Program-made: the position numbers and the translations under genes
The notes under the pieces: model-generated
The model's database searches: none
Told to the model about the DNA's origin: nothing
Seen by the model: only the letters and a program-made list of their open reading frames with translations
Assembly (NCBI GenBank): GCA_040954595.2
Contig: CM082597.2
Coordinates: 8,390,343 to 8,454,342 of the forward strand
DNA: 64,000 bases
Reading direction: 5' to 3'
DNA from: Balanoglossus misakiensis
Taxonomy: Eukaryota > Animalia > Hemichordata
Shown here: positions 1 to 64,000 of the stretch, piece by piece
Position numbering within the stretch: the first letter of the stretch is position 1
How the letters are laid out: the number at the start of each line of letters is the position of its first letter

Positions 1-3000
1 AAAGCATGAGTTGGTGTCGCTTGCCGAATATCTTGAGCTTGTTGTACGACCATCCATGAAAAAACAAGAGTTGAAAAATATCATTGTAAAGGCTCTTGTT
101 GAACAAGGGAAATTTGGGGTTGAAGCACTGGAAATTGTTGAATCTAAGCATGAAGGTGATACGGTTAAAATAAGGCGGTTGGAGTTGGATCACCAGTATA
201 GAATGATGCAATTGGAATATAAAGAAAGAGAAAGACAAAAAGAATTAGAAATTCAGGAAATGAAATTTAGAACGGGTAAGCAGGAGACAACTGAGTTTGG
301 GGACAGACAAAATTCATCAGTGGGGTCCTTTCCTTATTTTGATGCAGCAAAGTATGTTCGACTGGTTCCTCAATTTCATGAAAAGGAGGTCGACAATTAT
401 TTCCAGCATTTCGAAAAAATTGCTTACAGCCTTAAATGGCCAAAAGATGTTTGGACCATACTGTTGCAGAGCGTCTTAATTGGAAAAGCCCGTGAAGCAT
501 TCACTGCCTTACCTCTTGATCAAAGTAGCGATTACGATCGTGTTAAAGATGCAATTCTCAAGTCATACGAACTAGTACCTGAAGCATACAGGCAAAAGTT
601 CAGAAATGTACAAAAGCGGAATGACCAAACTCATGTTGAATTTGCCAGAGAAAAGGAAAGATTGTTTGATAGATGGTTAACTGCAAAGGGAGTTAATCAG
701 AATTTTGATAAACTTAGGGAACTCATGTTGATCGAAGAGTTTAAACAATGTGTTCATTCTGATGTCAACACTCATCTTGATGAGCATAAGGTTGACGCAT
801 TGCATGAAGCAGCTACTGTGGCTGATGATTATGCTTTAACTCATAAGCTAAGCTATGCCAGGAGTAATATAGCAGGTCAAAGTAAAACTTTTGGTTTCCG
901 ACCTCCCCATCAGACTAAGAGTATTGAAAATAAACCTGTGAATTCTAAAGTAAAAGAAAGTAGTCCTAATTTTGGAGAAAAGACTAAGGACGGGATGTTT
1001 AAACCCATGCCAACGTGCGCCTATTGTAAAAAGAAGGGGCATCTTATTTCCGAATGTTGGTTTCTGCAAAGGAAAGGGAATAAGGTTAAAGTAGAGTCTA
1101 CCGCCTGCACTGTAACTGAAAAATGTGTCCAACCACTGAATGTGTCTAAAGTGCAAAGAATGGATGAAGTACCAAGAATAAAGGAAGAATTTAAGCCCTT
1201 TGGTTTTGATGGATTTGTATCATTGATAGGGGATGAAGCCAATCTACAACCCATAAAGATATTGCGTGATACTGCAGCCTCGCAGACATTGCTGTTAGAT
1301 AGTGTGTTATCTTTGTCTGAAATGAGCTCTGCTAAGTCTGATGTACTAATTAAGGGGGTAGAATTGGGTTATATTAATGTGCCTTTACACACTATAAATT
1401 TGCAGTCAAATTTAATATCAGGATCTGTTAAAGTTGGGGTGAGACCCACTTTGCCCATAGAGGGTATTTCTATGTTGCTAGGCAATGATTTGGCTGGAGG
1501 GAAAGTGTTCCCCGATCCAATTGTAACTAAAGAACCTAGTACTAATGACAGTGTATGTGATGATATTGAGATTTTCCCTGCTTGTGTTGTGACCAGGGCC
1601 ATGAGCCAAAGGGCTTCGACTGAAGAAGCTGTAAAGAAAGATGTAATAGATGAAGTTGACGATAATTTTGATGTCAACTTAGAGGATACGTTTCTTTCTA
1701 ATGTAGGTAAACTTAAAAGTGAGTGTTCCTCTCCTTTGACTGACAAAAATCAAGATGTTTCGAATCAGCCTAATCAAAAGTATGCTAAAACTGAGGGAAA
1801 GTTTAGTCGTGCTGGGCTTATTGCTGAACAGGAAGCTGATCCTGAAATTGTTAATTTAAGTAAGAGGTCCTTGGCCCTCAGTGAAATTGGTAAAGTACCC
1901 GTATGTTTCTATACAAAGGATGGTATTCTTTTCAGAAAATGGCGACCACCTGATGCGTCAACTGAGGATGAATGGAGAATTGTTCATCAAATAGTTGTGC
2001 CTAAATTGTATCGAAAAGAGATAATCAGCTTGGCTCATGATAATGTTATGAGTGGGCATCTAGGTATAAATAAAACGCATGATAAGATTATAAATCATTT
2101 CTATTGGCCAAATTTGAGACGGGATGTGGCTAAATATTGCAGATCGTGTCATCCATGTCAGATGGTTGGGAAACCCAATCAAAAGGTACCAGTTGCACCT
2201 TTAAGGCCCATTCCTGCTTTTTCTGTGGCATTTAGTCGAGTTTTGATAGATTGTGTTGGCCCTTTGCCAAAAACAAAATCAGGAAATGAGTACTTACTAA
2301 CCATAATGTGTTCGTCTACGCGATTTCCAGAAGCAATACCACTAAGAAGTATTAATGCATCGAAGATAGTGAAAGCACTGACCAAGTTTTTCACTTTTGT
2401 AGGACTTCCCAAATCAATACAGTCAGATCAAGGATCAAATTTCATGTCCGGTCTGTTTCAACAGGTTATGCACCAATTGGGCATAAAACAGTACAAGTCT
2501 AGTGCATATCATCCTGAATCTCAGGGGGCACTTGAACGTTTCCATCAGACTTTGAAGAATATGATACGTACTTACTGTTTTGAATACAATAAAGACTGGG
2601 ATGAGGGAATTCATTTGTTGTTGTTTGCAGTTAGGGAATCAGTTCAAGAATCGACTGGTTTTAGTCCCTTTGAGTTGGTTTTCGGACACACAGTTCGTGG
2701 ACCCTTGAAATTCCTTTATGAGAGTTGGTTGTGTAAGGAGACCGAAATGAATCTTCTGGATTTTGTATCAAATTTTAGAGATAAGCTGAAAAGAGCGTGC
2801 GAAATAGCCAAAGAAAATCTCAGAGGAAGTCAAAAGAAAATGAAACAGTGGTATGATATTAATGCTAGAAGCCGGAATTTTAAACCAGGGGATAAAGTTT
2901 TGGTGCTTTTTCCAATCCAGGGGCGTCCCTTGCAAGCCAGATTTTACGGCCCTTGTGAAATTGAATCTAAGATCAGCGATGTTGACTATACTGTTAAGAC

Positions 3001-4606
3001 ACCAGGGCGACGTAAAGCAAAGCAGCTATGCCATGTAAATATGCTGAAAGAATACATAGAAAGAGATTTGCATGAAACAAAGCCAGTTTTGACATCAATT
3101 TCTATGGGTAATGATCATGGTAGTCATGATAAAGATGATGCTAATGAGAGCGAGGTCAAGGGGTTTGTTCATGATGTCAAGTTGAGTAATTCAGAAATAC
3201 TTGCAAATATAGAAGATAAATTGTGTCATCTTACTAAAGAACAAGGGGAAGAGTTGGAATGTTTGTTGCAGGAATTTACACATTTGTTTTCTGATGTACC
3301 TGGTAAAACTGATAAAATGTGTCATGATGTAGATGTTAATAATGCACCCCCCATAAAACAGCATCCTTTCCGGGTAAATCCTGTGAAGCTACAACATATG
3401 AAATCTGAGATTGATTACATGTTGCAGAATGACATCATAGAACCGAGTTGTAGTCCATGGAGTTCACCATGTATACTTGTGCCTAAACCGGGTGGTTTGT
3501 ATCGTTTCTGCACAGATTACCGTAAAGTGAATTCTGTTACAAAGACCGATTCATATCCAATGCCTAGAATCGATGACTGCATTGACAAAATTGGTCAAGC
3601 TAAATTTGTAAGCAAGTTTGACCTATTGAAGGGGTATTGGCAAATTCCACTCACTGAAAGAGCTAAAGAAATCTCGGCTTTTGTTACACCCAATGGTCTA
3701 TATCAATATAAAGTCATGCCATTTGGCATGAAAAATGCACCAGCCTCGTTCCAACGCCTTATTAATCGTATCATCTATGACTTAGAGGGCTGTGAAGGGT
3801 TTGTTGATGACGTCAGTGTTTATGCAAATACCTGGGAGCAGCACCTACTGCGATTGCGCAAGTTTTTTGAAAGGTTAACTGAGGCCAAACTTACAGTAAA
3901 TTTGGGTAAAAGTGAGTTTTGTCATGCTACTATAAGTTACCTTGGTCATGTTGTGGGGCATGGTCAGACAAAGCCCATACTTGCTAAAGTTGAAGCAGTT
4001 CTAGATTTTCCAACACCAGGAAATAAGAAAGCATTGATGAGATTTCTCGGCATGGCTGGTTATTATCGACGCTACTGTCGAAATTTTGCAACCATTGCCG
4101 AGCCATTGACCAACTTACTGCGTAAGGATAACAAATGTATTTGGTCAGAAGATTGCCAGTCTGCATTTAACAAAATTAAAGCAGTACTTTCTCACTCTCC
4201 AGTTCTTGCAATCCCAGAATTTGACAAGCAGTTTAAATTGTGTGTGGATGCTAGTGATGTTGCTGTTGGTGCAGTTTTGACGCAACAGAACGCAGATGGT
4301 GTTGACCACCCAATTGGTTATTTCTCCAAGAAACTTAATGTACACCAGAGAAAGTATTCGACAATTGAAAAGGAATGTTTGGCTGTATTGCTAGCTTTAC
4401 AACATTTCGATGTGTATTTAAGTTCCACAGTGCATCCAATCCTTGTATTCACTGATCATAATCCATTGACCTTCATCCACAAAATGAAGAATAGGAATCA
4501 AAGATTAATGAGATGGAGTTTAACACTCCAAGAATATGATTTGGCAATAGCCCACATAAAAGGTAAAGACAATGTAATTGCAGATGCATTGTCGAGAGGA
4601 TTTTGA
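1..4606 (+). CDS. Gypsy LTR retrotransposon Gag-Pol polyprotein, Gmr1-like domain order (Gag/SCAN-like, CCHC, protease, integrase, RT, RNase H); 5' end outside the window
   Basis: Uninterrupted ORF of at least 1531 aa, open to the window start. Motifs in order: capsid YFQHFEKIA..WPK, zinc knuckle CAYCKKKGHLISEC, protease LRDTAAS, integrase HHCC (HDNVMSGH..CRSCHPC) with IDCVGP/SDQG/LERFH and GPY-like FYGPC, RT (FDLLKGYWQ, MPFG, FVDD), RNase H (VDASD, EKECLA, TDH, ADALSR). Confidence 0.96.
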   Translation, partial: KHELVSLAEYLELVVRPSMKKQELKNIIVKALVEQGKFGVEALEIVESKHEGDTVKIRRLELDHQYRMMQLEYKERERQKELEIQEMKFRTGKQETTEFGDRQNSSVGSFPYFDAAKYVRLVPQFHEKEVDNYFQHFEKIAYSLKWPKDVWTILLQSVLIGKAREAFTALPLDQSSDYDRVKDAILKSYELVPEAYRQKFRNVQKRNDQTHVEFAREKERLFDRWLTAKGVNQNFDKLRELMLIEEFKQCVHSDVNTHLDEHKVDALHEAATVADDYALTHKLSYARSNIAGQSKTFGFRPPHQTKSIENKPVNSKVKESSPNFGEKTKDGMFKPMPTCAYCKKKGHLISECWFLQRKGNKVKVESTACTVTEKCVQPLNVSKVQRMDEVPRIKEEFKPFGFDGFVSLIGDEANLQPIKILRDTAASQTLLLDSVLSLSEMSSAKSDVLIKGVELGYINVPLHTINLQSNLISGSVKVGVRPTLPIEGISMLLGNDLAGGKVFPDPIVTKEPSTNDSVCDDIEIFPACVVTRAMSQRASTEEAVKKDVIDEVDDNFDVNLEDTFLSNVGKLKSECSSPLTDKNQDVSNQPNQKYAKTEGKFSRAGLIAEQEADPEIVNLSKRSLALSEIGKVPVCFYTKDGILFRKWRPPDASTEDEWRIVHQIVVPKLYRKEIISLAHDNVMSGHLGINKTHDKIINHFYWPNLRRDVAKYCRSCHPCQMVGKPNQKVPVAPLRPIPAFSVAFSRVLIDCVGPLPKTKSGNEYLLTIMCSSTRFPEAIPLRSINASKIVKALTKFFTFVGLPKSIQSDQGSNFMSGLFQQVMHQLGIKQYKSSAYHPESQGALERFHQTLKNMIRTYCFEYNKDWDEGIHLLLFAVRESVQESTGFSPFELVFGHTVRGPLKFLYESWLCKETEMNLLDFVSNFRDKLKRACEIAKENLRGSQKKMKQWYDINARSRNFKPGDKVLVLFPIQGRPLQARFYGPCEIESKISDVDYTVKTPGRRKAKQLCHVNMLKEYIERDLHETKPVLTSISMGNDHGSHDKDDANESEVKGFVHDVKLSNSEILANIEDKLCHLTKEQGEELECLLQEFTHLFSDVPGKTDKMCHDVDVNNAPPIKQHPFRVNPVKLQHMKSEIDYMLQNDIIEPSCSPWSSPCILVPKPGGLYRFCTDYRKVNSVTKTDSYPMPRIDDCIDKIGQAKFVSKFDLLKGYWQIPLTERAKEISAFVTPNGLYQYKVMPFGMKNAPASFQRLINRIIYDLEGCEGFVDDVSVYANTWEQHLLRLRKFFERLTEAKLTVNLGKSEFCHATISYLGHVVGHGQTKPILAKVEAVLDFPTPGNKKALMRFLGMAGYYRRYCRNFATIAEPLTNLLRKDNKCIWSEDCQSAFNKIKAVLSHSPVLAIPEFDKQFKLCVDASDVAVGAVLTQQNADGVDHPIGYFSKKLNVHQRKYSTIEKECLAVLLALQHFDVYLSSTVHPILVFTDHNPLTFIHKMKNRNQRLMRWSLTLQEYDLAIAHIKGKDNVIADALSRGF

Positions 4607-4682
4607 ACACATGCATGTACATGTACTTTGTGATATTCAACTTTGTATTTTTTGAAGTTTTCATTGTATTCAAACTTTTTCC

Positions 4683-4693
4683 AAAGGGGGAGG
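4683..4693 (+). promoter_or_regulatory. Polypurine tract (plus-strand primer)
   Basis: AAAGGGGGAGG immediately before the LTR start TGTTACG. Confidence 0.85.
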
Positions 4694-5266
4694 TGTTACG
4701 ACACACCCTGTTTAGTTGCTTGGTCGAGAGAGGGGTAGCTTTTCTTTGCATAACAAAGGGCCCTGCCTTTTGAAGTAGTTCATTTAAATATTGGTAATAA
4801 CCAGATGGTCACCCATATGAAAGGCCTTCTCACCAAAACCACGAGGCACACTTCTCAACACGGACTCGGAGGAGCACGTAGCTGTCGTAGCTCCAGCTCC
4901 ACATCGCCTTGGGAATTAGGAATTTACCTAGCTGGGCTGGATTCTGTGAGCAACCGACTTCATGAGCAACGGATTTTGTGTGAGCAACGGACTTTGTGTG
5001 AGCAACGGACTTTCTGTGAGCAACTGGATTCTGTGAGTAAATGGCTTCTGTGAACGACGGACTTGGTCAGCAACGGACTTCTGTGCCTTGAGTTCGGCCA
5101 GGACTTTTGTGGACTCGGTAACTCCTCGACCAAGCAGGGTAAAAACACGCAGTGAACATTTTCTTTTGTGTGACCTTTTGATTTTAGAAGGCTAGTTGTT
5201 TAATTAAATATTCTGTTGTTGAACCACATTCTCCATTGTGTGCTCCCGGTTTTTTCTACCGTAACA
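4694..5266 (+). mobile_element. 3' LTR of the Gmr1-like element (about 573 bp)
   Basis: Begins TGTTACG and ends CGTAACA (7-bp terminal inverted repeat), follows the PPT, contains ATTAAA near 5202, and abuts another Gypsy pol. Confidence 0.9.
4938..5086 (+). repeat. Degenerate ~18-bp tandem repeat inside the LTR
   Basis: About 8 units resembling TGTGAGCAACGGACTTTG. Confidence 0.85.
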
Positions 5267-7790
5267 GCGGTTTATGTGCTGTGATGATTCTGAATCTGGG
5301 TGCTCCCAACAGATATATGCGGAATCTGTTCTTCGCCCATTTCACTGCTAAAGCATCTTTCTCAGTCTGGCTGTATCTTTTCTCAGCGCTTGTCAAAGTG
5401 CGACTGATGAAGTGAACTGGTCTCAGGCCTTTCTCACTCTGCTGGAAAAGTCCTGCTGACAGTCCTTCATGGTAACTAGCTTCTACTCTTACTGTGATGG
5501 GTTTCGATGGGTTGAAGTAAGCCATAGTATCTTCATTTGTGATACTGTCTTTGAGGTTCTGGAAAGCTGCGTTTTCCTTCTGTCCCCATCTGAAATGGAC
5601 ATCTTTGTGAGTAAGCTCTCTCAGGGGTGCTGTCAGTGATGTGTACCGTGGTAAAAACTTCGAGAGATATCTGATCATTCCCAGGAAGCTTCTCACTGCC
5701 TCCTTGGATTTTGGTGCTTTGCATTCTTTCACAGCTCGGACTTTCTCTGGTGTTGGCTTGAGTCCATCTTTCGTGAATCGGTATCCGTAGAATTCAATCT
5801 CCTCAACTCCAAATTTGCATTTGTCAAGGTTGAATGTGATCCCGAAATCCTGTGCTCTCTGTAGGACTGTTTCTAGTGTTTTGTTGTGTTCTTCTACTGA
5901 ACGGCCTCCCAAGAGGATGTCATCGCGTTGGTTGAGACATCTTGGTATGTCACCAAATATTCTGTATATTGTCTCGTCAAACAAATCTTGTGATGACTTG
6001 GCTCCAAAGATCAGTCGTTTCGGCCTCATGTTGCCCCATGGTGTGCTGAAAGTTGCTACTGCTCGAGATTCTGGATCTAGCAAGAGTTGGTGATATCCCT
6101 GCCTCATATCAAGCTTGGAGAATATCACACAGTCGTTGAACTTGTGCTCAAAATCTTCCACTATTGGGCTCTGGGTGATTCTGTTTCTCTCCATGTACTG
6201 ATTTGGTACTCTCAAGTCTACACTTGCTCTGATCATGTGTGGCTCTAGGTTTTCCCTTAGTGTCTCATGGAATCTTGGTTTTGGTTGTACTACAAGGGGT
6301 GAACACCATGTCACTGGTTCTCCTTGTGGAACTTCTTCAAAGATTTCTTCTTGTATACAGTGCTCCAGCCATTTCTTTAGTGGTTTCTGCAGGTAGTATG
6401 CCACAGGTCTGGGTTTCTGGGCTACTGGTACTGCTTCTTGCTTCATGCTGAACTTGGCATAAATTTCTCTATCATTCTTCATATCTCTTATTCTTCCAAT
6501 TCCCTGGAATACATTTCCGTATTTCTCTGTTATCTCTTTCACTTGTTTGTCCAGTATTTCACTCTTCACTGTTTTGATGTCTTGATTTTCTTTTATTCGT
6601 AGATTGTTGACCTCTGTCAGCGATCCATCTGGTTTTATTTGCATCATACCCAATTCAGTTAGTGTGTTCCTGCTCAGCAGTGGTGGTGAATTTATCCTAC
6701 CTCTGACTACGATGAACTTGGCTTTCACTCCACAGGTTTTGTTTCTCACTATGGTAGAGAATTCGCCTTTCACTGGTAATCGATCTTGCAAAGTGTTTAG
6801 CTTTGTGTGACTGTCCTGTAGTTTGATCTCATCGCTGGATCTGTGTTGTAACGCTTTGAACAGATGTTCATCCATGACATTTACCTCAGCTCCGGTGTCA
6901 GGTTCCTTCTGTGCATCAACATCATTTATTCTGACTGTGACAGTTTTTCCTGTGTAAGTTTCATTTGCTCTTTTGATACCTTTGACGTGTTTAATTGCAT
7001 GCTCAAAGTAGTCGTCATCTGAACTTGTATTGCTGTCTTGCTCTTTTGTTGAAGTTTTCTTTATTCTTCTCTGCTGTTTTCTATAGTCACCTTTCTCTTG
7101 GGCACTGCTAAGTGTCTTTCTGCTTCTATACCCTGTGTCTTTACTTCCTCTGTCTGGATCTGCTCTACACACAGAAGCGAAGTGGTTTCTCTTTTGGCAT
7201 TTCCTGCATTGTTTACCAAAAGCAGGGCAGTTCTGTCCTTCTTTATGAACTCCAGTCAGTCCACAATATGTACACTGTTTACCATCATGTGCAGGTGTCT
7301 GTTTTCTTTTCTCGGGTTTTCCGTGTTTCTTGGTTTGTCTGTATTGTCTCACTTTTGCGACACTTCTCTCACCTGACTGTTTCATATCACGCATTTGTAG
7401 TGAGGTGTCCTCCATTTGCGCTGCTTCAGTCAGTAACTGAGTAAGAGACCATTTCTTGTTTATTGCTTTCTGTATCAGGGTGCAATTGTCAATTGTCTGG
7501 ATGATATGTTCCAGAATTCTCTCTTCACAACTCGTGCCGAATTCATACTCGTTGGCTTTTTCTCTCAATCTGGCTGCGTATGCGACAGTGCTTTCATTTG
7601 TTGTCGGAGTCATTTTGAGAAATAAATACCTTGCGTGGTGTTTATTCTTCTTTGGCGTGTAGTACTCATTTAGTTTCGTTTTCAACTTCTCATAGACGTT
7701 TTCTCCCTCTGTGGGGTCAGGTAAACTTTTCTCGAGTCTCGCTATCTCTTTTCCTCCATAGATTATCATGGCATCTTTCTTATCTGTACA
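5267..7790 (-). mobile_element. Second Gypsy element (gag-PR-RT-RNase H), 5'-truncated and interrupted in RNase H by the Gmr1-like LTR
   Basis: Two zinc knuckles (CTYCGLTGVHKEGQNC, CRKCQKRNHFASVC), protease PDTGAEV, RT (LDMRQGYHQ, LIFG, NQRDD), RNase H (VEASY, RYSQTEKDAL, ITAHKPL). The ORF is cut at HKPL by the LTR end. Confidence 0.93.
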
Positions 7791-7924
7791 CTGTGTTGCT
7801 GCACAAAAATGTCTTGGCATGAACACACTGCATGTGCTTATCACCCTCAAAGCCAAAAGTGCTCTGCATGTGCTTATAACAATCAAAGCCAAAAGTGCTC
7901 TAACACAAGATATATTATTCATTA

Positions 7925-8275
7925 AAGGGACAAAGTCTCTCTTCTTCCCCATTTTTAATTAATTATGTTTGATACAAGACACCGTTTATGTTATTCTACA
8001 TGTGGATTTATAGGGAATCGACGTTCAACCACACACTACTTCCATCCCACTTGTAGACGAGAGGGGAAAATCTCGCCAAAATGAATAATCAGTCTCTACC
8101 ATTTATTCATTTTGGGCGAGTTTTTATTTTCATATAATACAAGCAGGATGGAAGTTGTGTGTGGTTGAACGTTCATTCACTACATGTACATATACACATG
8201 TACATTAACATAAACAGTGTCTTATATCAGACATAATTAATTGGAATGGGGCAGCGAGAGAGAGACTTTGTCCCT
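7925..8275. mobile_element. Palindromic ~350-bp MITE with TTAA TSD and AGGGACAAAGTCTCTCT termini (Kolobok-like); other copies at ~9146-9496, 25258-25612, 27930-28279, 44179-44526, partials at 13146 and 33095
   Basis: ttaa|agggacaaagtc...gactttgtccct|ttaa, with long internal inverted symmetry, repeated at several loci in the window. Confidence 0.85.
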
Positions 8276-8651
8276 TTAAATCCACCAATCAAAGTAACTT
8301 ACATCACATATACATGTTGTACAGGGATCATCTTGAAGAGTCCACATGTCACCATGGTGATACGTTGTGCCATCAATGACCCGACAGTCTAAACAAAGAG
8401 ACAAAGAAGACATTTTATACAGTGCTATGTCACTCTGGTTGAAGACATGATGATATGGCCAACAGGAATACCATTATCTGGGTGTTCAAATTATATAGAA
8501 TTCTTCTGTTTTGCGGTATTAAAATTGTGTTTTATATTTTGTCATTTTTCTGATCAATATACTGGTATTGTGTAAAATTCGATCGATTGATTGGTGTGTG
8601 CTTTGTTCACAGCCTGAGCACTTACTCAGCAATTGATAACCCATACAGGAA

Positions 8652-9931
8652 AGATCACAACAAGTGATGACTCATAGAGGAGGAACCACAGCATGTGATG
8701 ACTCATCTAACCTGTCCACTTACCTAGACATTTAGGACAGCACTGCCCTGGTACACTTGCAAAATTAGAACATGTTGTGGCTTCACACACTGTTAAATTA
8801 CAAGTCAAAGTACCATCCTGTAAATACAAATTATTTAATGGGTTATTATTATAGAAATTATGGACGACCATTGACCCTGACCCTGACCATTGATACTTTT
8901 AATAGTAAAGGAATGTATGTGTGCACCAATGTTCATGATGCATGTAGACTAGACAATGTTTCTCCTACGTGTATTAGTGGAACATTTTTGTTTCGGTTAT
9001 AAGGTCTCTGTACGTATGATTTTTAGTTTGTATGCATTTTTCCACAGCTTATGCGTACAGTGTAGGTCTTGGCATGAACACACTGCGTGTGCTTATAACC
9101 CTCAAAGCCAAAAGTGCTTTAACACAAGATGTATTCTTCATTAAAAGGACAAAGTCTCTCTCTCGCAGCCCTTTATCCATTAATTATGTTTGATACAAGA
9201 CACCGTTTATGTTATTGTACATGTGGATATATAGTGAATCAACGTTCAACCACCCACAATTTCTATCCTGTTTGTAGACACGAGAGTGAAAAACTCGCCG
9301 AAATAAATAATTGGTCTCTACCATTTATCCATTTTGGGCGAGTTTTTACTCTCATATCCTACGAACGGGATGGAAGTTGTGTGTGGTCGAAAGTTGATTC
9401 ACTACATGTATATATCCACATGTAGAATAACATAAACAATGTCTTGTATCAAACATAATTAATGGAAAGGGGCAGCTAGAGAGAGAGACTTTGTGCAGTG
9501 ATGAGAACTTACCAGACACAAGCAGGATCTACACACATCACCAAGAGGGTTGAAGCGATCATCATCAGCATACAAGATATTATTGTATTCACACAGACTA
9601 CAGTCTGGACAGCAATCAGAAGCTGTGTACAGTCCATGCTCACATGTTACTGGGCACTCTAATTCTGTACAGGTAATCTTGGAATCAGGCTGAAAGAGGA
9701 ACGACAACTATCAGGTTCATACTGTAAAACACTTTACTTTCACGAGTTGAAATTTTCACGATATCGAGAGAGGCCACTGTTTCGCGAGTATTAATTTTCA
9801 CATTCTCTTATTTCATTCACTGCATCGTTATCTTCAAAAAAATGTTATGCGACTTTTTATTTTCACGCTATTTTGGCTCTCGTGTATTTCGCGAAAATTT
9901 ATTGCTCGCAAAAATAAAGTATTTTACAGTA
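8652..9931 (+). repeat. Segmental duplicate of 43655-44945
   Basis: Near-identical intron, MITE and VWC exon sequence; ORFs 8772/43775, 9129/44163 and 9459/44395 match. Confidence 0.93.
9722..9929. mobile_element. TA-flanked CTGTAAAA...TTTTACAG MITE (Tc1/mariner-pogo type); copies at ~19089, 19839-20014, 22306-22514, 27000-27150, 31085-31275, 33884-34089, 34322-34520, 34563-34768, 44754-44943
   Basis: ta|ctgtaaaa...ttttacag|ta termini with internal TTTTCGCG/CGCGAAAA motifs; about 10 copies. Confidence 0.82.
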
Positions 9932-10751
9932 TCAGTTAGCGATACCGTCTTTTCCAAAACATGGTGATGTACAGCAAATAAGTAGACGTGACATAGCCTA
10001 CACCGTAGCCTGGCCAATCCATGTCTTTGTCAGAAACACTTTCACTGATGTCATACTCAGGTTTTTTACGTGTAACCAATGATATCTATGACTTTTAGTA
10101 TTTGGGTAATTTTCTCAGATTAAAACACTCGATAAAATTATTATATTAACTTACTGTACAAAGACAAGTTATGCAGCCATCTTTGATTGTGTTCATATTC
10201 CGTATATACTGACCATCATACAGACAATCTGCAAAGAATTAATAACATAGTGATCACATTTCGTGTAAAAAATCCATTCTGGTCAATCAGATTTCAGTTA
10301 AGGAGAGTACTTACTAAAACAGAAGTTATTCATAACCATTTGCCAAGTGAATGTTTTCAAGTGGTTTGAGAAAATGCTATGCAGCCATGCACAGTTTTCT
10401 ATATCCACTAGATATGTTTAACTCAGCTGTAATTCATTAAAGCCTAAGTATTTCTCGTGTTTATCCATTTTTCATCATCGAAAATTGCCCGTTTTTCGCA
10501 TACATTCATCATGGAATACTACATAATGAAGATATAAGAAAGGTTTGGGCAATTGTAGCTACATGTATATGTTTTCAATTCCTTTGATTTTAAGAATACT
10601 CCTTAGATTCTGTTAAAAACCTTTATGAATCTTTCAGTTTTGTTATAATGAAAAAATACTGGTGCATATTAGGTACATCTGTATAATGTATGTGCACACT
10701 TGAACAAATCAAACACTATTACATAACAAGAGAACATATTCGACTGCTTAC

Positions 10752-12366
10752 CCAATATAGTGTGCTGAACATTGACAGCTATAACCATCTGCAGTGTTGG
10801 TACAGGTACCACCATTCAAACAAGGCGACATGTACTCACATATATCAATAACTGAAATAAACGATGTAAACATAAAACTATAATGATCAAATTTTGTCAA
10901 TATGTTTTTTTTTGCAAGAAACTCAACAAATAGGAAAAGAATTTGTAATCAATATATAAGTAAACCCTTCAATTTTATGCCAAATGTACCTACCTATACA
11001 GTCATCCAAAGTATTGGCACCTTCATGCGTTGTACGCAGTCCTGTTGGACACGGGTTGCATTCTCTGGAACCACTCTCATTCTGGTAATAGTGACGGGGA
11101 CAAAGTACACATGGCTCAAGACCAGTGTTGGAATATGAGCCAACTGTGCATTTTTCTGGAAGTTAAATACAAATTGAAATTTTAATATGATGGTGTATCT
11201 TGGAAATGATGAAAAAAGGCCAAAATAAAAAATATGTGCTGTTTCGATTACCCGACCTACCCTAATTATAACCTGCTGACCCTAAACTTGTTAGAGCTTT
11301 GTAAACCTGGAAGTAAACACAACGATGTTGTCAATCATACAAAATTGATGAGAATAGTGGGAATCACGCAAGAAACGTGATATCATTCTTCTACATTATG
11401 GTTTTTCTGATGTAAAATGCATATTGAGAGATAAAAAAAAGCAAAATAAAAAAAAATCCCTACCTACCCCATTTCTGAAAACCATGTAATCGGAACAGCA
11501 AATACTATTTTTTGGCCTAATAAAGAACTTGGCATCGTAGAATAATCTTCTTACCTTTGCAACTCGCTACTGCAACTGCTACCCCATGTGTTGATGTGTC
11601 AATCGGGCACAAATGACAATCAGTAGAACCATAATCTGGTTGATAAGATCCTTGCAGACATTGTGTACATGGAGCTTTACCATCATCTGAGTAATAGCCA
11701 GGTTTACACAACTCTAAAAGTTAAAAAAGATCACCATTTGACCGTAAACACCATATACTAATAAACTGCATATACTATTTAGTTTTGGATGAACATGCCA
11801 TAAAAAGATGATGTGCGATCTGTAAAATTTAAAGTATTGTCATTTCATGTAATCACTGTATTTTTTCTTCAAATCTCGTTTGTACGTGTTATCAATACCG
11901 TATGTGGAATAAAGTGCACAAGTCTGTCAGTCACAGTGCTAGCTCATGATGTATATTGTGCATTTAAAGGTATACGGTCACATATGCAAATTTAGCCGCA
12001 GTTACCATGGTAAATTGAGATCTAGCCAATCACAGATTTTCAGAGGGTGGCACACGCGAAAAAAAAAGGCCACCACCATACCAGTATGTTTTTTAGAACG
12101 CTCAAATACTCCATTTCAGCCATATATGGGCGTATGCTAATTGGAGGTGATTGTATACCTTTATTCAGAGATAATGTGGTGTTTGTAACACTAGACTATT
12201 TCTCTTACCAATACAGTCATCTAGACTCTTGCTGTGTTTATCGTGTGTACTGTAACCTGATGGACAGGTAATGCATGAGGTTTGACCAGTGGCAATTTGA
12301 TAAGATCCAACAGGACAGCTAGCACATTCATCTCCTGTATCATAAGTTCCAGCTGTACATGTCACT
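10752..12366 (-). CDS. Three GCC2/GCC3 (ephrin-receptor-like Cys-rich) exons and an EGF exon
   Basis: CTAGTYDTGDECASCPVGSYQIATGQTSCITCPSG (12209-12366); CKPGYYSDDGKAPCTQCLQGSYQ (11554-11714); CTVGSYSNTGLEPCVLCPRHYYQ (~10995-11157); PCLNGGTCTNTADGYSCQC (10752-10852). Confidence 0.85.
11217..11518. mobile_element. MITE with GGCCAAA termini (PIF/Harbinger Tourist-like); inverted copy at ~14997-15286, partial near 40030-40103
   Basis: ggccaaaataaaaaatatgtgctgtt...ttttggcc|taa with shared internal CCTACCCTAATTATAACC. Confidence 0.65.
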
Positions 12367-12402
12367 ACGGTGTAACAGATTAAAAAGACAAAGATCATAT
12401 TA

Positions 12403-12615
12403 AAGTGAAGGGGTCATCGCGTCACGTTTGTTTGTTTATAAACATTACAATTCCTGAATTCCACAAATCCCTGAAATTAGATCATACTTAGAATGAACGA
12501 AGCAGCCAACCGTAGCGTAGACGGGGCATGACAGCAACTGAAGATCCTAGTAGGTCGTGGCGACTGCAGTGAGGTTTGTGCTGGTATGGGAGGACATATT
12601 CTCATCAAGGGGGAC
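12403..12615. mobile_element. TTAA-flanked AGTGAAGGGGTC MITE; fuller copy at 33439-33663
   Basis: ttaaagtgaaggggtc..., shared internal GAAGATCCTAGTAGGTCGTGGC; the copy at 33439 ends gaccccatcact. Confidence 0.7.
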
Positions 12616-12658
12616 ACCCATGCGGCGAGGTAATGTATATTGGATAGATGAATACTTA

Positions 12659-15600
12659 CAACAATAACAGTCACTGAGAATCTTTCTAGATGGACAGCAA
12701 CATCCTGAGAACTCATCAGTCGGGGCTCCTGACAGATTCAATTCTGGACAAGCACCATTTGCCTCGATTTTGGTGAGACTGTTGAATTGACTGAACTGAG
12801 TTGTTATTGCACTCATTGTATTATCACCGCAGGTTTGGAGATCTAAACTTGTTACGTTGTCTGTCTTTGCAAGTAATTTCATGGCAACTGTTGCATTCAC
12901 CTACCGTTATGAAAAACACCAAATAGAAAGTTTGGTTTAATGGATTAAAAGGACACAATAGCTGTAACTTTTGGCTTTATTTTCAGTATTTTCCTTCTGT
13001 ATATAAAACACAGTTTCTTGTTCTACTCCAAACAGCATGTTAATATACCCAGTACTTGACTTATCATGTACAAGAAACTGCAGTAGATACACAAAACAAA
13101 CATACTGAAAATGTAGCAAAAAGATACAGCTAATAGAGCTTTTAAAGGGATTGTGTTTGATACAAGACACCGTTTATGTTATTCTACATGTGGATATATA
13201 ATGAATCAATGTTCGTCCACATAAAACTGTAAAATTTTCCAGCAGGACAGAATAATACCTGATAGGCGTCTACTATGGCCATTGTTGTATAGTCACTTTA
13301 AACTTCAACACTGTCTTCAAACGAGTTACACAGGACCGACAACAGTGGTTCAACAGACTGCACGATTCCAAGCAGACTTGACTCATAATATGAGATACAT
13401 TGGTTGGTATCACTTGGAATGGTCATCACAGAGTTGTATACACCTCCCACAGTCAGGAAATAATCCGGAACTTCCTTCTCTGTGAAAAGATCAATATGGA
13501 AGAGAATTCAACTTCAGGCAGACTAGTTGAATTGTCAATACAGTTTTTGCTTTACTCAGCTGGCGAAAAAAATCCAAATTTTGCTAATCCACTCAAATCT
13601 TGACTAATGCCATCTTCTATGCGGTAATGTAGGTATTGACTGGTTATAAAATGATCAGTTTATATAAAGGCACATATAGCAAACTGGAAAACACAAATTC
13701 CCTCGCATATCAGCAATATGCAAAGAAAATCTGAACCAACAGTAACACTGAATTAGTTGGTTATTTTGGTTCTTCAAGTTTATTATCTGCATCAGCATTC
13801 ACATATTATTTTGGGGGCTTAATGAATATTGATATGATATCAGTTCAATTTCAATTATGCAGTAATAGATCAGTAGAAGCCGATACACACCAACACAATC
13901 AGGTACGTAATTATGGGGTAGCCATGTTCCACCAATTATGCAGGTGTACATTCCTCCAGGCGAATCAATTTCTTGAATGAAATCATAACCGGCTTGACAG
14001 GACAATGTACAGGAGAATCCTGAACCCAGTGGTCCTCCAATAACACGGGTGCAAGTCTTCTGGCCACCTTCTGGTGTAAGTAGTGACCACTCTGGACATG
14101 TATCAGCTGAATAACAAAATGAGATGTTGAAAGGTGAAATGTCTCATGTCTCAAAACAATGACACATTAACTTCTAAATGCATATCAAGTAATAACCATA
14201 TCATTTTTTTTATCTTATTTATATAGTATCTGTTTAAAGCCTCTAGACCTGCAACCTTTTGCATTATTTTCATGATTTTATTTTCCAACTTAAATTGGGA
14301 AATCAAAATAAGATTACTGATAGGTACACATGAACATCTCATCAACTTGAGCTGAACACTTACGTTGAACAGAAACATCAAATTGACACTGAGCCTGGTT
14401 GCCACTGTAATCGGTTGCAGTAACAGTCACTGCGATGTAATTCCTGGTTTCAACTGCAGTTCCATTTGGTGGTTCATATATGACGTCACTGATTCCGTGG
14501 TTGTCTACAACAGAGACTCCTGGATATGACACATTGTGTACCACTTCATCAACAAGAATTACGTACGTGTCCGGACAGTCTAAAGTTGGTGGCATGGTAT
14601 CTGCAATCCAATAAATATTTCAAAAGATATGAGACTGTAATCTGCTTGGTTTGTAACCACAATACTTGCCAGCCATTAAAGCGACATAGTAATCTTGAAT
14701 TCAGCTGGGAGAAGAACTGTTCTGTAGGTGGCTCCATGACAACCCCAATTGCTAAACCACTTAAACATCGTCCTTTTTCCCAGTGATGTCGACAACCACT
14801 CCAATGATGGACCATTAAGCTTTGTGATTTCCACAAATGAAAGCAGGCAGACAATGCATGAAATCAAATCAAATCAAATCAAATCAGAATGAAACAAAAT
14901 CAGAATCAAATTAGAATAAAACACAAACAAACATTAAAATCCAATTCCAACATTGGTGATTTCATTCAAGAACTCAATCTGGCGGATAAATTGCTAAGGG
15001 CAAATAAAAAAATATGTGCTGTTCTGATTACATGGTTTTCAAAAATAGGGTAGGTAGGTAGGGAATGTTTTTTATGTTGCATTTTTCTTTTAAATCCTCG
15101 GCCCCTGTAGTGTAGAAGAATAACGTCATAATTCTTACGTGATTCTTGCAATTTTCATAAATTTTGTATATTTGACAATGTTTTTTATACTTCCGGTTTA
15201 GGAAGCTCTAAAAAGTTTAGGGTCGGCGGGTTATAATTAGGGTAGGTCGGGTAATTGGAACAGCACATATTTTTTCATTTTGACCTAATGAACATACCAA
15301 TACAAACAGGTGCAGTCCCATTCCATTGAGCATTAGTAAGATATGATGACTGTTCAGATACATCCCTTCTTTTCCTCACAACTTCCACTGCGGCTGCTGT
15401 TAAAATAAAAAAAATTTTCTGTAAGTAATACTTAATTCATGCTTGTAACACACCGCTCATAGCATGCATTTACCTGATGACCGTGCCTGTTTATGAAATA
15501 CACATTACAGAGTCACGAATTTAGTCGATAATAGAAGAAAACTGCTGACTCAGCATTTTTCACCAATGGTTTGTCTATGGGCAAATTTTTTTTTAATGTA

Positions 15601-16843
15601 ATTTATCTCAAAATAGAGCAAGGTGAACCTTATATTTTAAGTGACCAATGAATTTATATTTACTGGACTGAGCTATGTAGAAAATTTCGTGACAATGACA
15701 ATAGAAGAAGTTTGTTTTCTAGCAATTATCAATGTAATCCTATGGGAAAAAGACGGGTGCGTGCAGTTTTCCGGTTTATGTTTTGCGCGTACATCCTTAA
15801 AAGAAAAGAAGAGATATAAGCGCCACTTTAGTGTGAATAAAATAATGATTTTATACATACTGCATCTGACAAGAGCTCATATCCTTCAGGACAACAGAAT
15901 GTTGCATCATCTTCTTGAATTGGGTTTGCAGAAGATGATAGTTCTGGACAATTGTCTGAACTGTCAATGGCAACCAAAACTGGAAATACACTTGGATGGT
16001 TGGTCAGATAGAAGATTAGTTGAAGACCACATCTTGACAATTCTGCATTGTCGTATCTAGGGCTCAATGGGTCTATGGGTTCGATCAGTAAGTTCAGCCC
16101 CACATCCATTAAAAGCTGCAGGTAAGACGAAAATACAGTCATAAGCATTTGTTTTAAAAGATGTTATGTTTAATATGCTTTATTATTATGCATCTGGCAC
16201 CAAGAACAATAGAATTTAGCGTGTACTAAAAAGCCGTACGGAACGCGTGTTAAATACGCCTTAAGTTTCAAGGCGCCCCAACTCACCGTGTACAGGTATG
16301 TACTGTTATGTGGACGGTTTCAAGACCACCCCACTCCAACGCACGTAAACAAAAAAGAAAGATGACTGCTCGCTGTTTCAGCTGAGCAGTTTACGATCGA
16401 TGGTATCGACAAAATTGAACATCGCATGGTTGTCACACTTGCATGAAAATATTCTCGCAATATGCTTTTTTCTTTGCATTTGCAATCTGAAGAGCAAGTG
16501 AGATAAAATGCTATGAACTGAACAATTTGTTGAGTGTAATATTCTAGACTCCAGAAAGAGTCTACAAGATTTTCTGCAAGACTGAAAGAGACAGTTAGAG
16601 TACCCACCGAATTATCCGATAGCGAGGTGAGACTTATGGATAATGCGATATTGATTGTAACCAGACCAGCAAGTGGAACACATGCTCCTGATGGATCTTG
16701 AGACAGGAGTTGAGTTAAACCATTAACAAGTTGTGTTGTTATTTCTGTACCATAGTAGTTGCCACAGGATTGCTGGTCTGTGATTTCGCCACTACCATTA
16801 TATGACACACTAAGCTGTGCACAGTAGTCAGGAACGTCACGGT
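12659..16843 (-). CDS. HYR exon (14363-14599), Sushi-like exons (~13890-14106, ~15298-15398) and Cys-rich spacer exons (12659-12900, 13260-13480, 15860-16116, ~16500-16842)
   Basis: HYR: PPTLDCP...VVDN...PPNGT...VTVTATDYSGNQAQCQFDVSV. Sushi-like: SCQAGYDF...YTC..GTWLP...PDC. Confidence 0.75.
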
Positions 16844-16968
16844 CTGCAAAGTAATTATCGAATAATTATAAATCCAATTTTCTTCAGGCCAATTTGTTCA
16901 AAGCATAAATGGGTTCAATTCTTTGGGCTTTATTCAGATTTCAAATTTAACCGTATTACTTCATGGTG

Positions 16969-17355
16969 CAGAGGTCGCAGTAAAAATTTTTTTGAGTGCG
17001 TCTTTTTGACGCATTCATAAAAAAAATGTGTCAAACTCCTTTCAGCCTGGTCCTAGACATGTCTAGTTCAATATCCAATAAACAAAATTAGCAACATTTT
17101 GAGTACAAAAGGTTGGGCGCACTAGTGGTTGTTACATTTTGAGTACAAAGTTTGCGCGCACAAGTGATTATTTTGATCCCAGGGGGATATGATAGTCAGC
17201 GGTATGCGGTATCACGCGTATGGTTTCAGTTGACCATTGTGCATATAGAGCGGCCGTTCCTATGCGTCAATATTGACGCACTGATTAAGATATCTGCGTC
17301 AAGTGAGGATTTTTTGCGTCAAATACGCATACTTTTTGCGTAAACGCAACCTCTG
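16969..17355. mobile_element. Non-autonomous DNA element with CAGAGG termini and 6-bp direct flanks ATGGTG
   Basis: atggtg|cagaggtcgc ... gcaacctctg|atggtg; internal TGACGCA/TGCGTCA motifs. Confidence 0.6.
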
Positions 17356-17641
17356 ATGGTGTGTATTAAAGATACAAGAAAAAAAATTCACTTTTTGAAA
17401 TAAACAATTCTCTGTTAATTATCAAGTTCTGTTAATTATCGAGAATCCCCTAAAAGTATATATTTTCTGAAAGAAAATATAGAAGAACATTTTGGTGTGA
17501 CAATTGTTTACACAACTATCATGTGACAAGCAATTTAAATTAACTTCCAAAAACAAGTTTTCTGGATGTTTTGTTTTAACACTTTGAGACATCACTCAAA
17601 TACAACACGTTATCAACCAAACTAAGGGTAATATCTCTTAC

Positions 17642-18866
17642 CTGGTAGTTGAGTTGGAGTTGGTAGAGTCGTAAGACCACCCGTTGTGGCTTTCAGAGTT
17701 GTTGCTGGTTTCGTAGTTGGTTTAGTACTAACATCATGATATACTGTATAAATGAAATTGAATGAATATTTTATATTACACACTGGACATGGGTGTCTAT
17801 ATGATAAGAGTGGAAGAGTTATTTGACCAACTATATACAGATCAATTGCACTGAGCATTGTTATTGCCTCATTTGTGACATAGAGTCTGATTCAAACAAC
17901 GATGATGATGGTAACTAACAATGTATAACTGTTTAACTGTTTACATTGCAGGTATTATGAATTTTTTTTTTCAATTGAAATTTTCACTGTACCCGTACAT
18001 GAAGTTTCTATCAATAAAGCCAAATTTTCTATGTTTTATTATTCATAGTTTACTTTATCATAATAGGAAGTAAACCTACATTTCTTTGAAAAAAAAGTGA
18101 GGAGTGAATATGTTTTCTCCTTTCTCCCACCCCTCACCCCCTAAAAATAATGGTGTCATCCAGGAGCTAGAGTCGTGTCAACTAAGTAAACAAGATCCAT
18201 CCTTACTTTGGAGCTCATAATGCTGAAAAGTGTAGAAATTGGTATACATTCACCTTTTGATGTTAACAGATCTGTCGGTGCCTCAGTTGTATGTTTTCTT
18301 GTTGTTCTTCTTTGGGAAGTGGCAGTATCATCAGTTATCATTTGTGTTTGCCATTCTGTGGTGCCTTCTACCGTTTGCCAATATTCTGTGGTGCCGTCCA
18401 TTTTATTTGTTGTCAAAAGTGTCTCTGGTGTGGTGGCGTCCATTTTGTTTGTTGTCAACAATTTCTCTGGTGTTGTCCATGACTCTGTTGGCATCACATC
18501 ACTTGCATCGTCATACTCTGAAGTCTGGTCTGCAGGAGTAATATCCACAGATTCTGCTGTTGACATCATTTCTGTTTTTGAGATCGGAGCAGATGTTGTC
18601 TTGTATGTACCCTCACCTTCTGTGCTTGACTGCTGATCAGGCTTTTCAGAACTTGCCTCTACTGTTGTCACGACAACAGGCATGGTTACTGTAACCATAG
18701 TAACTGTTGTGGTTGACTTGCTTTTTCCAGTTGTCACAGCCGGTATATTGTCAATGTCCAACACAATTGTCATTCTGGGCGAAGTTATGGCATATCCATC
18801 AGTTGAGATGCTTTTTTCTGTGCCTTCGGTGTAGGGACTAGTTAAATATTCCAGCGTTGTTTCATC
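17642..18866 (-). CDS. Thr/Ser-rich mucin-like exons (18253-18866, 17642-17735)
   Basis: TTPEKLLTTNKMDATTPETLL..., STKPTTKPATT...; splice-bounded. Confidence 0.75.
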
Positions 18867-19411
18867 TGTTGATAAAAATGAACATTACAATTTGAATAAT
18901 CTAGAACAAGGAAATCTAATGTTATATTGTTCTCCACTAACATGAACAGTATTGAATCAATATTCCTGGCAGGAGACAATTTCAAGGTATTCTCATCCCG
19001 GTGTGTGATTCAAATGATATTGTGTTATTATTCTATTGCTTTCTTTAATACAATTGTTTATGAGGGTGTTGAGATTTCTTATTCAAAATACAGTAAAATA
19101 GGAAATTTTCGCGAACGATAAATTTACTGGTGAAAAAAAAAGTCGCTTAGGTTTTCAGAGATAACGATGCAGTGAAATACCAGAACGTGAAAATTAATCG
19201 CCACGTAACAGTTGCCACATTTGATATCATGAACATTTCCTCTTGCGAAAATTTTGCTTAAAAGTGTACCAGATATTGGTGTGCAAAACACAATATCAGA
19301 TATCACAACTAATTTAACAAATTCAGCTATACTCCATTGAAATCATCAGCAACATTGACCTATGTTATACAGTAAACTAATTACATATTGTATAAAATGA
19401 AACCATCTTAC

Positions 19412-20901
19412 CTTCAAGCGTACTCTCAATTGTTGTAACTATTCCAAAGTCTGGAAGTGTAGTAACTTCAAGCTCATCATCCTCACAATGTCGAAATTGC
19501 TTGGAGGTGTCAATAATCGCACCAAAATCAAACTCTCTAACCCTGTAGTTAATTTTACCAGACACCGAATAGACCTTGACATTGAGAGGGGCTTGTATAT
19601 CACCAGAACCAATGGGTGGTTCAAATTAGTCTGTCTAGAGTAATCCAGGGACCAGTTGTGTGGACTTCCACAGTGGTGACAGGGTAACGATGATCCAATA
19701 TTAATAAGCTGAATGATGCAGAAATGCTCTCTGCAAACTAAATAAACAAATCAATCAATCAATATGCAGTACACTAAAAAGATGAACGATACAGTCCCTG
19801 GTTGGTCCTAATACTTTGAAATTTAGAGCAAGACTTACTGTAAAATGGGTTATTTTCGCGAGCATAAATTTTCGCAAAATACGCAAGATCCAAAAAAGAC
19901 AGATTTAACGATGCAGTTAGTGAAATACATGAACGCCAAAATTAATCCTCGCGTAACAGTTGCCTCTTTTGATATTGCGAAAATTTCCTGGCGTGAAAAT
20001 TTCCCGTTTTACAGTATTTGCAACAAATCATTGTCAATGACCTAGTCCCCACTGGATCTTCCCTTGTCCAAATCAGTTGAGACTGGTTTGATTTCCAGGA
20101 GATCTAAACTTCCAGTAAAGAAACAGATGAACACTCTTGACAATTTAAACTTCAATCTTACAAATACTTAAAAAAAATGGCTAGGGAGGTTTCAAACAAG
20201 TTTGCCAAGATGTGACAATTAAAGACAAGGGTATATAAATTAGTTAATAATTGTTTTGTTTCACAAACCTTGAATTTGATGGAGACATCTTCAGGACAGG
20301 CAACAACTGAGTAGGATACAAGAAGAGATGAAGGACTTTCACCATCTGACAAGATGTTGTAAGCATCCTCACTTAGAACCAGACCATCTTCATCAATCAT
20401 GCAGTACGGGTACATGCACATGTCTGTTACCCGGACAACTACAGACACATCATTTGAACCAATCACGTTCAGGCATTGCCCACAAACCTGCAATCACAGA
20501 AACCAAAATCTCCTCCTTTAGACAACACTGGAAGTACTAAAGCCAGCAGGGTTTCTTCAAATACAAAGCGATTATATCAATCTTAGCTGAGAAAATAAAA
20601 AAAACAGCGCAACACACAAAAACGAACAAGATGAAATAAAATTATTCATAACAAAAATTGTTACAAATCACAATGACTCGAAATGACAGACCATCCGGTC
20701 AGTATTGACATCACAGCCAATCATGTACATAGTCTTTCAAGAACTAACGTTATCTATACTTACATGTGAATCTTGAAAATTGGCCATACCAGCAACCATA
20801 CTTGTGTAGAATGTTCCAAATGAACAGGTACCATCAGTTGGTGTCTCACTGTACTTCTCACAAGTTGCATTTAGTCTCAAAGGTACCACAATCTTTACTG
20901 A
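19412..20901 (-). pseudogene. Expansin-like module copy 2 (DPBB exons 20764-20901 and 20270-20487; CBM63-like exon 19412-19737)
   Basis: GTCSFG...AGMANFQDSH|VCGQCLNV...VVVRVTDMC...LVLSEDAYNIL...VSYSVVAC; FSLLILDHRYPVTTVEV...WITLDR...PLNVKV...GAIIDTSKQF. Carries 5-bp and 11-bp deletions relative to copy 1. Confidence 0.75.
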
Positions 20902-21241
20902 CTGCAAAAACAACAACACCAGTATTAAGATAAATTATTTAATATTCAATCAATATGTAATCTTGGGTTCAATCAAAATCACACAACCATAAAACTTAAT
21001 TTATGCACAAAAATTGATGGTTTCATGTTATATGTCATAAACGATACTGATTTTTGAAAAACAGGTGCATTTTTCTTCACCTCCATGACTTGTATACTTC
21101 TGCTGAATTTCAGCCAAATAGTGTGCATTTGGACAGTTGCTGGCAATTGCAACCAACGTGTACAATACCTTTTTCTTTGTGGCAACCATTAGCTGCCCAA
21201 GATGAGTTTACATGCGTAGTTGTTACAAGTAGTATAATTAC

Positions 21242-22190
21242 CTGTTGTTACATCATGAGAAGGTGTCACTGGTTTTGTTGTTGATATTTTAGTTTTTGAA
21301 AGTGGTTCTGAATATTTTGATTGAAATTCAGTGTGTTCGGTGGTCAGTTCTTTGACACTAGTTGTAGGCAGGGATGTACTTGTTTTGGATTCTGTTGACC
21401 TGATTTCATATTCTGTTGTCAAAGACTTTGTAACATCAGGTGTGACTGGCTCAGCTGTTGTAGGGTTAGGCTTGATGTCAGTTGTTTCTCTTTGAGCACT
21501 TGTTACATCTGTTGCAGTTGGGCCTATATCTGTTCTCTCTGTGGTTGTGTCTTCTTCATCTTCAACTGTTGAAAGTATGGTTGGATTGACACTTGCAGAC
21601 TCTGTTGTTGATATTTTAGTTGAAAGTGGTTCTGAAGATTTCGATTGAAATTCAGTGCGTTTGGTGGTCAGTTCTTGGACACTAGTTGTAGGCAGGGATG
21701 TACTTGTATCTACATCTGTTACTATTCTTGTTTTGGATTCTGTTGACCTGATTTCATACTCTGTAACATCAGGCGTGACTTCAGGCTCGACTGTTGTTGG
21801 GTTAGGCTTGATATCAGTAGTTGCTCTTTGAGCACTTGTTACATCTGTTGCAGTTGGGCCTATATCAGTTCTTGTTGCTGTTTCTGTGGTGTCTTCTTCA
21901 TCTTCCATCGTTGAAAGTATTGTAGGATTGACGCTTGTTGTTAACAGAGTTGCAGTTGTGAAAGTCTCGGATATTGCTGAGCTGAATTCATCCTGATCTG
22001 TGACTATAACATGGGTGGTCGAGTGGAGACCAGTTGTGACCTCTTCAGATGAAACTGTTGTACCACTTGTCACTTCAGTTCTTGTAGACCGACTGGTGAA
22101 GGAATCAGTCTCGGGCCCCCGTGTTGTAATGTACACAGGCAATGTTGTTGGACCCTCCTGAGTAGATTGCATCTCATCTGTTTTGGCAGA
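21242..22190 (-). CDS. Large mucin-like Thr-rich exon with internal repeats
   Basis: Repeated SVNPTILST.EDEEDTT...TDIGPTATDVTSAQR..TDIKPNPTT; donor next to 21242. Confidence 0.8.
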
Positions 22191-22252
22191 AAGGAAACAT
22201 GAAGAATAAGCGCTTCTGATTTCTGACATAAAATGTTCACTACTTGTATATA

Positions 22253-22305
22253 ACATACATACATACATACATACATACATACATACATACATACATACAT
22301 ACATA
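22253..22305 (+). repeat. (TACA)n microsatellite
   Basis: About 13 perfect units. Confidence 0.95.
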
Positions 22306-22625
22306 CTGTAAAACGGGTTACATTCGCGAGCGATACATTTTTTGCGAAATATGCGATAGCCAAAATACATGAAAATAAAAAGTCACGTAAATGTTTTTCG
22401 GAGAGAGCTATCCAGTAAAAATAAGAGAACGCGGAAATTAATCCTTGCATAATAACAGTTGCCTCCTTTGATATCGCGAAAAATTTCTCGTCACCAAAAT
22501 AACCCATTTTACAGTACATACAGACAGACAGACAGACTAAACTGATCCCATAAGGTTCCATGGTATAACATATACTGGTATATACCAAATGGGAGCTAAA
22601 CTATGACGCTGAAACACAATCTTAC

Positions 22626-23976
22626 CTTCAAGCGTACTCTCAATTGTTGTAACTATGTCTGGAAGTGAAGTAACTTCAAGCTCCTCATCCTCACAATGTT
22701 GAAATTGCTTGGAGGTGTCAATAATCCCACCAAACTCAAACTCTCTTAAGCCCTGTAGTTAATTTTACCAGACACCGAATAGACCTTGACATTGAGAGGG
22801 GCTTGTATATCACCAGAACCAGTGGGTGGTTCAAATAAGTTATCACTGAGTCTGTCTAGAGTAATCCGGGGACCAGTTGTGTGGACTTCCACAGTGGTGA
22901 CAGGGTAATGATGATCCAATATTAATAAGCTGAATGATGCAGAAATGCTCTCTGCAAACTAAATAAAAAAAATCCGTCAATCAATATGTGGTTCATGTAC
23001 ATTCAAAAAATGAATGACATAGTCCGTGGTCGGTTAGAATATTTTGAAATTAGAGCAAGACTTTTTTGCAACAAATCATTGTCAGTGACATAGTCCCCAC
23101 TGGATCTTCCCTTGTCCAAATCAGATGAGACTGGTTTGATTTCCGGGGGATCGAAACTTCCAAAACATCAATCTTATAAATATTGTTAAAAACATGGCTA
23201 GTGAGGTTTCAAATATTTTTGCCATGATGTCACAATTAAAGGGAATGATTACTTTTAAGTAGCAATTAAAGAAAAGGGTATCTAAAATAGTTAATAATTG
23301 TGTTGTTTCACAAACCTTGAACTTGATAGAGACATCATAAGGACAGGCAACAACTGAGTAGGATACAAGAATAGATGAAGGACTTTCACCATCTGACAAG
23401 ATGTTGTAAGCATCTTCACTTAGAACCAGACCATCTTCATCAATCATGCAGTACGGGTACATGCACATGTCTGTTACCCGGACAACTACAGATACATCAT
23501 TTGAACCAATCACATTCAGGCATTGCCCGCAAACCTGCAATCACACAATCATGTAGCTGTCAAAATGCATAATTATATTTCAACAAACCAACTAACTCCT
23601 TCTTTAGACAACACTGCAGGTTTTGGTTTAAGTGCTTAATCAAATTAAGCTGAGGAAATTTGAAAGAAAAACAGTGCAACACACAAACTTAGACAAACAC
23701 GATGAAATAAAATTATTCATAACAAAAGTTGTTACAAATCACAATGACTCGAAATGAGAGAATATCTGGTCAGTATTGACATCACAGCCAATCATGTACA
23801 AGGACTTTCAGAACTAACGTTATCTATACTTACATGTGAATCTTGAAAATTGGCCATACCAGCAACCATACTTGTATAGAATGTTCCAAATGAACAGGTA
23901 CCATCAGTTGGTGTGTCACTGTACTTCTCACAAGTTGCGTTTACAAAAGTCTCAAAGGTTCCACAATCTCTACTGA
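22626..23976 (-). pseudogene. Expansin-like module copy 1 (DPBB exons 23834-23976 and 23317-23534; CBM63-like exon 22626-22958)
   Basis: SRDCGTFETFVNATCEKYSDTPTDGTCSFG...; TLDRLSDNLFEPPTGSGDIQAPLNVKVYSVSGKINYRA*, with a 2-bp insertion near 22747 relative to copy 2. Confidence 0.75.
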
Positions 23977-24487
23977 CTGCAAAAACAACAACACAAGCAA
24001 GATATTCTTTGCTGCAAGAAGAGTTAATTAACATCCTAAAATGGGTTTGTGTTGTACATTTTCTAATCTGGTGAAATGTGTTTGTGTGTAAGCTTTTATC
24101 ATTTATTTACATATGGGACCTTGTACAGTGGTGATATCATCTACAATTGATCAATTGATGATGTACAGCAGAGAAATTTCCTGATTTGCGCTACTTTCTG
24201 ATAAGGAAACACATATTTACTGGCCATGTTCGGATAACAGCATACATTTGTGTGCCCTCGGGACTGCAAATTACCCCCAAAACAATCTGTTTCCATCGGC
24301 CTTCAGCCTCTAGAAACAGACTGTTCTGGGTTGACTCACAGTCCATATTGCCACTGTAAACATTACATATGCCGGTATACGGTATTGAGTATTTGCCATT
24401 TCTCTGCCACAAAATATATTCCTTTCTTAAATTGTGGCAATAAAAGGACAAATACTGATATGAATATGAATTATACGAGTACACAGT

Positions 24488-25065
24488 ATAATTAAGCAAT
24501 AATTAAGCAATAACCCCCGCCGCGAGATTTGGGTACAATTCGAGACATATAGCACGAGCCGTTAGGCGAGTGCTATATGGAGCGAATTGTACCCAAATCG
24601 AGTGTATACCCGACTGAGGCGGGGGTTATTGCTATTATATTATATATCAACAATTGATTTTGAGGCCTATCAGTGGCATTTTCTTAACGAAACGGCGTCA
24701 GAAAGAGAAATCACGATCGTGAACTAATATGGCGAGGATGAATGTAAACACGAGCGGCCATGATCGAGCATTAAACATGAAGCAGACGACAAAAAATGAC
24801 CAGACGGGCGTCGCGCATGGCAAAGTGACAAATATTCCTACACAGCAATTCCAAAATAAAACGTCCGTAAATTCAACGGTGTTTTCATTTTTTTTATTTG
24901 GTTGAAATACACACGACTGTGGTTCAACCGCACGTTTTCACTACTGCATGCTAGTTCAGGGGCCCGTTTTAGCACTGCCAGCAGTGCTATATGACTATTT
25001 AAGCATCGCTGGATTGAGCTCTCGTCCAATCAGAATGGCGGAGGGTAGCATGATATAATATAATT
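24488..25065. mobile_element. Non-autonomous element with a one-ended subterminal hairpin and no TIR pair (Crypton-like architecture)
   Basis: Nested hairpin gcaataacccccgcc...atttgggtacaattcg...atatagcac...gtgctatat...cgaattgtacccaaat...ggcgggggttattgc. Absent from the paralogous intron next to 21240. Confidence 0.55.
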
Positions 25066-25067
25066 AC

Positions 25068-26420
25068 CTGTTGATACATCATGAGAAGGTGTCACTGGTT
25101 TTGTTGTTGATATTTTAGTTGAAAGTGGTGCACTAGTAGTTTCAGATGTTGTAAATTGTTCATCTGAATCTGTCGTTGTTTTTCTTTCAGTCACAGTGAC
25201 TGCCTGCGTTGATGGCGCCTCATAACCTGCATATGGAAATCAAGTCATTTTGCATTAAAGGGACAAAGTCTCTCTCTCTCACTGCCCTTTTTTCCATTAA
25301 TTATGTTTGATGCAAGACACTTTTTATGTTATTCTACATGTGGATATATAGTGAATCAATGTTCGACCACACACAACTTTCATCCCGTTTGTAGGATATA
25401 AGTCTAGAGTAAAAATCCCGCCCAAATGAATAAATGGTAAACACCGATTATTCATTTTGGCGAGTTTTTCACTCTCGTGTCTACAAGCAGGATGGAAGTT
25501 GTGTGTGGTTGAAGGTTAATTCACTATATATCCACATGTAGAATAATATAAACAGTGTCTTGTATCAAATATTATTAATGGAAAAGGGCAGCGAGAGAGA
25601 GACTTTGTCCCTTTAAATTATGTGAGATTCCAAAGATCTCACTAATGATTATTTAATATAACTATACGGTAAATAACTTGAATGGAATTTGGATGTTATT
25701 GCTACATTTTGCTACACAACCTGTACACACAGAACGTAAACTTGGAAACTGTGCAAATTTGTGCACATTTGTCTCTTCGCATAGAATTAGATTGATATAA
25801 ACTCACTACTATTGTCATTTTCATGACAATTTAGCTCAGTTAAATGAAAATAAATTCATTGGTCAAATAAAATTGTATAGTCACCATATATCGTTAAATG
25901 TTTAAGAATGGTGAAGAAATGCTGACTCAGCTGGGATTTTTTTTCAAGTACACAGTAGACTTAATTCATAGCCTTGTAAATAAAACAAGCATGGTGACCC
26001 CTGTATTATACATATTTTCATTATGCTAACAAAGGAGAAACCAAAAATCCACAATTAAAAGAAATGAGATACTTTCACTTCCCCTGAGAAGACATCTGTA
26101 AGTAAACTTGTCATATTGTTTTCAGATATTCAGTGGATGTTTGTATTTGACGTACCTGTTGTATCTCTGGTTTGAGCATCAGTGTGTACTCTTGCTGTCG
26201 TGGTTACCAGATCATCTGTGTGTACTTTTGTCGCCGTGGTTGCCACATCATCTGTGTGTACTTCTATCGTCGTGGTTACCATGCCATCTGTCTGTGCTCT
26301 CTTGGTGGTTCTCATGACATCTGTGTCTGCAGCTGCTGTGGAGATTTTCATCCGCAACTTCTTCCTCTTCTGTTGCAGCTCTATCAGTTCCATCCATTTC
26401 TGTCGTCCCAAGCTCTGCAG
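25068..26420 (-). CDS. Mucin-like exons (25068-25226, ~26155-26420)
   Basis: Thr-rich; the 3' end of the 25068 exon matches the 3' end of the 21242 exon; VHTDD..TT repeats. Confidence 0.65.
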
Positions 26421-26659
26421 TTGACATGTCTGTGACCATTTCCGTTTCTATGACAATGGAGGCAATAGAGGTTATGCTGATTGAATTCTGTTTGTCAAGT
26501 TTCACTTCAACATTCAAATAGCTTTTAAAGCCTCTCTGTTGTTTTGGAAGCGGGCATTCTGAACCATTTCTCCATATATCACACTACATGTACATGTACA
26601 TAGAAGTTATCACAGTACTGTTTCAGCACACCACGATGTTTATAACAACAGTATATACA

Positions 26660-29600
26660 CACCAGTAGTTGTAGTAGAAGGTGTTGTTGGCAACACAGTC
26701 ACAACATCTCCTTCACACATCAAAGGGTTTGGATGGTTTTGTGTGAATCCATAGTCACAACTGAATGACACTATAGAACCAATGTCGAAATCATTGCCAT
26801 GTCTCTGACCAGTGACTGGTGTACCAGGATCTTGACATTCTTCTGAGGTCAAGAAGCAAAGTATCTTATCAATATTAAATCATCAACTCAGACAGAAGTC
26901 ATTCCTTACAAAAACATTCTATATACATCATTCTACAGAATTCATTAGCCTTTTGAATTTCTATATAAGTTTAAATAATTTCTATGGACATCTATATATT
27001 TGTATGTAGTTTTCGAAGTTGCTTAAAATGTTTTTCGGAAATAACGATGCAGTGAAATACAAGAAAGTGAAAAAGTAGTAGTCGCAGTGTAACAGTCGCC
27101 TTTTTTGATATTGCAAAAATTTCTGGCACAAAAATTCCCCATTTTACAGTATTCAAACAACACATAGTGTGTGAATGTCATGAATTTCATCAGAGTATCA
27201 CTATTATCAAACAGAAGTGATTGCTTCTCTGAAAGTATTAAATATTCTTTTCTACGTTACCCTGGGCAACACATCTTGGTATGGTGCCATTCCATGTTCC
27301 ATCTTCAGTGCAATATCTCCTGGTGTTACCAAGTGCTTCATATGCCATGTTACACTGGAGTGTAGCAACACTATCATACCAAGTGCCATCACTATATTCC
27401 CATGAGCCATCTTCAATCACAGTCAACAAACCACAGTCAACACCTAGAAATAAGTAATTTGAACTTTTGGTAACTCTTTCCTCTATATTGTAATCTTATT
27501 TTCTTTTGTCAGACACCCCATTTTTAAGGTGTTCATATTTCTCACACTTGTCAGGGATATTTTGTCTCACACTCGCCTGCGACTCGTGTGGGACAGAAAA
27601 TCTCCAACTCGTGTGAGAAATACAATCCCAGGTCCTTGGCAGTGAGATTCTATTATTACTGTTACTTACGTTGACAGACAGGAGGAGAGGAATTCCATCG
27701 GTAATCACCATCTTGACTGCTGTAGGTACACACTCTGACATGGCTACCATATAAGTTGTATCCAATGTCACAACTGTAGGTCACTTCACTCTGATAGTTG
27801 TAGTTGGGGTCATTGACCTCGTAGCTGCCATGATCAATACTCTCTGGTTCACTGCAGACAGCAGCTGTAGGAAATACACGTAGAGTTGAGTTGAAGGAAG
27901 AGCCTGGGATAAATCTGTAATCACTTTAAAGGGATAAAGTCTCTCTCTCGCTGCCCTTTTTCCATTAATTATGTTTGATACAAGACAGCGTTTATGTTAT
28001 TCTACATGTGGATATATAGTGAATCAACGTTCGACAACACACAACTTCCATCCCACTTGTAGACACAAGAGTGAAAATATCGCCAAAATGAATAATCGGT
28101 CTTACCATTTATTCAATTTGGGCGAGTTTTTACTTTCATATCCTACAAACGGGATGAAAGTTGTGTGAATATAGTTGAATGTTGATTCACAGTATATTCA
28201 CATGTAGAATAACATAAACGCTGTCTTGTATCAAACATAATTAATGGAAAAAGGGCAGCGAGAGAGAGACTTTGTCCCGTTAAAGAATATGAAAAAGAAA
28301 AACCCCTCTCTTCTCACATTGAAAAGGTTACAGCAGACTGTAGAAACTGTATTTAACACGCTTTAAATAAGCCAGTTCCATGCGGCTTTTTAGTGCACGC
28401 CAAATTCTATTGTTCTCGGTACCAGATGTATAATATCAAGGTTTTCTGTTTTAAAAAAAAATATTGACTTACGTGTGCAAGTTGGGAAGTCAGCATCATA
28501 CAGGCCTTCCACTGTACACAACAGAGTGGACTGTCCATTCAGTTGAAAACCCTCCAAACAATAGAATGTAATTGTGCTATTGAACTCCACCAGAATATCA
28601 CCAGTTTCCTCTATGTTCCAGACTAGGGATCCTTCACGTGGATTTGGAATTGGGATTGGGTTGGAAATGTTGGGCACAATACACGTCACGGCTGTACAAG
28701 ATAAAAAGACAATATTGGTGAAGTACACACAAATTAATATTTGTTTTAATGGAATGACAAACTATAGCCATTACATAGGACACTAAATGTCAATCTTTGT
28801 ACTATTCGTACATGAAACTTTGCTTTCAAATACAACTTACAGACCAACATAGACAGTCATGCTTATATAAGTATGACTATCTATTAAAGTAACATTCATA
28901 TCATGATTGTTGTTTTACACTGTGTTTTCAAAGTAATTGTTGCAGTAAACCAATTGCCTTGCTTGGAAATATTAAAAGGGAAGTCCTGTCCAGCTGATTT
29001 ATGCATAATTTCTACACAATGTTTTTTTCTGAAAGAATGACCTCAAAGCTACCCAATTATGTAGCTGAACCGGACTTCCCCTTTAAATGCTACCAGTGAG
29101 CTTGTTTGTCTTTGTAAATACACTCAAGTATTAATCCCCTTTTTCTCAGAATTCAATGCATCTTCATGCCATGAGGTGAGAGGACACTTTTGTTAGCAGG
29201 AGGGAAACAAATCCAAAATAAATAATAACAGTGCAAAGTTGGTCTGCTGACTTTCTCCACATTTCATTATTGAATTACGGCAAAATTATGAAATCCAATT
29301 ATGAAATTCAGCTTTTTGTCCATTTTTTGTTGCTGCAAATTCATTGCGGTATAAAGGTCAATAATATGACAAATCTTGGTTAAAAGTATACAGTCACCTT
29401 CAATTTACACATTCCCATATATGGCTGAATGGCGTATTTGAGCATTCTAAAGAACATATGGTGGCGCCTTTTTTCCACGTGTGCCACCAAATGAAAATCT
29501 GTGATTGGCTAGATTTCAATTTTCCATGGTAACTATATATAGCTAATTTTCCATGGGTGATCATATACCTTTAACTCTATAGTTTAACATGATACTTACG

Positions 29601-32600
29601 AACACATGATTGGTTAAAAGTGTAGACATCATACATTGAGAGACCAGTTTCTCCAGGTGGCAGATAGAATCCACCTGTGCCGTTATTTGCATATAAGAGA
29701 TAGCCTTCTTCACAGGAACATTGAAAACCACCTGCAGTGTTTTCACAAAGTTGATCACAAGAATGTGAAGCACATTCATTTATATCTACAAAGAAAGAAC
29801 ATGGATTGGATTAAAACAATGTACGTTCAGTAAAATTGAAAGTATTGTCATTTCTTTTAATCGTGAATTTTAGGATTATCTTGTGTACGTACAAGATGAA
29901 TCTGTGATAAAATAAAGGCGTCACCTTGCTTGCTTTTGAAATACAAGGCCATGAATTTAGTTGATAATAGAAGAAACCTGCTGACTCAGCATGGTTCACC
30001 AATGGTTTGTCTATGGACAAAAACCTTAAAGAAATTTATCTCAAAATAGAGCATTGTAACCACACAATTTTATTTGACCAATGAATTTATATTTACTAGA
30101 CTGAGCTATGTGTAAAATTTCGTGAAAATGACAATAGTAGAAGTTTGTTTTCTAGCAATTATCAATGTAATCCTATGAGAAAAAGACACCTGAGATTAAA
30201 AGGTCATTCCAAAAATTTATATTTATATTTATATTTACTAGACTGAGCTATGTGTAAAATTTCGTGAAAATGACAATAGTAGAAGTTTGTTTTCTAGCAA
30301 TTATCAATGTAATCCTATGAGAAAAAGACACCTGAGATTAAAAGGTCATTCCAAAAATTTATCCGGAATTCTGAAATAAGTTCAGAATGTGTTAAATGTT
30401 AAAATAGTGACTTGAAGTTATGTTGCAAGTGACTTATTTATTTCTCACACTCCTGGCATGCTGGGAGTGTGAGAACACAGTGTGAGAACAAATTGTTCTC
30501 ACACTCTCACTGAATCGAAAGCTGTATATGACGCGAGCGCTGATTGGTTGACAAAGCGTTCTTTCGCTACGCGCGCTAAATGTTATCCAATGGCGCGATG
30601 TGTATTACAGGCACAGAACTACAACGTGCCCCCAGACGACAGTTCCAGAGTCATTTATTCAATGTTTTTAACGATTTTGGCTAATTTGTGGCCGTGTGAG
30701 AAAAATAATCTCACACACCAAGGACCTGGGATCATATTTCTCACACTCGTCGGGGATATTCTGTCCCACACTCGCCTGCGGCTCGTGTGGGACAGAAAAT
30801 CCCCGACTCGTGTGAGAAATATGATCCCAGGTCCTTGGGAGTGTGAGATTCTATTAGTCTCACCTTTGCATGCAGTTCCATTCACATCTGGTTCAAATCC
30901 CACCAAACATGCACACTGATAGTCACCATCTCTATTTTCACAGTCTTGATTGATTCCACACAGTGCCACCAATGTACTACATTCATTGATATCTGAAATG
31001 TTATTCATCAAGATATGATCAAAATACCACAGGTCCACTGGTAAATTCAGACCAACAAGTTTAGCTGGGAAGCACCAGACCAACAGGAAATGTTCACAAA
31101 CAAATTTTCGCGAACTATGCAAGAGCCAAAACAAAAGACGTTTTTGCGTAAAAAACAATTTTCAGTGATAACAATGCAGTGAAATACAAGAACATGAAAA
31201 TTAATCGTCTCATAACAGTTTCTGCTTTTGATATCGCAAAAAATTTCTTTGTCGCGAAAATTTCCCGTTTTACAGTAATCAATGAAAAATAAAATTACAA
31301 AAATCATGAAATTTCTGACAGCCATAGATTTGCATGGCATGAACTGTATGTCCTATCAGCATGTAGTTTAGGTGACATTTATGATAAATAGTCAAATTAC
31401 TGGAGTGATCGATTACGGTACCTCATAAGCAGACAACCACATGAAGACCAATCTTGATGTGAACTTACCAATGCATGATGGTATTGCACTATTACACTGT
31501 AAATCGGATTGACAAGTCAGGTAATCAGCACCATTTAATTCATAGCCAGCATCACAATAGAATGTGATGTTACTGCCCATATAATATGGTCCACTATCAG
31601 GGACAGCTTGTAGATGTGGGTCTGTTATGAGTATATCACTGCAGTTCAATCCTGCAAGTAAAAAAAATAAAACACTATGTGGATGCAGACTTGATTGTGG
31701 TATATATATTGGGTATCTGTATTCTGTCACAACTTTAACATTTTCACCCCAAGTTCCCACTATAAAAGTCCAGATACCATTGACTCCTTTTTTTCTATTA
31801 TCGACTAAATTCATGACTCTGTATTTCAAAAACAAGCGTGGTGACCCCTATATTTTATCACAAATTTTCATTATACATACATAGGATAATCCAAAAATTA
31901 ACAATTAAAAGAAATGACCATATTTTCAATTTTACTGAATGTACATCCTTAAATGACTTACGTTGACAGTATCCTGGATCTCCAATCCAAGATCCATCTT
32001 CACCACATGTAGAGACAGTGTAGCCAGTCAGACTGTAGCCAGATGGACATGAGTAGGCAACGGTTGTTCCAAAAATCAATGAATCACCATTAACAATTTC
32101 ATATGATAAGTACCGTAGTTGTCTACATTCGGCGGTGGACACTCACGAGCTGTTTGGATAAGATGAACAGATAACATTACAAGTGTGTTAATACTAGGAA
32201 AATGGTTTAAAGGGACAGAACATGTAGCAGTAACTCTCACAATCCTGCATATTTTCAAGTTACCAGTGTCTGGTTTAACATTCAGAGTGTAATGTCCCAA
32301 TTAGACACCCATGTGGAATGTAGCAACCAGCACAAAGTGCCCCATCATAACGCTATGGAGAGTATTTCAACTTGAGTCAGTGATTTTTATGAAAACATGA
32401 CAGTGAACACCCTGTGTTATACTTTGTTTTCAAAACGACTCATCACACACTTTAAAGCCTCTAGAGCTGCCAAATTTCACAATTTTTTTTCTTTTCCACA
32501 GTAAAACCTTTCAAATCTATGGTGATGCATACCACGATAGCTAGCTGCATACTGTTTGTATGGAGGCTGATTTTAATAAAATGGGTACGGCACCTGTTTA

Positions 32601-33365
32601 ATACATTGCACGTTTAAATTGCAACATACAGCCACAATCAGGCATTGATGACATGTTCCTGTATCCCTATCAGTAAGCTTAATTATTTCAATGTACCAAT
32701 CTACGTCAGAAAATAAAATCTGAAAATAAATGCAAAAAGTGGCAGCTCTAGAGGCTTTAAAGCATTGAAAGGTTCAGAGGACTAACATTTTTCTGAAAAT
32801 CCGTCTCCTAAGTGTGCACTACAATGGCAGTTTAATTGTTTTCAAAAATATCAACTTGCGCTCGCATTGGGGCACAAGTGGACCCCAGACACCATCTGCT
32901 TGGCATTCCAATGAAGTCACATTATTTATAAACTGATAGCCCTCAATGCATTGATAATAAGCAACGCCACCATACACTGTACTGGTAACATTGGTAAGAA
33001 TTCCATTGCTGCACTCAGGGGGTCCACCACATGTTATTCCTAAAAAATAAACAACAAATTAGTGTCATTCAAGTTGTTGCTAACAATAGATTCAAGAGAC
33101 AAATTAAGTCTCTCTCATCACTGCACTTTTTTCATTAATTATCTTGGATACAAGACACCAGGCTAGGCATATTTGCATAGCTGGTACGACTTATACACGA
33201 AAGAGTGACCTCAAAGCTACAAAATTATGTAGATATCAGCTAGACCGGACATCCCCTTTAACTACTGGATAACCGTCCGAGCATTGGAATGAGACAGAGA
33301 CATCATAGCTTCTATCATCTGTACTGGTCACCACGCCCTCACCAATCACAATTTCGGGACAGTCT
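26660..33365 (-). CDS. Sushi/CCP exons (26660-26844, 27260-27442, 27670-27864, 28472-28692, 31468-31651, 31961-32149, ~32860-33039, 33260-33365) and EGF-Ca exons (29612-29784, 30863-30992)
   Basis: C..P..G...C..GY.L.G...C...G.W....P.C patterns; DINECSTLVALCGINQDCENRDGDYQCAC. Confidence 0.88.
28976..29082. mobile_element. Short TTAA-flanked AGGGGAAGTCCGG MITE; a relative at ~33207-33257 truncates a Sushi exon
   Basis: ttaaaagggaagtcc...ggacttcccctttaa; shared gacctcaaagctac..aattatgtag. Confidence 0.65.
30090..30362 (+). repeat. Direct tandem duplication (~140 bp x2) of an intronic repeat also present near 15520-15745 and inverted near 25760-25930
   Basis: Identical blocks tatatttactagactgagctatgtg...ccaaaaatttat. 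Confidence 0.85.
30438..30855. mobile_element. TCTCACAC-motif hairpin element; copies at 39604-39960 and partial 27535-27653
   Basis: Internal hairpin atttctcacactcgtcgggga...tgtcccacac..gtgtgggaca...tccccgactcgtgtgagaaat shared among the copies. Confidence 0.7.
32456..32756. mobile_element. TTAA-flanked AGCCTCTAGAGCTGCCA MITE (Kolobok-like); second copy at 46376-46697
   Basis: ttaa|agcctctagagctgcca...tggcagctctagaggct|ttaa. Confidence 0.8.
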
Positions 33366-34098
33366 GTCAGAACAAGGATCACAATGATAAGAATGCATGC
33401 AGACAAATACTTAAACTCATAAATGTCAGTTGTTTTAAAGTGAAGGGGTCGTCGCAACGCGTTTGCTTATAAACATTACAATTCATCCACAAATCCCTCA
33501 AATAAAATAATTCTTAGAATGAACAAAGCAGCTGACAGTATCCTAGACTGGCCATGACAGCAACTGAAGATCCTAGTAGGTCGTGGCTGTCTAATTTCAG
33601 GGATTTGTGGATGAATTGCAATGTTTATAAACAAACAAACGCAGTGCGACGACCCCATCACTTTATTGAGTGTGACACAAGAGTGTTGCCATTCCTGTCA
33701 ATGGTCCAAAAATGCATTGCAATTGTAAAAAATTACTGTCTCTGTTTTTCCAGCTCTTTGAAGTTTCGTAAAAATTCAAAAACCTTTGCACCTTTCACTT
33801 AATGACTCTAAATCACAAGGAATAAAGGGAGAGTGTATTTCTAAGAATTCTGTAACAACTTTTTCTGTAATGTTAGTAAGTTACTGTAAAACACTTTATT
33901 TTTGCGAGCAAAAGATTTTCGCGAAATACACGAGAGCCAAAACAGCGTGGAAATAAAAAGTCACGTAATTTTTTTGAAGATAAAGATGCAATGAATGAAA
34001 TAAGAGAACGCGAAAATTAATACTGGCGAAACAGTGGCCTCTCTCGATGTCGCGAAAATTTCAACTCGTGAAAATAAAGTGTTTTACAGTATGTGTAC

Positions 34099-35120
34099 CT
34101 GGTGAAAATGAAGCCCTGAATCCTTTAGCTGGTCGTGTTCTACTACTCCTGAACACAACCGAAAAGTGTCCAATGTCTGTACGGCAATCGGGTGGTGGCA
34201 CTGTGCCATCAATGACTCCATCAGAATTGCCACTCCATGGACCAATAATGACATCATCATCACTCTCAGTACCATTGTATACCTTCAGAAACAAAAACAA
34301 ATTAAGCATGCATTGTAAATACCGTAAAACGGGAAATCTTCACAACAGGAAATTTTCGCGATATCAAAGGTGGCTACTGTTACGCGACAATTAATTTTCA
34401 CATTGCCATATTTTACTGCATTGTTATCTCTGAAGCATTTTAAGCGACTTTTTATTTTCATATTTTTTGGCTGTCACGTAGTTTACGAAAATTTATCGTT
34501 CACGAAAATTTTATAGTATTCAATCCTTGTTGCATTTCCTGCTGTAACAGCTACTCAACATACTGTAAAATGGGAAATGTTCGCAAACAATAAATTTTCG
34601 CGATCTACGTGAGAGCCATCAAAACATGAAAATAAAAAGTTGCGTAAAAATGTTTTTCGGGGATAATGATGCAGTGAAATACAAGAACGTGAAAATTTAT
34701 TGTTGCATAACACTTGCCTCTTTTGATATCGCGAAAATTTCACGTTGCAAAAGTATCCCGTTTTACAGTATATATGTGATTAATTAAATTTCCAAATTGT
34801 GTTCCAAGGTTGTATAGTTTGAAGTAATGTCTGCCAAAATTGTCAAACTAAAATCACTGCAAAATAATATGACAAATTTTTTAATATGACAAATATTTTT
34901 AACATGGCTGACTCATGATCATATCTGATACTCACAATGATGTAATCAACATCTGTGTTACTCTCTAATCCAAAGTTCTCATCAAAGATAAGAGTTAATG
35001 GTCTTCCAGTTGGTTCCTTGATTAACCAGCTACACATAACATCATCAGGGTAAGTGCTAACATCATACCCTGGTGACTGAATCGTGCCAAAACTACGCAG
35101 AATTTCAATTCCCTGGCAAC
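34099..35120 (-). CDS. CUB domain (exons 34938-35120 and 34099-34282)
   Basis: CQG...FGTIQSPGYDVSTYPDDVMCSWLIKEPTGRPLTLIF..FGLE..DYII|VYNG...IGPWSG...SVVFRS...KGFRASF. Confidence 0.9.
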
Positions 35121-35547
35121 CTTTAAAGAAACAAGTGACCTATCGGTCAAAAGAGCTCTGCTGACTTTAACAGAGAAACCTATAGCTGGGCAATGATATG
35201 AATACCCTAGGTTTTAATCATAACAATTGTATTCTATTAAACAAAACCGAACATAGACATCACAAGTATTTAATATCCACATTCAGCTTGATTCATTGTG
35301 CTAAAGAAAGAAATAATTTATTCCTAAAGAACAACATCAAAAGGAAGTACCAAGGTTCTAATTTGCATATTCATGACCCGATCAAAATTCCAATAAAACA
35401 AAATCAGGTAGGGGCACCATAACACACATTCTACCAAATTTCAGCTCCATCGTACATGTATTTAGGGAGAAGATTTTTTTACCAACAATTCTATTTTTAG
35501 ATCTAATTTGCATATTTATGACCCCATCATATCCAAATTAACAAAAT

Positions 35548-35686
35548 CAGTCATGTTACAGCACTGTACTAGCAGCGCTGTAACAGTACTGCTGGGCCAG
35601 TCATGTTACAGCACTGTTCTAGCAGCGCTGTAACAGTACTGCTGGGCCAGTCCTGTTACAGCACTGTTCTAGCAGCGCTGTAACAT
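35548..35686 (+). repeat. 50-bp tandem repeat (about 2.8 units) with an internal hairpin
   Basis: cagtcatgttacagcactgtactagcagcgctgtaacagtactgctgggc starting at 35548, 35598 and 35648. Confidence 0.9.
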
Positions 35687-36537
35687 GACTGTCAAGGCAT
35701 ACATGGAGAATTCCTGATACAGCAGTGTTCCTAGCATGGTACATTGCAATAACAGAGTTGCAACATAAGTGAAACACCCATGTCATAACAGACATGAAAC
35801 ATTGATGTGGCATGACTGTTTCATGTCTGTTATGTTACATGGCTGTAGACTTTTAGCTGTGTATGATCGACTAATGCGCATGTGCTAAAGCAAAAACTCT
35901 GGGTACAAAAACTTTATCAATGACACAATTCTGTCTATACAACAGACAATATGGCGGCAACCATAGTCTGTGTTGTAGATTTGGAAAAGACAGCAAATTA
36001 AGTGAAAAGAAGAGACAAAACTAAAGTCTTCTTATATGGTGTGCAAGAAATATGGAAGGAAGCGAAGGCAGTCCACTATTTGAATGCACACACATAAAAT
36101 TTGCAGATATTTGGATTGGACGTTATTTTGTACACACAAATTATGCACATGTGCCTAAGAGTAAGAGGATTGTCAGCATTTAAAACTCACTAACTGTCTG
36201 CCAGAGGTTATCATCAGTGCTTCCACACTGGTACCATGGAACAACTAGAAGAGTCAAAAATAAGACTGAGACAAGATTTGTTGTATTCCTAATTTAGTCT
36301 AATTTAGGTCTGCTTTGGGCAAACAGTGCATTGAGTTTATTCTGTGTGACTGTCAGGTCCCCAATACATTAAAATAAGTTTGGGAATGGAACAGACCATG
36401 TTATTTGTAACATCGAGAAAGCTCCTTTTTTGAGAAAAATGATTTCATTTTTCCCCACATAACAATTCCCAGGAGTGACACGGGTTTCAGTCTTGGTTTT
36501 CAAAATATTCACTGTTCACATTATTGTGACAACTTAC

Positions 36538-36786
36538 TTATAAGAGGTGTCTTAGTTGTTGATGTGTTGATTTTACATTGGATGGCTGTGCTGGCACTGC
36601 TTGTTGTTGTTGTTGTTGTTGTTGGGCTCTCTGTTGTTGTAACCTTTGTAATTGCTGTTGTTGTTGATGTTGTTGTCTTAGTGCTATGAGTTGACTTTGT
36701 CTTGCATGTTGATCTTGCTGTTGTTTCAATTCAATTTCTATTTTTCTGTGCCATCTCTAGATTCTTCTGCAGTGCTTGAATATTCC
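36538..36786 (-). pseudogene. Orphan Gln-rich exon ending in LRHLL (nuclear coactivator-like)
   Basis: tttcag|...|gtaagt. Reads RNIQALQKNLEMAQK(frameshift)IEIELKQQQDQHARQ...QQLRHLL. Confidence 0.5.
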
Positions 36787-38609
36787 TCTGAAAGATCAAA
36801 CAAAGAAAAGTGTAAACAGTCAAACATTGTCATGTGTCTACCTACAGGTAACAAGACTACAGGAGCCTCAGCCAATCCAAGCTTTTCACTTGTGAGACTA
36901 TTGAAATCAATTTAAAGCTCAGTAACTCCAACTTCGGGTTATTTCCTCAATAATTTTGTTTTGGTGGTCACCTTTCATTGAACAATGAATGGGCAAGTGC
37001 TCGCTCACTTCTTCAGTGAATTTCACTGTTTGTTTATCTCATCATAAAAACATGGGCACCGCAGTCCTTTGGACAAAAATATTCATGTGCGGTGATTTAA
37101 AATCAATGTTGCAAGAAGCAGAATTAATCACAGGATTAACGGCTTCTGATTGAAAAAATACTAAATGCTTAATATGCCATATGCCGCACACAGAGTGATC
37201 ACATTAGTCAATTGGACCGCTATTCCAAATTACTAAAATGATTGCAACGTTTTAATATTATATTTATTTTACAAACCCTTGCATCTGATCTTCACTTTAA
37301 AGTACTTCCATTTACTAGTAGTACAAGTACACATCAGTTAACATTGACAGCTAGGCATGACATCATAGATGTAGGACTTCAAAATTGATATTCTGAACAG
37401 TGAGGGCGGTCTATCATAGAGGGTTTTAATGAACATGTGTATTTAATTTCATGAATCAGATGTGTCGATGAAAACTGCGTATTTTAACATACACTTATAG
37501 TTAATGCATTTGCAGTATCTAGTCATATTACAGTAATACACCAGACATGTTCTTAACTCAACTCAATGTGTGTAAGTTGAATTTCTGACCATACTCAGAT
37601 TACCCAAGTCCCTGTGACCAACTATACTGCAAGTATACAGAATTGAACTAGTCACCTTCAATACTTGAACTGGAGCCACATCCAAAACTTGACTTTCAGA
37701 TCTTTTATCAAATCAGTTCTCCTTTTAGAATTAGAACTCCCATGCAATTTTTGTGACAGGAGAGAAAATTTAAATTGGACACCTGCAATCTGAATAATTT
37801 CTTCAGTCCCTTTGGTGTTAGACAGGTTTGACTGTACTTGAAAGTGCAGTTGATATACACAACAAAAATGCAAAAAAATATAATTGTAGACAGTCAGAAT
37901 TTTGAGGCTGGGAATCATTTACATAGTTACCAGAGTCAATACTGTCACAGTAGTCCATTTCTCTATGTACCAAATTGTAATAAAACATTGCTATGCAGTC
38001 ACGTTACCCTTCCAAGACGCGAACACGAGGCCAGAGTAAAAACTTGATTGTCTTGTGTATCAACACTATAGTTGGGACTGACTTTCGACAGCCACATTTT
38101 ATTGTAAGGTCAGTTTTACACTCAACTTGTATCATGTATACAACAAACTAGATGAGCTCGAGCAGTACTCTGTAACCTACTGGCCTCTCTTTTCACATTG
38201 TCTGCTTGGAGATGACACCTTATTTTGGAAGTGTGCCCTCTTTATGAAAAAGTGTATAATGTCATAATTCATGAAGTGTTCTGTTACATGTGTAACAGAC
38301 AGAAATCAACACAAGTGCAGTCAAACCTGTCTATTGTGGCTAGTGAAGGGACTTTCCTAAACTGGCCATTATACCTGGTAAAAAAGTCAATTAATGTAGA
38401 TATAAATTACACAGGGACTAGAATAATGTGGCCACTATATAGAGGTGGCCACTCACAGAGGTTTGACTGTATGTTAATTTGTGCCATGAATAGCAGACAT
38501 TTACCAATGACAGTACAATGTATGATTTTAGTGTCACATATCCATGTATTAGACACTTACATTGTGCAAACACATACATCTTACTTTCTCTCCAAATTGT
38601 AGATACTCA

Positions 38610-39281
38610 CCAACACGTGTATGTTGAATCCTGGTCTGCAACCACACTGGTAACGGGCTGGTGTGTTGTAACATACTTGTTGGCATGGCGACCAACCAGC
38701 TTGATCGCACTCATTGTCATCTGTGGGGAAAACACAAATATCATAAATTGTGTTTGAATGAATACATCTGAATTACAGTTGTCCTTGAGTGCACATTTGA
38801 AAATATACGACAAGAGAAAAAAATTGAAAGAAACTTAATAAATATCATCTGGCATATAACTTGGTCATATCATATGTTTATCTGTACCAGTACTGTATAC
38901 TGATGAACAAACAATGTAGTAACCACATTACATTTTACAAGCTAGTGTTCTGCAAGCCAAAAATATCACACACGAGACAACAAACTCAATTTTTTTTAAA
39001 TGTGTAACTTTGGAAAGTGCCTGATAACTTGTATTTATTATTTTTTTTACATGGTAACTCGCTGTTAAGTCTGTCACTTACAACTTGTGTAAGCGCCCTT
39101 TTGAGGCAGGAAATTCCAAGCCATTGTTGGCCTATCCCCTCCCCACTCAAATAAAAACTTACCTAAACAATTGACATGATCTGCACTCATAGAGAAACCA
39201 TCATCACCACAACAACAGCTGAATCCACCCTCTGCATTGAGACAACCTCCAGCACAGACAGAATCTGAACACTCATTCACA
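38610..39281 (-). CDS. Two EGF-Ca exons (39163-39281, 38610-38720)
   Basis: DVNECSDSVCAGGCLNAEGGFSC; DDNECDQAGWSPCQQVCYNTPARYQCGCRPGF. Confidence 0.85.
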
Positions 39282-41022
39282 TCTGAAAATAGAGAAAAAA
39301 AACATCCATTGTAATTATTCAAGTCAATACCAATCCTCCCTTCCATTAACAATTTCCCTAAAGGGAACAAATTCACATGGCTTTGAAATTAAGTATTAAC
39401 AGTGATATTTTAATATTTCTAACAGACACGACTTTTCTAAACTTTGAGTCTTTTTTGTGGATTTGTAGAAATTATCTACAAACTGAGCTGTCAGGTCATG
39501 GCTGTTTGTGCTTTGGCATGCACACATATCCCAGAATGCCCAACAGGGTTGGCAGTGAAATTGATAAACTCTTCACCTAAGATTTCAAACTCGTAGATCT
39601 CAATAGATTCTCACACTCCTGGCATGCTGAGAGTGTGGGATCAGAGTGCGAGAACAAATCAATCCCACATTCTCACTGAATCGAAAGCTGTATATGACAC
39701 GAGCGCTGATTGGATGACAAAGCGTTATTTAATAACGTGCGCTAAATGTTATCCAATGACGTGATACAGAAACTACAATGTGCCAGATGACAGTTCAAGA
39801 TGTTTTAAGACGAATTGGGCTAATTTATGGCCATGTGAGAAATATAATCTCACACACCAAAGACCTGGGATCATATTTCGCACACTCGTCAGGGATATTT
39901 TGTCCCACACTCGCCTGCAGCTTGTTTGGGACAGAAAATCCACAATTCATGTGAGAAATATGAAATTTGTACAGTCCTATGAACCTAAAACATGAAACAA
40001 AAAATGTTTGCTTGTTGGTAGTTTCCCGGAACAATTAAAAACCGCGTCTCCTCATCAATTTTGACATTTTGAAAGATGCTAAACAAAAATCATTTTTTGG
40101 CCTTATCGGTAACAGAGTGACGCCATTTTCTGGGTAGCCAGAACTCACTTCCGGCACAGCATTTGGGTGTTTCACATTTCTCCGTTGTTGCTGGCTTATC
40201 TGTCGACAAGCAAGGTAACGTAAATAAGGGATTTATAAGTGGCCTTGACAGTGACCATCACATAAGACTTCTTGACCCTATGACCTTTCATGTGATGAGC
40301 AGTTGCCAAAATAACTTTCTCTTTGTGACCAATCCAGACCGAACACTTTTCTATTCTACTACACAGAACAAACTAAACGCAAAGTAACTCATGAAGGAAA
40401 ACGCTGACAAAATCTACGCCTACCAGTAATTTTCAAATCAGGTAACTGCATCTGAATTTATACAAATTAATTGAATATTGCCTTTGTGGTTGTCTGATGT
40501 CAATTTTTAATTGAAGAGTTGTTGTGTTAGAGTTAACTTGTGTGAATTGCTTGCCTTTCATTCTGACAGTCAATTATAATTTCAGGATGCAGCTCCCACT
40601 TCTAGATTGAACATATGAAATATTTTAAATATATGTATTTATATTTTAATGTAAAACACTATATCACAAGTCATCCTTTCACCAGAGGTGGGCCAAACCG
40701 TAAAGGAAACTGTGAACAACCATTCAATGCTCAGATATTTGGATTGACAACTCTACTCTTTGGCACAATATTCAATTTCAAACATTTTTGAATACAGTAA
40801 TAAATGCATTTAATATTGCATGTATTAAATTTTGCTATTTTACAATTGGGGCCAGTGAGTGAGCATTTCAAAAAAAGAAAAGTCACTGTTTGTTCCTTTG
40901 ATTTGTGTATCATTTGATCACTGAAACCATACACTTTCATTGACGAGAAGTGTCAAAACATCCACAGGTCTATTCATTGAATGTGAGGTGCAAAGCTAGA
41001 AATGGAGATGTTACAAGTAGTG

Positions 41023-43647
41023 CACGAGCGTCGTATGTGGAAATCTAATGGTTGGATGAGAGAAATAAAAATCGCATTGTTTGTTGTTTGCACATGCGCA
41101 CAAAGTCATTAAATATGGCGTCCTTCATGTCATTTCGGGAACGATCGCGATCGTCGACGAAAAAAGTTGTTGCATCTGCCTCACGAGAGCATCATCTCGT
41201 TTTGACAACTCAAAATCGTATGCCAAACACTTAGGGGCATGTTTCGGAGCCGCGCTGAAGGTATGAGTGGCTATTTGTGCATGACATGCAAAGCAAGTAT
41301 TAGAAAGTTTTGCGAGGATCGATCATTGGACTTCAGCCACTTACTTGACAAAAAAGGCCAGAAAGGTGGAAGTAAAGGACAAAGGCAGTATGGGGGACAA
41401 AGAATAAAACTGGCAAGGTGGGAGAGTTCTTCATCCACGTCGACGAGTAGCGAGGAAATAGGCAGCGAAGGTTGCGGCTGTGACTACCGGAGTTGGTTAT
41501 CTGCGGCAGGTGCATGTGGATTGCTGCCACCCGATGTCATTGTCAGTATTCTTCATCACGTAAATGTCACTGATATTGTGAATTTCACATCAACATGTTC
41601 ATTTCTGCATACATTTCGAGCTGATGCTATAATTTGGTGTCAGAAATGTATTCATGATTTTCCAGAGAAGTATGCCACACTGATATCTCATAAGGCAGGC
41701 TTTTTTTATTACACCACATCATGGTTTGAAATTTACAAATTATCGAAATTTTCTGATCTCAACCACCAAAATGACACACAGCAATATTTAAGTCAGATCA
41801 AATCACTGTCTGTTCATATGAATAATGCTTCATGGAAATTAATGACCTGAAGGAAAAGTTGGCAGAAACATAGAACTCTCTCAGTGATATTTTGACCATG
41901 TCACCATCCAAACCACTCACAGTAACACAAGAAAAAATCTTCAAAACTATGACAGTAGTTAAAGAAATAAGGAGTTTGGATGGAACCATAAAAGCTGTTA
42001 GTTCCAGAGGAAGACCAAAAGTGTATATTGCAATACCCCAGACAGAAACATCATCGATAGAAGCTACAGAAAGATCAAAAAGAGCCAAGTGTCAGCTGAT
42101 GGAGAAGATTGAAAAAATGCAGTATGTCAATAAAAATGAGAGTGGAGAACTTAATAAAGCAATTTAGTTGCTCAACATGCGTAAAGAATAAGCCGAGACA
42201 AAGCTATCTACATCAAGGCAGCACGAGAAGCTGGTATACCAGTACAAGGAACATTTTCCAGGGAAACAAGTTCTTGCTTTTAAGAGCATAATGCCAATGA
42301 CAACCTGGCAACCTGGTGTTGATGTGCTAGGAACAGAGAGGCAGTTAAGACAGGAGCTAGAAGAGATGGAGTTTAGCTATGAATACGGAGGTTTTGAGAG
42401 TGAAGAGGAAGGTGGACCAATTACAGTCCTTTATGTGCGAGTTGCAGATGTACAAGAAGTTCTTCATAAAATGGTTGCAGAGTTCAAGGCAAATGGAAAG
42501 CTGACAAATTTTGACAATATATCAAGAGACACACTGTGGCTTTGTGTATCTGGTGACAAAGGTGGCAACTCTACAAAACTGATGTTACAAGTCATGAACA
42601 ATAAGACTCAGCATTCTATTAAGCAGTCTAAACTACTGTGTTTTATTTGAGGGTGGACATGATACCCGAAAGCATATTGAGATGGTGTTCAAAGATATCA
42701 TTGCTGACTTATGCAAGTTGCAGACAGAAATCGCAGAAATGAAGCTGGAACTGCCTGAAACATTTCAGTGTGACAAAAGAACAAGGAGCCTGGGATCACA
42801 AGGTAAATTTGTAATTTCTTCTGCTTAATGTCACTAGTCATTACTTTGAAAATTTACCCGGATTTTTATGATAACACAGCAAATGTATATTAATTTGGAA
42901 ATGTTTTCATTACTAGTGCCAACAAGTGATGGTGTACGTCCAACGAGAACTACACGGACTGGATTCAAACCACTGCGACCCTTCAATGAAGATAATCAGA
43001 CTGTCAGTGTTAATTGTGCGTACTGTAAGCTGCAACATGGTAAGCAAATTGACATCACCCAATTAACAATAAATGTACAATCATTATAATTGTGAAGCGC
43101 TTCCTTTGATTAAAATCACTGGTTTTATTATAGAGAATTTAACAGTGACACCTCTTCACCTGTGTCTTGGCATCGGGCTGATGATACTGAACCTGATTGA
43201 ATCTATGTGTCTGGAATTAGATCGGACATTTTTCAGTGAGAACGGTGTACATTCTGATGAAATGGAAACCTTGCTAGAAAGTCAGAGAAAACTGTCAGAT
43301 GACTTACTCTCTTCAGAAAAGAGCTAAATTTGCTTGAAGAACAAAGTCATGAAATTCAAAAACACATAGATGATGTCAAGGAAGAGTATGCAAACTATTA
43401 TGAAAAGTCAGGTGGGAAGTTAATTGACAGGTCAAGTGATGCTAAAGATGCCAGAAGAGAAAAAACACAGAAGGAAAATGCTTTACTCGAGAAACAAAAA
43501 CTAATCAAGCTACAACTAAAACATGTTAAAGAACAACACAAATTAACAGATAATAGTCTTCAAAATGTAATAACAAAACTGGCATGTCATGCAGGTCATG
43601 GGCGATCGATTAGATTGTCAAGGCGCTTATGGCGGCGAACGCTCGTG
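41023..43647 (+). mobile_element. Internally deleted RAG1/Transib/Chapaev-like DNA transposon with CACGAGCGT termini
   Basis: Left CACGAGCGT (41023) and right ACGCTCGTG (ends 43647), with an inner AATCTAAT box at both ends, enclosing transposase fragments. No clean TSD. Confidence 0.68.
41115..43595 (+). pseudogene. Degenerate FAM60A-like zinc domain + F-box + RAG1/Transib-like DDE transposase
   Basis: CCICLTRASSRFDNSKSYAKHLGACFG...SGYLCMTC; LLPPDVIVSILHHVNVTDIVNFTSTCSFL...IW; GRPK; WQPG; LCVSGDKGGNSTK; PLHLCLGIG. Multiple frameshifts and stops. Confidence 0.7.
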
Positions 43648-43654
43648 TGAGGTG

Positions 43655-44945
43655 AGATCACAACAAGTGATGACTCATAGAGGAGGAAGCACAGCATGTG
43701 ATGACTCATCTAACGTGTCCACTTACCTAGACATTTAGGACAGCACTGCCCTGGTACACTTGCAAAATTAGAACATGTTGTGGCTTCACACACTGTTAAA
43801 TTACAAGTCACAGTACCATCCTGTAAATACAAATTATTTAATGGGTTATTATTATAGAAATTATGGACGACCATTGACCCTGACCCTGACCATTGATACT
43901 TTTAATAGTAAAGGAATGTATGTGTGCACCAATGTTCATGATGCATGTAGACTAGACAATGTTTCTCCTACGTGTATTAGTGGAACATTTTTGTTTTGAT
44001 TATAAGGTCTCTGTACGTATGATTTTTAGTTTGTATGCATTTTTCCACAGCTTATGCGTACAGTGTAGGTAACTCGAAAAAAAACAACAAAAAACTTAAG
44101 TCTTGGCATGAACACACTGCGTGTGCTTATAACCCTCAAAGCCAAAAGTGCTTTAACACAAGATGTATTCTTCATTAAAAGGACAAAGTCTCTCTCTCGC
44201 AGCCCTTTATCCATTAATAATGTTTGATACAAGACACCGTTTATGTTATTCTACATGTGGATATATAGTGAATCAACGTTCAACCACCCACAATTTCTAT
44301 CCCGTCTGTAGACACGAGAGTGAAAAACTCGCCGAAATAAATAATTGGTCTCTACCATTTATCCATTTTGGGCGAGTTTTTACTCTCATATCCTTCAAAC
44401 GGGACGGAAGTTGTGTGTGGTCGAAAGTTGATTCACTACATGTATATATCCACACGTAGAATAACATAAATAATGTCTTGTATCAAACATCATTAATGGA
44501 AAGGGGCAGCTAGAGAGAGACTTTGTGCAGTGATGAGAACTTACCAGACACAGGCAGGATCTACACACATCACCAAGAGGGTTGAAGAGATCACCATCAG
44601 CATACAAGATGTTATTGTATTCACACAGACTACAGTCTGGACAGCAATCAGAAGCTGTGTACAGTCCATGCTCACATGTTACTGGACACTCTAATTCTGT
44701 ACAGGTAATCTTGGAATCAGGCTGAAAGAGGAACGACAACAATCAGGTTCATACTGTAAAACACTTTATTTTCGCGAGCAATAAATTTTCGCCAAAATAG
44801 TGTGAAAATAAAATGTCGCATAATTTTTTTAAGATAACGATGCAGTGAATGAAATAAGAGAACGTGAAAATTAATACTCGCGAAACAGTGGCCTCTCTCG
44901 ATATTGCAAAAATTTCAACTTTCGAAAATTAAGTGTTTTACAGTT
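43655..44945 (+). repeat. Segmental duplicate of 8652-9931, including VWC exon 44544-44721
   Basis: Near-identical sequence starting agatcacaacaagtgatgac. Confidence 0.93.
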
Positions 44946-45054
44946 GTAATGCCATGTTTGGACAACCAATTCAAAATCTCTACATTATTTTTTCTTCTTC
45001 CAATTGCAAAGTAACAACAACATACAGTATGACATTTTATGTTTTACTATTCAC

Positions 45055-46285
45055 CAATCTGATTAAAATCAGATGTAGGGAACAGCGACTTGGTTTTTCT
45101 TATGCTGTCGCCTCACACTACATCTGACCAACTCTCAATGGAGATCCCGCTGAACTTTACGAGATTTACTGGGAATATAAACCAATTAGAAGGCGCCTTA
45201 TAGCAAATGATAGGCAACCCACAATCACATCACCTGGCCCCTTGCGGTTGTTACCATGGAGCTACCACAGACATATATCTCGGGCGCGAGAGTCGAATCA
45301 ACGTGGGGAATGGTTTCGAGCCAGTTCAGCGTGACGACTGAACCTCTATATTCCACCGGTCAACGAAATGTATAAGACGTGGCAACAAGTCGCAGTAAAA
45401 TTGTTAGAGAATCGATTACATTTGTGTAAGGCCGTCCCAGAGAGAGATTCTGTCGCCACGATCGTTTGTATACACCAGAGTGTACCGACCGACTGCATAG
45501 TGCACTGACTTGACTAGCTCTGCATGCAGGTCTGTGTGTTCCCGGCGTTACACAGACGTTAGAATAAGTTAATCGCATCATATTTGGGGTCAGTTGAAGT
45601 AGACAGGGAAAGGGTTTTGCAGAGATTTCGACAGAAAAAGCTGCGGTCGGGCGTCCGGGTCCGGACAGCAGACGCACCAGTTTTGTCTATGGGGCCTTAT
45701 CCAGGGCTGTGGTGCGTCGGGAACACACATACCTGAACGCGGAGCTATGAGTTGACATTCCTTAGGCGAAGTTAGCGTTCTTTTTAAAAATTTGTCACAT
45801 AAATTGTTTTGGGATACATGGCAGTGAAATTTGGTTTATTTTTTATTAACTTTTACATGAAGTACGTCATTTTCCCCGACTGGCAGCATGACTACGAGGG
45901 CAAACATGACGACTTGTTATGAGAGTTTATAAATGATCCACGACAGTTCATCATGTGTATATGGCTACAGCTCGACGTTGCACTGCTCTGCGAAAACCAC
46001 TCGCATACGATGACGCCAAACAAAGAAAGATATCATGGGATTACATGTAATTGTTCACAAGAGAAAGCCAATCTGTCGTATTCTGTGCGATACTCGAAGT
46101 CAACAACAAAATTTCTCCCATCTCCCAGTGCAATTCTTTAGTCGGCATAACAGTCAATCTGATTGGCCGGGTCGGAATGCGCGATTTCAGCGGGATCTCC
46201 ATTGAGAGTTGGTGAGATGTAGTGTGAGGCGACAGCATAAAAAAAACCAAGTCGCCGTTCCCTACACCTGATTTTAATCAGATTG
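45055..46285. mobile_element. Non-autonomous DNA transposon, ~100-bp TIRs, 9-bp TSD (Mutator-like)
   Basis: actattcac|CAATCTGATTAAAATCAG ... CTGATTTTAATCAGATTG|actattcac. Confidence 0.85.
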
Positions 46286-47314
46286 ACTATTCACTACATA
46301 TCATTAGATCAATCAGTAGATTTCTGTCACCTTACATATCTCTTCCAGTAACTGCAGGAGAATCTATTGTAGTAGAGCCTCTAGAGCTGCCACCTTTGCA
46401 TTATTTTGATGATTTTATTTTCCAGCTTAGATTGGTTCATCTAAATAAGTTTCTGATTGGTATACATGAACACTTTATCGATGCCCGATTGTGGCTGTAT
46501 GTAGCGATTCGAAAACATATACATGAACATCCATACAGACAGTACGCAGCTATCGTGGTATGCATCACCAAGAGAAGACAGACTGATGCAAATACAACTT
46601 ACATGGCTTAATGGTGAGAATTTTAAAGGATAGGGAAAAGGTTTGAAGTATTTTATTGTGGAAAAAAAATGTGTGAAATTTGGCAGCTCTAGAGGCTTTA
46701 AATGTTATGGTAAGATCCACATACTGAGAATGCGGAAGAAATGGTTCTCAATATTTCCCTGAAGTTCGGAAAGACTAATCAAGAGAAAATTTCAAAGTCA
46801 CCTTTACAGACCGGACAGCATGGTCCCTGAATGGGATTTGCACACGTCACCAAAGGACAGTCGTGAACCAAACACATCACACTGCCTTTCTGGAACAGAG
46901 AAAAATACAGATCATATGAAAGGAGATGCTTCAACATTGTGGAACTGGTCACCAAATGGTAATGAATTCAACACAGTTCGATCACTTCATGGTGATTCTC
47001 TTTCTGACCAGAGGAACAGTGACATGTGATCAGAAATTGACCAATAAGAATGCAATCGTAAGTATAAATGTATCTCATGTGATCAGAAATTGACCAATGC
47101 AGTCTGTCTGGTACTTACCAAACATTGACATTGTGAACATGTGTTGTTCGGATCAGTAAATATTTCACCGTCATTAGAAATATAACCATTGTATAAACAT
47201 TCTGTTGAAAAGAAATAATGAAAAACATTATCAGGGTAGAGGTCTTGGAATAAAAAAATTACATTAAAAATTGCAATTAAATATATGTTGGCACATTTCT
47301 TGCTACCTAATTAA

Positions 47315-47705
47315 ACCCCGGTGCGGAAAGTACTGGGGTTCGGATTAAGGTGTGTTTGTATAGTTGTTTATTTGGGAGTGGTCGTCGTGCATAATGACTG
47401 TGTAATTGCTTTCATGTACATGTACACATAAAATAATTGAACAGTTTACACCTCCACGTGGTTATTGTTTCTCAGGGACGCTTCTGAAAAGCACTGAAAC
47501 CAGATTTCTCCCAAAATCATCGTTGTTTCAAAAGCTCGTGTACATTTTCGTCGATAACTTTATGTTGTGTGTTTATAAAGCCAAATACTGTCGTTGTGTG
47601 GTGTAATTCTTTATGCTTGGACCTGTTTGGACCGATTTTCATAGAGCCAAGATCGTTGGTGTTGTCTGCTGTCAGTCAAACGGCATTAAGATTCGCCACC
47701 GGGGT
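47315..47705. mobile_element. TTAA-flanked MITE with ACCCCGGTG termini
   Basis: ttaa|accccggtg...caccggggt|ttaa. Confidence 0.7.
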
Positions 47706-48625
47706 TTAAACAATATTTTGTTTGTAAACTGTCTGTGTTTGGACATTGCTGAATTCTTAGGGTCAGGATTAAATTTAACCATCAACAATAACAAGGCTGG
47801 GTATATGAAAGATAACATTTTGTTATTTTAATAGCTGAATGTAATTTTCTTTCAAATTTTACCGACCTGGAAATGGATTTAAGTATACATATCATTCCAT
47901 GGTAGCACGAGTTTCTGCTTTACTACAAATTCATTCTCCCAATCCTGACTAGATTTGAGATGCAGATCATCCTTATGTAAATGAATGCTTCATCAATAAA
48001 CTTGATGACACAACAGATCTAACTACATGTGCGGTTACCTTAACAACTATGACAACAATGTCCAGGGTTGGGCAATGGATGTGTGCATTCATGTTTACAT
48101 ATCTGTTTGACACAAGTTACAATTCCTTCACTACAGGTACAGATTTCACATTCATCAACAGGACTGGTCCGTGTAGAATTGTGGTGATATTCTATATTGT
48201 TGAATACACAACCTATAGCACAAAAAGATTCGTTTGGAATCAATTATTCTTTGGAAATAATTACCAAGAGCTTTATACTTTTGATTAAAACCTTAACACT
48301 ACTGGGCGTCATACCCGTTTAGAGTGTCAGGGGCCCTTAAAATATATATGTGCCCTTTTTCTTCTTAAAGGTATTTTGACTGTCTTGGCATGGCTCTCTA
48401 ACGTACTTAAACACACTTGGCAGTCTGAGCCCCCTGTAAAATGTACCATATCGCACTGGTTTGCACTGTATTGGTCTGAGGGTCTTGTATACACCACTTT
48501 CATAAGTAGCGCCCTGTACAGGCGATGACGTCATTCGGGGGAAAGTTTGAAGAAGCCATTTTGTCAACGGTATTTTTCTTATGTGGCGCCTGGTGTTTTT
48601 TCAACGCGGTCGCGGGAAGCTGGAA

Positions 48626-51252
48626 ATGGCTGCAAAAATGGTGAGTGCGATTTCAGTTTTCTTCTCAAAGTCCTTATTTGGTTCTGCCAAGTAATTTCAG
48701 ACTGCCGGTCACTCATAAATATTCATCGGCGGCATTAATTTTCATTACTTAAATATTTACATCCTATTACTTATTCATGTCCTCAACGTACTTGCTCTAA
48801 GCAGCTCAGTGATCGAGTTTTCATTCACAACTAATACAAAAGACCAAATAGCTACAATGACACAACATCTGAACAACTAAATACTATTTGCAACTGTTTC
48901 ACACCTCTGGTTTTTGTTTCCTTCACGATCTTTTGTTTATTTAACAGCAATGTACATGGGCCAGCCAGGGCTGCAATTTTTATCACTTTCATTCCATTGA
49001 CAGGCTATCCTTTGAGCTACCACTGAGCTGACTGAAGTGAATCATGAGTTTTCAGAACGGTAGAGTGGCAAATGCTGTGCAGCCTAGCTGTAATTGTACA
49101 AATGTGAGTGATTGTTTTTCAGATGCTTCAATAATGGTTACACATGCAAAGTGAGAATTCACATATTTTCAGTAGAAATATGCCTAATTGAAATATTCAT
49201 TTGTGTTGATAATTTTTTAATGTTTGAACTACTTTATCCAGGTGACCAGACCCCTAATTAAATGCTTTGACTTTTTTTCTATATAGCTAACTGAGGAAGA
49301 CATACCGGGTTCTGTTTTATCGAAGGATGTTGAAAAATGCAAAAAGAGTGAACTACAGTTTTGGTTAAAATGCCATGGATTAGTGCACAATTCGGCGGAT
49401 ACCAGGGCAACACTCATAACAAGGTCATTATTACTCTTGCTTTTCACTAAATAGAGTCCAATGTGTTGAATGCTGATATTGATGTAATGGTCATTAAATG
49501 CTTTGAAATATCTATCAAAACATGTTTTTCAGAGTCCGGAAGAGGTACCATGATGCCCATACTATTGTTGACCCTGATCCAGGACTGTGTTACACACGGG
49601 CGAAGAGGCTCCGTTGTCCAAGATGTAAAGATGAATACACTGTTGATAAGACTCAAACTGTGGACATTTCTAGTTGTGATGATTGGACCAGTTCTTGTGG
49701 TTCAATACCAACAGGTTTCTCATATGTTCAAATTATGAACCATGTGAAAAAGTCGGGCAAAGTTGTTGGGGATTATGTTGAAAAACCACTTGATAAAGGG
49801 TACACATTTTTTTATGAAAATTATGTACACAATGTAAAAAGCTGCAAAACAGACACACATTGTTTAATCAAAGGGAGGTGTTACAGGTCCCAAAAGAAAA
49901 ATGAACCGCCCCATTTTGTCAGCTTGTCACTATGTTTAGTAACAGCTGAGGTTTTTAATGCAAAGTGCTCATGTGTTGCAGGTACTGCAGGACATTGCAA
50001 TCATATAGTGGGACTTTTATATTTACTTGACCACTGCAAGAAATTAAAACTGAGAGAGTTTCCTTTACTGGGAACATGCACAGATAATCCACAAAAGTGG
50101 CATCGTCCCAGGACTGATGGAATTGCACCTGAACCAATAATGGGATACAATGTTTTTAGACCAAAGTATGGGACATCTTCCTCTGGGGTAGCTTGTACTT
50201 TGTATGAAGCTAGGGGGAAAGCTGTATTGCAGACATCAAATGATCAATTGAAAGAGCTCAGTAATGATATTCAGGACTTAAATTTGGGTTTTTCTCATTT
50301 GACCCCCACAACTGATGATACTGATATGGTACCAACAAAAATGGGTTTCCATGTGCCTGTGGGTAGTGTTCTCAGTTACCAGTTGTCCTTAACCGAAGGC
50401 AATTTTGATGTCCTGTGTAATATTTCCAATGATTTCATTGTAGAATTTATTGCAGAAACCTACCCTAGGCTTCCACTGTCTGCTGTCCCTATCTTCAACA
50501 TTAATGGCCCTTGTATTGAGAGTGTGTCAAAGTTCCTAGATAAACTTAAGCTGAACTCTGATGCATCAGCGCAACTAGAAGAACAGACCCGTGGCCAGTG
50601 TTGTAACCCCTTATGGTTTGAAGCCAGGAAATTCAGATTAACGAGCAGCAAATTTGGGGGGGTTGTTAAAAAAAGACCTTGGGGAAATCATAGCAAATTT
50701 GTACGCAGCTTATTAATCACAAAAGACATGTCGCATATTCCAGCAATAAAATATGGCCAGGATAACGAATCAAAAGCTTTAAAAAAATATGAAGATTTCA
50801 TGATAAGTAGTGGTAGGCAGGTTTCTGTTTTTAGGGCGGGTTTAGTTGTGAACCCATCAATGTCCTGGTGTGGCGCATCACCAGATGCCAAAGTTATTGA
50901 TGAACACAGTGGTGTTGGGATTGCTGAAATAAAATGTGCATATGCATATAGAGATGTCAGCCCCAGAGATGCATGTAGTGACACAAGATTTTATTGAGAA
51001 ATAGTGGATGGTGTGCCTCGTCTTAAAAAAAATCATAATTATTATTTTCAAGTTCAAGGCCAGATGGGCATATGTGGTGTGTCATGGTGCGACTTCGTTG
51101 TATACACAAATAAAGGTCTGTTGATAGAGAGAATAAAGTTTGACGTTTCTTTCTGGGAGTCAATGATGGAAAAACTTATTGGTTTTTACGAGACACATTT
51201 TGTTCATGTAGCATCTGAAATGATAGATTTTGTAAATATAGATGCAAATTAA
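48626..51252 (+). pseudogene. Element A SAP-SWIM-YqaJ (lambda-exonuclease-like) gene; exons 48626-48640, 49287-49423, 49533-51252
   Basis: MAAKM|LTEEDIPGS...ELQFWLKCHGL...TRATLITR (SAP-like); CSCVAGTAGHCNH (SWIM); WFEARKFRLTSS, GASPD, EIKC, YYFQVQGQM. In-frame TGA at 50995. Confidence 0.88.
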
Positions 51253-51331
51253 GCTGAAATGATAGATTTTGTATATATAGGAGCAAATTAAGCTGAAATG
51301 ATAGATTTTGTAAATATAGATGCAAATTAAA
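51215..51331 (+). repeat. 39-bp tandem triplication spanning the nuclease stop codon
   Basis: ctgaaatgatagattttgtaaatatagatgcaaattaag x3. Confidence 0.9.
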
Positions 51332-51622
51332 CTACTATTGTACTAGCAGTATGGAATTCAGTCTTGTTTTATTGTTGTTTTAACATGCACAATACAATTC
51401 AACAAAAACAATTACCATTAGATATCTCATACATGACCCTGTTATTTATTATATTAAAATCTCAGTATTGTCCCGTTATAGCCCCAGTAACACTAATTTT
51501 GAGACACTGTGTCAGTATTTTTTGTTGTTACTCCATATTTCCAAAACATGATGAAAAAAACAACAGAAATGTTATTTAATAACATTTCTGTTTTTTTTTT
51601 CATCATGTTATACCACCGGGCT

Positions 51623-53811
51623 TTAATCTGGCACAGAAATGATTGGGTTCTGGAAGAGAGTCAAAAGTGCACAGACTGTCCATATCTGATTGATTGACCC
51701 TGTTAATGACATAGGGGTTCACAGAATCAAAAATATGGAAATTTTTCACTTTATTTATTGCTCTTTCTACATGGATTCTTTCTGATGCAATCTGCTGAGT
51801 TTCAATAACATCACAATCTGGCATTTGTCCCCTTTGCCCCAGAAATGGTGGGATATTTAGCTTTACATTGATTGGATCAAGTAGATCCTGAATATCAAAG
51901 CCTTTGTCAGCTAGTATGCCATCTCCTGGCTCAAATTAATTTTGCAATAGGCCACTTCTGATGGTCAAATCACGATCTGAAATACTACCAGTGTACAGCT
52001 GTGAGACAAAGCTGATGTTACCAGCAGGACTGATTCCAATCAGACCTTTCAGTGTGTTTGTTGATTTATAATTTGAATATGATTGAGATTTCAACATTAA
52101 TGATGATGGCATTTCAATCTTTATTTCTGTTGCATCAATGATTATACGTGTATCAGCATATTTCTCTTTGAATGAATCTGGCATTGTGTTCACAACAACC
52201 TGCTTAGATGGCCATATATTTATGGTACCAAGTCGGAGATACAGAAAATTTGACCAGGACAGAACAATATTACTGACAGTGGTGACAGAAACTGAAAATC
52301 GATATGACAAATCACGCTCAAAAAGACCCAACCGTACCCTGCACAAAAAAAGAAATAACTGATTTTGCACAGACAATTTCCGCGGTCTTCTAACCTTTGT
52401 TCCAGTCTGCTGGTGGGAACTTGCTGTCTGGCGAACATTTACGAGATTTTCACCATTTGGCCCAGGGTTTACATATTTTAGAAGGGAATTAAAAACATGA
52501 ATATTAGGAAAACCTGTGTAAAAAGAAATATCACACTCTTTGATGTTCTGTATCAAAAATTCGGAGTTGCGAAGAGCAATCTCCAGACGATGGTTCTCTA
52601 CAGTTAATTGTTGGATTTTGTTTTTAAGTTCCTCCATTTCTTTGGCCATGATTTCAAAACGTGAGGAAGTTTCTTCATCAGCCCTTGCAACCTTGGTCGA
52701 TGCATCCCCAGATTCCAACTGCATCATGGTTGTCTGGTTCTCATCCGTTTTGCATAACCGCGACAGTTGCAGAGCATTAAATGGCCGACTTGGCTTAGGC
52801 TGAGCTGTTATATGAGGAATATCTTCCCAACACTTAAAAACACACGGGACAGCCCCTGAATGAATCGTCCTCCTGCCACTGAATTGGTGAAACTCAATAT
52901 CATCTTCTCTGAAACGGAGGGAGCAAACAACTGTATGATTTCCAACCTGAAAAATAAAAAACAAATATAAGCAATAGTAGAGGGATTATATTTTAGATTC
53001 AGCATGTTTCCAAAGACTTGATTTGTGTTGGAAAGCTACACAGTGGCTGTGACCTATATTTATATATGTACAACATTTACATTAATGAAATTTTCATCTA
53101 ATTCTTTAGACAGGAATATTTGATTTTTCATTTTTCATAACAGCAAGATGGTGTTTAGGGCTTTAAACAAATCGCTCCAAAATGTTCATTTTAAGAAATT
53201 TAAATACCTTAAAGGACTTGTCTTCATCACGTCTTATTTTTGTCAGCCATATCTTTTTCATTTCTTCATTTTGTGGAAATTTATGATACGTAACAGTACC
53301 ATGCCCAGGAACAGAAAACTTCCCATAGCTGGTACAGCGTGGCACAGCACAGTTTTTTTTTTTGTAGCATTCCTGGAGCTCACCTTAGAAAAAAGCTGAA
53401 TAAAAAAATAATATGTGATGTAAAAATAAATGAAAAAAACATCATGGTGGTATCTACAAGTTATGCTGATCACAGCCCTGGCTGGCCCATGTATATTGCG
53501 GTTAAATGAACAAAAGATCGTGAAGGACACAAAAACCAGAGGTGTGAAACAGTTGCTAATAGTATTTAGTTGTTCAGATGTTGTGTCATTGTAGCTATTG
53601 GGTCTTTTGTATTAGTTGTGAATGAAAACTGGATCACTGAGCTGCTTAGAGCAAGTACGTTGAGGACATGAATAAGTAATAGGATGTAAATATTTAAGTA
53701 ATGAATATTAATGCCGCCGATGAATATTTATGAGTGACCAAATTACTTGGCAGAACCAAATAAGGACTTTGAGAAGAAAACTGAAATCGCACTCACCATT
53801 TTTGCAGCCAT
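51623..53811 (-). pseudogene. Element A THAP + HTH + DDE_Tnp_4 transposase; exons 53797-53811, 53208-53395, 51623-52946
   Basis: THAP CAVPRC..HKFP..W...IRR|VCSLRF..AVP; IIDATE, SISD, ILADKGF, RIHVERAI. Lesions: poly-A frameshift near 53355, TAA at 51936, frameshift near 51715. Confidence 0.9.
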
Positions 53812-54328
53812 TTCCAGCTTCCCGCGACCGCGTTGAAAAAACACCAGGCGCCACATAAGAAAAAAACCGTTGACAAAATGGCTTCTTCAAACTTTCCCCC
53901 GAATGACGTCATCGCCTGTAGAGGGCGCTAGTTATGAAAGTGGTGTATAGGCCCTACTGAGTAACACACACTTGGCAGTCTAACAGGTCTGGGTGCCAGG
54001 ATTCTAGGAACCCTGGTAATCAAACCAGATTTAACCGACATGCCAGTGTTAGTGTTAGTGTTAGAGTGGAAAGTTGCCCAAAATTGCAACCATCATTATC
54101 TTCATACGACCAATCCTCTGAAATCAATAGGGCTGTATATCATGGAGAAGTATCTGATGGCTTCAATGCCTCTTTACGGAAAGGTACCCGGATGTAAATC
54201 AAAACGAGGCTCTAGGGGGCACTGCAGGTCAGGGACACTGCGCCATTGTTTGAACAAAGTTTGTTTACATAACATGACCTTTAGTGACACTAATATTTTG
54301 CGTACGTAAGACGTACTACGTTTAAATA

Positions 54329-55754
54329 ATGGGAAAGTGGTATTGTGCTGCAGCCCTGTGTAATAACCAAGCCAATAAGTGTCCAGAACTGTCGTGGCAT
54401 ACATTTCCCACTGACGAAAAGCGTCGGAAAGTGTGGATCGCGCTGATGCGGCGAGCAGACGATTTCTGCACATTTCAAGACATCAGACTTTAAGATCGGA
54501 TTGGCGGGTAAGCGATATCTAAAGCCAGGAATTTTACCGTCCATCTTTCCCTGGACAAAATCCACAGCTACCCGTCCTTCGCCGAGTCGAAGCCGTCTCT
54601 GTCTCGTTGATGATAGCGTACGTCTGCCCGTAACAACGACGTCAGGTAACATTTCGCCCCAGTCCAGTTCAGCGGTTTTAGGACCCCTTACTCCGGAGGA
54701 ATGTCTTACTCTTGCCGACAAAGTTCAACGACTCGAGAAAGAAAATCAACAGTTGAAGAAAGAAAATCTACAACGTCAACAGCAACTAGACATTTATAAG
54801 TTTGGACTGGACCGTTTTTCGTGTAGTGACGATGACATTTATTTTTATACCGGCTTTCCGGATTACAGAACTTTAGTCGGGTGCTACGAATATTTAAAAC
54901 CGTGCGCCGAACATTTGCATTACTGGCAGTATGCACAGAGAAGGGCGAGAGAAAGTTCGTACACTCCGAGTCCGGACAGCGATGCCAGAAAAACTGGAAG
55001 ACCACGATCGATGCAGCCTATCGATGAATTTTTTTTAGTACTTTGTCGGTTGAGGTTGGGCTTATTTGAGCGAGATTTAGCCCATCGCTTTTCTGTTTCA
55101 ATTTCCGTTGTATCTGATATTTGTATTACTTGGATTAATTTTATATATTTACAATTTGGAAGTTTGCCCATTTGGCCATCGAGACAAAAAGTCAATGAGC
55201 ATATGCCTGAGATTTTCAAATCCAGTTATCCTGATACCAGGTGCATCATCGACTGTACAGAAATTAAATGTGAAACACCCAGTGACTATGGGAGACAGTC
55301 GGAACTGTGGTCTGAGTACAAAACCCATGATACTTTGAAAGGCCTTGTTGCAATAGATCCTGCTGTTGCCGTGACTTTTATCAGTCCGTTATTTGGGGGC
55401 TCAGCATCAGATAGAGTCATCACTGAGCAATGTGGTCTTCTCGACTTGCTGGAGCCAAACGATAGTTTAATGGCAGACAAAGGGTTTGATTTGGGTGATC
55501 TACTTATCAAACGAAGGGTGACACTAAATATTCCTCCAAAGCGTCGACCTGGTCAAAAGCAAATGAGCTGTAATGATGTTTTTGAAACTCAGAGAATTGC
55601 AAGTGTTCGCTTACACGTTGAACGAGCTATAGGCAGGGTGAAGGCGTGGCACATATTTGATCTTGTTCCACTAACTTTGTACGGATCTATAAATCAGATG
55701 TGGGTTGTCTGTTGCTCTATTGTGAATTTTCAGAGGCCAGTGCTGTCATGCTAA
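54329..55754 (+). pseudogene. Element B THAP + DDE_Tnp_4 transposase (intronless; frameshifting deletion in THAP near 54464)
   Basis: MGKWYCAAALC..HTFP..W..LMRR / SAHF..LKPGILPSIF; IIDCTE, ASD, MADKGF, RLHVERAIG. Confidence 0.9.
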
Positions 55755-55896
55755 TTGTAATTAATTATGATTATGTTAAACAATGATTAAGAAGATCCAC
55801 TTTGTAGTGCTCAATATATGCTTGGTATCGTCATCTGTGGGGACTATGAGTTCTGGATACATGGCTGTGTGAGGGTGTGTCTATTGTGGTGTCTGC

Positions 55897-56172
55897 AAGG
55901 TCATTGAACTTCTGGTCATCACTCAGTGACCTTGTTGACCCCACAATAGGCAATACCCCCCAGGTTTCCAAGGGATGAATATATGGAAAAGTCGCTCATT
56001 TTTACATTATTTATTACATTATTTATTTTCTTTTGAAATATTTTTTGTATGTTTTAATTCTATATATGAGCTACTTTTCCATATATGATTTCATCCCTTA
56101 GAAACATGGGGGGTATTGCCTATTGTGGGGTCAACAAGGTCACTGAGTGATGACCAGAAGTTCAATGACCTT
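55897..56172. repeat. Fold-back inverted repeat (~100-bp arms) between element B's convergent genes
   Basis: aaggtcattgaacttctggtcatcactcagtgaccttgttgaccccacaatagg... with its reverse complement ending gttcaatgacctt. Confidence 0.85.
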
Positions 56173-57164
56173 TATTTTATGTTCTTCTCCTCACTGAAGT
56201 ATACTTGATTGCCGGTTGTTACAGTTCAACTCTCACCCTATGGGTGGTTATAATGCATGACTTCTTCCATAAAACAATTTTTGGTACATACCAAAAATTA
56301 AATTGTTGGAGTAGTCATGCATTATGTCCATGTGAAGGGAGTGAGTCAAGCTGTGACAACCAGTGATTGAATCAATTTCAATAAGAAGAATACAAAAAAT
56401 ATTTGACAAGAAACTTAAATAACCAAACATGAGCTGCAACAATGAATTTTGGTTTCCACCTCATAAGGACATGACCTTGTTCTGTTGACTGAAGCTTGTA
56501 GAGGGATGTCATAGCTCCTGAAATGTTAAAGACCTGGTGTTTAGAATGTTGACCAAAATGGTTAAATTTGATAACTAAATTCAAGCTTGTAAATCAATTC
56601 ATATATCAAACAATCACTACATCATTACTTGCTAATTTGACAGGGAAATTAGTATGTCTTCTTGATTAATTCCTGAAATTTATGTAACTATGTAATAAAC
56701 TTGAGCGTAGACAATGAATAATCATTAATTTATTTTATTGCAGTACCTTGTAATAAATAAATATTTTGTAAATTAATAAAATAATTCAAACCATATATCA
56801 TTATGGTTAAAAAATACTTTAAATAGTATGTGTATACATATCCTTAAAAGTCGCTGATGGAAAATTTCTATCAATATTTACAGAGAATGTATTTACAAAT
56901 TACATATATTTACAGATTTGAATTAAAAGTTTGATATTTATTTGGACAGCAATGCCACATGGTCTCTTGGTAATATTTTTCACCAAGTTTTAGAAAGTCA
57001 AGCAAGCATTTGTGACTGACAGAAAATACACCATGTTTCCAGATATAAAATGAATAAAATGTATGTACTTCATTTTTCTCACAAGTTTTTCTCACAATGT
57101 TTTCTGACTTAACCATGAAAACAATCACATATTTTTCAGTCTTTTCAGGTTTAACAGTATTGAA

Positions 57165-60051
57165 TTACATTTCATTTTCACAATGTGCAAATTTAATGTA
57201 TGTTGAGGTGAGGACTGGCAACATGACTTTAATCCAAACTTCATGACTGAATCTCACTCTTTCAACATAAATTTCACCATGTCCTGTGTAGACAATAATG
57301 TCACACCATTTCAGGCCACTGAGGGCCATCTGTCCCTGAATTTGATAAAAATAATCATGCTCTTTATTTAATCTCATACAGTCAGTATTTTTCAAACAAA
57401 AAATTACCATATCAGGATGAGAACCTGCCTGTAGAGGTGACAGACCTAACTGATTTGCTTTGTACGATGTTTTGATCTCTGCAAGGCCAAATGAATCTTC
57501 CTCTGTACAGTCATACACAACAAGGTCAGGGGTAGCACCAAGATATGGAATAGCTGGATTTATTATCAAGCCAACACTAGAAGTTTGAACAGGTGAACAA
57601 TTCCTGTCTTTAAATTCTCTGTACAATTTAGCTACAGTAGCTTCATTTTCCTTTCCAAACTGGATTGCTTTTATGTGTGACAAATTTCTGGGGAATTTAA
57701 GATTTTGAATAAATTTTTCAGAGATTACTTTCCTTTTGATAATTTGACCAAAGTTGGATGCAGTAATTCTGTTTGCTCTTAAAACATGCCACTGTGAATT
57801 ACTACTCTGTGTACGAGTTTGTTTTTTCAATATTTTGTGATTTAGCTAAAGATACTGCCAGAGACTTTAAGACATCAGTTGGAAATAAAGTGAAATCTAT
57901 AGAGTGATTAAGTACATTTACAGGTAATGGAGGAAAAGATATTGATAGACTGGCACTGTCACTGACAGGCATATGATAGCTTACAGGAGACCCATATGGC
58001 ACCATACCAAATTGACTTTGGACCATATCACATTCATCAGGTATATTTCTTACAAGAGCATTAACAATATTGTTCTGTTTGAAATATTCCTTTAACTTTT
58101 GAACTTTTCTCATTTCAAAGTTAGCATACTGTGCGGGTCGTGGATCATACAATGTTTGATGAATGCCTTGTTTTCTTTTAGTGCTTGTAGAACTTGTGGA
58201 AGGTTTTGGTCTCTGTATTGTAGAATGGATGATTGGTGTATGTGCTACCTGTCTTTTAGTTTTACTTGCCCCATTGTTGTTTTTCTTCAGTTTTACTTTT
58301 CAAAGAGGGTGCTTCTTTGATATCACGAAGACAGAAGTCATCAAGCTGCCAAAGGAGTGCAACCACATGACAACATGTACCACTCAATCTGATAAAATAG
58401 AATAATGATAAAACATACAGTGTAGTTTAGTACGATAATATAAGTGTAGAATATGTTATAACATATACAGTGTAGTACAATACAGTATAATACATTACAG
58501 AACAGTACAGTACAGTGAATTACAGAAAGAGAGTACATGACATGAGAGTGCTATACAATAACTTACAGCTGTTCTGGACAGTTACAGTATTTTAGAATCC
58601 ATACTTTATAATACAATACAGTACAACACAAAAGGACTACACTACAGTATGTACATGTATCACTGTAAAGGATAGTACATGCTGTACTGTTAAAACGTGT
58701 GCAGTATAATAACGTGCACCAAGATTTAATGATTCATTTGATAACAGACTTGGGAAAAATGATACTGAATGATATAGACATACCCTGCAACACATTCTGG
58801 TCTGCATATAGCAGCTGCAACACGATTAGTACCAACTTTGTCCAGAACAACCAGTATACTGTGTTTAGTTCCCTTAGCCATTGATGCCCAACAGAATGCC
58901 TTAACATACACCATTCTTTCAGTTGCAGCCATCTTAACACCATGGACAAATCCAGACTGAAACAGGGCGAAACCTTTACTAAAATTATTGCCAGTCATTA
59001 TGCATCCAGTGCTCTCCTGAAAGAAAAAAAAACAGACATTTGAAGTTTTGATTAAGTTTCATTCCACCATGTTACATTATTCTTAAAACTTGCTAGTTGT
59101 AATTTCTGACTTTTTTACAGCATTTTTTCAACAACAGTTTCTTGGTCTACTCTCAACAGAAGTCAGAACTTTTCACTACTCAAATGATCAAAATACCTGT
59201 ACAGTAAAACCCCCTAAATTGAAATGATTATTGCCATTTGAAAATGAATGCGGGAATGCACAAATCAAGTGTCACTTACCTTAGACTTATATGTCATTTT
59301 GCCCGACAATTCCAATGCAGAGTCTATATCAGCAGGTGTGAAAACAGGTATCTGTGTCACATCTGTCGTGAACTTCTCATCTCATAGTGACCCGGGTGTT
59401 TACGTGTATTCAGACCAGCGGAATTTTAGACAGCAAGAGACTGTGGTCAAACCATAGACATCTGACACTGACGTGAAACGTACCATCATGGAGGTATAAC
59501 GCTTATACCTCCGTACCAAACAAGCAAACCTATAAACTTTGTCAAAGTTGATTAAACTTTGATGCGATGGGATAAACATTTGTGTGACTAAACAACAACT
59601 TACACAACGGTGCCAATCTCGTCGGCCGTCTGCTCTGTGGAACAAAGTCATAGTACCGTTCGGCTTCAAGTTGAATATCACGATCACAATGTCAATACAT
59701 AGTTAACAACATGCACACGATATAAAACCCAGAAAAAATGCGCGACGAGACGAGAACATTGCCACCGAGTGGGATATTTCAAGAATTGGCGTTTTTTCCA
59801 CAAAAATATCACGATATCGATAAAATGTACATTGAAGTTTGAACGACGACGACAAGCAATAATAAGTGTACTCACCGTTCGACCAAAGTCTTCTTATTGC
59901 CAGTCACACCGAGTCTTCGAACACGAAGCCAGAACACTTATTCACTGACCCTAAGCGTTGTAGGATCACGACCGTTCAGATCTGACCCAGGTATGTCCGC
60001 TGGAACCAGCTGAACATCACCAAGTTCGACGACTGATGCCTGATCATTCAT
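57165..60051 (-). pseudogene. Element B SAP-SWIM-YqaJ nuclease gene (exons ~59876-60051, 59280-59529, 58783-59016, 57165-58388)
   Basis: MNDQ...LVPADIPGS...LRVSE*VFWLRVRRLGVTGNKKTLVER (SAP-like); ICRPECVAG|LSGTCCHV (SWIM); WHVLRANRITAS, LGATPD, EIKT, YFYQIQGQM. Several frameshifts. Confidence 0.87.
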
Positions 60052-60157
60052 GTTATGTAAACAAACTTTGTTCAAACAATGGCGCCGTGTCCCTGACCTG
60101 CAGTGCCCCCTAGAGCCTCGTTTTGATTTACATCCAGGTACCTTTTCGTAAAGAGGT

Positions 60158-61213
60158 ATTTCTCCTAAACTTTTGACTCAGATCCAAAGACAATGAAGAA
60201 TTCAGTCTTCAAGATGTAAAATTCGCAGAAACATAAATAAATCAGTTAGATTGTTTTACCACATTTTGCAGAGAAAGGTTTTTGTTCAACAGTAAAATGG
60301 ACATATCTCACAGTTTCCGAATTGAATTTTTCCACAAAAGGAGACATGTGTACGCAATTATAAAAGAGATAAAATTGTGAAGATATTGTCAATTGTAACA
60401 ACTGCATGTCTTTAAATTGTCAATCAACTCTGTCCCTACTGATTTTCCATTCTGAGCTTCTGCGCATGACACAGAATGATTGCTTCAAGTTGAGCTGTAT
60501 TATTATGAGCACAAAAAACACACAGTTTTGCATATTATAATATAGTTTCAAAACGCTCAACTCACGCCATTGCGAGACACTCTCCATTTTTCTCAGAAAA
60601 ATCTGTCCTCCTGGGCCTGTGAGTCAAAATTTCCCCGTCTCTTGTGATTACGCGTCCGTTGTCAATCAGTCGAGCATCTATCCAGAATATTTCTCCTCGT
60701 CTAAGAATGTCTAGTTCTTTTAAACTGTTTACTATAGCTGGGTGTTTTTCTTCGCTGTCATCTTTAACAAGGCGAAGACCTAATCGCTCACAAAAATTGT
60801 AGGCAGAAAGATGATCCCTCTGCTTGAAAATCTGTAGGGTGACGCAACCTGGTAATCAAATAATAATTTTAAACAATCACAAAATATAAGATATGTGATG
60901 AGCTCCTGTTTTGAGGAACTTCAAACATTCTGAAGATGCAAAACCCAAAATTAGTGTCTTACCTGCTTGCTGCAGTAATGTCATCGACAACATCACGAAT
61001 GTAGCGACGAGCGTTAACTTCAAAGGTATTTCACGACATTCTTGTAACATCTTACAGCTTCTCCGGCAAGCCATGGTTGCGAGTTTGCGGCTAATCTGCG
61101 AGCATTTTATACATGTATATTTTGACAAATTATGTGTGTTTTGCAAAGAATTGTAACCACTGCAGAGAGAGAGATCGGGTCCTAAATGGTGACACTGTGT
61201 CGTGCTCGTTCAT
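60158..61213 (-). pseudogene. Degraded coding-like sequence of unknown identity, apparently split by element B
   Basis: ATG at 61213, donor near 60962, acceptor near 60850. Protein-like stretch RLGLRLVKDDSEEKHPAIVNSLKELDILRRGEIFWIDARL; many stops. Confidence 0.3.
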
Positions 61214-62453
61214 TTATGCGCTAGATGTTTTCCCTCTTGTATTAATTATACACATGTTAAGAAATGCGTGACATTTAATGAATTTCTTTATGACTGTCGC
61301 AAGATGAAATTGAATTTGTTAATGTTAAACGTGTTGCTTCCGGCTAATCGATAAAGTAAACAAAAGTGGTAGTAATCATCAAGGTGTCCGTGTCATAACC
61401 AGCGGGGATCGTATATAGAACGTCGGTTGGATACAAAAGTGAAAAACCGGCATAATGTCTTGCAAGTATACATTTCTCGAGTGCACATGTGAGATATATT
61501 TAATTACTTTCCCTTCAGTGCATTGTCGACGCTAATAATAATGCTACAATGCGGATTAAGGGGGATTAACTTACCGGTATAGGGCTCTGAAATAGTTACT
61601 GAAAGAGTGGCTTTAATTTATTTATGGCAACATATCTTATTCTCAAATTTTTGTAGTTCTAGAAAATCAATTTGTAATATTCTACAGCCTCCCACGTCGT
61701 CCCCATTTGCATTATTCAGATAAATAAATTACTTGATAACTTACATTCCCCACTACATTTCATTTATTTGCCGGTTTGCCTAGTGTACCAGGGCAGAGTA
61801 CTTGCCACCCCACCCCACCGATGCTAACTTTGAGTGGAGTGGCAAAAGTAAAATTGGTCCTCCTAAACATTGAGTTAATTTGCTTTTGAGTTCATTAAAA
61901 TGCAACTTTGAGCTACACATTTTACAAAATTTTCTTAGGTGGGATGAGGACACGACCACCCCCCCCCCCACTTTTCTTGTTTACCAATTCTACCAACTAT
62001 TGTATTGACGTGTCATTTTAATTTATTCATATTTTTCTTTATTTCAATGCTATACTGTTATACACTTCAATTATAAATTCATTTAAGAAATTTATAATTG
62101 CGTTGTCAGGAACCCCTTTCCCTTTATTGCACACAGTGTACATAAGATCACAATGGCGAATGTTTTTTTTTTGGGGGGGGAGTCATCATATGCTTGGGCC
62201 TGTCAAAGAGGGGGGTCATCATTTTTGGTCCTGTGTGAGGGGGGGGGGGGGGTTGGCCTGATTTTGAAAACCGATGACACAACCTTGCCGCCCCCAGCAG
62301 AAAAAAACCTGAACAGTTCCTTAACTCTCATTTGATTCGTGGATATACACAATGCACAATAAGTGTACGTTTTAATGGCAACCAGAATAAACCAGAGCAA
62401 TACAAGTCAAACGCATATAAAAACTCTTTCAATTACAGAAAACTAGAACTCCA

Positions 62454-62683
62454 CCAATTAATGACAAGTACAATTACGGGTTATTACAATGGCAAGTTAC
62501 AGTACTGGTTATTACTAATAAAACAGAAATATTGATCCATGTATACACGTAATTTGATTCTGGGAGAAGGCACAATACATACAAAGTGTACAGTAAGTGT
62601 ACCATCAATTAATGACAAGTACAATTACAACGGCAAGTGACAATACTGGTTATTACAAAACAGAAATATTGATCCATGTATAC
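62454..62683 (+). repeat. Imperfect direct duplication (~90 bp x2)
   Basis: caattaatgacaagtacaattac...aacagaaatattgatccatgtatac occurs twice. Confidence 0.8.
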
Positions 62684-64000
62684 ATGTATATATCCAATCC
62701 TGGCAGATTACAAAGAAATGTATAAATATCGTACTATATGAACAAAATCGATCATAGGCGCACGCAATACAAATTAATTTTAACGACACATCTAACTCTC
62801 ATCAAAACGCTGCTCTTTCAGACTAGTTTGTTGGCACCTCTAGCTAAACGTACATCTATGCCTTTCACATTTAATGCATTGTCAACAAAACTCGATTTCC
62901 AAAAAAGCTAAATGAACACTTCTTGCTTCATAAAGTCTAAAAACAGATAACATTTTGGATGGTAAACATTTGTTTAGAACTCGTCCAAAAGGTTATTTTA
63001 TAATTTCTGTAGACCAAACGGAGGCCCCTGTGCTAAACGTGGAATCGTCCATCGGATTAAACAACTCCCATCATTGCACTGAAAACAGTCAGGTGATTAC
63101 ACAGACAAAGGGTAGAATTGAAGTCGGATTTTGGTGACACCTGCAAGATATCAAGCATTATAAAAACGTGATGACAAAGCATTGGGCGTTTCTTTGCAAG
63201 TGAAACAAGATCAAACACCTGGTTCACATCCCAGCGTTAATTTAAAAAAGGAAAAGCGCCCTTACGTGAATCAGTACATTTTTTACGTTTACGGTATTTT
63301 CCATGTGTCAGTATTAATTGTAAGATGCAGTACCTTGTTCTGCATTTTAAGTTTTTGTTGCATATTTATCCACAGTACCCACTGAAATCACACTGATTGC
63401 CACTTGTCTTAAATTTCATCAATCGCAAGTACATGGAGCATTTCAACTTTTGCAAAATTTAGAAGAAATTAATTTGTATACCTTACAACCATCATTTTGC
63501 CAGTTAGTCTCATCAAAGTAGCTACATCTGTGTTGAGTAGTGAGAACAGTGATGTCAACCCCATGGGCTGTAGGGAAAAAATATACACAGAACTTCGGTT
63601 ACATCAACATATTCCATATAAAACCAACTGGAGTATCTGTAAGGTAGTGTGCACCCAGAAAATGAAATTCATAAACTTTTGTATTATATTGCTAAAGGCA
63701 AAAGAAATACAAAACGCATACCAAGTGTTTTGTGTACACCTTTGTATGGAGGTCGATTAAACGGCTTGAGCGCCCGTTTAATATATCACTTGATCAAATT
63801 GCAACATACAGTCACAATTGGGCATCGACAAGAAGTAAATGTATTACAATCAGTAAGCATATTTAGATGGACCGTTCTAAGCTCGATAGTAAAATTAGAA
63901 AATTGGGAACGCTATATTCAAACCGCAAGATCGTAGTATAGCTTTCTACATATGCATGTTCGTTTTTGAAATTAAAAAGAATCATACACAGCAAAAAAGA

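Follow-up and report, generated by a model that had tools for sequence, protein, structure and literature searches.

Microbial expansins of the EXLX type, among them B. subtilis EXLX1/YoaJ (3d30, 2bh0) and the Clavibacter (4jcw) and Talaromyces (7wvr) proteins, carry a CBM63-type sandwich after a DPBB domain, and occur as small secreted proteins or as CBM/GH5 fusions. Mutagenesis and structures of EXLX1 link Asp82 to wall creep and an aromatic triad to cellulose binding, as set out in PMC5072189. Expansin-related folds in animals, namely in plant-parasitic nematodes, whitefly (Bta15239) and annotated Oikopleura and bivalve genes, have been ascribed to horizontal transfer. The whitefly protein is described as a lone DPBB domain (PMC11800479), the nematode proteins as having the domain order reversed (10.1101/637728, section 5), and the same section, in which the Oikopleura and bivalve expansins stand unconfirmed against contamination, left undecided whether marine animal expansins are real genes. 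No description of an expansin module inside a developmental-type mosaic receptor was found in the literature searched. Drosophila Uninflatable (Uif), according to PMC3340373, is a large type I membrane protein with a C-type lectin domain, three CUB, about eight Sushi, HYR and many EGF domains.

Here we analyzed a stretch of 64,000 nucleotides of Balanoglossus misakiensis DNA (the window) that carries two copies of an expansin-like module. Like EXLX, the hemichordate module has a DPBB domain ahead of a CBM63-type sandwich, and it can be aligned colinearly with EXLX over about 190 residues; both share Asp71, and the Cys pattern of the module is that of the Cys-rich bacterial type, with a Cys at position 73. 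Unlike EXLX, the tethered module is without Asp82 and without the aromatic platform, and it is intron-split and repeated on mucin stalks in an animal membrane protein of 4500-4800 aa. We consider it probable overall that the gene copy in the window, which is frameshifted and truncated, is likely dead, and that the mucin-borne expansin modules of its intact Uninflatable-like orthologs, which are without key residues, bind a ligand other than cellulose.

Two Expansin Module Copies in the Window

The earlier note had placed intron-split tandem copies at 19412..23976, and two copies, A and B, were found on the minus strand at those limits, with AG/GT ends on all six exons and with the quoted expansin motifs present in the sequence (Table 1). 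A bacterial expansin HMM, built after removal of a duplicate locus (L004), scored the three joined exons at 55.7 bits in copy A, to which both domains contributed, and at 52.1 bits in copy B, the top score among 1000 shuffled sequences being 2.4 bits. When 2039 open stretches from the six frames of the window were ranked with this HMM, exons 2 and 3 from each copy took the first four places (E 3e-6 to 3e-5), and the next-best stretch had an E of 1.3. Comparison by hhalign gave 95% for copy A exon 2 and 91% for copy A exon 3; exon 1 by itself had no significant match in the profile comparisons. Against Pfam DPBB_1, copy A exon 2 reached E 0.002, and the window exon 2 score of 18.8 lies under the gathering cut-off of 28.8. 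Copy A exon 3 had two matches among PDB sequences, the second of which was domain 2 of B. subtilis YoaJ (E 1.1). An Atlas search with exon 2, taken as a lead only, gave scores all below 0.9 with DPBB-clan or unnamed proteins in the top rows, and a single-sequence fold of this exon (pLDDT 43.6) was set aside. As judged from these profile matches, the window modules are genuine two-domain expansin homologs (DPBB plus CBM63-type).

The domain 1 exons of copies A and B differ with a pS of 0.12 and a pN of 0.018, while the introns differ at 0.10-0.12, and the pS and pN values are counted in support of past selection on these exons. Simple purifying selection fits poorly with exon 3, in which all 8 differences between the copies are non-synonymous and none is synonymous, and the test across all 211 codons gave only p = 0.04.

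TABLE 1. Expansin module copies and surrounding features in the window (positions counted from its first nucleotide).
Feature	Position	Strand	Remarks
Copy A exon 1 (domain 1 start)	23834..23976	-	phase 1 to 0, in frame
Copy A exon 2 (remaining DPBB domain 1 and linker)	23316..23534	-	phase 0 to 0, intact
Copy A exon 3 (CBM63-type domain 2)	22626..22958	-	2-base insertion and stop near 22750
Copy B exon 1	20764..20901	-	5-base deletion, off-frame from main acceptor
Copy B exon 2	20269..20487	-	intact
Copy B exon 3	19412..19737	-	11-base deletion near 19630
Ser/Thr-rich mucin stalk exon between A and B	21242..22177	-	open frame, internal duplication
Mucin stalk exon beyond copy B	18254..18865	-	
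First three quarters of split Sushi domain	26663..26842	-	Pfam Sushi positions 1-46 of 56
Basic furin-type site, then last strand of split Sushi	15298..15396	-	alignment to P. flava and joined-Sushi profile
HYR exon (approximate limits)	14363..14601	-	Pfam E 9e-10; 71% identity to P. flava
Entire Uninflatable-like block, CUB3 to first EGF past three Ephrin-like repeats	10751..35130	-	

A Truncated Host Gene Block

The Sushi, CUB, EGF and HYR exons that had been reported around the modules pass the Pfam cut-offs, as do Ephrin_rec_like exons. The block as a whole runs colinearly with the middle section of the intact orthologs described below, corresponding to about residues 452-3185 of 4527 in the P. 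flava ortholog, with exon order preserved and with identities to P. flava that are mostly 55-76%; module A shares 61% identity with module 1 of P. flava, and copy A exon 1 shares 60% with P. flava residues 1613-1664. Many of the broken exons in the block are symmetrical and skippable in principle.

The 5′ and 3′ parts of the gene are missing, including the signal peptide, lectin, LDLa, CUB1-2, LamG and membrane parts, and no open frame running across the exons with both ends was found at the locus. Seven frame lesions, read by eye, lie in the block, three of them within the modules and four in other exons. An in-frame stop lies near 13300. The earlier note had taken the exons to be phase-compatible, but what the window holds is a fragment in which both module copies carry frameshifts and neither reads through as is. 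Given the frameshifts and the truncation, the locus is likely dead. A living locus, whether as a chimera with the flanking VWC/EGF exons through exon skipping and cryptic splice sites or because the lesions are assembly errors, is very unlikely. In its favor, canonical splice sites predominate, phase 1-to-1 exons are found among the broken ones in several cases, and an AG four bases inside copy B exon 1 would bring that exon back in frame, but exon 3 would stay broken in both modules, the stop near 13300 is in frame, and the 3′ junction onto the VWC exon at 10230 seems out of phase. The 5- and 11-base deletions are, moreover, atypical of read errors, and neighboring retroelements keep open frames of 1534 and 900 codons, which argues against assembly noise. 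The window locus is most likely a pseudogene.

Intact Orthologs in Saccoglossus and Ptychodera

Intact orthologs were found as RefSeq models in Saccoglossus kowalevskii (XP_077862127.1, 4825 aa, three modules) and Ptychodera flava (XP_070567428.1, 4527 aa, two modules), whose lineages have been separate for over 370 million years. Their modules score 36-69 bits against the bacterial expansin HMM. With a C-type lectin domain, LDLa, three CUB, Sushi, HYR, an EGF array, LamG and one membrane helix, these proteins are modelled as Uninflatable-like type I membrane proteins in which a mucin-expansin cassette interrupts a Sushi domain, and once the two Sushi halves are fused, the profile match covers 54 of 54 positions instead of 43-44. 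The whole cassette is missing from an older Saccoglossus model (P0014, 3097 aa), which could reflect alternative splicing or an error in the models. Against the Pfam DPBB_1 cut-off of 28.8, the Saccoglossus ortholog reaches 31 across its three modules and the P. flava ortholog 17.9; the Expansin_C cut-off is reached solely in secreted paralogs. Together with the fold prediction below, the intact orthologs bear out the earlier proposal of a two-domain expansin homolog domesticated on mucin stalks in an animal mosaic protein.

By domain inventory, the orthologs have the lectin, three CUB, Sushi, HYR, EGF and membrane segment in common with Uif. They differ in that Uif has two FA58C and three HYR domains, whereas the hemichordate proteins have two HYR domains and the mucin-expansin cassette; a Pfam domain search gave no FA58C match in either ortholog. 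One FA58C domain of Uif presumably occupies the slot of the cassette. No protein called Uif was among the 120 matches listed.

Copy A exon 2 as a query retrieved hemichordate proteins, although three of the six representative matches (P0005-P0007) were unrelated repeat proteins. The exon 2 search yielded no echinoderm, amphioxus or mollusc relative, and overlooked the bacterial expansins too. In a word-index search of exon 2 against proteins of 133-2000 aa, a range below the length of the true orthologs, 0 of 25 candidates held up, and with an EGF exon the one candidate of 11 was a generic insect fibrillin-like protein and uninformative. A tblastn search against plasmids gave no match, and the single hit of a metagenome scan (1/594 stretches) was a chance match inside an unrelated bacterial ORF.

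Predicted Fold of the Module

The DPBB plus sandwich fold foreseen in the earlier note was predicted by AlphaFold for a module of the P. flava ortholog rather than of the window, with a pLDDT of 78.9 and TM values of 0.76-0.79 to microbial expansins, the input alignment including bacterial expansins and thus biasing the model toward that fold. In Foldseek the best 12 rows were all expansins; a fungal expansin was the top PDB match, and structural comparison gave Z 20.1 and rmsd 2.5 over 193 aligned residues. Barwin, RlpA, GH45 and kiwellin (Z 12 or less) were rejected since they cover domain 1 only. As modelled, the P. flava tethered module is a two-domain expansin fold.

Key Residues and Possible Ligands

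The Asp82 equivalent was present in none of the seven tethered modules, which have Val in six cases and Ala in one, and none has an aromatic residue at position 125, 126 or 157 of domain 2, where column 125 is an alignment gap in both window copies and column 157 in copy B. The Thr12 and Thr14 columns fall where the N-terminal alignment moves between runs. Without Asp82 and the cellulose-binding aromatics, the tethered modules are unlikely to bind cellulose or drive wall creep, which argues against the EXLX1-type cell-wall binding suggested earlier. That they are working expansins, binding and loosening algal or plant cellulose on food particles, would agree with the complete two-domain fold of the model, with mucociliary capture as the feeding mode of acorn worms (PMC4729200), and with a secreted P. 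flava protein whose module 2 has Asp82 and aromatics at all three positions. This idea is nevertheless highly improbable, as the EXLX1 data tie the residues absent from all seven modules to creep and cellulose binding; a cellulose-loosening role suits the secreted paralogs, given the residues kept in P. flava module 2.

Whether the tethered modules bind some ligand other than cellulose at the cell surface we regard as evenly balanced. They could instead serve as structural beads or bind proteins, giving the mucin ectodomain of the intact genes its spacing, stiffness or cross-links, and bind no glycan, as the loss of every known substrate-contact aromatic and of Asp82, the acidic pI (4.1-4.6), the varying copy number (2, 2 and 3) and the identity of just 32-61% across lineages would suggest. 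A purely structural role is, however, rather unlikely, since Asp71 of the domain 1 groove is retained in 7/7 modules, conservation of module 1 between the window and P. flava about equals that of the adjoining Sushi and EGF exons, and fly Uif has putative carbohydrate-binding domains (PMC3340373).

Secreted Relatives and Origin

Hemichordates also have secreted tandem expansins, S. kowalevskii APU50764.1, which GenBank already names 'expansin-yoaj protein-like protein 170', and P. flava XP_070533744.1. These form one clade with the tethered modules, to which they are 23-34% identical, and have 8 Cys per module, as do most tethered modules; they differ in being small, with two modules and a hydrophobic N-terminus. 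Their second modules retain most or all canonical residues and their first modules are partly degenerate. In the tree, the hemichordate clade (99.9/100) contains the tethered clade (100/100), which is nested among the secreted first modules (90.4/96 and 95.6/99); branches are long, and the outgroups were 19 of 62 bacterial sequences, hand-picked across genera, with L025 spanning only about half of the module.

Horizontal acquisition, raised in the earlier note, holds up insofar as a microbial origin of the hemichordate expansin is likely on a tree with bacterial outgroups only. Vertical inheritance from early eukaryotes with loss in most animals, or a eukaryotic microbe rather than a bacterium as the donor, is a less likely alternative: section 5 of 10.1101/637728 records expansins from amoebozoans, stramenopiles, haptophytes and fungi, the top-ranked PDB match is fungal, and no plant, fungal or protist expansins were included in the tree. 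Against it, identity between the secreted hemichordate modules and bacterial ones is 34-42%, and the module occurs in 0/117 long Sushi/EGF proteins outside the models of the two hemichordate orthologs, though none of the 117 is a clear ortholog.

Proposed History and Significance

In the history that we propose, the enteropneust lineage acquired an expansin, probably from a microbe, which would have become a secreted tandem protein whose first module then relaxed. Before Saccoglossus and Ptychodera diverged, this relaxed module may have moved by exon shuffling, as a phase 1-to-1 cassette, into the loop of a Sushi domain. O-glycosylated stalks would hold the acidic, disulfide-rich modules outward in the mucus layer, and furin may cut behind the cassette while a disulfide between the Sushi halves would still tether it. 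With its Asp71, the groove of domain 1 could then bind a mucus, microbial or host glycan with no loosening. We suggest, tentatively, two fates, in which the secreted protein may still loosen food cellulose and the receptor-grafted module would be a new animal lectin fold catching microbes or mucus glycans in mucociliary feeding.

As a probably dead gene copy, the window locus is of less value in its own right. For acorn worms, intron-split modules spliced between Sushi and HYR exons, conserved in three lineages, decide the question of contamination in favor of real genes. The family presents a graded series, from canonical secreted through partly degenerate to tethered modules, which offers natural variants for testing the expansin fold without Asp82 and the aromatic platform, and it is a rare case in which an old surface receptor of animals has taken up, by shuffling, a domain that is likely foreign.

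A pair of expansin modules in a probably dead gene

On the minus strand, the six exons of the two expansin-like modules, copies A and B, occupy the positions given in the earlier note, and their splice ends are canonical. A Clavibacter seed was used to collect 62 bacterial expansins, from which an HMM was derived; for scoring, an X was placed at every break of both copies. The results showed that copy A scored 55.7 bits and copy B 52.1 bits, against 2.4 bits for the best of 1000 shuffles, and that the reversed sequence gave no match. When 2039 six-frame stretches of the window were searched with this HMM, the top four were the second and third exons of copies A and B. Against PDB sequences, fungal EXLX1 ranked first of two matches for exon 2 and B. 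subtilis YoaJ domain 2 second of two for exon 3, both weakly, while profile comparison (hhalign) gave 95% for exon 2, 91% for exon 3 and only 1% for exon 1. Judged from sequence, the feature is real, the window containing two expansin modules.

The copies had been read as phase-compatible, but neither is open, and frame breaks were found in both (Table). Four other exons of the surrounding block, a fragment of an Uninflatable-like gene, are also damaged, as called by eye on three-frame displays. The window also contains intact retroelement frames of 1534 and 900 codons, so the lesions are unlikely to stem from sequencing noise. Most likely this is a dead locus. The block is bordered by transposons and by VWC and EGF exons foreign to the orthologues.

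Features of the window and lesions of the module and block exons
Feature	Position	Strand	Observation
Copy A, three exons	23976..22626	minus	
Copy A exon 3		minus	two extra bases and a stop
Copy B, three exons	20901..19412	minus	
Copy B exon 1		minus	five bases missing
Copy B exon 3		minus	eleven bases missing
Uninflatable-like block	10751..35130	minus	contains copies A and B
Sushi exon	33364		reads into stop
Sushi exon	32861 region		GC donor at end; mutated or natural GC-AG intron
Sushi exon	near 32150		frameshifted
Mucin exon	near 26450		frameshifted
Exon	13480		in-frame stop
1.1-kb block with two VWC exons	8652-9746 and 43655-44778		95% identical duplicates, either side of the Uninflatable-like block
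More VWC exons	48243, 47200, 46890, 10230, 8388		48243 has a stop ahead of its donor
Two calcium-binding EGF exons and a mucin-like exon, before CUB3	36500-39300		none in orthologues; second EGF exon seemingly truncated; mucin-like exon with stop and frameshift
Retroelement pol frames	2-4603; 5259-7958	plus; minus	one has a SCAN domain and integrase ahead of reverse transcriptase
DDE_Tnp_4 transposase and YqaJ-like nuclease frames	48488-57845		
Inverted repeat pair	48488-48973 / 53473-53949		486-base
F-box-like and DUF1280 frames	41206-42647	plus	in gap between VWC and EGF exons; probably a mobile element
Intronic palindromic repeat family	7864-8281, 9083-9494, 25245-25625, 27925-28292, 44117-44526		360-410 bases, MITE-like
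Second repeat family	within intron 2 of copy B		about 200 bases

The introns of copies A and B differ at 10-12% of sites. In the domain 1 exons synonymous sites are 12% different and non-synonymous sites 1.8%, a sequence pattern that points to selection after the A/B duplication. For exon 3 the counts are 0 synonymous against 8 non-synonymous changes, one possible reading being gene conversion with later decay. Both copies match module 1 of the Ptychodera flava orthologue (60-61%), and the duplication is therefore lineage-specific.

Intact orthologues and their architecture

A search for intact relatives yielded long models in Saccoglossus kowalevskii and P. flava. Among 1.84 billion representatives, exon 2 gave six HMMER matches, three of them unrelated and three hemichordate: S. 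kowalevskii XP_077862127.1 (4825 aa, E 1e-32) and XP_006812919.2, and P. flava XP_070533744.1. Querying with residues 450-1175 of XP_077862127.1 recovered its P. flava orthologue, XP_070567428.1 (4527 aa). Two of the 120 proteins among the matches listed contain the module, XP_077862127.1 three times and XP_070567428.1 two times. The window exons are colinear with both orthologues but nearer to P. flava (identity mostly 55-76%, versus mostly 40-63% to Saccoglossus), which makes an enteropneust the likely source. They represent only about residues 452-3185; the lectin, LDLa, first two CUB, LamG and membrane parts had no match in the window even at E 1.

The orthologues comprise a C-type lectin, LDLa, three CUB, Sushi and EGF repeats, the cassette of mucin stalks and expansin modules, HYR, Ephrin-like repeats, an EGF array, LamG and one membrane helix. 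Drosophila Uninflatable has a similar domain inventory and, in addition, two FA58C domains that the hemichordate orthologues lack (PMC3340373). The cassette (1500-1800 residues) is inserted within a Sushi domain, whose first half covers 43-44 of 54 profile positions and, with the distal piece joined, all 54. In the window as in both orthologues, a basic furin-type site precedes the distal piece. Ser and Thr make up 30-57% of the stalks, where Cys is nearly absent; the modules are acidic, four of the five having 8 Cys. The cassette is missing from an earlier Saccoglossus model (3097 aa), which may reflect an isoform or a gap in the old annotation. The C-terminal cytoplasmic tails of the database proteins P0002 and P0032 both have an NPxY-type motif, which suggests endocytic sorting.

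Predicted fold and functional residues

Structure prediction gave an expansin fold for P. flava module 1 (pLDDT 78.9; input alignment of 31 rows, bacterial expansins among them). Expansins occupied all 12 best Foldseek rows, and a structural aligner gave Z 20.1 (rmsd 2.5, 193 residues) for the expansin match versus 12.3 for the best single-domain relative. In EXLX1, creep requires Asp82, and cellulose is bound by Trp125, Trp126 and Tyr157 (PMC5072189). We compared these residues in seven modules tethered in the membrane protein and four in small secreted hemichordate proteins. No tethered module has any of the four equivalents, and Asp71 is kept in all seven. Because Asp82 and the cellulose-binding aromatics are gone throughout, the tethered form, though homologous to expansins, does not pass two of their defining tests of function.

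Of the four secreted modules, P. flava module 2 has Asp82 together with the three aromatics, Saccoglossus module 2 the three aromatics and Saccoglossus module 1 two, both with Asn at 82, and P. flava module 1 none of these residues. The secreted double expansins P0003, P0008 and P0009 have a second module with canonical residues and are candidates for genuine expansins of animals; at the C-terminus, P0008 and P0009 end in a hydrophobic tail, which may serve as a GPI signal.

Proposed origin and role

No description of hemichordate expansins was found among the literature matches listed, most subscription journals being outside the searched literature, and the word 'expansin' is absent from the text and 2 supplementary files of the hemichordate genome paper. 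An expansin survey (10.1101/637728) treats marine-animal expansins as unconfirmed, and its supplementary animal table may list Saccoglossus. GenBank already labels the secreted Saccoglossus protein expansin-like; it has been noticed there, though apparently undescribed, and the intact mucin-expansin architecture appears to be undescribed.

A tree of 30 sequences (11 hemichordate modules and 19 of the 62 bacterial ones; 196 columns), in which all outgroups were bacterial, placed the hemichordate modules in a single clade (99.9/100). The tethered modules formed a clade (100/100) nested beside the secreted first modules (90.4/96 and 95.6/99), a position that could be distorted by long branches. 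Saccoglossus and Ptychodera split >370 million years ago (PMC4729200). An expansin would have been taken up and duplicated in tandem, after which module 1 would have relaxed and the module would have been shuffled as a phase 1-to-1 cassette. Of the possible roles of the modules in the intact gene, true loosening is unlikely, and a purely structural one, the main rival, is less likely than the favoured reading, to which we give about even odds: glycosylated stalks would hold the modules out in the mucus coat, where they would act as putative binding units whose ligand is not crystalline cellulose.

Follow-up and report, generated by a model that had tools for sequence, protein, structure and literature searches.

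Transposases with a DUF1280 domain (PF06918) are those of Chapaev elements and have been grouped with RAG1 among the RNase H-like folds (PMC3985635). The reported hallmarks of Chapaev are CAC...GTG ends, a 3-4-bp duplication, a DDE triad and the C(2)C, LH and H(4)H motifs (PMC4079192). Motifs of this type are described as common to the CMCT clade, which includes Transib and RAG1 (PMC12730594), and Chapaev is one clade of the widened Transib superfamily of Kapitonov and Koonin (PMC4411706). Canonical Transibs are described as lacking N-terminal domains (PMC4411706; bioRxiv 10.64898/2026.01.24.700457), and 12/23-like ends are known in some Transib families (PMC1131882). In RAG1 and in two Chapaev subgroups a RING follows an N-terminal finger (PMC4411706), and RAG1 is degraded through CRL4-VprBP, a cullin ligase, which restrains RAG1 activity (PMC8516306). 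A single-zinc ZAD-like ancestor has been proposed for both the RAG1 NZD and the Chapa domain in a 2026 preprint, in which ZADs are dimerisation modules (bioRxiv 10.64898/2026.01.24.700457); the words 'FAM60' and 'SINHCAF' occur in this preprint 0 times.

The nearest precedent for a transposase with an F-box is one Zisupton isoform (Bohne 2012, as cited in PMC12062965). Caenorhabditis F-box A2, with a mariner HTH, and the fish F-box-CxC7 are described as host F-box genes that took up a small TE domain, and the same 2025 survey reports no evidence of F-box capture by TEs (PMC12062965). The locus described here lies in a stretch of 64,000 nucleotides from Balanoglossus misakiensis, below called the window. 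It represents a real and apparently undescribed Chapaev-type variant with a FAM60A/ZAD-like finger and an F-box. That this architecture has no known description, as the sequence-only reading of the window had it, agrees with literature searches based mostly on listings, in which no earlier description was found.

A decayed transposon in a host intron

A dead 2.6-kb DNA transposon with CAC...GTG ends spans 41023-43647 and is inserted antisense in an intron of a VWC/EGF host gene. The sequence-only reading had put a transposase fused to a FAM60A/SINHCAF-like zinc domain and an F-box at 41115..43595. This interval lies within the element, the limits of which are slightly wider (about 41023 to 43647), and the segments named in that reading were all recovered in place on the + strand, spread over three frames. 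The features are as follows.

39074..39385, - strand: host gene frame with an EGF_CA exon (Pfam E 1.4e-3); flanks the element, not part of it
41023..41031, + strand: left terminus CACGAGCGT, a 9-bp inverted match to the right terminus; one sample's contigs leave the window behind 41022
41042..41049, + strand: inner terminal motif AATCTAAT, 19 nt from the left end
41168..41355, + strand: FAM60A/SINHCAF-type zinc finger (CCxC...CF...GxxCxxC...LDK) with a ZAD-like fold, by Pfam, family HMM, alignment and the fold of relative P0173; frameshift near 41257-41260
41515..41670, + strand: F-box, by Pfam F-box-like, family HMM and the fold of relative P0035
41886..42270, + strand: GRP-motif region (GRPK 42009-42020), from sequence, with a putative NBD-like DNA-binding role; stops/frameshifts near 41848 and 42165-42265
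42225..42802, + strand: first half of the DUF1280 (Chapaev) RNase H core (Pfam E 4e-14; 68% identity to P0001), first catalytic Asp at 42555-42557 (SGDKGG); damaged by a 9-codon gap near 42310 and a frameshift near 42643
42803..42916, + strand: putative GT-AG intron, from the sequence and a break in the P0001 alignment
43076..43077, + strand: internal deletion junction, second Asp (GGDW) and C(2)C lost; P0001 278-410 and P0176 563-719 are unmatched, and contigs leave and rejoin with extra letters
43076..43587, + strand: LH motif (43154-43159) and coiled-coil insertion, by alignment to relatives; frameshift near 43320
43587..43588, + strand: second deletion junction, YHxG-GN segment, His motif and catalytic Glu lost; P0176 884-1099 is unmatched, and contig X1 record 7 departs at 43587 and continues for another 334 letters
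43609..43616, - strand: inner terminal motif AATCTAAT, 31 nt from the right end
43639..43647, - strand: right terminus CACGAGCGT, ending ...GTG, an inverted match; a contig begins at 43648
43713..43901, - strand: host gene frame with a VWC exon (Pfam E 2.7e-4); flanks the element, not part of it

The contigs that leave behind 41022 or begin at 43648 fit with element ends at 41023 and 43647. The spacing of AATCTAAT is a post hoc observation on one decayed copy; in controls a shared 8-mer was found in 539 of 20000 random window pairs when any position within 41 nt was accepted, in 11 of 20000 at RSS-like offsets, and in 85 of 20000 shuffled ends. The flanks (...AGTG and TGAG...), which are possibly rearranged, have just TG in common, and their comparison showed no 3-5-bp target duplication; at 5 bp, TAGTG does not match TGAGG. 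Of six flanking host frames tested, five match EGF or VWC in Pfam. A duplicate of the right flank at 8652-9746 was considered as an empty site and rejected, the left flank being unmatched there.

Pfam was run on nine pieces of the window. The first half of the finger alone matches FAM60A (E 7.1e-5), DUF1280 is matched with E 4.1e-14, and F-box-like is matched with E 4.8e-5 and 23.5 bits, slightly below the cut-off of 24.3; the RAG1 family gave no match in these pieces at E<=10. HMMs made from relatives match the two finger halves with 39.8 and 20.3 bits, the F-box with 31.2 and the core with 165. The FAM60A-like finger and the F-box that had been noticed in the window are thus both found by profiles, in this copy and in relatives.

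The copy had been called dead, and rightly so: its reading frame is broken by frameshifts and stop codons, and compared with the full-length P0176 it is missing the second-Asp/C(2)C region and the H/Glu region. Only the first Asp of the catalytic triad is retained and, among the C(2)C, LH and His motifs, only LH. In one sample, contigs diverge from the window or return to it at 43077 and 43587 and carry extra sequence there, so that a fuller copy or allele is present in that sample. Two details of the sequence-only reading have to be corrected. The letters WQPG most likely mark a deletion junction and are not an echo of RAG1, since P0001, the closest relative, is 9 residues longer there and two contigs across this region show 27 gap letters. 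The upstream start MSFRERSRS is unsupported, and many relatives begin within a few residues of CCxC.

The three-part architecture in relatives

The named protein nearest to the window, and its closest relative, is P0001 from the hemichordate Ptychodera flava (68% identical), the gene model of which holds no finger or F-box. A search with P0001 of 1.84 billion representatives gave 435 matches at E<=0.001. From the best 150 of these 435, 39 proteins were chosen for N-terminal extensions or length and scanned with Pfam: FAM60A was found in 5, an F-box family in 6, and both together with DUF1280 in 2 (P0013, P0035), at E<=0.05. A finger-profile search of 5.8 billion proteins returned 24 proteins, 6 already known and 18 new, three of the latter (P0171, P0172, P0176) carrying all three Pfam domains; another 9 of the 18 are host-type FAM60A proteins or exon calls, the named ones being from corals. 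With the family HMMs, which were built partly from the same proteins they were scored on, finger, F-box and core occur in this order in 30 of 258 proteins, which fall into 9 groups when clustered at 90% identity and into 5 when clustered at 60%. Finger, F-box and the D, D, E motifs are together present in 12 of the 28 proteins longer than 800 aa, all in one 60% group and two of them with a truncated finger. The intact single-ORF members are about 1100 aa long (P0176, P0172), and the named finger-bearing or close members come from a hemichordate and a brittle star. The colinearity proposed from the broken window copy is thereby confirmed: single unbroken proteins from other genomes hold FAM60A finger, F-box and core, both by Pfam and by the family HMMs.

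The cluster of P0176 has 9 other members that are 96-99.9% identical to it, and the sequence of P0193 is present on 11 contigs, which possibly include repeated assemblies. The near-identical versions of the P0176 type and the 11 contigs suggest recent spread. When P0176 is compared with P0172 and P0207, identity is 70-73% in the finger, 73-78% in the F-box and 85-89% in the core, and 46-62% in linkers, inserts and coils. Finger and F-box are thus better kept than the linkers, which points to selection at the protein level.

On the DNA side, P0013 was found in 0 of 109 stretches of metagenome contigs, and P0176 in 0 of 12 viral and 0 of 37 genome contigs; the ends and the mobility of the intact copies, known as proteins alone, are putative. 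A word-based search with the finger/F-box piece gave 0 hits among 660 candidates, and alignment of the core yielded 3 loci, none with both ends. The deep nodes of the core tree, from which P0014 was left out for want of the anchor motif, are mostly open, so it gives no choice between one and several gains of the F-box; many of its 'none' labels may reflect N-termini missing from gene calls.

Possible roles of the finger and the F-box

On balance we lean towards the reading that the element is a dead Chapaev-type (DUF1280) cut-and-paste transposon in which a zinc finger, likely binding DNA or chromatin, and an F-box, predicted to recruit SKP1-CUL1 and most likely limiting or clearing the transposase, are joined to a RAG1-fold DDE core. 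The core would bind the CAC ends, and the GRP region would bind the inner AATCTAAT motif on the two unequal ends. The finger may help the enzyme onto DNA or chromatin, a role that the finger of FAM60A has at promoters. Judged from its fold, the F-box would recruit the host SKP1-CUL1 ubiquitin ligase. Behind it follow a coiled coil and the transposase, with no WD40, LRR or similar substrate-recognition domain, and therefore a bound ligase would act on the transposase itself or on its immediate neighbours; in the first case it would cause turnover of the enzyme or, once strands have been transferred, disassembly of the complex.

The F-box assignment that had been made for the window copy holds in its Pfam and family HMM matches and is extended by a relative that folds as an F-box. 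Full F-boxes above the Pfam cut-off are found in six relatives (P0013, P0035, P0090, P0171, P0172 and P0178). For residues 106-216 of P0035 the top five VIA rows are F-box proteins with Z 8.3-9.8, among them Fbs2 (Z 9.8, rmsd 2.6, 72 aligned), FBXO31 (Z 9.4) and FBXO3 (Z 9.2), and the domain folds like SKP1-bound F-boxes. The transposase would likely recruit SCF, which is plausible in view of this modelled fold and the conservation. By analogy with the RING of RAG1 and of some Chapaevs, the F-box could take over the function of a RING by bringing in SCF. As to the limits of the favoured reading, the F-box of the window copy lies just below the Pfam cut-offs, and the ZAD match of the finger is weak (Z<=4.5), ZADs being dimerising domains and not DNA binders. 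The branches with half an F-box or none, the restriction of all full-length members to one 60% group, the gene model of P0001 with neither module and the window flanks, in which no 3-5-bp duplication was seen, count against it as well.

The finger is clearly related to that of FAM60A/SINHCAF, a SIN3-HDAC subunit. In the search of 5.8 billion proteins its profile picks out coral FAM60A with E 2.7e-9, the match is reciprocal with 26-43% identity over about 68 residues, and C-C-x-C, CF, GxxC and a V-D-S-K tail are common to both. Pfam FAM60A is matched above the cut-off by P0035, P0090, P0120, P0171-P0174 and P0176-P0178. The invariant columns are C, C, C, C, F, G and C, with no His, and 13 of 14 transposase fingers have a net positive charge. 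The finger of P0173 is modelled as one compact unit of about 60 residues (pLDDT about 90) with a short last helix (residues 44-55). Seven of the 50 VIA rows cover it, namely five ZADs, one ZBD and one GATA finger; the best ZAD match (Z 4.5, rmsd 2.5, 56 aligned) ends at about residue 58, and Foldseek lists ZAD, GATA and THAP at E>3 only. These weak fold scores of a model speak for a shared zinc-finger arrangement, not for a shared function. A faint match to Pfam zf-AD (E 0.03-0.04) is seen in three host FAM60A sequences. When the finger was searched against the sequences of the PDB, no match was obtained, and the RAG1 NZD is absent from the fold matches listed by Foldseek and VIA, the libraries of which may lack the entry, so that its absence excludes nothing. 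The finger occupies the position of the NZD and Chapa domains without the His ligands of their second zinc site, and a Chapa-type pattern matched 0 of 258 proteins. The finger tree (18 rows, 67 columns, hosts from corals only) is unrooted, and the direction of capture is not readable from it.

The strongest rival, which we nevertheless consider unlikely, holds that both modules are structural or vestigial: the finger would be a ZAD-like dimerisation domain or spacer in place of Chapa, and the F-box a helical linker that no longer needs SKP1. It draws on the nearest folds of the finger, ZADs, which dimerise (bioRxiv 10.64898/2026.01.24.700457), and on the P0176-type F-box, where a hydrophobic stretch replaces the K/R of other members in the second half. 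In addition, only the first half of the F-box is left in P0008, P0170, P0010, P0075, P0108 and P0017, and P0009 has none, so some branches manage without it. However, conservation of the F-box is close to that of the finger and clearly exceeds that of the linkers, and the full F-boxes of six relatives pass the Pfam cut-offs; the short last helix of the finger and the end of the ZAD match at about residue 58 also speak against this rival.

The sequence-only reading had proposed that the transposase may bind SIN3/HDAC and recruit SCF, as an anti-silencing or degradation module. In a narrower, anti-silencing form of this idea the finger would dock on HDAC1 or compete with FAM60A, and SCF, brought in by the F-box, would ubiquitylate the complex of the deacetylase or some other factor in silencing. 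We regard this as improbable, somewhat more so than the loss of function just discussed. The part of the proposal that stands is the finger, a true FAM60A relative. From FAM60A itself it is reported that K22, within the finger, crosslinks to HDAC1 K90 and that HDAC1/2 and RBBP4/7 associate with both ends of the protein (bioRxiv 10.1101/2024.01.16.575949); the crosslink and the N-terminal HDAC1/2 association keep the SIN3/HDAC idea alive at low odds. Other findings count against it. Most Sin3/HDAC binding is assigned to residues 149-221 (PMC13254352; bioRxiv 10.1101/2024.01.16.575949, which share authors and data), and an HMM of the coral C-terminal block did not find this block in any of the 28 sequences tested (best E 0.19), the Pfam FAM60A matches of the transposases stopping by profile position 135 of 206. 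Cys mutants of the FAM60A finger are reported to lose promoter binding and to keep SIN3-HDAC in co-IP (PMC3463326). The idea is weak because the transposases are without the C-terminal part and because such finger mutants keep SIN3-HDAC.

Relation to Chapaev, RAG1 and F-box fusions

The core was earlier described as RAG1/Transib-like, which is right for the fold and not for the family. In the model of P0035, which covers the first half of the core, the best Foldseek matches are RAG1 (E 4e-5), and VIA aligns the same half with RAG1 4wwx (Z 7.3, rmsd 6.3, 154 aligned) and HzTransib 6pqn (Z 7.0, rmsd 7.7, 147 aligned). The family assigned by Pfam is DUF1280/Chapaev (E 9e-19 in P0176), not Transib or RAG1L; Pfam RAG1 matched none of the 39 + 18 relatives scanned, and with P0001 as query phmmer retrieved neither RAG1 nor Transib chains from the PDB at E<=10. 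The D-D-E triad is present in the full-length P0176, P0172, P0207 and P0002, C(2)C and LH are found in aligned relatives, and the His motif is H(4)H in P0002, P0159, P0028 and P0082 and H(4)D in the P0172/P0176 group. Judged from the modelled fold, the enzyme works like RAG1/Transib while belonging to the Chapaev clade.

Compared with Chapaev (CMC/CMCT; PMC3985635, PMC4079192, PMC4411706, PMC12730594), the family shares the DUF1280 core, the CAC...GTG ends, an N-terminal zinc finger and, in intact relatives, D-D-E with C(2)C, LH and His motifs; as in some Chapaev subgroups, where it is a RING, a ubiquitin-ligase module stands behind the finger. It differs by a single FAM60A/ZAD-like finger instead of the two-zinc Chapa domain (ZFa+ZFb), by an F-box in the position of the RING and by the H(4)D of the full-length group. 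It is not a canonical Chapa-bearing Chapaev and is instead a variant within the Chapaev/DUF1280 clade, because the finger lacks conserved His and forms one compact module of about 60 residues. With RAG1 it has in common the core fold, the unequal ends and the order finger - ubiquitin module - GRP region - DDE core, which parallels NZD - RING - NBD - core. Sequence similarity to RAG1, RAG1L and Transib, however, is undetectable by Pfam and by phmmer against the PDB, the ubiquitin module is an F-box and not a RING, and no RAG2-like partner gene was seen in the 2.6-kb copy, which has lost internal sequence. With FAM60A/SINHCAF (PF15396) it shares the N-terminal four-Cys finger, which here lacks the C-terminal Sin3/HDAC-binding block and is fused to an F-box and a transposase.

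That the element is a Transib or RAG1L (ProtoRAG-like) transposon has in this way been largely refuted and is very improbable. In structure the core is indeed closest to RAG1 and HzTransib, the sequence contains GRP and LH motifs, the spacing at the unequal ends is reminiscent of 12/23, and Chapaev has been placed in the widened Transib superfamily (PMC4411706). Yet DUF1280 and not RAG1 is the matching Pfam family, P0001 finds no RAG1/Transib in the PDB, the reported lack of N-terminal domains in canonical Transibs (PMC4411706; bioRxiv 10.64898/2026.01.24.700457) differs from the situation here, and no 5-bp duplication was seen in the possibly rearranged flanks. Hardly any weight falls on the idea that finger and F-box are a host gene fragment beside a transposase, or the family a domesticated host gene: the window copy is broken between F-box and core and the intact copies are known as proteins only, but unbroken proteins from 5 groups less than 60% identical to each other carry the three parts colinearly, in the window all parts lie within one inverted-end pair, antisense in a host intron, and several near-identical full-length versions exist.

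The Zisupton isoform, A2 and CxC7 likewise join an F-box to transposon domains. In comparison with A2 and CxC7, the F-box here stands within a complete DDE transposase of another superfamily and across several lineages. The favoured Chapaev-type reading could be carried further, to a scenario that we think doubtful. A clade of RAG1-fold transposases would have captured an F-box and would use SCF as RAG1 and other Chapaevs use RING, the transposase being a ubiquitin-ligase adaptor. The single-zinc FAM60A-type finger would be the ZAD-like ancestral state of Chapa/NZD, so that FAM60A/SINHCAF and the RAG1 N-terminus would go back to a common, transposon-linked source; taken furthest, the scenario has the finger steer SCF to HDAC1 and so undo silencing.

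The family supplies the case that the 2025 survey had not found, a complete transposase carrying an F-box, as opposed to a TE scrap in an F-box gene. It also connects the finger of FAM60A, which is poorly understood, with ZAD folds and with the position of Chapa and NZD. The intact single-ORF members of about 1100 aa open Chapaev biochemistry, SKP1 binding and the use of unequal ends to direct testing. The comparison suggests that RAG1-fold transposases were perhaps coupled to ubiquitin ligases more than once, through RING in RAG1 and some Chapaevs and through an F-box here, and such repeated coupling bears on the reason why RAG1 has an N-terminal E3 module.

Termini of the element

The two ends of the dead Chapaev-type (DUF1280) transposon have an inner 8-mer in common, which lies 19 nt in on the left (41023-41049) and 31 nt in on the right (43609-43647). 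This 19/31 spacing with unequal ends is near to the 12/23 geometry of RSS (19/30), as seen in a single copy of the element. In L001, the DNA stretch that encodes the related protein P0010, a CACACGAAGG... stretch is present at 993-1070, about 600 nt 5' of the P0010 start. It is similar to the right terminus of the window element and may be the left end of the P0010-encoding element.

Duplication and repeats around the element

The VWC exon region of the host gene is duplicated (1.1 kb, 95% identical), with a break point 7 nt off the right end of the element. Other repeats are also found in the window.

43655-44778 and 8652-9746, the two copies of the VWC region
48488-53949, a stretch of about 4.5-5 kb flanked on both sides by long inverted repeats (95-99%) of about 480 nt
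45055-46285, inverted repeats (100 nt, 96%) with 1031 nt between them
39608-39963 and 30442-30824, palindromic MITE-like repeat in the same intron as the element

The unit with the long inverted repeats is probably another DNA transposon, and that with the 100-nt repeats is likely a non-autonomous element. The palindromic repeat has a high depth in the contigs aligned to the window.

Domains of related transposases

More distant DUF1280 transposases carry chromatin or ubiquitin modules of other kinds, each of which could be a gene-call fusion: a GNAT acetyltransferase in P0084 (E 3e-9), a PHD finger (E 1e-7) and a weakly matching RINGv in P0116, and weakly matching PHD fingers in P0121 and P0124. 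In the full-length relatives with finger, F-box and DDE core (P0172, P0176 and P0207), H(4)D replaces H(4)H as the zinc motif (near residue 1008 of P0176). This full-length group is apparently young.

Follow-up and report, generated by a model that had tools for sequence, protein, structure and literature searches.

Chapaev DNA transposons have among their hallmarks CAC..GTG termini and target duplications of 3-4 bp (PMC4079192; these two traits are also given in PMC3014272, PMC12730594 and PMC3630058), and the DUF1280 domain is ascribed to their transposases in PMC3985635. In two Chapaev subgroups a Chapa domain is followed by a RING finger, according to PMC4411706, and both domains are also covered by bioRxiv 2026.01.24.700457. 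RAG-like (RAGL) and Transib transposons duplicate 5 bp (PMC7204232), and the origin of the 12/23 asymmetry is debated between them (PMC8355894; bioRxiv 2023.08.20.553239), asymmetric ends being also reported for oyster and amphioxus RAGL (PMC8355894). In RAG1, the nonamer is contacted by a GRPR/K motif within the nonamer-binding domain, whose dimer is described as pivoting to fit the 12/23 asymmetry (bioRxiv 2023.08.20.553239).

Here we describe an element of a known kind with two features that we did not find described. In the literature covered, which lies outside Repbase Reports, subscription journals and preprint supplements, we found no report of 12/23-like end spacing in Chapaev and none of a Chapaev transposase with an F-box. 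The element lies in a stretch of 64,000 nucleotides of the hemichordate Balanoglossus misakiensis (contig CM082597.2, positions 8,390,343 to 8,454,342), referred to below as the window. It occupies positions 41023..43647 of the plus strand (2625 bp) and is a Chapaev transposon made defective by frameshifts and internal deletions. Its transposase matches DUF1280 (PF06918) in Pfam with E 1.2e-14 and 54.9 bits against a cut-off of 25, and we are nearly certain that the element with these ends belongs to Chapaev (CMC/CMCT clade). The closest protein is P0002 from Ptychodera flava, with 61-76% identity over the larger pieces, and relatives of the transposase were found neither in viral contigs nor in prokaryote genomes.

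The decay of the window copy was defined by comparison with P0002 and with contigs from a single sample, three public runs of which contain this stretch. The first part of the RNase H-like core (42240..42822, plus strand), which gives the DUF1280 match and is 68% identical to P0002, contains the first catalytic aspartate within a GDKGG motif (42552-42566, plus strand) as well as stops and frameshifts; 27 bp are deleted near 42309, where contigs of runs X1 and X2 have 27 extra bases. About 133 codons are missing at 43077, seen as a tblastn gap over P0002 residues 278-410, and the longer contigs of the sample runs diverge from the window at the same point. The second catalytic aspartate and the C(2)C motif have gone with this deletion, which lies just before the region of the LH motif (43151-43162) and the coiled-coil insertion (43076..43515, plus strand), and the protein's C-terminal portion, which would carry H(4)H and the catalytic glutamate, is missing ahead of the right end. 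From the DDE, C(2)C, LH and H(4)H set this copy retains the first aspartate and LH, and it is unable to encode an active enzyme. At about 250-490 in run X1, contig depth in the core is like that of the unique flank (354), which hints at a low copy number of the element. No RNA data sets were listed among those that contain the stretch, and no empty-site joint was present among the 15 joints listed of 53 in contigs of the sample runs; the paralog at 8652 is not an empty site.

An earlier note on this DNA had drawn attention to the termini, and the positions that it gave are exact: CACGAGC at 41023-41029, 12 nt and AATCTAAT at 41042-41049 on the left, and on the minus strand CACGAGC at 43647-43641, 24 nt and AATCTAAT at 43616-43609 on the right. 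The perfect terminal repeat is of 9 bp, CACGAGCGT (41023..41031 on the plus and 43639..43647 on the minus strand), and is found once per strand in the window. As many as 102 comparable inverted pairs of CAC-starting 9-mers stand 0.5-15 kb apart in the window, so that such motifs alone are insufficient as a proof of ends and outside support is needed. It comes from the transposase gene lying between the repeats, from a jump in CpG counts on crossing either boundary into the element (left: 15 within 178 nt, compared with 1 outside; right: 7 within 60, compared with 0 outside) and from a distant relative that ends in the same nine bases at several sites; positions 41023 and 43647 are true transposon ends. 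A contig of run X1 starts at 43648, the next base past the right end. Two caveats of the earlier note held as well: there is no target duplication of 3-5 bp, the left flank reading AGTG and the right one TGAG, and the right end is 7 bases away from the breakpoint of a 1.1-kb duplication that starts at 43655. The heptanucleotide directly right of the element, TGAGGTG (43648-43654), recurs at 40984-40990, 33-39 bases left of the element, and is possibly what is left of a more extended duplication of the flank that the breakpoint at 43655 interrupted.

The 1.1-kb duplication itself (8652-9746 and 43655-44778, 95% identical) contains copies of very abundant palindromic miniature elements, and other mobile sequences lie elsewhere in the window. 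At 48488-53949 a YqaJ exonuclease ORF (49507-50994, plus strand) faces a DDE_Tnp_4 transposase ORF (51939-52985, minus strand) inside a 486-bp inverted repeat of 96% identity, an arrangement that looks like an ISL2EU-type element. A convergent pair of DDE_Tnp_4 (54447-55751, plus strand) and YqaJ (57168-57845, minus strand) lies within a 113-bp inverted repeat at 54165-60160, and a 900-aa ORF at 5259-7958 of the minus strand, which matches zinc knuckle, protease, reverse transcriptase and RNase H, is by these domains a gag-pol piece of an LTR retrotransposon.

Independent ends were obtained from a scan of metagenome contigs, which gave 21 loci with relatives of the transposase. Four of them (L004, L005, L006 and L017) are 99% identical copies of one 9.5-kb element, about 35% identical to P0002; in L004 it has the complete DDE triad along with the C(2)C, LH and H(4)H motifs. 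A coral may perhaps be the host of these contigs. Their alignments stop exactly at a left end with CACGAGCGT, next to three different left flanks, and the right ends of L004 and L017 carry the same nine bases next to two different right flanks. At the site shared by L004 and L006 there is a 4-bp duplication, CCGT, whose left copy in L004 has one change, the match being supplied by L006; both L004 flanks are parts of one hairpin repeat, and therefore both ends belong to one insertion. At this one site a 5-bp duplication fails, TCCGT against CCGTA having four matching bases, and none of six left flanks ends in TWA. At L017 no target duplication was seen (CATT/GCTA), and the mismatch may come from a collapsed assembly. 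Right ends were obtained from two of the 21 loci, L004 and L017, which are of one family, and together with the window they make two families with both ends.

Two further families, L011 (position 2265) and L012 (position 761), provide left ends that start with CACG and stand in an ungapped MAFFT register, with 27/54 identical positions inside and 15/54 outside. The end of L012 was flagged by its likeness to the termini before the box was seen there, that of L011 was chosen among eight CAC sites after the box had been seen, and both stand without a right end or a duplication to confirm them. Other candidates were dropped before counting: L021 1175 lacks the box and does not resemble the left region of L004, the sites L002 959 and L009 923 are inside the element, and L011 2554 is downstream of the promoter block that L011 has in common with L012; L008 437, L021 767 and L013 2243 were dropped as well. 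Downstream of the transposase, conserved stretches of L004 (9330-10700, minus strand) and L001 (4907-5180) have no match in Pfam, and their sequence suggests that a second, small gene lies there in convergent orientation and that its product has a charged helix at the C-terminus.

The check in relatives bore out the bipartite structure of the ends. In the L004 family, which terminates in the same nine bases, the left heptamer is followed by 12 bases and CAACTTAAT (positions 20-28) and the right one by 23 bases and CAACTTGAA (positions 31-39); the word CAACTT that begins 12 nt after the left heptamer and 23 nt after the right one occurs once per terminal 300 nt. In the same register the window boxes fall at 19-27 on the left and 31-39 on the right, so that the 12/24 spacing of the earlier note equals 11/23. 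The offsets between left and right are 12 in the window and 11 in the L004 family, or 51 and 17 degrees from a full turn. A second AACTT word stands at position 51 inward from the L004 right end, 19 bases inside the right box, and is possibly an extra binding site.

How well the box is supported differs between the sides. Judged from the window alone, an 8-mer common to the first 50 bases of both ends exceeds chance by a modest margin (p=0.004 in shuffled sequence, p=0.026 against random window pairs), and the L004 left-right match has p=0.006 when offsets of 10-12 and left starts of 16-19 are taken from the window. With leave-family-out matrices, for which the training box positions were set by eye, the left box is the top match at position 17 or 18 in all four families, with p from 5e-05 to 0.0033; in the window it spans positions 17-27 from the end (41039..41049, plus strand, including AATCTAAT at 41042-41049) and has p=0.0033. 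The right box of the window, which in the L004 right-box register spans positions 29-39 from the end (43609..43619, minus strand), is the second-best match with p=0.013, and that of L004 is likewise second best with p=0.11, which is not significant. From these results the left box can be regarded, at the level of sequence, as firm in four families, and the right box and the one-turn offset as having the support of two families only. Inspection by eye of the remaining occurrences of CACGAGC in the window revealed no comparable box. Taken as a whole, we hold it quite probable that the box is real and is read by the transposase.

It might be argued that the left box, conserved across the clade, belongs to the promoter or is bound by a host factor, and that the right matches are due to chance or are remains of a longer repeat. 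Just inside the left end, L011 (2325-2400) and L012 (835-910) have common promoter-like blocks, GCGCATGCG and GCCGCCATCTT, which presumably resemble NRF1 and YY1 sites. The left box lies 50-90 bases ahead of these motifs. It stands at the transposase promoter, so that its conservation could be regulatory, and the right-box statistics are weak taken alone, the 9/11 left-right identity in the window having p=0.019 with any offset and the L004 match p=0.27 with the offset unrestricted. Such a reading does not easily explain, however, why the right box resembles the left box of its own element (9/12 and 8/12, the top match each time), which suggests that the two change together, or why the right boxes of the window and of L004 both start at position 29 after preceding bases that differ. 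We find this reading distinctly improbable.

The earlier note had gone further and interpreted the termini as one-turn and two-turn ends of a RAG-like transposon family. The bipartite ends, the box offset by about one turn and the 12/23 spacing in an independent family all withstood the analysis, and the assignment to RAG-like elements or Transib did not. CAC termini, L004 boxes at 20-28 and 31-39, where RSS have their nonamer, and RAG1 as the best structural match would be in favour of such elements, whose ends would then be true ancestors of RSS. Against this, DUF1280 is matched by 83 of 96 relatives as well as by the window transposase, the L004 relative has a 4-bp duplication and not the 5 bp of RAGL and Transib (PMC7204232), and the box is unlike a nonamer, its positions 5-6 in the 20-28/31-39 register being CT in the window and TT in L004 in place of adenines. 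Neither a RAG1 nor a Transib Pfam family was among the 25 of 65 families listed for the 96 relatives, and the piece taken from the window has no sequence match in PDB at E 10. We consider descent within the RAG-like or Transib groups highly improbable.

The model of the full-length relative P0026 (pLDDT 87.8, pTM 0.75) has RAG1 as its best Foldseek match (E 2.5e-17), followed by amphioxus RAGL (2.6e-09) and Transib (2.2e-06), and the family profile finds RAG1 among PDB sequences as a remote match at E 2e-10; by prediction, therefore, this protein folds most like RAG1. The structural alignments to RAG1 and Transib have 10-12% identity, and a long coiled-coil insertion follows the LH motif of the model, both of which also speak against membership in those groups. 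Foldseek alignments extend over 806-841 columns with RAG1 chains of about 590-620 residues and over 748-764 columns with chains of about 540-550, lengths that would fit an overlap into the nonamer-binding domain but do not prove one. A helical region ahead of the catalytic core (41874..42268, plus strand) contains RGRPK at 42006-42020. Across the family a conserved G[RK]P with helices after it precedes the core, the strict form occurring in 16 of 37 aligned rows and a looser one in 29 of 37. By its position and motif this helical region is a candidate counterpart of the RAG1 nonamer-binding domain. For the N-terminal region, profile A7 found no RAG1 match in PDB, and its monomer model found none with Foldseek, VIA or ESM Atlas, the best VIA Z of 4.9 being to generic helices.

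The second feature of the element is the make-up of its N-terminus, which begins with a C2-C2 zinc finger of FAM60A-like type (41168..41289, plus strand) split by a frameshift and matching Pfam FAM60A with E 3.1e-05, below the curated cut-off. By eye against a published alignment it looks like a single C2-C2 unit and not like the two-zinc Chapa domain, and its sequence makes a reduced Chapa domain likely. The zinc fingers of the window transposase and of P0017, P0050 and P0070 match the N-terminus of FAM60A, with a best E of 1.5e-13, which may be a hint that the transposase finger and this host protein family share an origin; the literature listed on FAM60A and transposons does not suggest that such a link has been described.

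An F-box-like domain comes next (41521..41682, plus strand), with a Pfam E of 4.8e-05, just below the cut-off. It is 30% identical (E 2e-05) to the F-box in the first exon of L004, which is above the cut-off, and in P0007 and P0017 an F-box and DUF1280 are found in one predicted protein, both above their cut-offs. At E 0.1 the F-box was seen in 6 of 96 aligned members, most of the others being fragments that lack the N-terminus, and P0106 has a RING in place of it. In a tree made by a quick method from 50 of 97 rows, one of them misaligned and most without an N-terminus, the six F-box rows are inside a 38-row group (support 99), apart from two rows with RING or long Chapa, and a shuffle test of this grouping was not significant (62 of 500). 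Whether transposons capture F-box domains is a question for which PMC12062965 reports that no evidence was seen, and an F-box inside a mobile transposase bears on it.

Bringing these observations together, we favour with modest confidence the reading that the window holds a dead F-box Chapaev whose box lies 11-12 bases further in on the right and whose transposase likely binds this box and may thereby pair a short with a long end. A transposase dimer would cut at CAC with its RAG-like DDE core and insert with a 4-bp stagger, and the helical GRP-motif region ahead of the core would, by analogy, bind the inner box on each end. The offset of 11-12 bases would keep both boxes nearly in phase, on the same face of the helix, and may bias each complex towards a left end joined by a right end, in the way that 12 and 23 signals are brought together by RAG1. 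The F-box may attract an SCF ubiquitin ligase, at the place taken by a RING ligase in RAG1 and in other Chapaevs.

That pairing of short and long ends is preferred or even required is an analogy to which we give a little less than an even chance. The box could also be a true site of the transposase with its asymmetry merely tolerated, both spacings being functional since a whole turn preserves the phase, so that symmetric pairs of ends would transpose just as well. In Transib both symmetric and 12/23 families are described (PMC1131882; PMC9435367), RAG1 without RAG2 is reported to show no 12/23 preference (PMC8355894), and no RAG2-like gene was seen here, the corresponding region being deleted in the window and three downstream ORF pieces in L004 having no Pfam match. 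But both families with two known ends have the short one on the left and the long one on the right, with a near-equal offset between unrelated spacers, and we think mere tolerance unlikely.

We may even suggest, tentatively and with more doubt than belief, that the 12/23 asymmetry predates the split of Chapaev from Transib and RAG, and that an F-box Chapaev pairs a 12-type left with a 23-type right end without RAG2, by means of a homolog of the nonamer-binding domain, its RING having been swapped for an SCF adaptor. A 12/23 asymmetry in Chapaev, outside Transib and RAGL, would if true mean either a deeper origin or a repeated arrival at this arrangement by the same fold. Because the L004 family has a complete set of catalytic motifs and is present at several sites in copies of 99% identity, it offers a single-protein, RAG2-free system for testing the 12/23 rule.

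Compared with known systems, the element shares with Chapaev the CAC..GTG termini, the 4-bp duplication in the L004 relative, an N-terminal zinc finger and, in intact relatives, a DDE core that carries the motifs C(2)C, LH and H(4)H, hallmarks taken from PMC4079192, and differs in having an F-box where a RING follows the Chapa domain in two subgroups and in its bipartite ends offset by one turn. Chapaev3 is set apart by a 3-bp TWA duplication (PMC4079192), whereas the L004 relative duplicates CCGT. With RSS and RAG1 there are in common the CAC start (heptamer positions 1-3), a variable spacer followed by a second box after 12+/-1 and 23+/-1 bases (12/23 in L004, 11/23 or 12/24 in the window), a predicted RAG1-like fold and a GRP-type motif ahead of the core; unlike RSS, the likeness to the heptamer is limited to CAC and the box has no conserved AA at nonamer positions 5-6, a criterion given in PMC1131882, and unlike in the RAG system the L004 relative duplicates 4 bp and no RAG2-like gene was seen. 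The asymmetric Transib families (Transib5, Transib2_AG, N1-N3_AG) likewise have a 5' end like RSS12 and a 3' end like RSS23 (PMC1131882), and a short left and a long right end are described for PflRAGL-A, with a 10-bp asymmetry (bioRxiv 2023.08.20.553239), and for AanRAGL, with 4/13 spacers (PMC9435367). All these are of another superfamily, with a different duplication length and box sequence, and Transib lacks both a zinc finger at the N-terminus and a ligase module. An F-box tied to a DNA transposon protein is known from an isoform of Zisupton (PMC12062965), whose transposase is of the unrelated KDZ group, whereas in the element described here the F-box stands between a zinc finger and a DDE core that is, by prediction, related to RAG1.

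Follow-up and report, generated by a model that had tools for sequence, protein, structure and literature searches.

Long terminal inverted repeats carry a likely first coding exon of the transposase in an ISL2EU-type transposon of Balanoglossus misakiensis

The 64,000-nucleotide stretch of Balanoglossus misakiensis DNA analysed here (the window; contig CM082597.2, positions 8,390,343 to 8,454,342) contains a decayed copy of an ISL2EU-type cut-and-paste transposon. The copy is 5.46 kb long and is placed at 48491-53946 (window positions throughout). Both of its terminal inverted repeats (TIRs) contain a micro-exon of five codons, and the copy at the right end is likely the first coding exon of the transposase, as judged from comparison with related elements. 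The nuclease, which is read from the left end, probably still has an ancestral start at its own ATG, beyond the edge of the TIR. At that end the micro-exon may open a short upstream reading frame (uORF).

Identity, ends and condition of the element

We identified two convergent genes separated by a 370-bp gap. The gene on the forward strand encodes a YqaJ nuclease (PF09588, E-value 9e-10) and the gene on the reverse strand a transposase with THAP (3e-7), HTH_Tnp_4 (2e-16) and DDE_Tnp_4 (5e-18) domains, each scoring above its Pfam cut-off. With the AT target-site duplication, this combination bears out the original prediction of an ISL2EU element. The catalytic spacing of the PHIS superfamily, D(19-29)K(29)D(18-40)D(11-19)P(18-28)R(3)E (pattern from the available text of PMC4122938), is found in the window copy, in the proteins P0058 and P0231 and in a neighbour element. 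The length of P0231 equals that of the ISL2EU-4_CGig transposase (537 aa), which is a hint only. In an unrooted tree of DDE domains the window copy pairs with P0058 (support 100/99), and the clade with window-type elements has support of 94/92 and is not starred. Relatives in this tree carry no Repbase family names, and the class assignment rests on the domains, the spacing, the second open reading frame (ORF) and the AT duplication. No Pfam match to a MULE transposase was obtained in the element, so it is not assigned to MuDR/Mutator. PIF/Harbinger and NuwaI/II were also rejected: by the definitions in the available text of PMC4482050 they require a Myb/SANT second ORF and a 3-bp duplication, and the second ORF here encodes YqaJ. 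An animal host fits the spliceosomal introns and the nearest named proteins, which are those of Ptychodera flava (75% identity for the nuclease, 74-76% for the transposase). A 39-bp unit present three times (51215..51330) spans the nuclease stop codon.

The original prediction placed the element at 48488..53949. The transposon is real, but its ends are better set at 48491 and 53946, between AT duplicates at 48489..48490 and 53947..53948, because in L026, a relative with the same end motif, symmetry reaches only out to AT. The insertion lies in a very abundant host repeat (48355..48488, continuing at 53949-54050). Empty-site contigs from sequencing runs X1 and X2 have one TATA and the filled site has two; a duplication of 0 bp or of 4 bp (TATA) could be read from one copy, and the 2-bp AT duplication is preferred. 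The termini are AC..GT, not the usual GG of ISL2EU. The target context of this copy is T-AT-A and not A-AT-T, and T precedes AT in seven of the eight ends read in the sub-clade of the window copy. The neighbour element fits A-AT-T, a context that is a preference and is not diagnostic for ISL2EU.

Majority contigs of the family were taken from runs X1 and X2; X1-X3 represent one sample, possibly the source of the window itself. The kind of run X3 was guessed ('DNA?'), and the lack of X3 cover over the TIRs and the transposase was not taken as evidence. Small shares from X4 and X5 (a 483-nt TIR-only contig of depth 2) were left out as evidence. Reading frames are open in the majority contigs. 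A premature stop in the nuclease (50995-50997) occurs in the window copy only and is absent from the X1 and X2 majority contigs and from X3, and a stop in the transposase (51938-51936) is likewise confined to the window copy and absent from the majority contigs. In the transposase, the majority contig also lacks the one-base shift near 51713, as seen in X1 only. These three lesions had not been reported in the earlier reading of this DNA. Indels at 49136, 49449, 49486, 49526, 51591, 52960, 53082 and 53432-3 fall in predicted introns or the intergenic gap, and the remaining ones listed within the element are the 9-nt TIR gap and a minor indel at 48733. Over 48981-50504, X1 differs from the window copy at 19 sites, and only one (49064) lies within 48981-49103.

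The terminal inverted repeats and the start of the transposase

Local alignment of 48488-48973 with 53949-53473 gives 466 identical columns out of 477, plus one 9-nt gap; a second repeat search splits the TIR into arms of 210 and 282 nt. Within the preferred ends, the left TIR is about 483 bp long (48491..48973, forward strand) and the right TIR occupies 53473..53946 on the reverse strand, with a 9-nt deletion at 53739 that is private to the window copy. A single 505-nt majority contig fits both element ends. Its depth is 448 versus 229-262 for interior contigs (depth is not copy number), and this doubling fits identical TIRs in most copies. Both window TIRs deviate from the majority contig at the same two sites (48595/53842 and 48800/53646), and we therefore conclude that the two ends evolve together, i.e., are homogenised. 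Eleven other differences from the contig are one-sided. The selection for long TIR identity put forward in the original prediction is conjectural: gene conversion explains such homogenisation without it, as proposed for Mu in the available text of PMC10401008, and relatives have far shorter TIRs (15-121 nt).

Each TIR contains the motifs and the micro-exon originally described, at the positions given for them. The motif TGACGTCA is at 48526 and 53904 (four occurrences across the 64-kb window), GCCATTTT is at 48555 with its mirror at 53875, and the micro-exon with its following GTGAGT is at 48626-48646 and 53811-53791. The predicted promoter-like region formed by the two motifs (48526..48562, forward strand; mirrored at 53911-53875) recurs in the ends of relatives. 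Specifically, TGACGTCA and GCCAT(T/C)TT are present in the ends of L001, L002 and L007, and this conservation supports the part of the original prediction that puts promoter-like motifs in both TIRs. We take TGACGTCA to be CRE-like and GCCATTTT to be YY1-like, and a CTCF label is likewise an assumption of ours. The promoter-like motifs and a CpG-rich stretch (observed/expected 1.06 vs 0.36 inside) are confined to the outer 200 bp.

The micro-exon copies are at 48626..48640 on the forward strand (donor GTGAGT at 48641) and at 53797..53811 on the reverse strand (donor at 53796). Both ATGs have the same strong context, and both copies the same donor. Since a phase-0 ATG..GTRAGT micro-exon arises in 3.5% of 5000 shuffled TIRs, the pattern alone is modest evidence, which homology makes strong. 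The TIR has only two donor-like sites, and a further in-frame ATG (48581) is in a weak context. The context of the micro-exon ATG is similar to the TISU/YY1 start element SAASATGGCGGC, with G at -3 and +4; the element was described in mammals (available text of PMC3177215), and the match is an inexact likeness of sequence. A strong-looking acceptor at 48948 in the left TIR was rejected, as it needs a base not common to the right TIR and is likely private to the window copy. No majority-contig difference is listed at its mirror position in the right TIR.

The transposase continues with exon 2 (start of the THAP domain, 53208..53395) and exon 3 (end of THAP, coiled coil, HTH and DDE, 51623..52946), both on the reverse strand. 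The originally predicted junction from 53797 to 53395 held up: it is out of frame in the window copy and in frame with the T run of the majority contigs. The T11 run at 53353-53363 is two T longer than in the X1 and X2 majority contigs, which confirms the homopolymer frameshift suspected in the THAP exon, and at this end the family consensus restores the frame from 53395. The P. flava RefSeq model P0059, which like all such models is a prediction, has a five-residue start that differs from the micro-exon peptide at one position and has the same boundary. The alignment covers the micro-exon and the 14 residues that precede the first Cys motif of THAP, is gap-poor across the junction and stays in register through THAP (shuffle p 0.0004). 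Upstream of acceptor 53395 an in-frame ATG is lacking for 72 codons, and the right TIR is only 77 nt away from this acceptor. Given the absence of an upstream Met, the short gap and the two donor-like sites, the start codon of the transposase almost has to lie in the TIR. If so, the inner part of the TIR would not be dispensable, because it likely belongs to a repeat that contains the first coding exon.

Other starts for the transposase were considered and rejected. Acceptors 53378 and 53372 give an in-frame THAP domain in the window copy, but lose the frame in the majority contigs and do not agree with P0059. A Kozak-like ATG just inside the right TIR edge is followed by stops, as read by hand, both in the frame of the window copy and in the observed length variants.

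The start of the nuclease and the left micro-exon

The original prediction spliced the left micro-exon (48640) directly to 49287 and gave both proteins the same five-residue start. Acceptor 49287 is real, but the exon that precedes it had been missed and ends at 49103. The five-residue start is supported for the transposase and not for the nuclease, which has an ancestral ATG exon of its own (49044-49103). This additional exon is placed at 49004..49103 on the forward strand, with a predicted acceptor at 49004, the stop of a putative uORF at 49013-49015, and an open frame of 20 codons from ATG 49044 to the donor at 49104, ending in a Cys motif. The following exons are at 49287..49423 (SAP-like by the names of relatives; no Pfam match) and 49533..51252 (a SWIM-like motif and YqaJ). 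Of the SAP-SWIM-YqaJ architecture first assigned to the protein, Pfam thus recovers YqaJ only, and the SAP and SWIM labels rest on the names of relatives and an invariant C..CxH motif.

Several observations bear on this start. The P. flava nuclease models P0001 and P0178 begin within exon 49044-49103, without the micro-exon peptide, with a Met at the position that matches ATG 49044 (anchored p 0.0002; p 0.005 when only the 13 codons before the Cys block are used). The junction-anchored test alone is significant, and unanchored BLASTP of the 20-codon exon against P0178 gave no match (E 5). An ATG-bearing exon of 13-21 codons that ends in the Cys motif, followed by the same intron, was identified in L001, L004, L007 and L008 (L004 and L008 are one family; L002 is cut in this region), and in L001 it has 20 codons, as in the window. 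L004 and L008 also have an acceptor-like site about 40 nt before their own nuclease ATG. In P0178, the only residue before the intron with a codon able to end in AG is one Glu. Contig 21 of X3, which lies on 49287-49388, has 15 letters identical to 49089-49103 directly before 49287; this match is unique in the window, where GTGAGT follows. With a depth of 2.1, a match below the 31-letter bar and a fold-back-like loose end on its other side, the contig gives a hint only of the join from 49103 to 49287.

The possible partners of the left donor were surveyed as AG sites up to 49103 with a pyrimidine fraction of at least 0.6, plus all those after 48990. Thirteen of the 15 sites lead to a short uORF and two (49056 and 49083) to an in-frame fusion. 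Acceptor 49004 has a pyrimidine fraction of 0.70 and an AG-free zone of 33 nt, and outside the TIR it is the only site that resembles the three reference acceptors 49287, 53395 and 52946 (0.75-0.80; 35-68 nt). The values for the fusion acceptors are 0.45 and 5 nt (49056) and 0.35 and 15 nt (49083). Splicing to 49004 would produce a uORF of eight codons with its stop 28 nt before ATG 49044, and the left micro-exon would then be a 5'-UTR exon of the nuclease mRNA. Under the scanning rules, an upstream ATG in a strong context makes use of a downstream start depend on re-initiation. Because the micro-exon ATG has such a context, translation of the nuclease would depend on re-initiation.

We consider the following account reasonably probable as a whole. 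The TIR likely expanded from the transposase end towards the interior of the element and so came to include the predicted promoter, the five-codon first exon and about 330 bp of intron 1. Transcription of the two genes would then begin in identical ends, and only the transposase would carry the micro-exon peptide at its N-terminus. At the right end the micro-exon would be spliced to 53395, giving the THAP domain its sole upstream ATG. At the left end the same donor would be joined to the first good acceptor past the TIR edge (49004), and translation would stop after three more codons. Ribosomes would use the ancestral nuclease ATG at 49044 through leaky scanning or re-initiation, and the nuclease would probably be made more slowly than the transposase. 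Conversion, in which one end is copied onto the other, would keep the TIRs identical, with or without selection. The left acceptor, the uORF, the transcription start and the promoter activity are all predictions from sequence.

Alternatively, the left micro-exon could be spliced in phase 0 to 49056 or 49083, within the additional exon, so that both proteins start alike. Both sites are CAG and in frame, the fusion at 49056 scores 36 against P0178, as good as the own-ATG model (33), and the identical donor and strong ATG context at both ends favour a shared N-terminus. However, the polypyrimidine tracts are weak and the AG-free zones short, the micro-exon peptide is present in the P. flava transposase model and missing from both nuclease models of that species, it starts only one of the 549 proteins compared, and an ATG at the 49044 position is ancestral. 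In Magallana gigas, the first four residues are identical between the nuclease (P0010, P0179) and the transposase (P0066, P0231). No other four-residue match occurred when 490 pairs of distinct N-termini were compared, and the chance expectation is about 3e-4 to 6e-4 per pair. The residues shared in the oyster may be encoded outside a TIR, as a catalogued oyster family with a 537-aa transposase, the length of P0231, has a TIR of 48 bp. MSE is also the start of the L002 transposase, and coincidence or sub-terminal similarity could account for the oyster match. We regard fusion at 49056 or 49083 as unlikely, and one N-terminus for both proteins by any route, exon skipping included, as doubtful.

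A different view of the left end is that the nuclease mRNA starts internally, near the inner TIR edge, and that the long TIR only reflects conversion between the two ends. Short TIRs suffice in relatives, Mu TIRs exceed 1,100 bp by a proposed conversion mechanism (available text of PMC10401008), and in L001 and L007 coding begins in the equivalent of exon 49044-49103. An internal start is nevertheless quite unlikely, given that the promoter-like motifs and CpG-rich stretch lie in the outer 200 bp, that the left TIR copy is identical to one that must drive the transposase, and that a good acceptor sits 40 nt before ATG 49044. Direct splicing of the micro-exon to 49287, skipping 49004-49103, is in phase 0 and in frame, some distant nucleases (P0047, P0408) have very short N-termini, and such a transcript could be a minor isoform. 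But the skipped exon and its Cys motif are conserved in P. flava, the oyster and four loci, 49103 is the sole partner observed for 49287, and the product of direct splicing aligns to P0178 with p 0.70; we judge this the least credible reading and very improbable.

Origin of the long TIR and comparison with known systems

Both ends are readable in five of the 37 fetched loci, with TIRs of about 15, 21, 25, 59 and 121 nt, and the TIR of the neighbour element is 113 nt. Thus, relatives work with TIRs of 15-121 nt. Ends could not be read in L010, L005 and L006. L001 at its nuclease end and L002 at its transposase end match over 86 nt only (91%), and this common part shares its terminal motif, GCCATTTT and TGACGTCA with the window copy. 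After it, L001 and L002 each have a separate first exon of their own; in L002 this is an 8-codon micro-exon before THAP, and P0354 starts at the acceptor involved. From these ends, promoter-like words in short TIRs and a transposase micro-exon appear to be ancestral. By parsimony only, it is likely that the TIR grew inward from the transposase end in the lineage of the window copy.

The relatives from P. flava, M. gigas and coral-type elements (P0059, P0058, P0001, P0178, P0231, P0179, L001, L002, L007) belong to the same transposase clade, and intron positions in the P. flava and M. gigas genes and in L001, L002 and L007 are as in the window. The last three also share its end motif and promoter-like words. 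Unlike the exon-bearing TIR of the window copy, L001 and L002 provide each gene with its own first exon. The neighbour element has the mirrored layout, in which a TIR-borne ATG starts the nuclease and opens an 11-codon uORF before the transposase. A scan of viral contigs returned one weak locus among 35 candidates, and a scan of prokaryote genomes none in 27. Among the best 150 of 22,286 hits from a HMMER search of representatives, there was no new shared start and one further SAP-bearing N-terminus.

If the left micro-exon does act through a uORF, a symmetric element would have a simple way to make unequal amounts of two proteins. More tentatively, depending only on the acceptor chosen, one and the same TIR exon may encode the N-terminus of the transposase at the right end and act as a repressive uORF at the left, which would fix the transposase:nuclease ratio after transcription. 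TIR length would then serve repeatedly as an adjustable control of protein ratios in transposons with two genes; the neighbour element shows the mirrored arrangement, and full sharing may occur in the oyster. Repeated expansion and contraction of TIRs in PHIS elements is stated to be unexplained for the sister group Spy (available text of PMC4122938). A family with intact majority frames and short-TIR relatives offers a direct comparison. Annotation is affected as well: an exon of five codons escapes ORF finders, which report a truncated THAP domain.

In the literature searched, with Repbase Reports and most subscription journals outside the search, we found no ISL2EU TIR described as containing a coding exon or a uORF. 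Linear plasmids, in which ORFs start in TIRs, presumably offer a parallel to the window element. This precedent was not confirmed in the available text of PMC9925561. In maize MuDR, two convergent genes have promoters and start sites in near-identical TIRs of about 215 bp (available text of PMC3440606). As in the window copy, the genes converge, left/right symmetry is regenerated and TIRs are sometimes extended far inward (PMC3440606, PMC10401008); for Mu, conversion and not selection is given as the cause of TIR symmetry and extension (PMC10401008). MuDR belongs to another superfamily, and the available parts of these sources mention no coding exon in its TIR. Promoter activity of the MuDR TIR was shown by experiment, whereas that of the window TIR is predicted from motif conservation. 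TIR promoters driving convergent genes are thus already known; that a symmetric exon is used asymmetrically at the two ends of the window copy is a plausible hypothesis.

The closest known system is the ISL2EU (IS4EU) group of the PHIS superfamily (Han et al., 2014, PMC4122938; 2015, PMC4482050), which has two ORFs and an AT duplication (available text of PMC4482050, PMC4122938 and PMC9179366). The available parts of the ISL2EU literature give no established role for the nuclease. The window element resembles this group in its THAP, HTH and DDE transposase, YqaJ second ORF, AT duplication, size of about 5 kb, animal host and PHIS spacing. ISL2EU TIRs are 6-259 bp long in 25 catalogued families and 'usually' start with GG (available text of PMC4482050). 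In contrast, the TIR of the window element, at about 483 bp, is about twice as long as the longest of these (259 bp) and holds a coding exon (as predicted above), a donor and part of an intron; the element also differs in its ends (AC..GT vs GG) and target context (T-AT-A vs A-AT-T). The catalogued 6-259 bp range is descriptive, so the window element is a variant of ISL2EU.

The neighbouring ISL2EU-type element and its start codons

A second ISL2EU-type element occupies window positions ~54167-60158, and 220 bp separate it from the main element. It has TIRs of 113 nt in the target context A|AT..AT|T, and encodes a THAP-DDE transposase on the + strand and a broken YqaJ nuclease on the - strand. 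An ATG lies in the last four bases of the TIR. At the nuclease end, this TIR-borne ATG (60051, -) is the start of the nuclease frame; at the transposase end it opens an 11-codon uORF (54274-54309) upstream of the transposase ATG at 54329. Judged from the sequence, the predicted arrangement of start codons is the mirror of that in the main element, where the TIR-borne start would serve the transposase and the uORF would precede the nuclease. The neighbour also contains, 3' of the transposase stop, an 83-nt inverted pair whose arms lie 110 nt apart (55868-56172).

In short-TIR relatives, start codons lie immediately inward of the TIR, at one end or both, in the context AA(A/G)ATGGC. This observation covers the fetched locus L026 (locus positions 81-139 and 3493-3551) and the ends of loci L017, L012 and L034.

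Probable rearranged derivatives, and relatives with deletions or inversions

Contigs from each of two sequencing runs of one sample (X1 and X2) switch strand at window positions 50721-50811, and divergent contigs were identified across 50810-51017. They probably come from members of the main element's family that have been rearranged or have undergone an internal inversion. Among the fetched loci of related elements, the transposase of L002 has a large internal deletion that fuses the THAP domain to the DDE end (L002 2419-2657). In L024 (9672-10582), an internal segment is inverted and the 5' part of the transposase is missing.

Target repeat and other features of the window

The main element's target is a very abundant repeat (48355-48488 and 53949-54050), with a summed contig depth of 27,000-150,000 versus ~240 within the element (X1/X2). 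A 16-nt stretch is common to the left and right flanks, which suggests that the target is a satellite or MITE array.

By eye, a 900-codon frame (5256-7958, -) resembles the gag-protease-RT-RNase H of an LTR retrotransposon. Host gene exons at ~16000-47400 (-) include sushi-like, EGF-like, VWC-like and Thr-rich mucin-like stretches (also by eye), with many MITE-like repeats interspersed among them. Two frames at 41206-42650 (+), one F-box-like and the other including a stretch that has a GDKGG motif at its end (by eye), may be parts of another decayed element.

Words within the TIRs

A 13-nt word is common to the neighbour's TIR (54199-54211) and both TIRs of L026 (117-129 and 3515-3503), and is a candidate transposase-binding or promoter site. 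Words in the TIRs of the main element (48509-48523) and of the neighbour (54210-54225) resemble the CTCF core motif.
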